Of a DNA stretch of 35,166 bases, positions 1 through 35,166 are shown piece by piece. Source of the DNA: Candidatus Omnitrophica bacterium 4484_171 (GTDB lineage: Bacteria; Omnitrophota; Gorgyraeia; Duberdicusellales; 4484-171); assembly GCA_002049895.1 (NCBI GenBank), contig MVCW01000002.1:1-35166 (forward strand), given 5' to 3'. How positions within the stretch are numbered: the first letter of the stretch is position 1; each line of letters starts with the position of its first letter. The notes under the pieces are model-generated. The model saw nothing but the letters and a program-made list of their open reading frames with translations, had not been told where the DNA came from and did not search any database. The translations under genes were made by a program, and so were the position numbers.

Positions 1-52
1 CTTTTCCCTTCAACTCTTCGTTTATATCCGCGCAGGTACATGACCTCAACAT
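1..52 (-). CDS. aspS: aspartyl-tRNA synthetase, first 17 codons only (runs off the window)
   Basis: Minus-strand ATG at 52..50, 3 nt after the hisS stop, with GGAG 6 nt upstream. Translates MLRSCTCADINEELKGK, resembling the usual AspS opening (M-x-R-t-h-x-C-g-x-l...G-x-x-V). hisS-aspS adjacency is common. The fragment is very short. Confidence 0.45.
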   Translation of the reverse strand, partial: MLRSCTCADINEELKGK

Positions 53-55
53 ATC

Positions 56-1312
56 CTACTCCTTGCTTCCCTGTGTTAAATTTTTTATAATTTCCGGGAA
101 ATCGCCAATAGCTGCCTCTTGCTGGATAGATTCTCTCATATTTCTTATTATAACACAACTTTTCTTTAATTCCTCATCGCCGATTATAACAACATAAGGA
201 ATTCCTGCCTTCTGCGCCCATTTAAGCTGAGCTTTTAGAGACTTATTTTTATAATCAATAACTGAAGAAACACCGTAATTCCTCAGCTTTCTTAATATAT
301 CATAGGCATCTTTATAAACATAGTCTGAAGTATAAGCAACCAGTACATCTGCGGAAGGTTTTTCTTCCGGTTTCGGCAGTAAAAGAAGCATCCGCTCAAC
401 TCCCAGAGCAAAACCAACGGCACCAATATCCGGGCCGCCGAGACTCTTAATAAGGTTGTTATAGCGGCCGCCTGCTCCTATTGCGTCCTGTGAACCAAGG
501 CGCTTTGAAGTTATTTCAAAAACAGTATTTGTATAATAATCAAGGCCTCTTACAAGAAGAGGTTCATACACATAAGAAATACCCATTTCACTAAGCAGCT
601 TAAGCAGACTATGAAAATGCTCATAACATGAATCGCAAAGGTAATTGTCTATTTTTATGGAAGAAACCGCATCCCTGCATCTTTCTTTCTTGCAATCAAG
701 GACACGCAAAGGATTGGTAACAATTCTGCGCCGGCAGTCATCACAAAGCTGTCCGCTTTTTAACGACAGCTGCTCTTTTATCAGGCTTGATAACTTATCT
801 TTATCCTTAACGCATCCTAGGCTATTAATTTTTAAAACAGCACCCTCTATGCCGGCACTTTCTATAATACGCATCGCTACTTCAATAACCTCAGCATCAA
901 GATAAAAGCTGTTTGAGCCTATCGCTTCAGCTCCAATATGATGGAATTCCCGCAGTCTGCCCTTTTGCGGCCTTTCTCCCCTGAACATAGAACCCGTATA
1001 ATAGAATTTACAAAAATCCCTATGCTTGTAAATACTGTTTTCTATATAAGAACGGGCAATCTGTGCCGTACCCTCAGGCCTAAGTACAATATCTTTCCCT
1101 GCTACTTTAAACATCTGCCTTTGAGTAATATCGGTAACTTCTCCTATGCCTTTCTTGAAAAGTCCGTCTTCTTCCAGATGGGGCAGAATGAGCTGCTCAT
1201 AGCCGAAAATGGAAAATATCCTCTTTGCCTTTTTTGTTATATTTTCAAATAATATTGACTGAGGAGGGTAAAAATCGCTTGTGCCCCTAACGCTATGAAA
1301 AAGATTACTCAT
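56..1312 (-). CDS. hisS: histidyl-tRNA synthetase
   Basis: 418-aa ORF with class II aaRS/HisRS motifs: VRGTSDFYP, LRPEGTAQIARSY, FRGERPQKGRLREFHHIG, GGRYNNL, and a C-terminal anticodon-binding domain. Confidence 0.95.
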   Translation of the reverse strand: MSNLFHSVRGTSDFYPPQSILFENITKKAKRIFSIFGYEQLILPHLEEDGLFKKGIGEVTDITQRQMFKVAGKDIVLRPEGTAQIARSYIENSIYKHRDFCKFYYTGSMFRGERPQKGRLREFHHIGAEAIGSNSFYLDAEVIEVAMRIIESAGIEGAVLKINSLGCVKDKDKLSSLIKEQLSLKSGQLCDDCRRRIVTNPLRVLDCKKERCRDAVSSIKIDNYLCDSCYEHFHSLLKLLSEMGISYVYEPLLVRGLDYYTNTVFEITSKRLGSQDAIGAGGRYNNLIKSLGGPDIGAVGFALGVERMLLLLPKPEEKPSADVLVAYTSDYVYKDAYDILRKLRNYGVSSVIDYKNKSLKAQLKWAQKAGIPYVVIIGDEELKKSCVIIRNMRESIQQEAAIGDFPEIIKNLTQGSKE

Positions 1313-1354
1313 TGTAAAGATGGAAAAGAAAGATAATCAGGCTCCGGGGGAATG

Positions 1355-1627
1355 TTATTTTATTTCTTTTTTCATCTCTAAGCCGGGCTTAAATGTTACG
1401 GTGTTGCGTTCGGGAACAGGAACGACATCGCCTGTTTTGGGATTCCTTCCTATTCTTTTCTTTCTCCTTTTTACCTTAAAAACACCGAAGTTCCGTATCT
1501 CTATCTTCTTGCCCGCCTTGAGAGCATCAAAAATAACATTAAAAACCTCATGCACAACTTCTTTTACGACAATCTGTTTTTCCCCCGTCTTCTTACTAAT
1601 TTTTAGAACAATATCTCTTTTTGTCAT
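1355..1627 (-). CDS. HU/IHF family DNA-binding protein
   Basis: MTKRDIVLKISKKTG...FGVFKVKRRKKRIGRNPKTGDVVPVPERNTVTFKPG aligns end to end with HU/IHF proteins, including the RNPKTG arm. I place the start at ATG 1627, not the ORF-track GTG at 1675, because family members begin at the M-T-K position. Confidence 0.9.
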   Translation of the reverse strand: MTKRDIVLKISKKTGEKQIVVKEVVHEVFNVIFDALKAGKKIEIRNFGVFKVKRRKKRIGRNPKTGDVVPVPERNTVTFKPGLEMKKEIK

Positions 1628-1633
1628 ACATAA

Positions 1634-1662
1634 TTTATACCACCTCAATTTTGAGGTGTCAA
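1634..1662 (-). promoter_or_regulatory. sigma70-like promoter for the HU/IHF gene, with an 8-2-8 inverted repeat in the spacer
   Basis: Minus strand reads TTGACA (1662..1657), a 17-nt spacer, then TATAAA (1639..1634). The A of the ATG (1627) lies 7 nt after the -10. The inverted repeat CACCTCAA-nn-TTGAGGTG occupies 1641..1658. Confidence 0.45.
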
Positions 1663-1715
1663 GAGAAAGTTTCACTTACGCAATGAGTTACAGCAAGCTG
1701 GAACACAAGGCCACC

Positions 1716-1804
1716 CTCCTTCGTCCTTCGGACTACGGCGGGCAGGCACCTCCTACGCTAAAGCTACGGCGGGCAGGCACCTCCTTCGTCCTTCGGACTA
1801 CGGC
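1716..1804. repeat. tandem repeat, about 2.7 copies of a 31-34 nt unit
   Basis: Unit ctccttcgtccttcggactacggcgggcaggcac at 1716-1749. Degenerate copy at 1750-1780. The first 24 nt recur exactly at 1781-1804. Lies in the dnaE-HU/IHF spacer. Confidence 0.9.
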
Positions 1805-1840
1805 ACAGCCTATATTCTGCGGCCTTAGAGCTTGCAGCCT

Positions 1841-4800
1841 TTATACCTTGAGAGAAATATTTTCCTGCCCAACAACAGAAGCTATGTCATTAAGAAGAGA
1901 ATCGTTTATTGTAAGGCTGAAATCATGCGCTGTTTTTATCTTTACCCCTTTGAATCTTGAATTTTTGAGCGCGAAATACACAGGTATGGGGCCTTTATTT
2001 CTGGTAAAGATATCTTTAAGCCTGCTTATATTAACCGCTCCTTTACTCACAGATATATTAAGTTCCTTGGCCTTGGCAAAAATATTATCCGCGGGTATAA
2101 TCTCATTGGCTATAATCTTAGGGACTCTGTCCTTAGTCTGCAGAGCGCCTTTTAGCATTATTACTTTTGACTCAGATAGGTATACCGCGCTTGTTTCGTA
2201 AACCCTGGGGAAAACAAAGGCTTCTATAGAAGAGGCCTTATCTCCTACTTTTATAATAGCCATGCGTTCATTCTTCTTCCTGGTTGTAGTAAGCTTTATC
2301 TTTTCTATTACGCCGAATACCGTAACATTACGGGAGAATTCATTCTCGTAGAGAGAAGAAATATTATCAATATTAAGAAGCCGCATGAGTTTACTGTAAA
2401 CCTCGAGAGGATGGCTGCTTACATACATGCCCAAAAGCTTCTTCTCAAAAGTTAAAATCTCGCTCATCGGCCATTCTTCTATGTCAGGCACCTCCTCTTT
2501 TTTCGGTTTAGATTCGAAAAGTAAAAGTTGATTAGAGGAAGTTTTTGATTTTCTTGACGATTTATCGAGTACTTTATCCAGCATAACTATCATTTGAGCT
2601 CTCTTAAGCCCTAAACTGTCCATTGCCCCTGATTTTATTAAACTTTCAATTACTTTCTTATTAACAGTCCGGGAATCGACTCTTTCGGCAAAGTCAAAAA
2701 AATCCGCAAATTTTCTTTCCTTCCTCACCTGTATAATACTCTCCAACGCCGCCCGGCCCACGTTCTTTATCGCCATAAGCCCAAAACGAATATTAGAATC
2801 CGCAGTTACGGTAAAATTAGTAAAACTTTCGTTTATATCCGGAGGAAGAACCTTCATTCCCATCATGTGAGCCTCATTCACATATTCCACCACCTTATCG
2901 GTATTATTACGTTCACTGGTAAGAAGGGCAGCCATAAACTCAACACTGAAATTAGCCTTCAAATATGCTGTCCTGTAGGAAATCATGGCATAGGCAGTGC
3001 TATGGCTTTTATTAAACCCATAGCCGGAGAAATATTCTATTAAATCAAAAATACCGTCAGCTATCTTTACGGGAATATTATTCTTCCTGCAGCCGTCAAC
3101 AAAAATACTCCTCTGTTCCTGCATTATTTCGGGAATCTTTTTACCTATTGCTTTACGCAAAAGGTCAGCCTGCGAAAGGCTGAAACCCGCAAGAGCCGAT
3201 ACTATCTGCATAGTCTGTTCCTGGTAAAGTATTATACCGTAAGTCTCCTTCAAAACAGATTCAAGCTTAGGATGGACATACCTAACCGGTTTCTTGCCGT
3301 GCTTCCTGTCAATATAATCGTCAACCATCCCGCTGCCCAAAGGCCCGGGGCGGTAAAGGGCAAGTACAGCTATTAAATCTTCAAATTTCTCAGGCACGAT
3401 TTTCTTAAGCAAATCCCTCATCCCTCTGCTTTCTAACTGGAATACCCCGACAGTATCTCCTCTTTTAAGCAATTCAAAAGTCTTTTTATCACCTAAAGGT
3501 ATCCCGTCAATCTTAATATCTAAACCACGCGTTCTTTTAATTATCTTCACGGCCTCGTCAATAACTGTAAGGGTCTTCAAACCTAAGAAATCCATTTTAA
3601 GGAGGCCTGTCTTTTCAACTGACTCCATATCAAATCCGGTAATAGTCTCTCCGTCTGTACCTCGCACAAGCGGTATTCTCTCCGCAAGGGGCCTGTCAGA
3701 AATGACCACACCTGCGGCATGAGTAGAAGCGTGGCGCGACAAACCTTCAAGCTGCATCGCAACATCAATCAAGCGCTTTATATTGGAATCGGAATTATAA
3801 ACTCCTTTAAGGTCAGGGTTTATACGAAGAGCTTCTTTCAAATCGATATGATGCCCGCCTGCAGAGACAGGCACCATCTTTGCAATCTTATCAACATCAG
3901 AATAGCTAAAACCCAATACTCTTCCTACATCTCTTATAACTGCCCGTGCCTGCATAGTCCCAAACGTTATTATTTGAGCCACACTATCCCTGCCGTATCT
4001 TCCCGCCACATACTCAAGAACAAGCGGCCTCTTTTCATAACAAAAATCCATATCTATGTCGGGCATGCTTATTCTTTCAGGATTCAAAAATCTTTCAAAA
4101 ATCAGATTGTATCTTAAAGGGTCGATATCCGTTATGTTAAGAATGTAGCTTACGATACTGCCTGCGGCGCTGCCTCTTCCGGGCCCGACGGGGATACCGT
4201 TATCCTTGGCATATTTAATCAAGTCCCATATTATAAGAAAGTAACTGGAAAACCCTGTTTTCTTGATAATCCTCAGCTCGTAGTCCAGCCTCTCATAAAC
4301 ATCCCCGGAGGCTGAAGGATATCGTTTCTTGATATTCTCATAACACAGCTCTTTTAAATATTCATCTTCTAATACTCCGGGAGGAAGAGGAAATTTAGGA
4401 AGATAAACTTTTGAGAAATCAAAGATAAGATTACATTTCTGCATAACATCAAGAGTATTCTTAATAGCATCGGGAACTTCATTAAAAATACTGCGCATCT
4501 CATCCGGGCTTCTGAAATAAAATGTGTCAGAGCCGAACCTAAACCGTTTAGGGTCATCTAAAGTAGTCTGTGTCTGAATGGACAAAAGTACTTCGTGGGC
4601 AAATGCTTCATCTTTTCCCAGATAATGGACATCATTTGTGGCAACCAGGGGAATATTCAAATCTTTCGATATTTTAATAAGATTGCGGTTTACAATCTTT
4701 TGTTCCTTAAGGCCGTTGTCCATCATCTCAAGATAGAAATTGCCGTTGCCAAAAATATTAATATACTCATCGGCATATTTATAAGCTTTGTTTACATCTC

Positions 4801-5257
4801 CTTTTACAATAGAAGACGCAATTTCTCCTTTTAAACACGCACTTAAACCAATAAGCCCCCTGCTGTATTGGGAAAGAAGTTCTTTATCAATGCGCGGTTT
4901 ATAATAAAAACCTTCCATATGCGCCGCGCTTGCAAGTTTAATCAGGTTCTTATAGCCTTCTTCATCCTTTGCCAAAAGGACAATATGATAATTTGATTCT
5001 GCTAAGTTTCTATATTCTCTGTTGAAACGCGAATCGGGAGCAAGATACATCTCGCACCCGATTATAGGCTTAACCCCTTTTTCCATACAGAGGCTATAGA
5101 ATTTAATCGCTCCGTAAAGATTCCCGTGGTCGGTTATGGCTAAAGCGGGCAATTTGAACTTTACTGCCTTATCAACAAGCCTGTCCAGGTGGCAGGCGCC
5201 GTCCAAAAGGCTGTATTGCGTGTGGATATGAAGATGGACAAAATCGGCATGTACCAT
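1841..5257 (-). CDS. dnaE: DNA polymerase III alpha subunit
   Basis: 1138-aa ORF with an N-terminal PHP domain (FVHLHIHTQYSLLDGA), a polymerase core (GPGRGSAAGS, MPDIDMDF), an HhH region and an OB-fold tail. Confidence 0.97.
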   Translation of the reverse strand: MVHADFVHLHIHTQYSLLDGACHLDRLVDKAVKFKLPALAITDHGNLYGAIKFYSLCMEKGVKPIIGCEMYLAPDSRFNREYRNLAESNYHIVLLAKDEEGYKNLIKLASAAHMEGFYYKPRIDKELLSQYSRGLIGLSACLKGEIASSIVKGDVNKAYKYADEYINIFGNGNFYLEMMDNGLKEQKIVNRNLIKISKDLNIPLVATNDVHYLGKDEAFAHEVLLSIQTQTTLDDPKRFRFGSDTFYFRSPDEMRSIFNEVPDAIKNTLDVMQKCNLIFDFSKVYLPKFPLPPGVLEDEYLKELCYENIKKRYPSASGDVYERLDYELRIIKKTGFSSYFLIIWDLIKYAKDNGIPVGPGRGSAAGSIVSYILNITDIDPLRYNLIFERFLNPERISMPDIDMDFCYEKRPLVLEYVAGRYGRDSVAQIITFGTMQARAVIRDVGRVLGFSYSDVDKIAKMVPVSAGGHHIDLKEALRINPDLKGVYNSDSNIKRLIDVAMQLEGLSRHASTHAAGVVISDRPLAERIPLVRGTDGETITGFDMESVEKTGLLKMDFLGLKTLTVIDEAVKIIKRTRGLDIKIDGIPLGDKKTFELLKRGDTVGVFQLESRGMRDLLKKIVPEKFEDLIAVLALYRPGPLGSGMVDDYIDRKHGKKPVRYVHPKLESVLKETYGIILYQEQTMQIVSALAGFSLSQADLLRKAIGKKIPEIMQEQRSIFVDGCRKNNIPVKIADGIFDLIEYFSGYGFNKSHSTAYAMISYRTAYLKANFSVEFMAALLTSERNNTDKVVEYVNEAHMMGMKVLPPDINESFTNFTVTADSNIRFGLMAIKNVGRAALESIIQVRKERKFADFFDFAERVDSRTVNKKVIESLIKSGAMDSLGLKRAQMIVMLDKVLDKSSRKSKTSSNQLLLFESKPKKEEVPDIEEWPMSEILTFEKKLLGMYVSSHPLEVYSKLMRLLNIDNISSLYENEFSRNVTVFGVIEKIKLTTTRKKNERMAIIKVGDKASSIEAFVFPRVYETSAVYLSESKVIMLKGALQTKDRVPKIIANEIIPADNIFAKAKELNISVSKGAVNISRLKDIFTRNKGPIPVYFALKNSRFKGVKIKTAHDFSLTINDSLLNDIASVVGQENISLKV

Positions 5258-5331
5258 TACGTTATCTATGAAAACTAATTATTAAACTAACGATAGAAAA
5301 ATAAAACTTTTATAAAAATCTATTGATATTT

Positions 5332-5360
5332 ATTTTACCATTGAGGTTTCTGAAGGTCAA
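5332..5360 (-). promoter_or_regulatory. candidate sigma70 promoter upstream of dnaE
   Basis: Minus strand reads TTGACC (5360..5355), a 17-nt spacer, then TGgTAAAAT with the -10 at 5337..5332. This sits about 70 nt upstream of the dnaE ATG. Confidence 0.45.
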
Positions 5361-5515
5361 CTGTTGTATATCTGAAAGTTGGAAACAGGAAGAGACATAG
5401 TATCCCCCTTCCCGGGAGGCCGCGGAAGATTAAAAGAATTACTTCTCCTCCCGGCGCTCACAGACGGCAGTCTGATGCCGAAACTGTCCATAATCTGATA
5501 GAATTTGAATTCTAG

Positions 5516-5722
5516 GGAATAGAAACATTCAAAGACAGAGTTGATTTTATGCAAAAGGCTTTGACTTATCAAACATTCTTTAATTTTCAAAGACCTGATT
5601 CTTACAAAGAAAATAAGACTCCCTGGCAGTTAGCTAAAGAGAAATGCCCCAACTTACAGGAAGAAGCTCTTTTATTACCTCCTGTTGATCCTGACGCTTT
5701 GATGAATAAAAAGGTTGCCTAA
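5516..5722 (+). pseudogene. C-terminal remnant of an rve (retroviral-integrase type) DDE transposase
   Basis: Plus-strand open frame GIETFKDRVDFMQKALTYQTFFNFQRPDSYKENKTPWQLAKEK... matches the conserved tail of IS3/IS481-type transposases (f-x-s...l-x-x-w-x-x-yN-x-x-RPH-x-x-l-x-g-k-TP). There is no catalytic core upstream and an in-frame stop at 5513. Confidence 0.4.
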
Positions 5723-5773
5723 TAAAGGTTTACTCAGTGTGCTTTTGTAAATACCACAAAGAGGAGGGAGAAA

Positions 5774-6805
5774 TTAATGGAATGTGGATACGGCGGAAAA
5801 CGCTTTTATTTTATCAATCGTTCTTTTTATAACGCCTTCTAAATATGCAATACGCTCATCTTTCTTGCTTATCTGCTGCCTCAACTCTTCAACATCACTT
5901 TTGTTACCCTGTAACTGCTGGTTCAATTTCTTCTTCCATAAAGCAATCTCTTCATCTTTTTCCTTTAGCTTATCATTAAGTTCCTTGATTATACGGCTCT
6001 GGTTTGATGCAGACATTTTTTTTATCCTTACTTTCGCATTAATAATCTCTCTATCTTTAGCATCCAGTGCTTTAATTAAGCTCTCTATCTTCAACTGCAA
6101 CTTGCGTTCTTCTTCCGCCTTCTTGCTTTTCAAATCATTTATTTCTTCATTCTTTAATGCCACTAGACGGCTAAAATTCCTGATCTTATCTTTAAGTTTC
6201 TTTACCCGGGCTAATTTAACCCGGCCGGCATAATCAGTTTCCTTAGCGGAAAACTCATCTTTAAGACGAACTATTTCTTTATCTTTCTCTTCTAACTGCG
6301 TTTTAAGTTCCTCAATCTTCCGGCTTTGTTCCGGAGACGGTTTATACACAATTCTTTCTTTAACTGGCTGAATCACTTTACCTTCCGCGGAAAGCCTCTT
6401 GGAGAGTTTTGCCTTTAAATCATCTATTTCCTTATCTTTTAACCTTGATTCTTCTACGATTTCCGCCTGCATCTTACGAAGCTGAGTAACCTTACTTTCA
6501 AGTTTAGCTAATATATCTTTCATCTCAGGATGGACAACTGATGATTTTTCAGAAAGCGCTTCTCTTAATTTTCTGATTAATCCTTTATTTTCTTCTAACT
6601 GAAGAATAAACTTTGCTTTTTCGTTTTCTAAATCCTGTACTTTCTTCTGTAAAGATTTAATAACCGCTTTGGCGCTTGAGACATTACTGACTACACTGTC
6701 TATTTTGTTTCTAAACTCTTCCTCTAAACCCGCGGCATAAGAAGAAAGAGGACATAAAACAACCGCGCTTACAAAAATTAATTCCCATTTTGTGATTTTA
6801 CACAT
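5774..6805 (-). CDS. secreted coiled-coil protein of unknown function (last gene of the pilus locus)
   Basis: 343 aa. N-terminal signal-like segment MCKITKWELIFVSAVVLCPLSSYAAG, then almost continuous K/E/L-rich heptad sequence with six K(D/N)xEI motifs. Confidence 0.7.
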   Translation of the reverse strand: MCKITKWELIFVSAVVLCPLSSYAAGLEEEFRNKIDSVVSNVSSAKAVIKSLQKKVQDLENEKAKFILQLEENKGLIRKLREALSEKSSVVHPEMKDILAKLESKVTQLRKMQAEIVEESRLKDKEIDDLKAKLSKRLSAEGKVIQPVKERIVYKPSPEQSRKIEELKTQLEEKDKEIVRLKDEFSAKETDYAGRVKLARVKKLKDKIRNFSRLVALKNEEINDLKSKKAEEERKLQLKIESLIKALDAKDREIINAKVRIKKMSASNQSRIIKELNDKLKEKDEEIALWKKKLNQQLQGNKSDVEELRQQISKKDERIAYLEGVIKRTIDKIKAFSAVSTFH

Positions 6806-6878
6806 ACTATACCCCCGTAAGAAAATTATACTTCCCCTATGGGGTGGTTGTCAAACATTTTATAATTCAGGGTATGAA

Positions 6879-8087
6879 TTATGAAGGAGGAAAAGGGTCT
6901 GTAGGTTTAATTTCTTTCCAATCTATTATGTTGGCAATATAGGTTAGATATGGAATTGTAAGATTCGTGCTTAGAGTGTCATCGTAATTATACACTCGCG
7001 AGCTATAAGCATTGAGATTCACTGCTGACGAAGCGGAATCTTTTCCTCTCACGGCAATTGCTCCTGTAAAGTTTAAGGTGTCTTTGTCGCCCGGATTTCC
7101 CTTTGCTTCAAGCACTCCGCCGTCAGCACGGATAAAAGCATTGATAGTAAGATTATTCGGGGCCGAATCAGGAATAATGACGTCACCGGCTGCTGAAAGC
7201 CCCAGCTGAACTCCCGAATTACACGTAATATCGCCTTCTATATAAATATTGCCTGATGCGACAATATGCATCGATTCTGTAGTATTACCTGATATATGCA
7301 CATCACCGTCTACATAAATAACACCATTGGACGAGCTTAAGTCTGACCTGTCTATATCTCCGGAATATGAGAAATTGCCGTCAATTTTTCTTCCTCCGGT
7401 GGAGGCAACGTCGCTATAGTACTGCTTATCAACGCTGGAAAATGTGATGGGAGGAACATTGTTAACATCGCCGGTTATCGTTACTTTTGGGTCACTCTCA
7501 CCGTCTATGTTTCTTATATAATTAACATCGCCGGTTACTTTTATATTTCCGGTAGTAGGTTTAAAATAAACATCTCTTGCTAATATATCGCCGGTAAAAT
7601 TGGCTCCGCTTCGCGCTGTTATGTCGCTCAAAGTAGATATAAAAAAAGACGCGGGATTCTCAATGGCAACCTGGGCTAATATAACACGGGAAATATTCTG
7701 TGAGGGGTCTCTTGGATTTGTATACATCCCTTGAGACCTTATCCACACCGTAGGCCAGCTTCCAGAAACTGGTCCGTCAGCGACATTGGAGGTATAATGA
7801 CCCACAGTCTCTGTAGTCGTGCCGTCTGACCAAACTAAAGCTATATTGCTAAATCCAGTGCGCCACTTTTCATTTTTTCTTAGTTCAGATATAGAATTCT
7901 CAATACCCGCTTCAGCAGCATAAAACGCGTACAAAGACGCTATGCGCGTATCAACCGCCTTAAGCTGTATATTGGACCTCAGATAGGAAACACTTAAAAT
8001 TATCCCTAGGAAAAGCGCCAGGAATACGCTCGCAATCAAAACAAAACTTTTCTTCACGCTCTTTCTCCTTATTGGTTGCGAAAGCAT
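6879..8087 (-). CDS. PilX_N-type pilin-like protein with a C-terminal beta-helix-like repeat region
   Basis: N-terminus ...VKKSFVLIASVFLALFLGIILSV...FYAAEAGIE fits the PilX N-terminal pattern. The C-terminal half carries GD(V/I)-type repeats (VTGDVNYI, ITGDVNNV, VDGDVHISG, IEGDITC, AAGDVII). The true start is probably GTG 8057 (AAGGAG 7 nt upstream), which gives MKKSFVLIA.... Confidence 0.75.
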   Translation of the reverse strand: MLSQPIRRKSVKKSFVLIASVFLALFLGIILSVSYLRSNIQLKAVDTRIASLYAFYAAEAGIENSISELRKNEKWRTGFSNIALVWSDGTTTETVGHYTSNVADGPVSGSWPTVWIRSQGMYTNPRDPSQNISRVILAQVAIENPASFFISTLSDITARSGANFTGDILARDVYFKPTTGNIKVTGDVNYIRNIDGESDPKVTITGDVNNVPPITFSSVDKQYYSDVASTGGRKIDGNFSYSGDIDRSDLSSSNGVIYVDGDVHISGNTTESMHIVASGNIYIEGDITCNSGVQLGLSAAGDVIIPDSAPNNLTINAFIRADGGVLEAKGNPGDKDTLNFTGAIAVRGKDSASSAVNLNAYSSRVYNYDDTLSTNLTIPYLTYIANIIDWKEIKPTDPFPPS

Positions 8088-8566
8088 ATCTCAGTTGATG
8101 TTTTCACGTCTATATTACGGTTGAAAACCTTGTCTTTTAAAGCTAAATTTATAATAAAAGAATATGTGGTCGCATCAAACGAAGAGTCTGTATACCCTAT
8201 GTTTTTTGATAAAATCTTTGTTGTGCCGCCTGCGGCTTTTTGCAGCCATCCGTATGGCGAACCGCTAATAATAGAATACACAGATGATGTGCCATCAGGC
8301 AGATTCAAAGTTAAAACCTTATGGTTTGATGAAACAGCCGCGCTTCTAGCCAGTTTACCGCAAGAAGAAACATCATCTATAATATCATTGGCATCCTGCC
8401 ACAAATTAACGCGGGAAATCTGATTGTAAAACCCCGCCCAGTTTAATAAAAACGTCACATAAAACAGAGCTGATGTTATTCCTATTATAGCAACTACGGT
8501 AATTATCTCTATTAAGGTAAAAGCCTTATTCCCCTTTCTATATTTATTTATAAAATGATACACCAT
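8069..8566 (-). CDS. minor pilin / pseudopilin (prepilin-type N-terminal methylation domain)
   Basis: ...RKGNKAFTLIEIITVVAIIGITSALFYV is a class III signal peptide plus hydrophobic alpha-1 helix with Glu at +5. 165 aa. Confidence 0.8.
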   Translation of the reverse strand: MVYHFINKYRKGNKAFTLIEIITVVAIIGITSALFYVTFLLNWAGFYNQISRVNLWQDANDIIDDVSSCGKLARSAAVSSNHKVLTLNLPDGTSSVYSIISGSPYGWLQKAAGGTTKILSKNIGYTDSSFDATTYSFIINLALKDKVFNRNIDVKTSTEICFRNQ

Positions 8567-8638
8567 TCTTTATGAGTTGATAAAACAACTATGGACTTAA
8601 TTTATGAGTACACACGTCAAACTATACTGAGTAAATTC

Positions 8639-10807
8639 TTACATTCCACCGCCTGTCGTAAGTTTTATATTTCCAAGGTTTGTAGTCGTACCTGCGTTTA
8701 GTTTTATTGAACCCACGCTTTTAGAATCATAATTACTTTTCTCCACAGTCACAGAATGCCTTCTTGTAGTCTGATTGTAATAATTATTGCCAACGACTCC
8801 CGGAGGCGGCCAGGTCTCTATAACACCATCAAAAGTAAACCTGCCGCTGCCATTTGTATATTTAACAATACTGCCTCCGCTGTAGCGGTGCAAAGTGACT
8901 TTCGCGCCGCTTATGGGGCTGCCACCTGATGCGTCTACTACTCTTCCCTTTATAATTCCATAGCCTTCAGGCCAAAGATAAATCGGAGACTGCCAAGTTG
9001 ATACATTTGCCGCAATATGCGCCTCAGGCACATAAGCGGGATTATACCAATGGCTGCTCCCCCCCCAGTTATTTGATGTACTATCACAAGGATAATATCC
9101 GCCCCTGCTAGCTATAATTCGGCGTGTTCCTGTAACAATGGCGCACCCGCTGCCGCCGCTGCATTTAATTTCATAATATCCGCTATTGTTTGTAGCATAG
9201 TTCTTCCATCCGTAACCTGATATGTATATATCCACGTGCTCTATTCCAGATAATGTCTTGCCGTCTCTAACATAGCCTTTTGCGTCCCCGCAGGTATAGT
9301 CATTCGCTGCCGGCAGCTTAATAGTAACATCTCTTGTATCTCCCTCATGAAGAGAGCCGATATAATAGTAAGAACTATAAACTGTCTGCTGTCCTAAATC
9401 ATCACAACATGCCGTGTGCTGTACACCTGCCCTGCCCCTTATTACAATGTAATACCCAGTATTATTAGGAAACATATCCTGCTCGGCGGGAACACTTTCC
9501 TGCTTAAAGCCTCCTTCGTCAGTCGAATGCCATCCGCCGTGATAACCTTGCCGATTATGGTCGCTTCTTCTTTCCCATATACGGATTTCGCCTTGAATAG
9601 GCGCGTTGTTGCTGTCTATGAGATGTATTTTCAAAGTAGCCGTAGGAACAGTTACAAGCTTTATATCGCCTAAATCAAGATTCTGTCCGGGATTTACACA
9701 GATATAATCTGCTGCACTTGAACCAAGCCAGGGATTTGCGCAATTGCGTTCGCTCCCGTCAATATTCATTTGGGACGATGACCAGCCTCTATAGTTATAC
9801 GCCGTTCCGTAAGGACTACAAATATTTGTACAGTGATGATTATAAATATGGGGGTAATACCGCGTATCTGTACCTCGGCCTGTTATAACTGTAAAACATT
9901 TCTGGTCAGTATCAGTAAAATCAATTTTAAAATCAAAAGGATTTCCTGTATATGTCTTGTAACTTCCCTTCCGATAAAGAGACACGTATTGAGACAAGAC
10001 ACTTCCGATAAACCTCCCTTTTATATGCGCAGGAGTCGGCAGGGGGTCTAAAGAAATATCTGCCGTTGTAGACTGAGAAGAATATACATCAACATAATGG
10101 CCGCTGTGTTCGGCGCTATAAGTATAATCGTAATATGCCGGATGAGTAACAGTAATTTCCCATTGGCCCGGTTTAAGACGAAAAATAACAGTGCCGCCGG
10201 TGCCTGTTTCCGCGAAAGTATATTTTCCTGAACTATCGCTGGCTGTGGTATAAGAGATATCGAAACTGCCGGTTGTATCGTTATAATGCCTGGCGGTAAC
10301 ATTGGCGTTGGCTACAGGGCTACCATTATTAGAATCAGTAATTGTGCCCTCTATGTTTCCCGGAAGAGGCTCAGGCGGCCTTGATAATAAAAGCGCAAAA
10401 TGATAATCGCGCGCGTTGCCTCTTTCTGTCCAATTTACAGTCACATCCGCTTTCTTAAAATCACTGCTTCCAGCAACAGGGCTAATGGAAATACTGCGGG
10501 TAAAACCGGGGAAATCGGAAGATAAATCAGAAAATGTATGGCTTTCTAGCGTATCGAAATCAGTATGCGCCTGAGCCCTTACTTCCTCTAAACTGCGTTC
10601 GGCTAAATCATAAGCTATGCTTCTATTGCGTGAATCCTCAACCGCCCGGGAAACTACCACAAACGAAGAATAAGCGCCTGCACTTACAATGGCAATCAGC
10701 ACAGCGCTTACAAGAACCTCAATAAGAGTAAAACTCCTGGCAACTTTGATGCTGTGGCTTCTTTTATATAAGAAATGATGAATGCTTTTTAAATTTGTTT
10801 TTAGCAT
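8639..10807 (-). CDS. large modular pilin: PilV/GspI-like pilin module fused to tandem carboxypeptidase-regulatory-like beta-sandwich domains
   Basis: ...IKVARSFTLIEVLVSAVLIAIVSAGAY is a prepilin motif. Downstream are IEGTITDSNNGSPVANANVTA and IKGRVVDASGGSPISGAKVTLH...GSGRFTF (CarboxypepD_reg-like), plus 2-3 weaker copies and a Cys/Tyr/Gly-rich core. I place the start at ATG 10807; the ORF track extends to GTG 10849. Confidence 0.8.
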   Translation of the reverse strand: MLKTNLKSIHHFLYKRSHSIKVARSFTLIEVLVSAVLIAIVSAGAYSSFVVVSRAVEDSRNRSIAYDLAERSLEEVRAQAHTDFDTLESHTFSDLSSDFPGFTRSISISPVAGSSDFKKADVTVNWTERGNARDYHFALLLSRPPEPLPGNIEGTITDSNNGSPVANANVTARHYNDTTGSFDISYTTASDSSGKYTFAETGTGGTVIFRLKPGQWEITVTHPAYYDYTYSAEHSGHYVDVYSSQSTTADISLDPLPTPAHIKGRFIGSVLSQYVSLYRKGSYKTYTGNPFDFKIDFTDTDQKCFTVITGRGTDTRYYPHIYNHHCTNICSPYGTAYNYRGWSSSQMNIDGSERNCANPWLGSSAADYICVNPGQNLDLGDIKLVTVPTATLKIHLIDSNNAPIQGEIRIWERRSDHNRQGYHGGWHSTDEGGFKQESVPAEQDMFPNNTGYYIVIRGRAGVQHTACCDDLGQQTVYSSYYYIGSLHEGDTRDVTIKLPAANDYTCGDAKGYVRDGKTLSGIEHVDIYISGYGWKNYATNNSGYYEIKCSGGSGCAIVTGTRRIIASRGGYYPCDSTSNNWGGSSHWYNPAYVPEAHIAANVSTWQSPIYLWPEGYGIIKGRVVDASGGSPISGAKVTLHRYSGGSIVKYTNGSGRFTFDGVIETWPPPGVVGNNYYNQTTRRHSVTVEKSNYDSKSVGSIKLNAGTTTNLGNIKLTTGGGM

Positions 10808-10931
10808 ACACACCTTCCCTTTCCCACTCCTTCTTATTATACAAACCACACTTTATATGGATAATCTGGTATAATGCCTTATTTTAACAGTAATTGCTCG
10901 GTATAAGCTACTGCCTCCCCCTTTCCTTTCA

Positions 10932-10961
10932 TTTATACCATATTTTTATTATATTTTTCAA
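10932..10961 (-). promoter_or_regulatory. candidate promoter for the modular-pilin sub-operon
   Basis: Minus strand reads TTGAAA (10961..10956), an 18-nt spacer, then TATAAA (10937..10932), within the 170-bp gap after the secretin gene. Confidence 0.3.
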
Positions 10962-11019
10962 AAGGACAATACAGCTTAAGCAAAGCCTTAAAAGCGGCTA
11001 TTTGGACAGAAACAGACAG

Positions 11020-12411
11020 TTATCGGGATACCACTGTGGGAGTAACAGTAATAATCAGTTCTGAGTTAGCCACGGTATGGTGGTTATATTTAAATAGATT
11101 ACCGAAGAGAGGAACACTGCCCAGCATGGGAACCTTATATAAGGTATTTTTATCTTCTTTGGTAAGAAGGCCTCCCAATACAAAGGGCTGTTTATTGTTT
11201 ACGCGAACATAAGCGGTAGCTTTTCTTGTTTTTACCCAGGGGTATTCATCATTAGGGCCGCGCCAGCCATATATATAACTAACCTCCGGCTCTATCTTTA
11301 TCACAACAAATTCTTTGTCAATAATCGAAGGGGTAATTTTAAGGCTTATGCCCGGCGTAACAAACCTCACCTCAGTAGAAGCCACACCGCCGGTTACCGT
11401 AGTAATTGTATAGGGAACCTCGTCCCCAACGAAAATCTCCGCCTCTTTATTGTTAATCGTAGCAACACGCGGATTAGAAAGCACTTTTGCTTTATCTTCG
11501 GTCTCAAGCATCTTTAATACTGTATTAAAAGCAATGGCACTGCGTGATAATTTATATACCCTGAAAACCGAGCCCATATTAGATGCCGTATCGCTAAGGG
11601 CAAGCGGACGTTTTGATTCCTGAAAAGCTGCAGTTATGGAATCAGACCAGTCTATGCCTAATTCCCTTAAAGCGTCTCTGTTTATTTCAATAATCTTTGC
11701 CTCCAGTATCACCTGAGGCTGAGGCTTATCAAGATTATATAGAATCTCTTCGGCTTTGTTAACGCCTTGGGGAGTACCCGTAATAACCAAAGTGTTTATC
11801 TCTGAACTTTTATTTATAGTATCAACCAATTTGTCTATTAAGCCCTCGGCTTCATCAACACTGACATTTCTTAACTTAATAACTCTGGTCACAACCGTTC
11901 CTGATTTTATCTTAGCTTTTGACGCTACAAACAGAGAATTACCTATCTGATAAGAACCGAGGCTATAAGCATTGTAAAGAAGATTTAGAGCCTCTTCAAT
12001 GGGGGTATTGTTAAGATGAATATCTACCTTTTTGCCTTTAAGGGCGGGGTCCAATACTATATTAAACCCGCCTGCTTTGCCGATACTCATTAAAACATCT
12101 TCTAAATTAGCCTTCTGGAATTCTAAATTCATTTTCTTATTCCTGTTTTTGGGGGCTATCAGGCTTCTTGCGATATCTCTCGGCGTAATCACTCTTGTAG
12201 GTACAGACATTTCTCCGGGAATGCTATTTCGGGAAACCTTCAAAGAAATCTCGTGCGCCTGCTCAAGAAGTTTATCTATGTCATTCTCTACTGCCTGGCT
12301 GCGTTTTATCAGCCCCTCGGTACCAGAGGCATCATCCTTATCTGCCCATGAATAGTCTGCGGCTAAAAACATAACTAATACCAATAAAATAATTTTCTTA
12401 TTCATTTTCAC
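11020..12411 (-). CDS. pilQ: secretin (PilQ/GspD family), short form
   Basis: Signal peptide MKMNKKIILLVLVMFLAADYSWA. C-terminal secretin signature LSNPRVATINNKEAEIFVGDEVPY ... VPMLGSVPLFGNLFK. 463 aa. Confidence 0.9.
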   Translation of the reverse strand: MKMNKKIILLVLVMFLAADYSWADKDDASGTEGLIKRSQAVENDIDKLLEQAHEISLKVSRNSIPGEMSVPTRVITPRDIARSLIAPKNRNKKMNLEFQKANLEDVLMSIGKAGGFNIVLDPALKGKKVDIHLNNTPIEEALNLLYNAYSLGSYQIGNSLFVASKAKIKSGTVVTRVIKLRNVSVDEAEGLIDKLVDTINKSSEINTLVITGTPQGVNKAEEILYNLDKPQPQVILEAKIIEINRDALRELGIDWSDSITAAFQESKRPLALSDTASNMGSVFRVYKLSRSAIAFNTVLKMLETEDKAKVLSNPRVATINNKEAEIFVGDEVPYTITTVTGGVASTEVRFVTPGISLKITPSIIDKEFVVIKIEPEVSYIYGWRGPNDEYPWVKTRKATAYVRVNNKQPFVLGGLLTKEDKNTLYKVPMLGSVPLFGNLFKYNHHTVANSELIITVTPTVVSR

Positions 12412-12850
12412 CTCCCACTTTTAATACTATCTTTTTTCTGCCCTTAGCTAAGACTACGCTGTCTTTATTTATTCTCATCACTATATAATTTCCTATGCTA
12501 TCCCCCTCTTTAAAGGCTCCTGTCTTAAGAGGCGACTCTAACAGGGCAACAGAATTATCGCCCAGTATAACAACACCTATTAATTTCAGTTCTGTTCCGA
12601 TATTAATATCAGCGGATTCCCCGTTGTTATAAAAAACCTTTCCCAAAAGAGGCATAAAAGGGTCTTTGGTAAAAGTAAATTTATAGGGCCTAGGATGAAG
12701 TATAGCCTTAGCAAGACTGACTTCCTTTACCGTGTTAACGGGCTTGCTCTCGGTATGCGTATTAGCCTGTATCTTACGTTTAATCTTCGTGCATCCGGAA
12801 GCCGATAAAACAGCACCGGCAGCCATAAATATTATAATAACTTTTATCAT
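12398..12850 (-). CDS. pilP: PilP-like pilus assembly lipoprotein
   Basis: Lipobox LSASGC. 150 aa. PilP-like beta-domain pattern (FTKDPFMPL...LKLIGVVILGDNSVALLE...GDSIGNYIVMRINKDSVVL). Its position between PilO and the secretin supports the call. Confidence 0.65.
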   Translation of the reverse strand: MIKVIIIFMAAGAVLSASGCTKIKRKIQANTHTESKPVNTVKEVSLAKAILHPRPYKFTFTKDPFMPLLGKVFYNNGESADINIGTELKLIGVVILGDNSVALLESPLKTGAFKEGDSIGNYIVMRINKDSVVLAKGRKKIVLKVGGENE

Positions 12851-13470
12851 CTTCTGTCTTTTAGCTCACTGCCGCTTTTAAGGCTGTAAAGCCTTAGGGT
12901 AAATTTACACCTCAATAAAGGATATTTCTTTATTCTTATTTCAACGTTACTCAACGTAATGAGCTGACGGTATCCTTCTAAGAAAACCAGAAAATTTACT
13001 ATTGACGAAAATCTTCCCTCTATTCTTATGTCTATAGGCATCGCCGCAAGAAAAAGCGGCTTATCTTCTTTGTTACCAGACGGCTTATTCCCGGAATAAC
13101 TATTGCCCGATGTAGAATTCTTCGGTTCAACTTTCTTAAACTTTCGGGTTTTCATCTCCGATATCTTTATATGAGACTTCCTGGCAATCAAAGATATCTC
13201 CTCTAAAAATGAAGATACATCCCTGTCGTTAAAAAGAATCCCTTCCAGCTCTTTCTTCTGTGTTCTATATTTTATGATGAAATCTCTATAATTATTTTCA
13301 TCGTTCCTCAAGCGCATTGTCTCATATTGGCCCGCGCTAATCCTGTTCTGGTACTTTTTACACTTAAACACAGGCAAAGACACCAAAATTCCATAAATTA
13401 CTGTAATAACCGCACAGCCCGCCAGTGCTGTAATCTTTATCCGAAAAAAAGATAACTTACTTTTTTTCAT
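12847..13470 (-). CDS. pilO: PilO-like inner-membrane pilus assembly protein
   Basis: One N-terminal TM segment, a coiled-coil stretch and a C-terminal alpha/beta domain (PIDIRIEGRFSSIVNFLVFLEGYRQLITLSNVEI). 4-nt overlap with pilP and 14-nt overlap with the upstream gene. Confidence 0.65.
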   Translation of the reverse strand: MKKSKLSFFRIKITALAGCAVITVIYGILVSLPVFKCKKYQNRISAGQYETMRLRNDENNYRDFIIKYRTQKKELEGILFNDRDVSSFLEEISLIARKSHIKISEMKTRKFKKVEPKNSTSGNSYSGNKPSGNKEDKPLFLAAMPIDIRIEGRFSSIVNFLVFLEGYRQLITLSNVEIRIKKYPLLRCKFTLRLYSLKSGSELKDRR

Positions 13471-14944
13471 CGGAATTACGTTTTAAATCGGCTACAATGC
13501 CAAAGCTAAAAATATTTCTATCTTCTATTTTTATCTCTCTTAAAAAATCAAATTTGGCATTCTGAAGCACTGATGATTTGTATATCTTGCGCATAAGCTT
13601 GGCAACTGATTCTATTTTGAAAGCACTGCCTTTTATCTCAACTTTACCCGACTCCGGAACCTTGAAAGAAGCCAAAGACAGCTCATCAGGTAATTCAGCG
13701 GCCACCTCCCCAAAAACCCTGGACCACGATATGCGGTTAAGGTTCCTTACAAAAGTCGCCTGTTCAAGCAGGCGGCTGCGCATATCAAGGAACTCATCTC
13801 TTTCTTTCTTAAGCCTGGCTGTTTCCTGCCTTAATTTATTGTTCTGAGCATTAATTTCTCCTAGCTGCTGCGTTAGCCTCTTTTCTTTGGCACTGTAGAT
13901 AATAAAAGTCTTTACCGCAAAAATACTAATCAAAGCAATATACAATACGGAAGCAAAAACGGCCTTTTTTAGATAACTTTTCAGCTTGCTTTTAGCTAGA
14001 AAATGGCTGAAGGCAAACATGCTATTAATTTTCTTTATATGAGCAATTGGCCCGCAGCAGCCTAAGAAATATATAGGATTAAATTCCTCATCGTATTCCT
14101 TCCTGAAACCGGTTATATCACCAATAGATAACTCACTAATTTCGTGGTCTCTCATCTCGCTGTCTAAAAGTTCCGCTAAATCGGAAGCTTTTGTGTTGTC
14201 CCAAATAAACCACACTTTTTTTATCGTTTCTTTTTTATTCTCTATAGCGTAAGACTTGAGTATGCGGTCTAATTCATCCACCCAGTGCAGTAACGCCGAA
14301 TTGTTTATCTTTCCGTCACTGTAGGGATACAAATCAATTTTCCCCGTGCTCATCATGTAGAAGAACCGGCACTCTTTTTTATCGGAAACAATAATGTAGC
14401 TTTGGCGCTGGCCCAAAACAAGCAAGGCTTCTTCCTTGGCTGTCGCGGGCAAGTTTGGCAGGATATTAAGAAGATTTAAGGGGGCAATCTCCAAACTTTC
14501 AAGGGACAGCTTAACCGCTTCTACGCCTTTTACAATAGAATCTAATATATCCCGGCGTATAGCGGAAAAAGTAATCTCAAGGCGGTTTAAACCAGTAGCA
14601 TAACCGCGGTATATGTAATCAAATTCTTTATCAGCAAAAACCGGCGCCTTCTCTATCTCTCCGGCAATAACTTCGTCCAGTTCCTGCCTAGGCATTTTAG
14701 GAAGATTAATCTGGTGGGTAATAGTCTCAGGCGTAAAAACGGTTACAAACGCTTTTAGTGGAGATATTTTTTCTTCGGAAATGATTTTGTGTACACTTTC
14801 GCTTACTGAGGAAGAAGAAAGCACCCCTTCATCAAAAGGCACGGAACCAGCTTTAGAGCAAAGAATCACCCCTGCTTTTCTTTCCAGATAAGCATATATT
14901 ATGCTATCAGCGCTGAACACTAAGCCCAAAAAACCTCTGGCCAT
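13457..14944 (-). CDS. PilM-PilN fusion protein (GspL-like architecture)
   Basis: The N-terminal ~320 aa are actin-like and PilM-like. Then comes a TM segment (AVFASVLYIALISIFAVKTFIIY), a coiled coil, and a PilN-like periplasmic domain (WSRVFGEVAAELPDELSLASFKV...VEIKGSA). Confidence 0.8.
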   Translation of the reverse strand: MARGFLGLVFSADSIIYAYLERKAGVILCSKAGSVPFDEGVLSSSSVSESVHKIISEEKISPLKAFVTVFTPETITHQINLPKMPRQELDEVIAGEIEKAPVFADKEFDYIYRGYATGLNRLEITFSAIRRDILDSIVKGVEAVKLSLESLEIAPLNLLNILPNLPATAKEEALLVLGQRQSYIIVSDKKECRFFYMMSTGKIDLYPYSDGKINNSALLHWVDELDRILKSYAIENKKETIKKVWFIWDNTKASDLAELLDSEMRDHEISELSIGDITGFRKEYDEEFNPIYFLGCCGPIAHIKKINSMFAFSHFLAKSKLKSYLKKAVFASVLYIALISIFAVKTFIIYSAKEKRLTQQLGEINAQNNKLRQETARLKKERDEFLDMRSRLLEQATFVRNLNRISWSRVFGEVAAELPDELSLASFKVPESGKVEIKGSAFKIESVAKLMRKIYKSSVLQNAKFDFLREIKIEDRNIFSFGIVADLKRNSDEKK

Positions 14945-14950
14945 AAAATA

Positions 14951-15322
14951 TTAAAGATGCGTATCCGGCCAAGCGCTAAAATGCGTGGATTTATCTACCT
15001 GGTATCCGTTATTGTTATCTCCTATAAGAGTATAAGCTACCCCGAAAGGACACACGGGCTGGTCCGCAATAGTATGGGCCCCGTCTCCATCTACATCAGG
15101 ATAATAGGGGTATAAATTTGCCAAAGCATTACAGTTAGCCCAGCTTCTGTTTTCTGAATAGCACATCTGAAGGGCAGTGTTGATAGTGCGGATATTAGAA
15201 GCGCAGGTTTTGGTATTCGCCTGCCTTATCGCCCTTAAGGTATTGGGCAAAATAAGAGCGACTAATATACCGATGATAACTAAAACTACCAGAAGTTCGA
15301 TTAAAGTAAAAGACTTTTTCAT
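14951..15322 (-). CDS. major pilin / GspG-like pseudopilin
   Basis: MKKSFTLIELLVVLVIIGILVALILPN... is a class III signal peptide with a very short leader. 123 aa. Strong SD AAGGAGG 5 nt upstream. Four Cys residues in the globular part. Confidence 0.9.
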   Translation of the reverse strand: MKKSFTLIELLVVLVIIGILVALILPNTLRAIRQANTKTCASNIRTINTALQMCYSENRSWANCNALANLYPYYPDVDGDGAHTIADQPVCPFGVAYTLIGDNNNGYQVDKSTHFSAWPDTHL

Positions 15323-15355
15323 CCCAACCTCCTTTTTTACTCCCTATACCATTTT

Positions 15356-15384
15356 AGTATAACATAAAATCTGCAAGAAAACAA
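15356..15384 (-). promoter_or_regulatory. candidate internal promoter for the major pilin gene
   Basis: Minus strand reads TTGTTT (15384..15379), a 17-nt spacer, then TGtTATACT (extended -10, hexamer at 15361..15356), in the 66-nt pilC-pilin spacer. Confidence 0.35.
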
Positions 15385-15388
15385 CAAT

Positions 15389-16600
15389 CTAACCGTGTAT
15401 GCCCTGCCATATACTGAATATCGGAAGATATATAGAAACAAGAATAAAGGCCACCAAACCTCCCACAAATATTATCAGTATCGGCTCAAGATATGTCAGG
15501 AATTTATCCAGCCGGGCGTCCAGCTCTTCTTCCAGATACACAGCTACTTTATCGAGCATATCGGACAACGTTCCGCTTTTTTCCCCTACCGCGACCATCT
15601 CAACTAAAAGCGTTGGGAATTCCCTGGCTTTTTCCATAGCATCGCTTAAGGAATCGCCTTCCGTAATTTTTACTTTTACAAAGTCGACAGCTTCTTCAAT
15701 ATATTTATTTACAACTGTGGCTTTGGAAACCTCAAGACTTTTAACTACGGGCAGACCGGAATTAAGAAGAAGGCCCAAAGAACGGACAAATCTTCCCATT
15801 GAAGCAACATAATTAATCCTGCCAAAAATAGGAAGTTTTAACTTCAGACGGTCTATACCGAGGCGGCCGGAATAAGTAGAAGAAATTGTTTTATATATAA
15901 AGACCGCAATGGATACCAACGCAACAGCAATTATCCAGAAATATACAGACCTCATAAGATGAGAAATATCCACAACTATTTGGGTAACAAGAGGAAGAGA
16001 TACATTAATTTTTGAAAATACCTTCTGAAATGTAGGAACAACCAGGGTAAACATCAGAATTACCACTATAATAGCGAACACCACGACTATTAAAGGATAT
16101 GTAATTGCCCTCTTTATCTTTGCTACAAACTGCTGCTGGTCAGTAAGGTATCCTACAAGTTTCTTGAGAATCGGCGCAAGGCCGGCGCCTGTCTCGGCCA
16201 CGGATAAAAGAGAACGGTACATAACAGGAAAAACCCTGGGAAATTCGTTTATAGCCTCAGACAGGCTCTTCCCGCTGTTTAAACTGTTCTTTATCTGGCT
16301 GATAATAAGCTGCATCACGGGGTCGGTCATCTGCTTCCAAATAATATCCAGCCCCAAGAGTATAGGAAGGCCTGATTCAATCATAGCGCTAAGCTGGTGT
16401 GTGAACATTAAAAGAGTATCCAGTCTTATCCTGACTCCGGAAATATTAGTCTTGGATTTTCGGTGTTGCGGGGAAACCGTAACAACATAATAACCGCCTA
16501 CGCGCAATTTTGCCTTGGCGGCTTTTACATTATCCGCCTCTATGACACCCGTAAATGGTTTGCCGGAGGAATCTCTTACTTTGTAAACAAATGTATTCAT
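15389..16600 (-). CDS. pilC: type IV pilus / T2SS platform protein (PilC/GspF family)
   Basis: 403-aa polytopic protein with the duplicated GspF motif (GKSLSEAINEFPRVFP and GDSLSDAMEKAREFP). TAATG overlap with pilB. Confidence 0.93.
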   Translation of the reverse strand: MNTFVYKVRDSSGKPFTGVIEADNVKAAKAKLRVGGYYVVTVSPQHRKSKTNISGVRIRLDTLLMFTHQLSAMIESGLPILLGLDIIWKQMTDPVMQLIISQIKNSLNSGKSLSEAINEFPRVFPVMYRSLLSVAETGAGLAPILKKLVGYLTDQQQFVAKIKRAITYPLIVVVFAIIVVILMFTLVVPTFQKVFSKINVSLPLVTQIVVDISHLMRSVYFWIIAVALVSIAVFIYKTISSTYSGRLGIDRLKLKLPIFGRINYVASMGRFVRSLGLLLNSGLPVVKSLEVSKATVVNKYIEEAVDFVKVKITEGDSLSDAMEKAREFPTLLVEMVAVGEKSGTLSDMLDKVAVYLEEELDARLDKFLTYLEPILIIFVGGLVAFILVSIYLPIFSIWQGIHG

Positions 16601-18321
16601 TACTTATAAACTCTTTCTACAAACGTTACCCTCATTACTTCTTCCATAGAAGTAACTTTATCCAGAGCTTTCTTGATGCCGGATGCTTTTAATGTATTCA
16701 TCCCTCTGGATACGGCCAATTCAGTAATTTCAGGTTCATTGGCTCTTTTTAAAACTAATTCCTGGATACCTTCTTCTACCATTAAAATTTCAAATATGCC
16801 TACTCTGCCTTTGTACCCTAGACCATGGCATTTCTCGCATCCTGACGGTTTAGCCAAAATTAACTCATTGGCAGAAGAGGGAATCAAGGGGGCTATTTTA
16901 TTTTTTATCTCTTCAGACACAACACTCTCTTTTCTGCAGAAAGGACACAACTTTCTCACAAGACGCTGGGCAATAACCCCTTTTACGGAAGAAGCAATAA
17001 GAAACGGTTCCACATTCATATCCAAAAGCCTGGTAATCGCGCCGGGAGCACTGTTGGTATGCAAAGTAGACAGCACTAAATGTCCCGTTAAAGCTGCCTG
17101 AATAGCAATCTCGGCAGTCTCTAAATCTCTTATTTCCCCAATCATTATTACGTCGGGGTCCTGCCTTAGAATATGCCTGATAGCCGTAGCAAAGGTATAA
17201 CCCGCACGTACATTTATAGCAGTTTGATTCACACCATCCATCTCATACTCTACGGGGTCCTCTACGGTAACGATACTGCGAGAAGAATCATTTAATATAT
17301 TAAGCATAGAGTAAAGAGTCGTAGTCTTTCCGCTGCCTGTTGGTCCTGTAATCAAAATCATCCCATAGGGCTGGTGAATAAGGAATTCAATCATATCAAG
17401 CTCATTCTCATCCACCCCCAGTTTTTCCAAAGAAATAATTGCATTTTTCTTATCCAGAAGCCTTAACACCACTTTCTCTCCGAATATATCCGGAAGAGTA
17501 GAAACTCTCACGTCAAATTCACGGTCTCTTTTCCTCAAACTTATTCTTCCATCCTGAGGTTTCCTCCTTTCGGCGATATCCATTCCGGAAATAATCTTAA
17601 TACGCGATGTAACTCCCGGCTGAAGCTTCTTAGGAATAATCACTTTCTCATAGAGAATACCGTCTATACGGAAACGCACGCGTAAATTTTCTTTTTGCGG
17701 CTCAAAATGAATATCCGAAACCCCCTGCTCCATTGCTTCGGCAACAATAGAATTAACCAGTTTAATTACCGGCGCTTCCTCTGCCGCGGCGGCTTCAGCT
17801 TCCACAGACTCCTCTTTTTGTTGGGCGCTGGAAGTGTCAATGTCCGTAGCAATATCTTTTATAGCCTCCTGAGCTGAATGCATAGGCCCATAGTATTTAT
17901 TGAGCAGAATTCCTATATCCTTAGAAACCGCCATCATCGGTTTTATCCTGCAGCCGCTTATATACCCCAATTCTCTGAACGCTGATATATTCAAGGGGTC
18001 ATTTGTAATTATAAAGAGGTTGTCATCCTGTATCTTAACAGGGACTATATTATACTTTTTAAGCAGTTCATAGGAGAATATTCTGAGAACATTCTCTTCT
18101 ATCTCTATTTTTAACGGATTCACAACCGGAAGAAGGTACTGCCGGGCTAACACCTCAATTATCTGCCTCTCTGCAACAAAACCTTTCTCTATCAACACCT
18201 CTCCCAGCTTTTTCTTGCTTTTCTTCTGCTCTTCCAAAGCTTCAGAGAGCTGGCTTCTGTCTATAATCCCATGGTTAAGCAGCAGCTCTCCCAATTTCAG
18301 GTTTCTATCTTTTTCTCCCAT
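16600..18321 (-). CDS. pilB: type IV pilus assembly ATPase (PilB/GspE family) with an MshEN-type N-terminal domain
   Basis: Walker A GPTGSGKTT, Asp/His boxes, tetracysteine CPFC...CEKC, and an N-terminal tandem KLGxxLLxxGxIxxxxLxxxLxxQ motif. Confidence 0.95.
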   Translation of the reverse strand: MGEKDRNLKLGELLLNHGIIDRSQLSEALEEQKKSKKKLGEVLIEKGFVAERQIIEVLARQYLLPVVNPLKIEIEENVLRIFSYELLKKYNIVPVKIQDDNLFIITNDPLNISAFRELGYISGCRIKPMMAVSKDIGILLNKYYGPMHSAQEAIKDIATDIDTSSAQQKEESVEAEAAAAEEAPVIKLVNSIVAEAMEQGVSDIHFEPQKENLRVRFRIDGILYEKVIIPKKLQPGVTSRIKIISGMDIAERRKPQDGRISLRKRDREFDVRVSTLPDIFGEKVVLRLLDKKNAIISLEKLGVDENELDMIEFLIHQPYGMILITGPTGSGKTTTLYSMLNILNDSSRSIVTVEDPVEYEMDGVNQTAINVRAGYTFATAIRHILRQDPDVIMIGEIRDLETAEIAIQAALTGHLVLSTLHTNSAPGAITRLLDMNVEPFLIASSVKGVIAQRLVRKLCPFCRKESVVSEEIKNKIAPLIPSSANELILAKPSGCEKCHGLGYKGRVGIFEILMVEEGIQELVLKRANEPEITELAVSRGMNTLKASGIKKALDKVTSMEEVMRVTFVERVYK

Positions 18322-18664
18322 TAGACTTTTTATCCTTCCATACTTTATAAATATAATCTAATATTTCGGCCTTGCCCGAAGCGTCTATTTCTTTTATCTT
18401 TAATCCCATTTCTACATCTCTATCGCCTGAGGATATCCAGATTATTTTTCCATGAATCAGCACAGGACTGTATCTGTTAGGAAGAAAAACTTTCAGCTCC
18501 ACACTATTATCAGGAATGGAGTCATTGGAAGGAATTGAAACTCTTAAGCCCTCGCGGGAAAAATCTAAGGCTTGACCCCGCGAAGATAATGCTATATTGC
18601 CCTTTGCCGACAGCTCTACCCTCAAAGGGACATTGAAACGGATAAACTTCCTTCTTTTTTTCAT
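18305..18664 (-). CDS. PilZ domain protein
   Basis: 119 aa with RRKFIR (RRxxxR) at residues 4-9 and DFSREG (DxSxxG) at 34-39. Overlaps the pilB start by 17 nt. Confidence 0.85.
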   Translation of the reverse strand: MKKRRKFIRFNVPLRVELSAKGNIALSSRGQALDFSREGLRVSIPSNDSIPDNSVELKVFLPNRYSPVLIHGKIIWISSGDRDVEMGLKIKEIDASGKAEILDYIYKVWKDKKSNGRKR

Positions 18665-18705
18665 AACCTATACGGCTTTAATATCATAGGCCATTTACCG
18701 TTTCA

Positions 18706-18734
18706 ATATTATCATAAAATAATTAAATTTACAA
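18706..18734 (-). promoter_or_regulatory. candidate promoter of the PilZ-pilB... operon
   Basis: Minus strand reads TTGTAA (18734..18729), a 17-nt spacer, then TGaTAATAT (hexamer at 18711..18706), about 40 nt upstream of the PilZ ATG. Confidence 0.4.
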
Positions 18735-18866
18735 CCAAATAACCCTTCCGGCAGTATAAACAGAAACATATAATCACCTCTCTATTCTATGTAAATGCAG
18801 ATAAAAATTGGCAAAAATAGCATATCAATAAGAAACCTCTTCTTTCCTGCAAAAGCAGATAAATGT

Positions 18867-19165
18867 TTAAACATTCGTAAGAGAAGAGGCGTTGCGGGAA
18901 AATATATTTTCTTTTAAACGGCGAGGTATACCGATATTATTCAGCGCATTTATGTCTTTTCTCTGGTCAATGAGGGGAAAATCCGTCCCAAAAAGTATTT
19001 TATCCTCAGGGCGGCCGCTGATAAAAGGTGCAATCTCATCTTTAGGAAGATAATCAAAGAAAAAATCGGTATCTAAGTAAATATTTTTGCCTAAAAGGTG
19101 TTTTTTTACTTCATCCCGCATCCTAAAACCTCCAAAATGGGCGGCAATAACCTTAAGATGGGAAA
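18867..19165 (-). pseudogene. amidohydrolase-family gene, C-terminal ~100 codons only, truncated by the IS
   Basis: The frame stays open above the ORF-track Met: ...KFSHLKVIAAHFGGFRMRDEV...KILFGTDFPLID. These are the metal-dependent hydrolase motifs (aH-x-GG, fGtDfP). The frame runs directly into the IS inverted repeat, and no N-terminal half lies beyond the IS. Confidence 0.6.
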
Positions 19166-20584
19166 ATTTCGGTTCTTTCGTAATTAATGTGCGTACCTCC
19201 TAGGGATTTAGTAATCCACGGTGTTGGTGAATCTTTAGCTTGAAGTAGTCTATGTCCTTATACCCATAGGCCATACGTTTGAGACGTTTGATTTTGTTGT
19301 TGATGCCTTCCGATATAGCCGAGCTGATTTTCTTTCTGAACCAGTTGATAATATACTGTATTTTCTCCGGGAAACTTTCAGCTATCTTTCTAAACACGCT
19401 TAGGGAACTGGTTAAGGCGTCTTTAATTCAGCCTCGAAGATATCCTTCGGCTCTAGCGAGATCTTCTTTATAATCGTAAACCTCTAAAAAGCTCTCTTTT
19501 AATAACATCGCTTTGTAGATAGGCTCATTAATCCTACACAACCTCTCTAGATGAGAAGCATGAGAAGCCTGCTTTGGGGTAAGCTTATCTTTCCTTCTCA
19601 AAAGAACAAATCTCTGCCGGCAATGCATTAGTTCAATTAATTCCTTATTCTCATCCCTCCCTGCCTTACGTAATTCTTGTTTCCCAATCATATCTACTGC
19701 CCAGTTTAGCTTCTGTATCACACAGAACTTGTCATAAACTATCAGAGCGTTAACTGCATATTGACTACCAGAGCTTATGTAATTGCGTGCCCCATCTAAG
19801 GCTGCCGACTCTATTCTTGAACAATTATCTTCGCCTATACCAGTATAATATCCGGCCAATACCTCCTTTCTTCTGCCTCTATCATTCCAAATAACAGCTT
19901 TTATGTCCGTATCTACCACGTTAGTTAAATAACGATGACTTTACGATAGCTTACTTCATCAATGCTTAAGTTTATCGCTGCTGGCGGGGGCGCCAACTCT
20001 TTAGCATATCGCTAGCATATCGCTCATCCAAAACCTCTTTATCTATCCGATAGATCACCTCATCATCCAGCCCCAAAAACCATCCTGTCTCTTGATTGGT
20101 GATTATCGCTGTCAATCAGTTTACCTTCTCAACAAACCGCCTGGTTACTCTAGCCCATTTCTTCAGCCAGGAAATTTCCCCAATATAAATACGATTATCT
20201 ACGGAATATTTATATTTTCTCTTGATTACATGTAGATATACCCGCTTTTCAAATATCAGCAAATCTTCTGCTGCCGGCTCTTCCCATTCATGGTAACCAA
20301 TTTTGTGGACTTGCCCACATCCTGAACACACAAACCGCTTCCTTTTGTAAGGCTGCGGTTTTATGTGCATCTCTTTGTCTGTCTCTGATAAAATCCCTGT
20401 TATCTCTGGTATATTTAGTGCTTTTCTGATATTATATATTCGCATCGGTTACCTTCTGGTTAGTTGCTTTTTACTAACCTAACTATACCAGGTTTTCTTT
20501 GGTAATCGATGCTTTTTTATTTCTCCATCCTTATTAATAACTTACATAAATTACTCCACATTATTTACGAATAACCCCTAAATT
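19165..20584 (-). mobile_element. ISL3-family insertion sequence, decayed copy
   Basis: Imperfect ~31-33 bp terminal inverted repeats: 19165-19195 aatttcggttctttcgtaattaatgtgcgta versus the reverse complement of 20553-20584 aatttaggggttattcgtaaataatgtggagta. They enclose ISL3-type transposase fragments. Boundaries are approximate, and I see no clear target-site duplication. Confidence 0.75.
19200..20445 (-). pseudogene. ISL3-family transposase, disrupted by two in-frame TGA codons, an 11-bp duplication and a 1-nt deletion
   Basis: The fragments cover zf-ISL3 (FVCSGCGQVH...RKYKY), the catalytic region (LSIDEVSYRK / SHRYLTNVVDTD, YDKFCVIQKLNWAVD) and the C-terminal GINNKIKRLKRMAYGYKDIDYFKLKI. 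Confidence 0.85.
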
Positions 20585-20594
20585 AGCTCTCCTG

Positions 20595-20633
20595 CTTAAC
20601 CCAAATAATGCGGTTAGTATTATTTGGGTTAAG
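20595..20633. repeat. perfect 15-bp inverted repeat with a 9-nt loop
   Basis: cttaacccaaataat (20595-20609) / attatttgggttaag (20619-20633), just outside the IS right end. Confidence 0.8.
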
Positions 20634-20649
20634 GTAATCGTTCATATCC

Positions 20650-20673
20650 ATCACCGGCGTGAACGCCGGTGAT
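20650..20673 (-). terminator. GC-rich hairpin downstream of yqeY (possible terminator, no clear U-tract)
   Basis: atcaccggcg-tgaa-cgccggtgat forms a perfect 10-bp stem, 35 nt after the yqeY stop. The T-run (tttct) lies on the plus-strand side only. Confidence 0.3.
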
Positions 20674-20707
20674 TTCTGCGTGACAATTGAAAAACGGTAT
20701 TATAGAA

Positions 20708-21160
20708 TTATAAAGATGACAGTTTTTGTCTTACAATCTCGCTTATTTTGCGGGAATCAGCTTTTCCGGAGGTTTTTGCCAGAACCTGTTTCATAACTTT
20801 ACCCATATCTTTTATTGATAACGCGCCAATCTCAAGAATAGATTCTTCTATTATCTTTAATATGCTTTCATCATCCAAAGGTTCAGGAAGATATTTCTCT
20901 AATACCGCGAGTTCATTATTAACGTTCTCTATCAATTCTTTTCTTGAGGAAGAAGATATACTCTCTTTAGTCTCCTCAAGACGCTTTTTTTGTTTATTCA
21001 ATACGCCAATAACCTCTGCATCATCCAATTTTTCTTTCTTTAAACTAATAGCTTTATTTTTCAATTCTGCGCGGATAAAGCTTAAGAAGTCTGACTTTGA
21101 CTTATCACGGGCCTTAAGCGCACCTACATAATCTTTGTATATTTTATCTTCTAATAACAT
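20708..21160 (-). CDS. yqeY: GatB/YqeY domain protein
   Basis: 150 aa. DYVGALKARDKSKSDFLSFIRAELKN...LEKYLPEPL...MGKVMKQVL is typical of YqeY. Confidence 0.85.
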   Translation of the reverse strand: MLLEDKIYKDYVGALKARDKSKSDFLSFIRAELKNKAISLKKEKLDDAEVIGVLNKQKKRLEETKESISSSSRKELIENVNNELAVLEKYLPEPLDDESILKIIEESILEIGALSIKDMGKVMKQVLAKTSGKADSRKISEIVRQKLSSL

Positions 21161-21204
21161 CGTTCCGCTATTATACCATACTTAAAAGCATACTCAAGTT
21201 ACAA

Positions 21205-22830
21205 TCAAGGAGAAAACTTATTAGTAATAGGCATGCGCCTGTCTCTGCCAAACGCCTTGGGCGTAATCTTTATACCCGGCGGAGCCTGGCGGCGTTTATA
21301 TTCATTTTTATCCACCATATTAATAACTTTCTTAACAAGGCTCCGCTTGATTCCTCTATTTACAATATCATCCAGATATAAATCTTCCTCAATATAAAGC
21401 CTCAGTATATCATCAAGAATATCATAAGAAGGAAGAGTATCGCTGTCTTTTTGGTTAAATCTTAGCTCGGCCGAAGGAGGCCTTTTTATAACCGAGAGCG
21501 GTATAATAATCCTGCGTACCTTTCTGTTTATGTAATTGGCAAGTTTATACACAAGAGTCTTCGGTATATCACTCAATACCCCAAACCCTCCTACCATATC
21601 ACCGTATAAAGTACAATAGCCGCAGGAAAGCTCGCTTTTATTGCCGGTATTAGCAACCAAATAACCAAACTTATTAGAAAAAGCCATAAGGATATTTCCT
21701 CTTATACGAGCCTGAATATTCTCCTCAGTTTTATCTGCAGGATAGCCTTTGAATAGCTCTTTAAGCGAATCCATATATGAATTGAATATGTTGTCAATGG
21801 GCACTATGGAACATTTTATCCCTAAATTCCTGCATATACGCAAAGCGTCACGAAAAGTACCTTTACTGGTATAGCGTGACGGCATAATAAGCGCATATAC
21901 ATTCCCTTTGCCCAAAGACAACGCGGCTAACGATACTACAACCGCCGAATCTATGCCTCCGCTTACACCGACAACAACTTTCTTAAACCCATTTTTCCTT
22001 ACATAATCCTTTATGCCCAGGGAAAGCGCCTCAAAAGAAGTTTCGGGCTGAGACTCCTGTGTTTCTTTCACGGCTTTTGCACGAAGGGGGAAATTGGAAA
22101 CCAATAAATCTTCCTCGAACCTTGCCGCGGCCTTTACTATTTTACCTTCGGGAGAAACCACCATGCTTTTACCGTCGAAAACAAGGCCGTCCTGGCCCCC
22201 GACGAGATTACAATAAAAAACAAAACATTTTGCCTGACGGGCAGTATAGGAAAGAATTTCTTTCCTTGTTGAAAGTTTACCCATGTGGAACGGAGAAGCG
22301 GAAACATTTATGATAAAATCCAGATTCTTATCCATAAGAAGCTTAACATAGTCTTTTCTCCATATGTCTTCACATATATTCACCGAGAAAGAATAGCCCT
22401 TGAAAGAATAAACAGATATGTCTCTCCCGGGCTTAAAGTACCTTTTCTCGTCAAAAACGCCGTAGTTGGGAAGATTGATTTTATTATATACATCTGATAT
22501 TTTACCTTTATGCATAAAAGCATAGGAATTATAAATATCCCCGCTATCATCAGAGCTGTTTACGAAACCAACAATAGCAATAATATCTTCTACCGTTTTA
22601 GCTATACTATTGATGGCATCTTTATTCTTCTTTATGAAATACTTCTTGTGAAGTAAATCCTGAGGCGGATAACCGACGAGCGCGAGTTCCGGGAATGCTA
22701 TTATATCTACTTTGTTCTTCCGTGCCTCTTGAATATGCTCTATAATACGGCGGGAATTACCTTCTATATCTCCTACCCAGAAATTATCTTGAGCTAAAGC
22801 GATTTTCACCATGACAGTCCTAATTGCCAC
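21205..22830 (-). CDS. nadE: glutamine-dependent NAD+ synthetase
   Basis: 541 aa. N-terminal CN-hydrolase domain (FPELALVGYPPQDLL, NICEDIW) and a C-terminal NAD synthetase domain with SGGIDSAVV. Confidence 0.93.
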   Translation of the reverse strand: MAIRTVMVKIALAQDNFWVGDIEGNSRRIIEHIQEARKNKVDIIAFPELALVGYPPQDLLHKKYFIKKNKDAINSIAKTVEDIIAIVGFVNSSDDSGDIYNSYAFMHKGKISDVYNKINLPNYGVFDEKRYFKPGRDISVYSFKGYSFSVNICEDIWRKDYVKLLMDKNLDFIINVSASPFHMGKLSTRKEILSYTARQAKCFVFYCNLVGGQDGLVFDGKSMVVSPEGKIVKAAARFEEDLLVSNFPLRAKAVKETQESQPETSFEALSLGIKDYVRKNGFKKVVVGVSGGIDSAVVVSLAALSLGKGNVYALIMPSRYTSKGTFRDALRICRNLGIKCSIVPIDNIFNSYMDSLKELFKGYPADKTEENIQARIRGNILMAFSNKFGYLVANTGNKSELSCGYCTLYGDMVGGFGVLSDIPKTLVYKLANYINRKVRRIIIPLSVIKRPPSAELRFNQKDSDTLPSYDILDDILRLYIEEDLYLDDIVNRGIKRSLVKKVINMVDKNEYKRRQAPPGIKITPKAFGRDRRMPITNKFSP

Positions 22831-23146
22831 TGGAGATGTGAGATAGGATAAACTTCTCTATCTCCATCTTGCTTATAGAACCAGTTTTCTTCCCGTAAGG
22901 AACTCCATCTTTGAAAATAATCAGGGAAGGAATGCTCATAACCATATAAGAAGATGCCAATTCCTGCGCTTCCTCAATATTAACTCTGACAAATTTCACT
23001 TTTCCTTCAAACGTTTGAGACAATTCTCTCAAGGCAGGTTCGACTTTCTTGCAGGGCACACACCACGGTGCCCAGAAATCAACAACCGCGGGAATTTCTG
23101 ACTTAAGGACTTCGGTATCAAAATTATCTATATCAACTTCAGACAT
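22820..23146 (-). CDS. trxA: thioredoxin (active site WCVPC)
   Basis: 108 aa. VVDFWAPWCVPCK and the conserved downstream IPSLIIFKDG. Confidence 0.9.
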   Translation of the reverse strand: MSEVDIDNFDTEVLKSEIPAVVDFWAPWCVPCKKVEPALRELSQTFEGKVKFVRVNIEEAQELASSYMVMSIPSLIIFKDGVPYGKKTGSISKMEIEKFILSHISSGN

Positions 23147-23188
23147 TACTATATTATATGCTTATGAGTATAAGTTTCAAATAAAAAG

Positions 23189-23941
23189 TTATTTTTTAAT
23201 CCGGCAAATTCTATTCCCTAGGATGATTGCCGTAATTATGGCAATAATCGATATCCACTGCGAAGTAGAAAATATCCACAAATACCCTCTGGGGTCACCG
23301 CGAAAAAATTCAATAATAAACCTAAACGTTCCATATAGGAAAAAATAAGAAATAAAAACCTGCCCCTCGAATTTCTTTTTCCTTCTTACATACAAAAGAA
23401 GTAAGAAGATAATGATTAGGAAAAACGCGGAAATAATCTGTGTTGGAATTACTTTTACTCCTGCGGCACCGGCAGGACTCGCCGGAGGGAATAACATCCC
23501 TATCCAGGAATTGGTGGGTTTTCCATAACAACAGCCATAAGAGAAACATCCCATTCTGCCAAAAGCGTGCCCTAAGGGTACATACAAAAAGATTATATCC
23601 GCTGCTTTAAGAAAATCCCACTTATATTTCTTAATAATCACACAGGAAGCGATGAAACCGCCGATTATACCTCCATAGAACACAAAGCCGCTGCGGGAAA
23701 ACGCTACATAGAAAGGATGTGCAATAAACAGCTTCCATTCGACTATAATGTATAGAAGGCGCGCTCCTAAAAATGCAAAAATAACCGTCCAGAAGAAAAG
23801 ATTAGAAAACTTATCTTTGTCCAGACCCAGACGGGCGGCGTCCCTGACAGAAAGCCAATAAGCAGCCGCGACTCCCATAAATACAAATGTCCCGTATGTA
23901 TAAACAGTTAAAGGGCCGATTTTAAAAAGTATCGGATGCAT
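23189..23941 (-). CDS. lgt: prolipoprotein diacylglyceryl transferase
   Basis: 250 aa, polytopic. Lgt pattern: PILFKIGPLTVYTYG, GARLLYI, GHAFGRMGCFSYGCCYG, PTQIISAF. Confidence 0.93.
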   Translation of the reverse strand: MHPILFKIGPLTVYTYGTFVFMGVAAAYWLSVRDAARLGLDKDKFSNLFFWTVIFAFLGARLLYIIVEWKLFIAHPFYVAFSRSGFVFYGGIIGGFIASCVIIKKYKWDFLKAADIIFLYVPLGHAFGRMGCFSYGCCYGKPTNSWIGMLFPPASPAGAAGVKVIPTQIISAFFLIIIFLLLLYVRRKKKFEGQVFISYFFLYGTFRFIIEFFRGDPRGYLWIFSTSQWISIIAIITAIILGNRICRIKK

Positions 23942-23947
23942 ATTGCC

Positions 23948-24439
23948 TCATTCTTTAGAAGCGGATTCCCGCGGATACCTACGCGGATATCCGCTTCTAT
24001 ATTTATATTCCAAAACGATATTCACCGGGCCGTCCATCGTTAAGTCTATATTCATATGTTCGCCGAATAATCCCGTCTGGACAATAATGCCTTTGGAACG
24101 CATAACAACAATAAACTTATCAAACATATCTTTTGCTTCAGACGGCGGCATAACATCCTCAAAAGACGGGCGGCGTCCTTTATAAACATTAGCACAGAGG
24201 GTAAAATTAGGGATGCATAAAATGTCGTAGTTTTTGTCCCTGACTGAATACCACATTTTACCATCTTTATTCTCAAATATTCTCAAATTAGAAATTTTAT
24301 CTGCCATCGCAGTCAACTCTGAGTCACCATCATCTTTTGAAAACCCCGCAAAAACAACAATACCATTATCTATAGAAGATGCGGGATTACTTTCAACTTT
24401 CACTTTTGCTTTACTAACTCTTATAACAAGTACTTTCAT
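23948..24439 (-). CDS. dtd: D-aminoacyl-tRNA deacylase with a repeat-encoded C-terminal tail
   Basis: MKVLVIRVSKAKVKV...VVFAGFSKDD...NLRIFE...NFTLCANVYKGRRPSF...DGPVNIVLE is the Dtd pattern. The last ~17 aa (RSGYPRRYPRESASKE) are read through repeat A1. Confidence 0.9.
   Translation of the reverse strand: MKVLVIRVSKAKVKVESNPASSIDNGIVVFAGFSKDDGDSELTAMADKISNLRIFENKDGKMWYSVRDKNYDILCIPNFTLCANVYKGRRPSFEDVMPPSEAKDMFDKFIVVMRSKGIIVQTGLFGEHMNIDLTMDGPVNIVLEYKYRSGYPRRYPRESASKE
23956..23999. repeat. GCGGA-word interrupted hairpin element, short copy (A1)
   Basis: tagaagcggat...atccgcttcta form an 11-bp outer stem (23956-66 / 23989-99), with an inner ccgcg/cgcgg stem. The first 30 nt differ at 2 positions from the left arm of the 25354-25440 copy. 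Confidence 0.9.
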
Positions 24440-25346
24440 ATAATCTGCCCTGACAGGTTTTTCTCATTTTAAATTCGTTCTCTATTTTCCTCAAAACCAT
24501 CTGTTTCCTGCTCATCCACTCCGGCGCAACCAGTAAATCCTTATCAGCATCGGAAACCAGCCGCAGTATCACATAGTCCGGAGGAATAACCTCAAGAAAA
24601 CTTATCAGAATATCTATATATTCATCTTCAGACAAAAGCCTGACTCCGCCTTTATTATACATTCTATCCAAGGTAGTATCCCTGAGGACATGCAAACAGT
24701 GGAACTTTATTCCCCAAAGCGGCATTGCCGAAATAGTTTTTGCAGTATCAAGCATATCCTCCTTTGATTCTCCCGGAAGGCCCAATATAATATGCGCAGA
24801 GATATGTATATTTCTCTTTTTATGAGTCATATCTACTGCCTTTTTAAAATCAGCAAATGTGTGGTTACGGTTAATAGCTTTGAGCGTCTTATCATGCGCG
24901 CTTTGTAAACCGTATTCTATATACACCTCATATTTATCGGTAAAACTTTCTATAATGCCGAGTTTCTCTTCGTCAATACAATCAGGACGTGTAGAAACAG
25001 CAATGCCCACAATATCATCAAACTTACGTATTACATTATACTGCCTGCTTAATAATTCTTTATCGCCGTAAGTAGAAGTAAACCCTTGGAAATAAGCGAT
25101 AAACTTTTGAGCTTCAAAACGGCGGCGGTTATAACTCATACTGCTCGCGATCTGTTTTTCCAAAGAAATATTATCATGGCGAGAAAAATAACTAAACGCG
25201 CGGTTATTGCAGAATACACATCCTTTATTACTAAAGGTCCCGTCAATATTGGGACACCCGAATCCACCATCTAAACTAAGACGGTGCACGCGGCCGCCAA
25301 AACGGTTTTTTAGATACCGGCTGAAAGAATAATAATAGCTATTCAT
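24414..25346 (-). CDS. radical SAM protein, TIGR01212-like (YhcC family)
   Basis: 310 aa. GGFGCPNIDGTFSNKGCVFCN cluster region and the overall YhcC-family pattern. Family assignment is from memory of the motif. Confidence 0.8.
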   Translation of the reverse strand: MNSYYYSFSRYLKNRFGGRVHRLSLDGGFGCPNIDGTFSNKGCVFCNNRAFSYFSRHDNISLEKQIASSMSYNRRRFEAQKFIAYFQGFTSTYGDKELLSRQYNVIRKFDDIVGIAVSTRPDCIDEEKLGIIESFTDKYEVYIEYGLQSAHDKTLKAINRNHTFADFKKAVDMTHKKRNIHISAHIILGLPGESKEDMLDTAKTISAMPLWGIKFHCLHVLRDTTLDRMYNKGGVRLLSEDEYIDILISFLEVIPPDYVILRLVSDADKDLLVAPEWMSRKQMVLRKIENEFKMRKTCQGRLYESTCYKS

Positions 25347-25353
25347 TATTTCT

Positions 25354-25440
25354 TAGAAGCGGATTACCGCGGATATCTACGCGGAAATGAGCGGAACTCC
25401 GCGTTTATCCGCGTTTTGTTCCGCGGTTTTTCCGCTTCTA
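25354..25440. repeat. GCGGA-word interrupted hairpin element, full copy (A2)
   Basis: Four GCGG words at 25359, 25369, 25381 and 25391, mirrored by four CCGC words at 25399, 25409, 25421 and 25432. The terminal arms tagaagcgga / tccgcttcta are perfect, while the A/T spacers between words do not pair. Confidence 0.9.
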
Positions 25441-25965
25441 TTTTCTCAAACTATAAACGCACCCGCAGTAATTCTGACGATAAACATTGTATTTCCTGGC
25501 AAGCTCATTTGTCCTCTTAAAGCCGTCTTTTTTCTTAAAATCTATCGCCAAAAAATCATCCCCCCCTATCTGGCTGCCAATATCAAATATTACTCTGCTC
25601 TTCTTATGCGGGCTTATTGTAAGAGTTGTAGTAAAATAGTCAAACTTGAGCTTCTTACTTAACAAAAACGTTTCTTTAAGGCGCATACGGTAACATATAC
25701 TACACCGCGCTCCCCCCTCTGGTTCATCTTTAAGGTGTTCGCATAAGGCGAACCATTCTCTGGGGTCATATCCCCCTTCAATTATTTCTATGCCAGTCGA
25801 ATCACGTACTATATTAAGTACTTCTCTTCTTTTCTCATACTCTCCTGAAGGGTGGATATTCGGATTATAGAAAAACCCCTTTACAGTATAACCTTCGCCC
25901 TTAAGCCTCTCTATGCTGGCAAAAGCACATACCCCGCAGCATATATGTAACAGAACTTTATTCAT
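25438..25965 (-). CDS. queH: epoxyqueuosine reductase QueH (DUF208)
   Basis: 175 aa. LLHICCGVCA, FFYNPNIHP..EYEKR, CSICYRMRL and NYCGCVYS are QueH Cys motifs. Confidence 0.88.
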   Translation of the reverse strand: MNKVLLHICCGVCAFASIERLKGEGYTVKGFFYNPNIHPSGEYEKRREVLNIVRDSTGIEIIEGGYDPREWFALCEHLKDEPEGGARCSICYRMRLKETFLLSKKLKFDYFTTTLTISPHKKSRVIFDIGSQIGGDDFLAIDFKKKDGFKRTNELARKYNVYRQNYCGCVYSLRK

Positions 25966-25968
25966 TTT

Positions 25969-26778
25969 CTATAATCCAAAATACTCCTCAACGGTTATAA
26001 AAGAGACTTCTTTCTTAAGACCGGGCATTTCTTCTTTTAACACATCGAGCGTCTCTTTCCTGGGATGGGCGATAACAATAATCTTGCCTTTCTTTCTGGC
26101 TTTCTCCACCAACTCACTTATTTTATTCTTTATATCATTCTTATCTGAAGAGCTGTCTATAAAACCTTCATTATAGAAACTTTTAATACCCATCTTACGC
26201 GCCAAATCAAACGCTACCGAGTTCAAAGAAGTCCTGCTATCAATGAAAATAAGCCCTCTCTCTTTTACTGCCTCAAGCACCACTCTCATCAGCTTAGCAT
26301 CTTCCGTCGCTTTTGAACCCATATGTGTATTTACTCCGACTACTATCCTAAGGTAATCCAGATAATACCTAAGAAGTTTGTTTATGTCGCGCCCGGATAA
26401 AGATGAGCTTATAAACTGGTATTTCTTTGTTTTATGCTTCTTGCTGTCTCTTGGTTCTAAAGGAAGATGTACAAGAACACTGTAACCGCATCTTTTTGAT
26501 ATATACGCTACGTTCCTTGAGAACTTAAGGCCGGGTATAACAGCCACGCTTAATGGCACTTTAAGAGAGTAGATACTGCGTAATACCCGCACACTCTCAC
26601 CCAAATCATCAAATATTAAAGCAATTTCAGGAATAGTCTTGTAGTTTTCAGAGCTTACCAGGATATCTTTATTTAAAGGGAAACTACGGACAGGTTTATT
26701 CTTAAATCTGCTGTAATAATTATAGAGAAGAAACGCTGCGGCTGCAACCAAAACTATTATCTTTACTGCTTTATTCAT
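25969..26778 (-). CDS. divergent polysaccharide deacetylase family protein (YibQ-like)
   Basis: N-terminal TM segment. IALIFDDLGES...LSVAVIPG...VLVHLPLEP...VGVNTHMGS resembles the YibQ/DUF610 pattern. Confidence 0.8.
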   Translation of the reverse strand: MNKAVKIIVLVAAAAFLLYNYYSRFKNKPVRSFPLNKDILVSSENYKTIPEIALIFDDLGESVRVLRSIYSLKVPLSVAVIPGLKFSRNVAYISKRCGYSVLVHLPLEPRDSKKHKTKKYQFISSSLSGRDINKLLRYYLDYLRIVVGVNTHMGSKATEDAKLMRVVLEAVKERGLIFIDSRTSLNSVAFDLARKMGIKSFYNEGFIDSSSDKNDIKNKISELVEKARKKGKIIVIAHPRKETLDVLKEEMPGLKKEVSFITVEEYFGL

Positions 26779-26796
26779 CTATTATTTTTCCCCTGA

Positions 26797-26848
26797 GCGC
26801 ATAAAAGAAACTTTTGCGTAATCTGCGGGCTCTCCGCGATCTCTGCGC
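26797..26848. repeat. array of CGC(A/G)GA-type words in the yibQ-rpe spacer
   Basis: The minus strand reads gcgcagagatcgcggagagcccgcagattacgcaa, with word starts spaced 8, 11 and 9 nt apart. Confidence 0.6.
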
Positions 26849-26849
26849 T

Positions 26850-27479
26850 TTATTTATTATACTCTTCTAAAAAACTATTATATGCTTCTTGCGGTGAAGG
26901 GGCCTTAAGAATCGCACTGCCCACGCATATGTAACTTAGCCCTGCTCTCTTAACATCCTCTATATTGCCCAACTTTACTCCTCCGTCAATACCTGTTTCC
27001 TTGTGCGGATAGAGCTCCTTAAATTTTTTAATCTTATCCAGCACACCCGGTATAAAAGAAGCGCCATAAAATCCGGGGACAACCGACATAAAAAGAATAC
27101 TATCAACCTTATCAACAAATGAGGAAAATTCTTCTATTTTCGTATTGGGATTCACCGCTAATCCTGCCTTTAACCCTGTCTCTCTAATGTTTCGTATAAC
27201 TTCATTCTTATCTTTTTTTATCTCAAAATGAAAAACAATTCTCTGAGCCCCGAAATCCTTAAAAGGAATAACCCAATTCAAGGGGTCATCAGCCATAATA
27301 TGGGCTTCACAACGCAGGGGGCTCTTTAGGCCCTCTAAATCATCCGGCGATATACTCATAGACGGCACAAATTTGCCATCCATAACATCTATCTGAACAA
27401 ACTCTGCAAATTCACCGCAAAGATTCAGCATACGCATAAATTCTTTCCTTTTATCCGTTAATATCGCGGGAACAATCAT
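26850..27479 (-). CDS. ribulose-phosphate 3-epimerase family protein
   Basis: 209 aa. IVPAILT, IDVMDGKFVP, HIM, LAVNP, FMSVVPGFYG and IDGGV match the Rpe TIM-barrel motif order. Strong SD AAGGAGG. Confidence 0.75.
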   Translation of the reverse strand: MIVPAILTDKRKEFMRMLNLCGEFAEFVQIDVMDGKFVPSMSISPDDLEGLKSPLRCEAHIMADDPLNWVIPFKDFGAQRIVFHFEIKKDKNEVIRNIRETGLKAGLAVNPNTKIEEFSSFVDKVDSILFMSVVPGFYGASFIPGVLDKIKKFKELYPHKETGIDGGVKLGNIEDVKRAGLSYICVGSAILKAPSPQEAYNSFLEEYNK

Positions 27480-27498
27480 TTAAACCTCCTTGTCAAAA

Positions 27499-27541
27499 CA
27501 CAGATAATCGCAGACAAAATACACAGATTAACACAGATAAT
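27499..27541. repeat. array of four CAGA(T/C) words, about 10-13 nt apart
   Basis: acacagataat, cgcagacaaa, acacagatta and acacagataat, with CAGA starts at 27501, 27511, 27524 and 27534. Confidence 0.85.
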
Positions 27542-27553
27542 TAGTACATATAT

Positions 27554-27576
27554 CGTATTGCGTATTGCGTACTGCG
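27554..27576. repeat. heptamer tandem repeat, three copies
   Basis: cgtattg cgtattg cgtactg cg. Confidence 0.85.
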
Positions 27577-27716
27577 TTTTCTCTCTTCTAACTTAAAACA
27601 CTTGCACAGTATTTTCTATTTACGCGCTGCGCGGTACTATTTCTATACCCTGCACAGCCTCCGTATACTATCCGCCAAGGACTAAAAACTAACAGCTAGG
27701 AGCCATTTTCTATCCG

Positions 27717-28892
27717 CTAACTGCTTTTAACACTTTTCTTATTAAAGTATTTTTTTAAAACCTTCCCGATGTCTTTATTAAATGTATATTCACTTGTCCG
27801 CCATGATTTTATTATCTTGCTCTTAAATCTGCCCCAAAGCTTAAAATAATTCTCCCATCCAAACACAGGACCCTGCCGCGATAAGAAATCAGGATTGGAG
27901 ATATACTGATATATTCCATTGGGAAATACAAATCCGCTGATTGCTTTATATGTCCAATACGTATAAGAAAAATGATAGCTATCGAATACCTCAAGAATAT
28001 CGCCAAGATAACTTATCTCGCCTGAATGACCGCCCCTAAAATTCACCCCAAATTCACCCACGAATATGTCTACTTTATTACGCCTGCTGAAATCATAATA
28101 CGGTCTTAGATAATTGTACACTTTTCTTTTATTCCACAAAACTTTGCCAATTCTTCCCGGATAGCTAAGGTAAGGAATAAAATTAAAAGTATAATCGAGC
28201 GGCTGGTAAGCGTGTATGCTCACTGCTATATCCTCACCCAGCAGCCCTTCAATAAACTCTATGCGCTGAGCCCATAAGTTTCCCTCCAAAAATATCGTGT
28301 GCTTTTTATCAACGGCTCTTATTCTCTTTATCAGAGAAGAGTAGAATCTTGTGAGAATCTTCATGTCCTTTTTGCCTACGACCGGCTCATTCAATACATC
28401 ATACCCCAGCAAAGCATCTCTGTATTTATATCTTTGGGCAACTGCCTCCCATAGAATATATGTTCTTTCTCTATAGCGTGAATTGCTCCACAGGTAAGAA
28501 CTGCCCATACTGTCAGCATGCCAATCTTTGTTTTGAGCACCGCGGGCGGCATGCAAATCAAGAATGATTTTCAATCTATACTTCTCAGCCCAATCAAATG
28601 CCTTATCCAGATACCTGAACCCGCTGTTAATACGGCTAAAAGGAGGCTCTCCTATTATGCGAAAATTAAACGGCAGACGTACACAGTCTGCTCCAAGCCC
28701 GGCAATAAGCTTAAAATCATTCTCTTCTATAAAATTATTACGGAAATGCCTCTCAAACTTATATAATTCTTCTTTCCCATATACAGACCTAAACCGCCTC
28801 TTAAAATAACTTTCTGCTATATTCCTTCCGCCGAGAAGGTAGCCCTCCATCATGAGCCAGCCGCCGAGATTAACCCCTTTGAATATTCTCAT
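27717..28892 (-). CDS. glycoside hydrolase family 5 (cellulase-like), no signal peptide seen
   Basis: GVNLGGWLMMEGY, DVLNEPV (acid/base Glu) and FVGEFG (nucleophile Glu). Confidence 0.85.
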   Translation of the reverse strand: MRIFKGVNLGGWLMMEGYLLGGRNIAESYFKRRFRSVYGKEELYKFERHFRNNFIEENDFKLIAGLGADCVRLPFNFRIIGEPPFSRINSGFRYLDKAFDWAEKYRLKIILDLHAARGAQNKDWHADSMGSSYLWSNSRYRERTYILWEAVAQRYKYRDALLGYDVLNEPVVGKKDMKILTRFYSSLIKRIRAVDKKHTIFLEGNLWAQRIEFIEGLLGEDIAVSIHAYQPLDYTFNFIPYLSYPGRIGKVLWNKRKVYNYLRPYYDFSRRNKVDIFVGEFGVNFRGGHSGEISYLGDILEVFDSYHFSYTYWTYKAISGFVFPNGIYQYISNPDFLSRQGPVFGWENYFKLWGRFKSKIIKSWRTSEYTFNKDIGKVLKKYFNKKSVKSS

Positions 28893-28922
28893 AATATCTT
28901 TTCCTGCGGAATACCAATTTAA

Positions 28923-29579
28923 TCAACGGTTCTTCTCAACTCCTTTTTTCCTGCAGTAACTTCTAACTTCGCACCTGCTGCACCAAGGAGAAATGGGAAG
29001 GCAAATGTTCTGCCCAAACGCAGCAAGAATAGTATTCAATCTTATCCACCACTTTCTTGCAATAACGCCCTTGAGCGCATTTTCCGTATCATAAGGATTC
29101 CTTGTAGATACCCATCCTAAGCGGTTTGAAATTCTGTGCACATGGGTATCAACGCATATAGCGGGTATGCCGAATCCCAAGCCCAAAACAAGATTAGCAG
29201 TCTTTGGGCCGACTCCATTGAACGATAGCAGCGCTTCTTCATTAGAAGGGACTCTGCCGTTATATTTATCAACTATAATCTGCGCGATACCGCGCAGCAC
29301 CCTGGCCTTATTACGGTAAAAACCAACAGGATAAATAATCTCTGCTATCTCAGCTGTATCCAATTTCAAAATATCATAGGGAGTTTTTATTATCTTAAAA
29401 AGGGATTCGCTTGCTTTAGCTGTAACATCATCTCTGGTGCGCAGGCTTAAAATACAAGAAACAAGAATTCTAAAAGGCTCTCCCTTTCTGTTGGAGACCA
29501 TTGTGACATAAGGAACAGAAACTTTCGATACCTGATTCTCTATTATGCGCAAAATTTTTATACAGCTGCTATTCACCAT
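28923..29579 (-). CDS. nth: endonuclease III
   Basis: HhH-GPD region LLSFNGVGPKTANLVL, DTHVHRISNRLG, and the 4Fe-4S cluster CLPISPWCSRCEVRSYC (C-x6-C-x2-C-x5-C). I prefer ATG 29579 over the ORF-track TTG 29600. Confidence 0.9.
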   Translation of the reverse strand: MVNSSCIKILRIIENQVSKVSVPYVTMVSNRKGEPFRILVSCILSLRTRDDVTAKASESLFKIIKTPYDILKLDTAEIAEIIYPVGFYRNKARVLRGIAQIIVDKYNGRVPSNEEALLSFNGVGPKTANLVLGLGFGIPAICVDTHVHRISNRLGWVSTRNPYDTENALKGVIARKWWIRLNTILAAFGQNICLPISPWCSRCEVRSYCRKKGVEKNR

Positions 29580-29656
29580 ATCGCTTTTACGACAACTCAA
29601 TAACGCTTATTGTAGATATCTTAAATACCATTCCCGCCAACCCTGACGGCCGGACA

Positions 29657-29974
29657 TCATTCGCCCGGAGCAGATACCGGGTATTGAGCAATCCGGGAGG
29701 AGCCATTGCGATATATACGCTTATAGGCACAGAGGTAATCTTTCGGCCAATGCTGGTGAATAATATCTCTTATGGGAACACAATCAAATTTATCACCCCC
29801 AACAGTAACTCTCGGGCCGAATCTATTTGAATAGATATCGCAATAATACTTGCCGTTGTTATCTTTCTTAAGATGGACGCAAGGATCGTCATATGCTCCG
29901 CAGCATGCTCCGCAGCGCCGGCATAAAGCCTCATATTCCTCTTCCCTTTTTATCATATAATCATGATAATTCAT
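29657..29974 (-). CDS. YkgJ-family cysteine-cluster protein (CxxCxxCC)
   Basis: CRRCGACCG motif plus downstream Cys residues. 105 aa. Confidence 0.75.
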   Translation of the reverse strand: MNYHDYMIKREEEYEALCRRCGACCGAYDDPCVHLKKDNNGKYYCDIYSNRFGPRVTVGGDKFDCVPIRDIIHQHWPKDYLCAYKRIYRNGSSRIAQYPVSAPGE

Positions 29975-30102
29975 ATTATGTTAATATCAATATCCCAAGA
30001 ATACACATCACAAACAGCCCTTAAGCTGGTTGGGCATAGCACAAGAAAAAGGTAAAATCCATATCAATTATACCAGAAGAAATAATATTTTTAATTTTTT
30101 TC

Positions 30103-30131
30103 TTGCAAAATTATTTTTTTCTGGTTAAATA
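30103..30131 (+). promoter_or_regulatory. candidate promoter of the polyamine operon
   Basis: TTGCAA (30103-08), a 17-nt spacer, then TGgTTAAATA (hexamer at 30126-31), in the divergent spacer. Confidence 0.3.
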
Positions 30132-30185
30132 TTATATTATTTGGAAAACTTATGTATTATAGGAGGAAATACCAATCTAGGGGGG

Positions 30186-30560
30186 ATGAAAAAAGAATTT
30201 TGTTCTACTAACGGATATGTAAAGTATGCTGGAATCCACCTTATAGTGGAACTATGGAAAGCAAGTAGTCTATCCTCTCTGCCTAAAATAAAAAAAGCCC
30301 TCCAAGAAAGCGTAAAAGCCTGCGGCGCAACACTCCTTAAAATAGACCTCCATAAATTTAACCCCCAGGGGGGCATATCAGGTGTCGCGATAATAGCGGA
30401 ATCTCATATAAGTATACATTCATGGCCGGAATACAAATACGCGGCGATAGACATATTTGTCTGCGGCGACGTAGACCCTTACAAGGCAATACCGGTATTA
30501 AAGAAACAATTCAAACCGGCTAAAGTGCAGATAATGGAAATAAAAAGGGGGGTATTTTAA
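30186..30560 (+). CDS. speH: S-adenosylmethionine decarboxylase proenzyme (pyruvoyl, SpeH type)
   Basis: GIHLIVELW..., FNPQGGISGVAIIAESHISIHSWPEYKYAAIDIFVCGDVDP carries the canonical E|S self-cleavage site. I take ATG 30186 as the start; the ORF-track TTG at 30141 lies at or upstream of the predicted transcription start. Confidence 0.88.
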   Translation: MKKEFCSTNGYVKYAGIHLIVELWKASSLSSLPKIKKALQESVKACGATLLKIDLHKFNPQGGISGVAIIAESHISIHSWPEYKYAAIDIFVCGDVDPYKAIPVLKKQFKPAKVQIMEIKRGVF

Positions 30561-31396
30561 TGTGGTTCTATGAAAGCCTGTACCCTGACATAAAAATAGG
30601 CGTCAAAGGAAAAATCATACATAGAAAAAAGACTCCATATCAGGATATGCAGCTATACTCCACACCAAGATTCGGTAAAATGCTCACGCTTGACGGGGCT
30701 ATACAAACCACCGAAGCAGATGAATTCATATATCATGAGATGCTCACGCATCCTGCTATGATAACCCACCCAAACCCCAAGAATATACTTATAATCGGAG
30801 GCGGAGACGGCGGAGCTTTAAGAGAGGTGCTTAAATACAAAATAAAAAAGGTTTATCTTGTTGAAATAGACAAAGATGTAATTAATATATCAAAGAAATA
30901 CCTCGATAAAATATGCCAAAAATCATTCCATGATAAAAGGCTTAATATTGTCATTGATGACGGTGCTAAATTCATAAAGAATACGAAAGAGAGATTCGAT
31001 ATAGTAATTGTTGATTCTCCTGACCCCATTGGTCCCGCAAAGATATTATTTTCCAAGAGTTTTTACTCCCGGGTAAACTCCATCCTAACCAGCAAAGGAA
31101 TCATGATAAGACAAAGCGGTTCGACTACTCTGCAGGCAGATGAGCTAAAATCGAGTTATAAAACACTTAAAAAGATATTTCCTGTTGTGGAAGTGCAATT
31201 AGCCGCTATCCCCACATATATCGGGGGTTTCTTTAGCTTCATCATCGCCTCAAAGGGTACAAATCCCAAAAAGCTCAATGTTAAAGATATAAAGAAGAGA
31301 ATAAATAAATTGAGGCTTAGAACAAAATACTACAACCCAGAGGTCCATACGGGAAGCATGGGGCTTCCTGGTTATGTAAGGAGGCTTTTAGGATGA
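30560..31396 (+). CDS. speE: spermidine synthase / polyamine aminopropyltransferase
   Basis: 278 aa. LTLDGAIQTTEADEFIYHEML, ILIIGGGDGGALREVLK, VDSPDPIGPA. TAATG overlap with speH. Confidence 0.93.
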   Translation: MWFYESLYPDIKIGVKGKIIHRKKTPYQDMQLYSTPRFGKMLTLDGAIQTTEADEFIYHEMLTHPAMITHPNPKNILIIGGGDGGALREVLKYKIKKVYLVEIDKDVINISKKYLDKICQKSFHDKRLNIVIDDGAKFIKNTKERFDIVIVDSPDPIGPAKILFSKSFYSRVNSILTSKGIMIRQSGSTTLQADELKSSYKTLKKIFPVVEVQLAAIPTYIGGFFSFIIASKGTNPKKLNVKDIKKRINKLRLRTKYYNPEVHTGSMGLPGYVRRLLG

Positions 31397-31752
31397 GAAA
31401 TAAAATATATGGTTATGAACTCATTATGGATTTGTATGGGTGCGATATCAATATTATATCTTCAAAAAGGAAGCTTCAGGAATATACGGACAGGCTTTGC
31501 GAGCTTATAAAGATGGAAAAATACGGAAAAACTCTCATACCGTATTTTGGCAAGAATAAGGAATACACAAAAGGATATTCTTTAGTTCAGCTTATAGAAA
31601 CAAGTTCTATAACCGGGCATTTTTCCGACAACTGGAAAACCGCCTACATCAATATATTTTCCTGCAAAAAGTATAATCATCTTATAGCTAAGAAATTTAC
31701 GAAGGAATTTTTTAGGGCACGCCGCATAAAAGTGCGCTTTATTATCCGTTAA
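31393..31752 (+). CDS. AdoMetDC-fold paralogue (SpeH-like pyruvoyl decarboxylase, substrate unknown)
   Basis: YGYELIMDLYGCD..., GYSLVQLIETSSITGHFSDNWKTAYINIFSCKKY parallels the SpeH layout (GxHLxxELxGC..., SGVxxIxESHIxIHxWPExxYAxIDxFxCG) but has ETSS in place of ESH. 4-nt overlap with speE. Confidence 0.7.
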   Translation: MRNKIYGYELIMDLYGCDINIISSKRKLQEYTDRLCELIKMEKYGKTLIPYFGKNKEYTKGYSLVQLIETSSITGHFSDNWKTAYINIFSCKKYNHLIAKKFTKEFFRARRIKVRFIIR

Positions 31753-31766
31753 AGCCTTCGGCTTTT
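31751..31766 (+). terminator. weak hairpin plus T-run after the polyamine operon
   Basis: aaagcc-ttc-ggcttt followed by t. The stem overlaps the stop codon and has only 3 G:C pairs. Confidence 0.3.
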
Positions 31767-31806
31767 ACACAGATAACCTCAGATAAAAAACAGATTTACG
31801 CAGATT
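31767..31806. repeat. array of four CAGAT words with 10-11 nt spacing
   Basis: CAGAT starts at 31770, 31780, 31791 and 31801. Confidence 0.85.
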
Positions 31807-31820
31807 CATTGTGATTTTTA

Positions 31821-31858
31821 AATTATCAATTAGCATTTTAAAATGCTAATTGATAATT
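31821..31858. repeat. perfect 38-bp palindrome
   Basis: aattatcaattagcatttt (31821-39) is exactly the reverse complement of aaaatgctaattgataatt (31840-58). Confidence 0.97.
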
Positions 31859-31919
31859 CCTGCCTGCGCTGAAGTTTCAGCAAGTAAGTCTCATTTACAT
31901 TGCATTATCTGTGTTTTAC

Positions 31920-32216
31920 CTAATCTGCCATTATCAATCCATCAGGCAGTTGAGAGGAAAGCTTTCCTTTTAATTCATCGGCAGATATTTCTCTGGTAAA
32001 ATAAAAAGTAACTTCTATTTCGCCTTCAACTCCAAGTTTCAAAGCCCGGCTAAAGCTCATTTTCACGCGGGGGCTGAATCCTTTGGTAAAGTATAAAGGG
32101 AGCGAAGTTCTGCGCAGCGCACGCTCAAAAACCCTCACCAAATCAAGCGCGGAAAAATAACGCATATCATTTCCCTTGTAGAATCTTACTTTTAAAGGAA
32201 ATTTGATATCATTCAT
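31920..32216 (-). CDS. radical SAM-linked protein (DUF2344 / TIGR03936-like), about half the usual length
   Basis: VRFYKGNDMRYFSALDLVRVFERALRRTSLPLYFTKGFSPRVKMSFSRALKLGVEGE matches the N-terminal part of DUF2344 proteins. It is 98 aa, whereas I recall roughly twice that for the family. Confidence 0.65.
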   Translation of the reverse strand: MNDIKFPLKVRFYKGNDMRYFSALDLVRVFERALRRTSLPLYFTKGFSPRVKMSFSRALKLGVEGEIEVTFYFTREISADELKGKLSSQLPDGLIMAD

Positions 32217-32221
32217 TGTTC

Positions 32222-32264
32222 CCCCGCGTCTATCCGCGTTTAAATCCGCAGTATTCCGCTTCTA
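32222..32264. repeat. GCGGA-word element, half copy (A3, one arm only)
   Basis: CCGC words at 32224, 32234, 32246 and 32256 (spacing 10, 12, 10), ending in tccgcttcta. About 80% identical to the right arm of the 25354-25440 copy. Confidence 0.85.
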
Positions 32265-32269
32265 TATTC

Positions 32270-33901
32270 CTATATAACCCGTATATGCGACCACGGAAAA
32301 TTATCTGTCTCTCCGGATAAATACTCATTTACATCAAAACCCATTCTTTTGAAAGCCTCATCCCATATATGCTTATTAAAACGCTCCCCGTCAGCGTCGA
32401 AACGGGCCCCAAGCATATATGCTTCATAAATAAGAGATGATAATTCTCTGCCGGCACGTGATATAACAGCTTCAAGCATACTTTTATACGGCAAAGCAAC
32501 ACTAGCCTTTATCCCTCTATTCTTAGGTATGGAATTAAGAATAAGCCTCCTTCTCCTCTCTAATTCTTCTTTGCTATTCATCAATATATTCTCAAAATGA
32601 GAAAATGGCTTTGGAATAAAAACATTCACACTTACATTAACTTTAAGACGGGAAACCCTTATAATCTCTTCCAGAAAACCTTTAATAGCGGTGATGTCTT
32701 CGTCAACTTCAAAAGGAAGCCCATACATAAAATAGAGTTTTATATGGCGGCTGTGGAGAGACCTTAGTATCTTTGCGGCTTCCATAAGTTTCTTGGTATC
32801 AATACGTTTATTTATGGCGCTGCGCAGCCTTTGAGTGGCAGCCTCAACGGCAAACGTCGCCGATACTTTCTTTATGCGAGAAAGATATTTATGAAGCTTA
32901 TCAACTACGTCTTCTATTCTTAACGACGGCAAAGACAACCCTATAGTCCTCTCTGAACAATAATCCGCTAAATCTCTTATTAAGCCTTCAATATTTGAGT
33001 AATTTGACGCGGAAAGCGCCAAAAGGGATATATTTTCATAACCGCTTTTCTCATATATCCTGTCCGCCAGCTCAAGGACTCTATCCGGTCTTCTCTCCCT
33101 ATAAGGGAAATATACAGAACGGGCCTGGCAGAAAAAACATTTGTTAGGGCAGCCTCTTGCTATTTCTATCTGTGCCCTGTCATGAGCAATGGAAGTATAA
33201 GGCGTAAGCCAGTCAACCGGCGAGAATGAACTATCTAAATCTTTAACATGAACTTTATTAATGGGAAGTTTTGCGTATTTATACTTCTTTTCAAAGACAT
33301 ACCTTCTCCCCTTTCTATACACATCGTAAAATGACGGTACATAAAATCCTTCTACCTCTGAGAGGGCTTTAAGTCTTGCCTCCTTATTTTTGTAACGTCT
33401 GACAATATCCACAAAAGAAACCGCCTTTTCTTCAAATTCTCCCAAGAAGAAGATATCAACAAACTCACATAAACTCTCAGGATTAGCAACTCCGCCGCCT
33501 AATACTATCAAGTCTTTTCTTTCTTTACTTTTTAATGGGATACCCGAAGCATCAAGCATAGCCAGAAAATTTGTAAAATTCAGTTCGTAATCAAAATTAA
33601 ACCCCACTATTTCAAAATCAGAAAGGGCGGTTTTGGTCTCCAGAGAAAATAACTTCTTTTTATATTCTCTTAGATAAACATAAAGGTCTTCATCAGGCAT
33701 AAATGACCTTTCACATACAACATCTTTAAAACTGTTTAAACAGCTATAAATTATTCTAAAACCCACGTTGCTCATTCCTATCTCATAAAGGTTAGGATAA
33801 CATAAACAGATTCTTACGCGGCCGTCATGGCTTTTTTTTATAACATTCCACTCGTTTCCCATATAACGCTGCGGTTTCCTGAAATTGTTCCATTCTAACA
33901 T
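32270..33901 (-). CDS. B12-binding-domain radical SAM protein, TIGR03960-like
   Basis: 543 aa. CPNKCFFCQA (CxxxCxxC) after an N-terminal Rossmann-like region. Adjacent to a DUF2344 gene, as is typical for this pair. Confidence 0.82.
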   Translation of the reverse strand: MLEWNNFRKPQRYMGNEWNVIKKSHDGRVRICLCYPNLYEIGMSNVGFRIIYSCLNSFKDVVCERSFMPDEDLYVYLREYKKKLFSLETKTALSDFEIVGFNFDYELNFTNFLAMLDASGIPLKSKERKDLIVLGGGVANPESLCEFVDIFFLGEFEEKAVSFVDIVRRYKNKEARLKALSEVEGFYVPSFYDVYRKGRRYVFEKKYKYAKLPINKVHVKDLDSSFSPVDWLTPYTSIAHDRAQIEIARGCPNKCFFCQARSVYFPYRERRPDRVLELADRIYEKSGYENISLLALSASNYSNIEGLIRDLADYCSERTIGLSLPSLRIEDVVDKLHKYLSRIKKVSATFAVEAATQRLRSAINKRIDTKKLMEAAKILRSLHSRHIKLYFMYGLPFEVDEDITAIKGFLEEIIRVSRLKVNVSVNVFIPKPFSHFENILMNSKEELERRRRLILNSIPKNRGIKASVALPYKSMLEAVISRAGRELSSLIYEAYMLGARFDADGERFNKHIWDEAFKRMGFDVNEYLSGETDNFPWSHIRVI

Positions 33902-34974
33902 TGGCGTGTAATATTAAAAAATATGCCCAAGAATATAGCGGTCATTATAAGGTGTGTCCCGCCGTAGCTTAAGAAAAGAAGAGGAAGCCCCACAACAGGA
34001 ATAATACCCATTGTCATACCGATATTGATAAAAATATGAAGAAAGAATATCGAATATATGCCAAGGCTCAATAACTGGGCAAAGCTGTCTTTGGCCTGTT
34101 TTATTCTCTTATATATAATTCTCAAGATAATGCAATATATAGACAAAAGAGCTAAACAGCCAAGAAAACCAAATTCTTCAGCTATAACGGTGAAAATAAA
34201 ATCTGTATGCCTTTCGGGAAGAAAATTAAATTGATTCTGCGTACCCGCAAGAAATCCTTTGCCTATAATCTTACCGGAACCTACGGCTATCTTTGACTGA
34301 ATAATTGTGTATCCCGCGCCGAGAGGGTCAACGTTGGGATTGACAAAAACAGCCAATCTTTTCTTTTGGTAATCCCTGAGTTTGTGCCACCCCAAAGGCG
34401 CAAGAACAATTCCTGCTATAATTATCGCTACAAGGTATCTTTTCTTTATTGACCTCACAGAGAATCCCACCATAAAAAAAAGGAGGAAAAGGATAGATGC
34501 TGTGCCTAAATCGGGCTGGCGGAAAACAAGAAAACCGCTTAAAACAACAAGTAAGAAAGAAACCACTACTTTGTTAATGACAACCCTGCCCGTGGTTTCT
34601 TCAGAAAATATTCTTGCCAACAGCATAACCACAGCGAGTTTAGAGAATTCAGACGGCTGAAAATTAAGACCGAAGAAAGAGAACCATCTCTGAGCACCCA
34701 TGACTTCTTTACCGAACAGCTTAACTGCTATAAGCAAAACAATGCTTATAATGTATATAACTATACTCGAATCAAAATAGAGCCTGTAATTTATAAAAGA
34801 AAAACCATATATTGCAATCCAGAAGATTATTATCCAGACTATCTGCCTGTAGAATATATTCTGGTGCATAAACTCCCCTTCCTGATGGAGGCTGCTGTAC
34901 AAAGCGGCTAAACTTATGATATTGAGAATAAGCAAACACAACACTAATATCTTAGAATCATTTATCTTTATCAT
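33895..34974 (-). CDS. rodA: rod shape-determining protein RodA (SEDS family)
   Basis: 359-aa polytopic protein. FQPSEFSKLAVVMLLA, RQPDLGTA, HTDFIFTVIAEEFGFLG, PVVGLPLLFLSYGGT. Confidence 0.93.
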   Translation of the reverse strand: MIKINDSKILVLCLLILNIISLAALYSSLHQEGEFMHQNIFYRQIVWIIIFWIAIYGFSFINYRLYFDSSIVIYIISIVLLIAVKLFGKEVMGAQRWFSFFGLNFQPSEFSKLAVVMLLARIFSEETTGRVVINKVVVSFLLVVLSGFLVFRQPDLGTASILFLLFFMVGFSVRSIKKRYLVAIIIAGIVLAPLGWHKLRDYQKKRLAVFVNPNVDPLGAGYTIIQSKIAVGSGKIIGKGFLAGTQNQFNFLPERHTDFIFTVIAEEFGFLGCLALLSIYCIILRIIYKRIKQAKDSFAQLLSLGIYSIFFLHIFINIGMTMGIIPVVGLPLLFLSYGGTHLIMTAIFLGIFFNITRQC

Positions 34975-35166
34975 TGCCTTCTGTCTATTAAGCCCTCTTT
35001 TTGCAATTGTGTTAAGAATTTATAAACAACTTCCAGAGCTTTATGGCTTGAACCTGCGTTTTCCAAAAAGACACATATACTATACTTTGGATTATCATAG
35101 GGAAAGAATCCCACAAACCAGCCATGAGGTAAACCCGCATTCTGGGCGGTGCCGGTTTTTCCTGCA
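34971..35166 (-). CDS. mrdA: penicillin-binding protein 2, C-terminal 64 codons (partial)
   Basis: Translates AGKTGTAQNAGLPHGWFVGFFPYDNPKYSICVFLENAGSS..., with the KTG box. Its TGA overlaps the rodA ATG (ATGA). Confidence 0.85.
   Translation of the reverse strand, partial: AGKTGTAQNAGLPHGWFVGFFPYDNPKYSICVFLENAGSSHKALEVVYKFLTQLQKEGLIDRRQ

Follow-up and report, generated by a model that had tools for sequence, protein, structure and literature searches.

The stretch of DNA that was analysed (35,166 nucleotides; hereafter the window) contains, between positions 5774 and 18664, a run of twelve predicted open reading frames, all of which (12/12) were confirmed and all of which lie on the minus strand. 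Eleven of these genes make up a cassette encoding PilZ, PilB, PilC, a 123-aa pilin, a PilM-PilN fusion, PilO, a PilP-like lipoprotein and a secretin, followed by a 722-aa pilin, a 165-aa pilin and a 402-aa PilX-like beta-helix protein (p402). The original prediction that all twelve genes form one mostly overlapping unit holds for these 11 conserved genes, and 6 of the 11 junctions in the run are overlapping; however, the twelfth gene, which encodes a coiled-coil protein, is outside this unit. Some 20 further loci from metagenomes or MAGs contain this conserved pilus/T4F gene unit; they keep the gene order from PilB through p402, and their proteins show 26-65% identity. Those DnaE relatives that carry names are all from Omnitrophota (59-70% identity), and the named MAGs bearing the cassette are likewise all labelled Omnitrophota. 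The window accordingly comes from the chromosome of an Omnitrophota bacterium. The locus is a real, conserved type IV pilus cassette of these uncultured ultra-small organisms. Most of the domain assignments proposed earlier were confirmed by Pfam profiles, the exceptions being PilX_N in the 402-aa protein and the 150-aa lipoprotein, both of which are considered below.

The cassette begins with a PilZ-domain protein of 119 aa (18305..18664; Pfam PilZ 47.6 bits), in whose sequence the RxxxR (R5-R9) and DxSxxG (DFSREG) motifs are retained, and its gene overlaps pilB by 17 nt. A PilZ gene is found directly upstream of pilB in four of the six informative loci (viz. the window, L004, L039 and L042) and is absent from this position in L001 and L045. 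The PilB-type extension ATPase (573 aa; 16600..18321; Pfam T2SSE 468.6 bits, MshEN 60.6 bits) carries in its N-terminus (residues 9-61) an MshE-type pair of c-di-GMP-binding motifs, for which the model NF053729 gives 70.7 bits against a cutoff of 38. Among family models it scores 642 bits with TIGR02538 PilB versus 594 bits with GspE, and its nearest solved structures are those of Geobacter and Myxococcus PilB (513-518 bits) versus 428 bits for GspE. The platform protein of the PilC/GspF type (403 aa; 15389..16600; two Pfam T2SSF domains, 193 bits) has three hydrophobic segments and scores 343 bits with GspF and 293-314 bits with PilC models, reaching the cutoff of no model. The 123-aa major pilin which follows (14951..15322; N_methyl 28 bits) has the leader MKKS preceding FTLIE. 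It had been described as a GspG-like subunit and this description is appropriate for its N-terminal helix, to which the GspG/ComGC likeness is confined, but not for the remainder of the protein, as the match to TIGR01710 GspG spans residues 4-63 only and its 49 bits are below the cutoff of 88.85. The C-terminal half, which carries a DVDGDG motif, is variable among the orthologues.

The next four genes encode the components of a putative alignment complex and the outer-membrane channel. The PilM-PilN fusion (495 aa; 13457..14944) matches Pfam PilN at 32.3 bits and PilM_2 at a sub-threshold 22.5 bits on the same protein, in agreement with the GspL-like fusion that was predicted. It consists of a cytoplasmic PilM-like domain, a TM segment at about residues 325-352, which is its single hydrophobic segment, a periplasmic coiled coil and a PilN domain, a topology resembling that of GspL; weak matches to pilM/Amuc_1101 are also seen, and fused orthologues of 485-514 aa are present across all cassette loci. 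PilO (207 aa; 12847..13470; Pfam PilO 30.3 bits) has an N-terminal TM segment and is syntenic throughout these loci. The 150-aa lipoprotein (12398..12850) has no Pfam match, and its assignment as PilP-like is based on its lipobox, which ends in an invariant G18-C19 behind a signal sequence, and on weak matches of its family profile. In the PDB, this profile matches only PilP (4av2_M, 2ivw) and the GspC HR domain (3oss, 2lnv), weakly (E 0.009 to 0.72), and the match to GspC_delta has E 1.5e-5; the C-terminal domain is of the PilP/GspC HR type. The secretin (463 aa; 11020..12411; Secretin 146.7, Secretin_N 28.5 and STN 23.9 bits) is made up of N0/STN, one Secretin_N and the secretin domain, with no AMIN domains recognised by Pfam. 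Its scores with the PilQ and GspD models are 207.5 versus 204.7 bits, and among solved structures PilQ is the nearest, with 128 bits as against 104 for GspD. A short secretin cannot be regarded as a trait of this system, as the orthologues vary in length between 443 and 702 aa.

The gene for the secretin is separated from that for the large pilin by an AT-rich gap (10808..11019), which has the predicted length of 170 bp if a GTG start at 10849 (giving a product of 736 aa) is used, and 212 bp if measured to the ATG chosen by the gene caller, which yields the 722-aa product. The orthologous gap is much shorter in most loci (26 bp in L003 and L004, 104 bp in L001), and an internal promoter may be located here. 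At the other end of the cassette, the gene for a secreted coiled-coil protein of 343 aa (5774..6805) is preceded by a 73-bp gap containing a perfect match (12/12) to the sigma-70 consensus TTGACA-18-TATAAT (6825..6854; a consensus match only). This gene adjoins the cassette only in the closest relative, L034 (73% identity), and no homologue was found downstream of the cassette in L001-L010, L035, L041 and L045. By these comparisons it is a separate, lineage-specific gene with its own promoter-like site, and not a part of the conserved unit as had been supposed.

The 722-aa protein (8639..10807; N_methyl 25.7 bits; CarboxypepD_reg 78.2 bits over three stretches) is a modular minor pilin. As anticipated, its N-terminus is that of a pilin, with a genuine class III signal (ARS followed by FTLIE) including Glu5. 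Its pilin module, which spans roughly residues 26-145 and resembles PilV/GspI (with weak matches), is followed by approximately five beta-sandwich domains of the CarboxypepD_reg/CnaB-like type, covering some 577-600 residues, and the AF2 model (pLDDT 80) likewise depicts a pilin module carrying a beta-sandwich stalk. In Foldseek searches the stalk matched Gram-positive pilins, TIE and the MG domains of alpha-2-macroglobulin, and its domains resemble those of Gram-positive pilus adhesins. Of the 88 full-length representatives of this family, 75 possess the signal and E5, and a GWSS motif, several Cys residues and ETWPP are conserved. Conservation is even over all domains, with no hypervariable region; in this it is unlike many host-range adhesins, an observation that counts against a role in attachment.

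The two genes that follow encode the 165-aa minor pilin (8069..8566; N_methyl 24.2 bits) and p402 (6879..8087; 392 aa according to the gene caller). The former has Glu5 (E19 is invariant in the family alignment), it matches solved pilins only in the N-terminal helix, and it is assigned as the PilW/GspJ-position subunit solely by its location between the PilV-like and PilX-like genes. The assignment of p402 to the PilX/GspK position is based on its AF2 model (pLDDT 92.9, pTM 0.83), its motif and its location. Its pilin-like N-terminal helix bears the conserved motif AFYAAEAG and is joined to a sheet of four strands and, at the C-terminus, a right-handed beta-helix; its domain matches are to FapA/Bactofilin/DUF7305 beta-solenoids, and its best Foldseek matches are DUF3494 ice-binding beta-helices (E 5e-4). 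Glu5, present in all three pilins, is missing from the p402 family. The earlier designation of this protein as PilX_N/beta-helix is correct with respect to the PilX-type motif and the beta-helix; however, Pfam PilX_N does not match the window's protein and matches only 4 of 26 family members, all below threshold, whereas the proteins at this position in L027 and L028 score above the cutoff. In neither the 722-aa protein nor p402 did Foldseek recognise a lectin, vWA or other ligand-binding domain, the matches being limited to stalk-type beta-sandwiches and the beta-helix, which likewise counts against a role in attachment.

It had been suggested that the usual set of minor pilins is here replaced by two very large proteins. 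However, the last three genes keep the ordinary T4aP order (PilV-like, PilW-like, PilX_N-type), and the same triad ending in a PilX_N protein is seen at canonical T4aP loci from Halanaerobacter and Peptococcaceae and at Omnitrophota loci of a second type. The PilX-position proteins of other phyla are 346-570 aa long, thus a length of about 400 aa is normal, and it is only the PilV-like subunit that is enlarged, from about 105-170 aa elsewhere to about 700 aa here.

Among all ORFs of at least 100 aa in the window, neither pilT nor pilD was found, searches with an ATPase HMM and for a peptidase motif added nothing, and neither gene is present in cis in any of about 20 related loci. In the same scan, a PilT-like ATPase was detected in the control loci L019, L023, L027, L028 and L029, and the peptidase motif in L023, L027, L029 and L031. 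These results support the original prediction that no retraction ATPase or prepilin peptidase is encoded here, and PilY1 is also absent from the locus, as was claimed. The locus is, however, not self-contained, because the prepilin peptidase has to come from elsewhere in the genome. The PilM-PilN fusion, the absence of pilT and pilD in cis and the lack of PilY1 are real and conserved architectural traits. Canonical T4aP controls, in which PilT is present and PilM and PilN are separate, show the same near-tie between PilB and GspE and similar GspF/PilC scores, and because this near-tie recurs in bona fide T4aP systems, hybridity at the sequence level is unsupported. Judged from these scores and from the nearest structures, which are PilB and PilQ, what looks T2SS-like in the ATPase, platform and secretin is a model artefact.

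Based on these results, we consider it reasonably probable that the locus codes for a type IV filament machine which derives from T4aP and is specific to Omnitrophota, most likely a surface pilus that serves for attachment. The prepilins would be processed by a peptidase encoded elsewhere, and a priming or tip complex composed of the 722-aa PilV/GspI-like, the 165-aa PilW/GspJ-position and the 402-aa PilX/GspK-position subunits would form at the PilC platform. In known pilus tip complexes a Glu5-less subunit acts as the cap and assembly proceeds from the tip onward (PMC10191384). As p402 lacks Glu5, it would therefore cap the fibre, and it is the predicted tip cap. Beneath this complex the 123-aa major pilin would be polymerised by the PilB hexamer. 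Since PilB carries the MshE-type c-di-GMP motif and its translation is in many cases coupled to that of a canonical PilZ receptor, c-di-GMP probably switches it on. The growing fibre would be pushed through the PilMN-PilO-PilP alignment complex and then the secretin, and its tip would display to a ligand the acidic beta-helix and the string of about five beta-sandwich domains (approximately 577 residues). The ligand, possibly a glycan, would probably be some conserved structure at the surface of a host cell, a prey cell or a substrate, and any retraction would depend upon a PilT encoded elsewhere. The stalk of about 600 residues on the tip subunit probably serves attachment, and a fibre displaying adhesive modules is plausible by analogy, as it fits the published concept of modular pilins (PMC8179133). 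T4aP are nearly universal in Omnitrophota, where attachment to host cells is their proposed role (PMC10066038).

The cassette could also be read as a T2SS-like system, in which a short periplasmic pseudopilus with a large I-J-K-type cap pushes folded exoproteins (e.g. glycoside hydrolases) through the secretin and never becomes a surface pilus. We regard this as unlikely, although the fusion (as in PulL) and the lack of PilT and PilY1 are markers separating T2SS from T4aP according to the review by Pelicic, and these shared traits count against a surface pilus. The N-terminal helix of the major pilin and the platform protein also score best with the GspG and GspF models, respectively, T2SS/T4P genes and glycoside hydrolases border the loci for giant proteins in Omnitrophota, and the window itself has a GH5 gene at a distance of 9 kb. 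However, the GspG likeness is limited to residues 4-63 and is below cutoff, the GspE and GspF scores are equalled in bona fide T4aP controls with PilT, and the ATPase scores higher with the PilB than with the GspE model, the nearest solved structures being PilB and PilQ. Further, there is only a PilP-type lipoprotein, a GspC bearing a PDZ or coiled-coil domain being absent, the secretin has N0 and one N domain instead of N0-N3, no GspH, GspM-specific or GspN matches were obtained, and a stalk of about 577 residues on a tip pseudopilin has no obvious periplasmic role.

A pilus for DNA uptake (competence), with p402 as the DNA receptor at the tip similar to ComZ of Thermus, is somewhat more doubtful still. 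ComZ is the sole PDB sequence match of the p402 family profile (AFYAAEAG..W motif, E 0.048), the two proteins share an architecture of PilX_N-type helix plus beta-solenoid (for ComZ, PMC8179133), and organisms with small genomes often rely on scavenging. However, this match is marginal and does not extend beyond the generic PilX_N motif, ComZ is absent among the 50 Foldseek matches listed, of which the best are ice-binding-type beta-helices, and the globular part of p402 is acidic (pI 4.5). The window contains no comEA, comEC or dprA, and DNA uptake requires retraction, whereas PilT is not linked to the cassette in any locus. It is very improbable that the cassette produces an e-pilus, an electrically conductive filament serving extracellular electron transfer, even though a sparse occurrence of conductive pilins has been predicted for Omnitrophota (PMC10066038) and the major pilin is short, its mature form having 119 aa, of which 11.8% are aromatic or His. 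However, at its N-terminus there is an aromatic-free gap of 49 residues, exceeding the length allowed by the published criteria for e-pilins; in addition, no multihaem cytochromes are encoded in the window, and the conserved large tip proteins would be left unexplained.

The attachment pilus that we favour is a lineage-specific variant of a well-known machine and no new kind of system, and both T4aP in Omnitrophota and modular pilins of the pilin+PF13620 type have already been published. With the T4aP of Myxococcus, Thermus and Pseudomonas, and those of L027 (Halanaerobacter jeridensis) and L028 (Omnitrophota), the cassette shares a PilB-type ATPase, PilC, PilM/PilN/PilO modules, a PilP-type lipoprotein, a PilQ-type secretin (N0, N1 and secretin domain), a major pilin with a class III signal and the PilV-PilW-PilX-like order. 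It differs from them in that PilM and PilN are fused, pilT and pilD, present at canonical loci, are not in cis in about 20 loci, PilY1 and a fourth minor pilin of the FimU/GspH type are lacking, the PilV-like subunit is about 700 aa versus about 105-170 aa, the secretin has no AMIN domains, and PilC and the secretin are further from the family models than those of the controls. The T2SS (Gsp/Pul) resembles the cassette in possessing a counterpart of the fusion (GspL), in lacking PilT and PilY1, in its I-J-K-type tip trimer with an enlarged, Glu5-less K subunit, and in its GspG-like pilin helix. However, the ATPase and secretin of the cassette are nearer to PilB and PilQ, a PilP lipoprotein is present instead of GspC, the secretin has one N domain versus N1-N3, no Gsp model cutoff is reached, and the tip pilin bears a large stalk.

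The MSH pilus is likewise a T4aP derivative without a linked PilT, and the cassette ATPase has the MshE-type N-terminal c-di-GMP motif (NF053729, above cutoff). However, MshEN c-di-GMP-binding motifs also occur outside MSH systems, the secretin scores only 138 bits with the MshL model (cutoff 250), lower than with PilQ, and the locus has no MshN (TPR) or MshM gene. With ComZ of Thermus thermophilus, a beta-solenoid minor pilin (PDB 6QVI), p402 has in common the AFYAAEAG..W PilX_N-type motif, a pilin-like sheet, the beta-solenoid and a gene at the end of the minor-pilin operon, but the similarity (E 0.048) is marginal and confined to the motif, and the acidic beta-helix of p402 is closer to DUF3494 folds than to any listed ComZ match. 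Lastly, the 722-aa pilin shares with modular pilins (viz. PilB and PilC of Streptococcus sanguinis, CofB, and the pilin+PF13620 proteins of Raynaud et al. 2021, PMC8179133) the combination of a pilin module at the N-terminus, including a class III signal, with grafted non-pilin modules, PF13620 (CarboxypepD_reg) being among the domains most frequently grafted on pilins and thought to add binding functions (PMC8179133). However, the carrier in this case is a conserved core minor pilin at the PilV/GspI position of a diderm machine, it bears some five beta-sandwich domains in tandem, whose central, GWSS/Cys-rich region is conserved, and its family of 88 clusters is tied to one fixed cassette.

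The twelve ORFs of the original prediction are all present at 5774-18664, where they read in the same direction on the minus strand and overlap at 6 of their 11 gene junctions. Pfam searches confirm the PilZ protein, the ATPase (T2SSE and MshEN domains), the platform protein (T2SSF), PilO and the secretin (Secretin, Secretin_N and STN domains), and N_methyl is found in the 123-aa, 722/736-aa and 165-aa proteins; as a description of the locus the prediction is largely correct, and its interpretation holds in part. When gene neighbourhoods collected via the 722-aa protein (the large pilin), the 402-aa protein (p402) and the 495-aa PilM-PilN fusion (PilMN) were scored by tblastn and family HMMs, a fixed cassette was found to recur in about 20 loci at 26-65% identity, in the order PilB, PilC, pilin, PilMN, PilO, PilP, secretin, the ~700-aa and ~170-aa pilins and the ~400-aa protein. 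The named genomes carrying this cassette are Omnitrophota, or MAGs loosely labelled 'Planctomycetia', and all named relatives of the DnaE of the window (59-70% identity) belong to Candidatus Omnitrophota/Omnitrophica. Of the 6 loci having upstream sequence, 4 (viz. the window, L004, L039 and L042) have PilZ immediately 5' of PilB, and it was not found directly upstream of PilB in L001 and L045. However, the coiled-coil protein, which had been counted as the twelfth member of the unit, does not belong to it: among the cassette loci compared, a homologue is present only in the closest relative (L034, 73% identity), and the gene has a perfect match to the TTGACA-18-TATAAT promoter consensus ahead of its own coding start. 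It is an adjacent lineage-specific gene outside the machine.

As predicted, no retraction ATPase or prepilin peptidase is encoded at the locus, and the same holds for the ~20 related loci: the window and all of the cassette loci, flanks of up to 10 kb included, lack both a second, PilT-like ATPase and a prepilin-peptidase motif. The peptidase was sought by Pfam scans and by a motif scan. The same scans are positive in control loci, as a PilT-like ATPase adjoins in L019, L023, L027, L028 and L029 and the peptidase motif is present in L023, L027, L029 and L031, so that the lack of both in cis is a conserved trait of the cassette. One relative (L035) has additional opposite-strand genes directly downstream of the cassette (11573-15273, minus strand), for a further pilin of 161 aa and for a protein of 982 aa in which T2SS-T3SS_pil_N, CarboxypepD_reg and SdrD_B domains are combined.

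The flanks of the window consist of housekeeping genes (hisS, dnaE, nadE, trx, lgt, dtd, queH and others), and tRNA and Rfam scans of the window gave no match. Directly upstream of pilZ, at 18867-20445 on the minus strand, lie a degraded ISL3 transposase, made up of a Zn_ribbon_ISL3 ORF (20116-20445), a DDE_Tnp_ISL3 ORF (19428-19919) and a third, out-of-frame C-terminal fragment reaching to about 19200, and an adjoining 84-aa remnant of the C-terminus of an Amidohydro_2 protein (18867-19121, minus strand). This region looks like an old IS insertion that broke an amidohydrolase gene. At 30141-31752 on the plus strand, speD (AdoMet_dc, 139 aa), speE (spermidine synthase) and a 119-aa AdoMet_dc paralogue stand in a row; SpeD paralogues neofunctionalised as ornithine or arginine decarboxylases have been described in a study in which Omnitrophota are mentioned (PMC10407285). 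A 293-aa ORF with no Pfam match (1320-2201, plus strand), which overlaps dnaE at its 3' end in antisense orientation and occupies most of the 528-bp spacer between hisS and dnaE, is probably spurious. A gene of the GH5 cellulase family (27717-28892, minus strand) lies amid the housekeeping genes at a distance of about 9 kb from the cassette, and it would be of relevance only if the cassette served a T2SS-like secretion.

The machine was originally read as a hybrid of type IV pilus and T2SS parts. The best match of its ATPase is the PilB model TIGR02538 (642 bits, under the equivalog cutoff of 675.65), compared with 594 bits for GspE (cutoff 630), and the platform protein scores 343 bits with GspF (cutoff 424) and 293-314 bits with PilC models. 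However, in the T4aP control loci L027 and L028, where PilT is adjacent and PilM and PilN are separate, PilB scores of 641-649 bits on TIGR02538, the same level as that of the window protein, stand against GspE scores of 586-633, and GspF scores of 406-417 against PilC scores of 367-425. Scores of the controls with Gsp models are in general similar to or above those of the cassette, and because the controls show the same pattern, the near ties of PilB with GspE and of PilC with GspF were dropped as evidence of hybridity. The solved structures closest to the ATPase and the secretin of the window are PilB and PilQ. The secretin itself is a near tie (PilQ 207.5 bits, cutoff 284, versus GspD 204.7 bits, cutoff 351), with a layout in Pfam of N0, N1 and secretin domains and no AMIN domains; it had been described as characteristically short, but its orthologues in cassette loci range from 443 to 702 aa, and shortness is not a trait of the cassette.

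For the alignment proteins, no GspL or GspM family was matched at E <= 0.01; the matches are to PilN and PilO, both above the Pfam cutoffs, and to PilM_2, which is sub-threshold. In PilMN the PilM_2 match is N-terminal and the PilN match C-terminal, and between the two halves there is exactly one hydrophobic segment (residues 325-352), so that by domain order and membrane segment the protein does have a GspL-like topology. The 150-aa ORF has no Pfam match and a GspC_delta match (E 1.5e-5). We accept it as a putative PilP-like lipoprotein, because in its family a Gly-Cys pair is invariant where the signal sequence ends, and the family profile matches in the PDB only PilP and the GspC HR domain, weakly. 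The GspG-like character of the 123-aa major pilin (14951-15322, minus strand) stands as regards its generic N-terminal helix, to which the likeness is confined, whereas the GspG score of 49 bits is below the cutoff of 88.85 and the rest of the protein is not covered. At position -1 of its cleavage site this pilin has Ser (MKKS, then FTLIE), and Gly takes that position in 7 orthologues. DxDGDG-type, calcium-loop-like motifs were observed within the variable C-terminal half of the major pilins of several cassette loci (the window, L004, L005 and L006), though not of all, and L005 has several copies. The hybrid claim is borne out by the architecture, which shares T2SS traits, and not by the sequence affinities as scored against the T4aP controls; judged by these scores, the cassette is not a T4P/T2SS hybrid at the sequence level.

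That the 722-aa protein is a pilin, on which the original prediction depended, is upheld. Its leader ends in Ser and is followed by FTLIE, N_methyl scores 25.7 bits against a cutoff of 21.2 (the class III signal, or IPR012902 motif, with Glu5), and the N-terminal helix has weak PilV/GspI similarity. Pfam further reports three CarboxypepD_reg stretches (PF13620, 78.2 bits). In an AF2 model (pLDDT 80), the alpha-1 helix (residues 28-83) and a small pilin sheet (102-142) are followed by about five beta-sandwich domains, for which Foldseek returns stalk-type Ig/CnaB-like folds of Gram-positive sortase pilins, TIE proteins and macroglobulin MG domains; these are generic beta-sandwich stalks and are uninformative on the ligand. 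Relatives of the protein are full-length only, 16 being found by a word-indexed search and 88 representatives (50% clustering) by an exhaustive profile search. In an hmmalign alignment of the 88 members, conservation is even across all domains, and the conserved positions of the central region include a GWSS motif and several cysteines. The class III signal with Glu5 is recognisable in 75 of the 88, and these 75 have G (33), A (31), S (10) or C (1) at -1. Together with the Ser of the major pilin, this may point to a prepilin peptidase of relaxed -1 specificity in Omnitrophota. The profile also matches giants of 1,000-6,300 aa with up to 65 tandem beta-sandwich copies (P0078, P0102, P0106, P0113 and others), for which a relationship to the giant ORFs described from this phylum is possible.

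The 165-aa protein is likewise a pilin, with Glu5 invariant in the family alignment. Its family profile matches the generic pilin N-terminal helix in the PDB and nothing else, and its assignment as PilW/GspJ is therefore made from gene position alone. The predicted PilX_N/beta-helix character of p402 was only partly recovered. An AF2 model (pLDDT 93, pTM 0.83) combines a helix with a four-stranded sheet and a beta-helix of right-handed sense, its Pfam matches are of beta-solenoid type (FapA, Bactofilin and DUF7305), and its family has a G/S-F-x-L N-terminus lacking Glu5 as well as a PilX_N-type motif (AFYAAEAG); however, PilX_N itself (PF14341) has no match in the window protein and matches only 4 of the 26 family members, all of them below the cutoff. 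By sequence, p402 matches in the PDB only ComZ (E 0.048), via the PilX_N-type motif. Its weakly scoring structural matches are DUF3494 ice-binding beta-helices, and ComZ, GspK and PilX are not among the 50 Foldseek PDB matches listed. Membership of p402 in ComZ was rejected as ComZ is not among these 50 matches, and the relationship is retained as an analogy.

If these proteins are compared with those of other phyla, the three minor-pilin family HMMs match consecutive genes in ordinary T4aP loci. These come from a cultured organism, Halanaerobacter jeridensis (L027), from Peptococcaceae (L023 and L029), from a MAG labelled 'Planctomycetia' (L033) and from Omnitrophota, where the locus is of a second type (L028). 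In all five the order is a PilV-like protein of 122-171 aa, a PilW-like protein of 184-258 aa and then a protein of 346-421 aa, and the third product in L027 and L028, which is matched by the p402-family HMM, passes the Pfam PilX_N cutoff. Over the whole set of loci from other phyla, the PilV-like pilin ranges over about 105-170 aa and the PilX-like protein reaches 570 aa. This comparison indicates what the three 'cargo' genes are, and the cassette therefore appears to keep the standard core minor-pilin module. Hence the earlier view that two very large proteins have replaced the usual minor-pilin set should not be maintained: the order of the triad is kept, a length of ~400 aa is usual for the third protein, and the sole expansion is that of the PilV-position pilin, about five-fold. 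The genes are in I-J-K order, the third member lacking Glu5, and there is no H-type pilin and no PilY1 in the locus. According to Pelicic 2023 (PMC10191384), minor pilins form a priming complex located at the tip, with a Glu5-less cap, and assembly proceeds from tip to base; because the minor-pilin complex so capped is placed there, the beta-helix of p402 and the stalk of the large pilin would, by analogy, sit at the tip of the fibre.

Two signatures of c-di-GMP are seen in the cassette. Residues 9-61 of PilB match a model of the MshE-related c-di-GMP motif (70.7 bits, cutoff 38), and the PilZ proteins of the window and L004 keep both canonical c-di-GMP-binding motifs, whereas the PilZ proteins of Pseudomonas and Xanthomonas bind PilB and not c-di-GMP. 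Given the PilB motif together with those of PilZ, it is reasonable to suppose that c-di-GMP would gate PilB extension.

The best-supported reading of these results is that the cassette builds an adhesive, tip-decorated surface pilus, and we consider this to be probably correct. The architecture would also allow a T2SS-like pseudopilus; however, the sequence affinities and the large stalk count against it, and such a function is unlikely. A DNA-uptake pilus of the ComZ kind appears more improbable still, as the beta-helix domain is acidic (pI 4.5) and there are no com genes nearby and no linked PilT. The possibility of an e-pilus is very slight, and the e-pilin reading was rejected on account of a 49-residue aromatic-free gap in the major pilin. 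We suggest with considerable reserve that the cassette might represent a type IV filament subclass of its own, confined to the phylum, which would have taken the architectural steps of T2SS and MSH systems (fusion of PilM with PilN, loss of a linked PilT and lack of PilY1) independently while keeping a surface pilus. It would then be a c-di-GMP-gated attachment organelle, non-retractile or retracted in trans, docking ultra-small Omnitrophota onto hosts or prey via the ~600-residue stalk on the PilV-position pilin.

Omnitrophota are abundant, uncultured and ultra-small bacteria, which are suspected of being parasites or predators. In nearly all of their genomes TXSScan annotates T4aP, and these pili, being among the few features proposed for contact with hosts, have been proposed to serve in host-cell attachment, although the tip proteins are not described in that work (Seymour et al. 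2023, PMC10066038). The combination of a pilin with PF13620 is one of the most frequent modular architectures reported by Raynaud et al. 2021 (PMC8179133), where ComZ, CofB and GspK are also treated as modular pilins. Both T4aP in Omnitrophota and PF13620 modular pilins being already published, the general ideas behind the finding are known and no new principle is involved. The present work adds the delineation of a fixed cassette, the finding that the stalk is carried by the PilV-position pilin, the separation of the cassette from the canonical T4aP type of the phylum (L028, from a different MAG), the consistent absence of a linked pilT or pilD and a putative dual c-di-GMP signature. Contact is likeliest to be made by the 722-aa pilin with its stalk and by the 402-aa protein, the predicted beta-helix cap, at which antibodies, binding assays, cryo-ET and host identification could now be directed. 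The cassette also documents a T4aP-derived machine with a PilM-PilN fusion and without linked PilT or PilY1. As these are the steps usually invoked for the transition from T4aP to T2SS/MSH systems, it could inform the origin of the latter.

With regard to known systems, the cassette shares with T4aP a PilB-type ATPase and the PilM, PilN, PilO and PilP alignment sub-complex, but the fusion of PilM with PilN is atypical and PilT, the defining acquisition of T4aP (PMC10191384), is not encoded in cis. A second, more canonical T4aP locus, at 3994-18466 of L028 (Omnitrophota MAG JAUYOH010000158.1), is observed to have two tandem full-length PilB paralogues and an adjoining PilT; its PilM is separate, its PilV-like pilin is small (171 aa), and one of its proteins joins PilX_N to DUF4900. 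T4P loci of at least two different types thus occur in Omnitrophota. The T2SS is distinguished from T4aP by the PilM-PilN fusion (PulL), the loss of PilT and the absence of PilY1 (PMC10191384), all of which are shown by the cassette, at least in cis. It differs from the T2SS, however, in having a PilP-type lipoprotein in place of GspC, with an HR-like domain only, neither a PDZ domain nor a coiled coil, and PilP as its best PDB profile match, and a secretin with a single N domain (one Secretin_N in Pfam) in place of the N0-N3 series of GspD; the equivalog cutoffs for GspD, GspE, GspF and GspG are not reached. With the MSH pilus it has in common the MshE feature of its ATPase (NF053729), but the MshEN c-di-GMP motif also occurs outside MSH systems, the MshL score of the secretin (138 bits, cutoff 250) is below its PilQ score, and no TPR (MshN) or ExeA-like (MshM) gene is present in the locus. 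The Akkermansia Amuc_1098-1102 cluster and the 'Verru_Chthon cassette' of Verrucomicrobia were rejected as relatives, their NCBIfam models scoring 27/650, 68/750 and 28/70, far under the cutoffs. The large pilin agrees with the modular type IV pilins of Raynaud et al. 2021 in its class III signal and its grafted non-pilin modules, and the cassette as a whole is a lineage-specific variant of a known, T4aP-type machine.

Follow-up and report, generated by a model that had tools for sequence, protein, structure and literature searches.

A gene in Candidatus Omnitrophica bacterium 4484_171 (contig MVCW01000002.1) begins as a prepilin and continues as a long string of β-sandwich domains. Is this one protein, what is it made of, and what would it do on a filament? 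The Omnitrophota are uncultured, mostly ultra-small bacteria that are proposed to attach to other cells and are predicted to have host-dependent or predatory lifestyles. Type IV pili have been named a key trait for their symbiosis and predation (PMC10066038). The window, i.e. the whole stretch of DNA analysed here, is 35,166 nucleotides long, and its relevant features are listed in Table 1.

Table 1. Features of the modular pilin and of its operon, with positions in the window
Feature	Position	Strand	Basis or remark
722-aa modular minor pilin, whole ORF	8639..10807	minus	stop codon 8639-8641
Leader peptide, residues 1-25, basic, ends ...KVARS before Phe26	10733..10807	minus	sequence; predicted cleavage
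Pilin module, residues 26-147 (FTLIE, Glu5 = E30, α1 28-83, three β-strands 102-142)	10367..10732	minus	N_methyl, DSSP of model
D1, residues 148-256, canonical CarboxypepD_reg-like β-sandwich	10040..10366	minus	PF13620 45.7 bits alone; pLDDT about 80-92
D2, residues 257-386, divergent β-sandwich, low-confidence Cys-bearing insertion ~311-368	9650..10039	minus	model
D3, residues 387-503, divergent β-sandwich, conserved VPAEQ (439-443), CC pair 467-468	9299..9649	minus	model, alignment
D4, residues 504-614, CarboxypepD_reg homologue, sub-threshold in Pfam	8966..9298	minus	hhalign; Pfam 13-17 bits
D5, residues 615-722, canonical CarboxypepD_reg-like β-sandwich	8642..8965	minus	PF13620 48.9 bits alone; pLDDT >90
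165-aa minor pilin (KA|FTLIE, Glu5 present), next gene	8069..8566	minus	N_methyl 24.2 bits
402-aa ComZ/GspK-like pilin (KKS|FVLIA, no Glu5)	6879..8087	minus	model, Foldseek
Secretin, 463 aa	11020..12411	minus	PF00263 146.7 bits; PilQ and GspD models ~205 bits each, below cut-offs
Alignment subcomplex: PilP/GspC-like 150 aa, PilO 207 aa, PilM-PilN fusion 495 aa	12398..14944	minus	profile matches
Major pilin/pseudopilin, 123 aa, KKS|FTLIELLVV	14951..15322	minus	N_methyl 28 bits
PilC/GspF 403 aa, PilB/GspE ATPase with MshEN 573 aa, PilZ-domain protein 119 aa	15389..18664	minus	profile matches

One gene and its family

The ORF is real and encodes 722 aa, as the initial annotation proposed, and all eight peptide strings quoted there occur in the translation. 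Its coordinates stand as well; the strand, which had been left unstated, is minus. The ATG start has AGGGAAGG upstream, while an alternative in-frame GTG at 10849, which would give 736 aa, lacks such a site. The sequence falls in a 90%-identity cluster (P0001) together with OPX30936.1, a 'hypothetical protein' from Ca. Omnitrophica bacterium 4484_171. Public databases annotate the family as either 'hypothetical' or 'prepilin-type domain protein'.

A chimaeric ORF of this kind could be an artefact, in which misassembly or a sequencing frameshift has fused the gene of a small pilin to that of a β-sandwich surface protein. We scanned genomes for homologues with a 6-sequence alignment, drawing relatives from NCBI, JGI, ENA and Logan assemblies. 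Sixteen full-length homologues cover 92-100% of the query, and a further view of the family comes from 89 relatives of 640-800 aa, most of which align to the profile in one end-to-end stretch. The linker motif between the pilin module and D1 (SRPPEPLPGNI) is also conserved in the alignment. We found no support for a fusion of two genes, and full-length relatives from independent assemblies refute it; its probability is negligible. The initial annotation had read the ORF as one protein unless such a fusion came to light, and had suggested a search for homologues that keep the pilin N-terminus. These exist: besides the 16 full-length homologues, all of the sampled relatives (22/22) match N_methyl.

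Length and the five-module layout described below are constant among relatives at less than 50% identity. One relative, P0155, bears five repeats, all plain and canonical, on a pilin base of this type. Our literature search (modular pilins, Omnitrophota pili, carboxypeptidase regulatory-like pilins, Velamenicoccus pilins) returned no paper on this family. The protein carries the IPR012902 motif plus at least one domain that is not specific to type IV pili, which is the definition of a modular pilin (Raynaud et al. 2021). It is thus a member of a conserved, unstudied Omnitrophota family within a catalogued class.

A pilin head with a five-module arm

The prepilin signature is clear. N_methyl (PF07963) matches residues 23-46 with 25.7 bits (cut-off 21.2) and TIGR02532 reaches 17.6 bits (cut-off 16.3). 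Counting Phe26 as +1, Glu5 is E30, which does not vary among the 16 aligned sequences and occurs in 92% of the 89 relatives; the motif [small residue]-F-[TS]-L-x-E is kept in 78 of them. The usual Gly at -1 is replaced by Ser in our protein. Among the 78 motif-bearing relatives this residue is G (33), A (33), S (10), C (1) or N (1), and Ser or Ala at -1 also occurs in the other pilin-like proteins of the operon, including the major pilin, which has Ser. Judged from these sequences, the -1 Gly feature is relaxed, with small residues only, rather than absent.

The AlphaFold model of the pilin module has the long α1 and antiparallel β-sheet of type IV pilins, with a 56-residue helix (28-83) followed by strands 102-111, 114-128 and 131-142 (pLDDT about 76-89). 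Across the family, no other part of the protein is as well conserved as this module. The initial annotation had called it PilV/GspI-type, which does not hold by sequence. Scores for PilV (TIGR02523, 21.1 versus 52.2 bits) and GspI (TIGR01707, 17.6 versus 44.35) miss the NCBIfam equivalog cut-offs, both matches cover α1 only (residues 25-87), and the family profile likewise reaches only the α1 of solved pilins. Because these models score so far below their cut-offs and the PDB sequence matches to pilins are restricted to α1, the label is a resemblance only, and any GspI-like position that we assign below is by analogy.

The remaining ~575 residues form the arm. On the whole protein, CarboxypepD_reg (PF13620) scores 78.4 bits (cut-off 32.3) over two stretches, and CarbopepD_reg_2 (PF13715) scores 39 bits over residues 619-662. 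The proposal of a modular pilin with CarboxypepD_reg modules had been made to depend on matches to N_methyl and CarboxypepD_reg, and both are above the Pfam cut-offs. On both counts it is a true modular pilin-like protein of the type IV kind, and its added modules are CarboxypepD_reg-like β-sandwiches.

In addition to the whole-protein scan, we scanned D1-D5 against Pfam one by one. D2 and D3 had no Pfam match when scanned alone. Profile-profile comparison with hhalign linked D1 to D4 (98.3%), D1 to D5 (98.5%) and D4 to D5 (96.5%), so that by profile D4 is a clear homologue of D1 and D5. D2 and D3 reached 78-89% only, over their N-terminal halves, with D2 weakly linked to D3 and D5. Based on the modules of the AlphaFold model, the per-module scans and the profile comparison, the count is five β-sandwiches, of which two are significant, one is a clear homologue and two are divergent. 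The initial annotation had guessed the same total from two clear and three weaker signatures. The weaker ones lie exactly at the first strands of D2, D3 and D4 (model strands start at 260, 389 and 506); the clear ones both pass the cut-off, though they are D1 and D5, at opposite ends of the array rather than side by side. The whole-chain model has a pTM of 0.44, with residues 311-340 at pLDDT <50, and leaves the inter-module geometry unfixed. The D2 insertion contains a conserved GWSS motif (341-344), and D5 has a conserved E-x-W-P motif (664-667).

The protein contains 11 Cys, 12 Trp, 49 Tyr and 72 Gly. Every Cys lies within residues 304-574, i.e. in the arm. As a partial stand-in for modelled Cys-Cys pairing, we looked at the joint loss of cysteines in the alignment: C304 and C370 (both in D2) are lost together in three homologues, while in D4 C506 is nearly invariant and C549 invariant. 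This joint loss and the confinement of all Cys to the arm are as expected of an exported, disulfide-bonded protein.

Whole-chain Foldseek searches of PDB and BFVD found nothing beyond generic strings of several β-sandwiches, and differences in module orientation keep the TM-scores low. The matches are tandem arrays of extracellular β-sandwiches and comprise the TIE protein, pilins and adhesins of Gram-positive bacteria, and proteins that decorate phage baseplates or fibres. By sequence, the only PDB relatives are a carboxypeptidase D transthyretin-like domain and pilin α1 helices. We considered three further ideas about the arm and dropped each. A carboxypeptidase-related or other enzymatic role fails on the Pfam and NCBIfam scans of the protein, in which a catalytic domain is absent. 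Thioester or isopeptide chemistry, an idea that came from the matches to TIE and sortase pilins, has only ~10% identity behind it, and by eye the invariant CC467-468 is followed by no conserved Gln. Finally, a single hyper-conserved 'head' module is not seen, as conservation is even across D1-D5 in the family alignment.

The operon and the proposed filament tip

The modular pilin is encoded with filament assembly machinery, its gene flanked by that of the secretin on one side and by two more genes for pilin-like proteins on the other. Upstream of it lies a gap of 212 bp. The gene order in Omnitrophota is PilZ, PilB, PilC, major pilin, PilM-N fusion, PilO, PilP-like, secretin, modular pilin, ~165-aa pilin and ~400-aa protein. 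This order of 11 genes is conserved in five other loci (L001/L002, L005, L007, and L003 as far as its contig extends). The 165-aa pilin, whose gene overlaps the start of the following one, occupies the same position in L001, L003, L005 and L007. We found no PilD (prepilin peptidase) gene within the window and no PilY1-like gene in the operon.

Judged by its sequences, the machinery could be that of a type IVa pilus or that of a type II secretion system. If it were the latter, the modular pilin would belong, as a minor pseudopilin, to a short pseudopilus in the periplasm, with the arm engaging secreted substrates or the secretin. Several genes lean that way: the major subunit matches GspG best (49.3 bits, below the cut-off of 88.85), PilM and PilN are fused in a GspL-like arrangement, the PilP-like protein matches GspC_delta, the PilQ and GspD models give the secretin similar scores, and no PilT was found in the window. 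The ATPase lies close to PilB as well as to GspE, but scores higher on the former (642 versus 594 bits). PilO and PilN domains were found, whereas the GspL and GspM models had no match. Type-4a pilus genes occur across Omnitrophota classes, with expressed pili in V. archaeovorus (Seymour et al. 2023, PMC10066038), and a 575-residue arm is hard to fit in a periplasmic piston. The last gene of the operon can be argued both ways, since a GspK-like protein suits a GspK-I-J-type tip but its closest structural analogue, ComZ, comes from a pilus system. Overall we consider a secretion system unlikely and prefer a pilus.

This last gene encodes the 402-aa protein. It lacks Glu5, and its pilin fold accommodates a large inserted domain, as is characteristic of ComZ/GspK-like pilins. 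Its model (pLDDT 91, pTM 0.80) combines an α1 (12-71) and pilin sheet with a β-solenoid. In the PDB, ComZ (6qvi_B, E 9e-8, probability 1.00) matches this fold best, ahead of ice-binding β-solenoids; TM-scores are low (0.27-0.32), which means agreement domain by domain without identity of the overall geometry. The ice-binding matches belong to the same class of solenoid as FfIBP (4NU2), which has been named the nearest relative of the one in ComZ (PMC6561018). Glu5 is absent in every orthologue examined, and the mature N-termini of the protein and its orthologues in four loci read FVLIA, FVLLG, FILLA and FALIL. Structural arguments have been made for ComZ itself as a GspK-like tip pilin in Thermus, and its binding partner there, PilA2, is in structure a close GspI homologue (PMC6561018). 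The initial annotation had favoured the modular pilin as the best candidate for the tip. Because Glu5 is absent and the best fold match is ComZ, a GspK-like tip pilin, sequence and model together suggest that the protein two genes downstream is the likelier filament apex.

From these features we infer a course for the processing, placement and binding of the modular pilin. A prepilin peptidase would remove the 25-residue leader before Phe26, and α1 with its Glu5 would enter the filament core. The modular pilin, the 165-aa pilin and the Glu5-less ComZ/GspK-like pilin would together form a priming or tip complex, which the ComZ-like protein would cap, with the modular pilin just below it, as GspI sits under GspK and as PilA2 has been modelled against ComZ. 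From the C-terminus of the small head the ~575-residue arm would project, its five β-sandwiches (three CarboxypepD_reg-like and two elaborated) presumably stapled by disulfides. Its conserved loops GWSS, VPAEQ and ExWP may be presented to a surface, a glycan or a host cell, and the arm could fill the role that PilY1 or lectin- and vWA-type modular pilins have elsewhere. In such a scheme, the folded five-module arm and the β-solenoid cap would have to pass the secretin, which counts against it.

CarboxypepD_reg-like domains are often plain structural spacers, as are prealbumin-like ones, and the arm might be passive, serving as a stalk or sheath or stabilising the tip complex or secretin passage, with binding left to the ComZ-like β-solenoid. 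The fold matches are stalk arrays, no single module stands out in conservation, and P0155 makes do with plain repeats on the same type of pilin base. Spacers usually vary, however, whereas module number and length are constant in this family, and D2 and D3 are each elaborated with conserved Cys and loop motifs. The fixed length and layout, together with the even conservation, argue against a mere repeat spacer, and we regard a passive arm as improbable, a little more so than a secretion system. The most likely role of the arm is adhesive or ligand-binding, near the pilus tip. Taken as a whole, our preferred reading is that the gene product is a minor component of a type IV filament in an Omnitrophota bacterium, with an adhesive or ligand-binding arm beneath a ComZ-like cap; we hold it to be probable, with some reserve. 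A bolder version is a lineage-specific host-attachment device instead of a generic modular pilin. Many Omnitrophota would then share a pilus tip of two parts, a ComZ-like β-solenoid cap and a disulfide-stapled five-module arm on the GspI-position pilin, and the D2-D3 core would be a previously undescribed receptor-binding unit for host or prey capture. This we put forward as speculation with the odds against it.

Comparison with known modular and tip pilins

The initial annotation did not recognise this graft and called such pilins rare. Over 1,200 modular pilins in 264 architectures have been catalogued (Raynaud et al. 2021, PMC8179133), and IPR012902 with PF13620 is the third most frequent architecture, with 66 proteins and one protein in the two-copy form (Dataset S1). 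The catalogued pilins share the prepilin motif followed by CarboxypepD_reg-like domain(s), and those bearing PF13620 were read as carbohydrate-binding-like (PMC8179133). That catalogue is bioinformatic only; the family here differs in its five modules, two of them invisible to Pfam, its conserved Cys and its fixed operon position. Our literature search found no characterised member of this architecture. The modular pilin is otherwise unsurprising in both type and location, but its family offers a well-populated natural example of an architecture that has so far been one line in a catalogue. The conserved three-gene minor-pilin set (β-sandwich-armed pilin, small pilin and ComZ-like cap) is also a concrete candidate, open to testing, for the pilus part in contact with a partner.

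As strings of prealbumin/CnaB-like sandwiches, the B. anthracis TIE protein (6fwv) and the sortase pilins SpaA, BcpA and GBS52 are of the same overall fold kind as the arm. With identity at ~10%, low TM-scores, and sortase-linked assembly and isopeptide or thioester chemistry on their side, the likeness is analogy, not membership.

Similar in plan are PilB (pilin plus vWA) and PilC (pilin plus lectin) of Streptococcus sanguinis, type IV pilus minor pilins proposed to be tip-exposed adhesins (PMC8179133), which have the same small pilin with a C-terminal functional module. They come from a monoderm host and carry one bulky module of another fold, with binding shown by experiment, in contrast to the five β-sandwiches here, known from sequence and model. 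CofB, a type IVb minor pilin of enterotoxigenic E. coli predicted to sit at the pilus tip (PMC8179133), also has a pilin module to which a linker attaches β-repeat and β-sandwich domains. Unlike the modular pilin, it belongs to a type IVb system, is described as a trimer, has other domain folds and is an adaptor for secreted CofJ.

The PilA2-ComZ pair of Thermus thermophilus and the GspK-GspI-GspJ tip are a parallel for the operon. Each places a Glu5-less GspK-like pilin, in Thermus with an inserted β-solenoid, beside small minor pilins that have Glu5, as in our locus. PilA2 and GspI are small, however, whereas the candidate for the GspI position here bears an arm of 575 residues.

A modular pilin and its relatives

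The modular pilin ORF is counted from an ATG with AGGGAAGG upstream at suitable spacing; an alternative in-frame GTG at 10849 would add fourteen residues and has no such site. Pfam's N_methyl model matches residues 23–46 (25.7 bits, cut-off 21.2). The initial annotation had called this end PilV/GspI-type, a label that NCBIfam does not bear out, as both models match the α1 helix alone and below cut-off (PilV, 21.1 bits vs 52.2; GspI, 17.6 vs 44.35). In an AlphaFold2 model built on sixteen homologues (mean pLDDT 80.3, pTM 0.44), a disordered leader (residues 1–25) precedes a 56-residue α1 helix (28–83) and a three-stranded pilin sheet (102–142). In the pilin module's αβ-loop, eight of the sixteen aligned homologues have two cysteines that occur together (columns 104 and 118 of the alignment). 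Neither the window protein nor its nearest homologues have the pair, which marks a putative clade-specific additional disulfide.

A word-indexed search returned the sixteen full-length homologues (31–100% identity, 92–100% coverage), and a profile search run exhaustively over 1.84 billion cluster representatives gave 280 proteins at E ≤ 1e-30. Eighty-nine of the relatives retrieved are 640–800 aa long, most spanning the profile end-to-end in one stretch; the other strong matches are giant multi-repeat proteins with only CarboxypepD_reg repeats in common. Seventy-eight of the eighty-nine retain the pilin N-terminus, with the motif [small residue]-F-[T/S]-L-x-E (residue −1: G 33, A 33, S 10, C 1, N 1), and most of the remainder are gene calls truncated at the N-terminus or carry a close variant of it. 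The suggestion that an assembly error had joined two genes is refuted by these full-length relatives, and the ORF stands as a single gene. Named sources are Candidatus Omnitrophota/Omnitrophica MAGs, with two labelled ‘uncultured Planctomycetia’. The 90%-identity cluster with the window's exact sequence includes OPX30936.1, a ‘hypothetical protein’ of Ca. Omnitrophica bacterium 4484_171.

The graft had also been described as rare and unrecognised. This fails because modular pilins are an established class, with over 1,200 InterPro proteins in 264 architectures; by frequency IPR012902-PF13620 ranks third (sixty-six proteins), PF13620 being interpreted as a carbohydrate-binding-like fold, and there is one listing of IPR012902 with two copies of PF13620 (Raynaud et al. 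2021; PMC8179133). In the literature searched we found no characterisation of any PF13620-type pilin or of this Omnitrophota family, and one study treats Omnitrophota type-4a pili solely as gene presence (Seymour et al. 2023; PMC10066038). The family is well-populated and uncharacterised, within a known class, and the finding gains interest only if the arm is a lineage-specific host-capture device.

The β-sandwich arm

CarboxypepD_reg matches the protein in two stretches (Pfam, 78.4 bits vs 32.3), and CarbopepD_reg_2 matches residues 619–662. The AlphaFold2 model contains five β-sandwich modules (D1–D5), with first residues at ~150, 260, 389, 506, and 616. These starts coincide exactly with the signatures read earlier from the sequence, two of them clear and three weak, and all the peptide strings quoted then are found in the translation. 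The initial annotation is confirmed in its observation and supported in part in its interpretation.

Operon genes (window positions) and arm modules (residues of the modular pilin). A slash marks the predicted cleavage site; percentages are from profile-profile comparison.
Feature	Position	Strand	Details
PilZ-domain protein	18305–18664	−	
PilB/GspE ATPase	16600–18321	−	MshEN domain
PilC/GspF	15389–16600	−	
Major pilin, GspG-like	14951–15322	−	123 aa; KKS/F
PilM-PilN fusion	13457–14944	−	495 aa
PilO	12847–13470	−	
PilP/GspC-like	12398–12850	−	
Secretin	11020–12411	−	
Modular pilin	8639–10807	−	722 aa; ARS/F
165-aa pilin	8069–8566	−	NKA/F
402-aa protein	6879–8087	−	KKS/F
D1	148–256		PF13620 45.7 bits alone, passes; 98.3% to D4, 98.5% to D5
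D2	257–386		no Pfam match alone; 82–85% to D3 and D5, N-terminal half only
D3	387–503		no Pfam match alone; 78–89% to D1, D4, D5, N-terminal half only
D4	504–614		Pfam 13–17 bits alone, sub-threshold; 98.3% to D1, 96.5% to D5
D5	615–722		PF13620 48.9 bits alone, passes; 98.5% to D1, 96.5% to D4

D2 carries an insertion at about 311–368, modelled with low confidence. All eleven cysteines lie within residues 304–574. C468 and C549 are invariant in the homologue alignment, C304 and C370 are jointly replaced in three homologues, as would be expected of a disulfide pair, and C330, C356, C467, and C506 are gone as one group from one homologue (P0006). The pilin module is conserved most strongly, and D1–D5 to a roughly equal degree; the loop motifs GWSS (341–344), VPAEQ (439–443), CC (467–468), and E-x-W-P (664–667) stand out. 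No catalytic domain is detectable in the protein. Whole-chain fold searches returned only strings of extracellular β-sandwiches at ~10% identity and low TM-scores, including the B. anthracis TIE protein, Gram-positive sortase pilins and adhesins, α2-macroglobulin MG domains, and phage baseplate/fibre decorations.

In a relative, P0155, a pilin base of this kind leads into five canonical CarboxypepD_reg repeats, which suggests that the family is an elaborated version of a plain pilin-plus-five-repeat design. A purely structural arm seems to us quite improbable: module number is constant across relatives below 50% identity, and D2 and D3 are each elaborated individually, both of which count against a mere spacer.

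The operon and its machinery

All operon genes lie on the minus strand, and their order and sizes are repeated in related loci (L001/L002, L005, L007, and L003 to its contig end). Gene content varies between loci beyond the gene for the ~400-aa protein. Because of this variation, a gene after the operon (5774–6805, minus strand), encoding a coiled-coil protein of 343 aa whose N-terminus is hydrophobic and signal-like, is probably outside the conserved cluster; a promoter-like site before it (6854–6825) is a perfect 12/12 match to the sigma-70-type consensus TTGACA-18-TATAAT. Most other operon genes abut or overlap, and the AT-rich 212-bp gap from secretin stop to modular pilin start (10808–11019) leaves room for an internal promoter serving the three minor-pilin genes. 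Immediately upstream of the PilZ/PilB end, two short ORFs (19428–20445, minus strand) with ISL3-transposase pieces (Zn_ribbon_ISL3, 109 aa; partial DDE_Tnp_ISL3, 163 aa) are probably a decayed insertion sequence.

Residue −1 is Ser or Ala, not the canonical Gly, in all four pilin-like proteins of the operon, which suggests that this organism's prepilin peptidase is of relaxed specificity; no prepilin peptidase is encoded in the window. Major pilin orthologues in other loci have Gly at −1. The major pilin has four cysteines and, at residues about 75–82, a D-V-D-G-D-G loop resembling those that bind calcium in the major pseudopilins of type II secretion; its counterpart is DEDGDG in L005 and L007 and is absent in L001 and L003. 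The PilM-like and PilN domains share one protein, an arrangement known from type II secretion GspL, and this fusion is conserved at about 485–498 aa in related loci and weakly matches the Akkermansia Amuc_1101 PilM-like family.

The machinery seems to stand midway between type IVa pili and type II secretion systems, and is genuinely ambiguous between them. A type II secretion-like pseudopilus, for which the GspG-like major subunit, the GspL-like fusion, the GspC-like PilP, and a window without PilT all speak, is in our judgement unlikely. A pilus with the modular pilin in its tip complex and the arm as binding element is reasonably probable, and here we infer processing, tip location, and binding alike. 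The leader would be cleaved, and the protein would assemble with a ComZ-like cap and the 165-aa pilin into a priming/tip complex that the growing filament would push outward. The five-module, disulfide-stabilised arm would then offer putative binding loops to a surface, glycan, or partner cell. As the operon encodes no PilY1-type adhesin, the arm may take that role.

The ComZ-like neighbour and the filament tip

The 402-aa protein closes the operon in all loci examined. In these loci it and its orthologues have a pilin-type hydrophobic N-terminus (KKS/FVLIAS; orthologues G/FVLLG, S/FILLA, S/FALIL) and never Glu5, which is always present in the modular pilin and the 165-aa pilin. Its model (pLDDT 91, pTM 0.80) comprises a 60-residue α1 helix, a pilin sheet, and a β-solenoid. 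In type 4 filaments, a Glu5-less subunit (GspK, PilX) is assembled first and caps the fibre. Because of this, the 402-aa protein is by analogy the likeliest apex, displacing the modular pilin, which had been put forward as the best tip candidate and would be its Glu5-bearing partner with a long side arm.

Pfam gives the 402-aa protein only weak FapA, bactofilin, and DUF7305 matches. Among PDB folds it matches Thermus thermophilus ComZ best (6qvi_B, E 9e-8), with ice-binding β-solenoid proteins next. ComZ, whose pilin domain matches GspK most closely, has been argued on structural grounds to sit at the pilus tip and shown to bind PilA2, a close structural homologue of GspI; its solenoid's closest relative is the ice-binding FfIBP (4NU2) (PMC6561018). 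The 402-aa protein and ComZ are alike in matching ice-binding β-solenoids.
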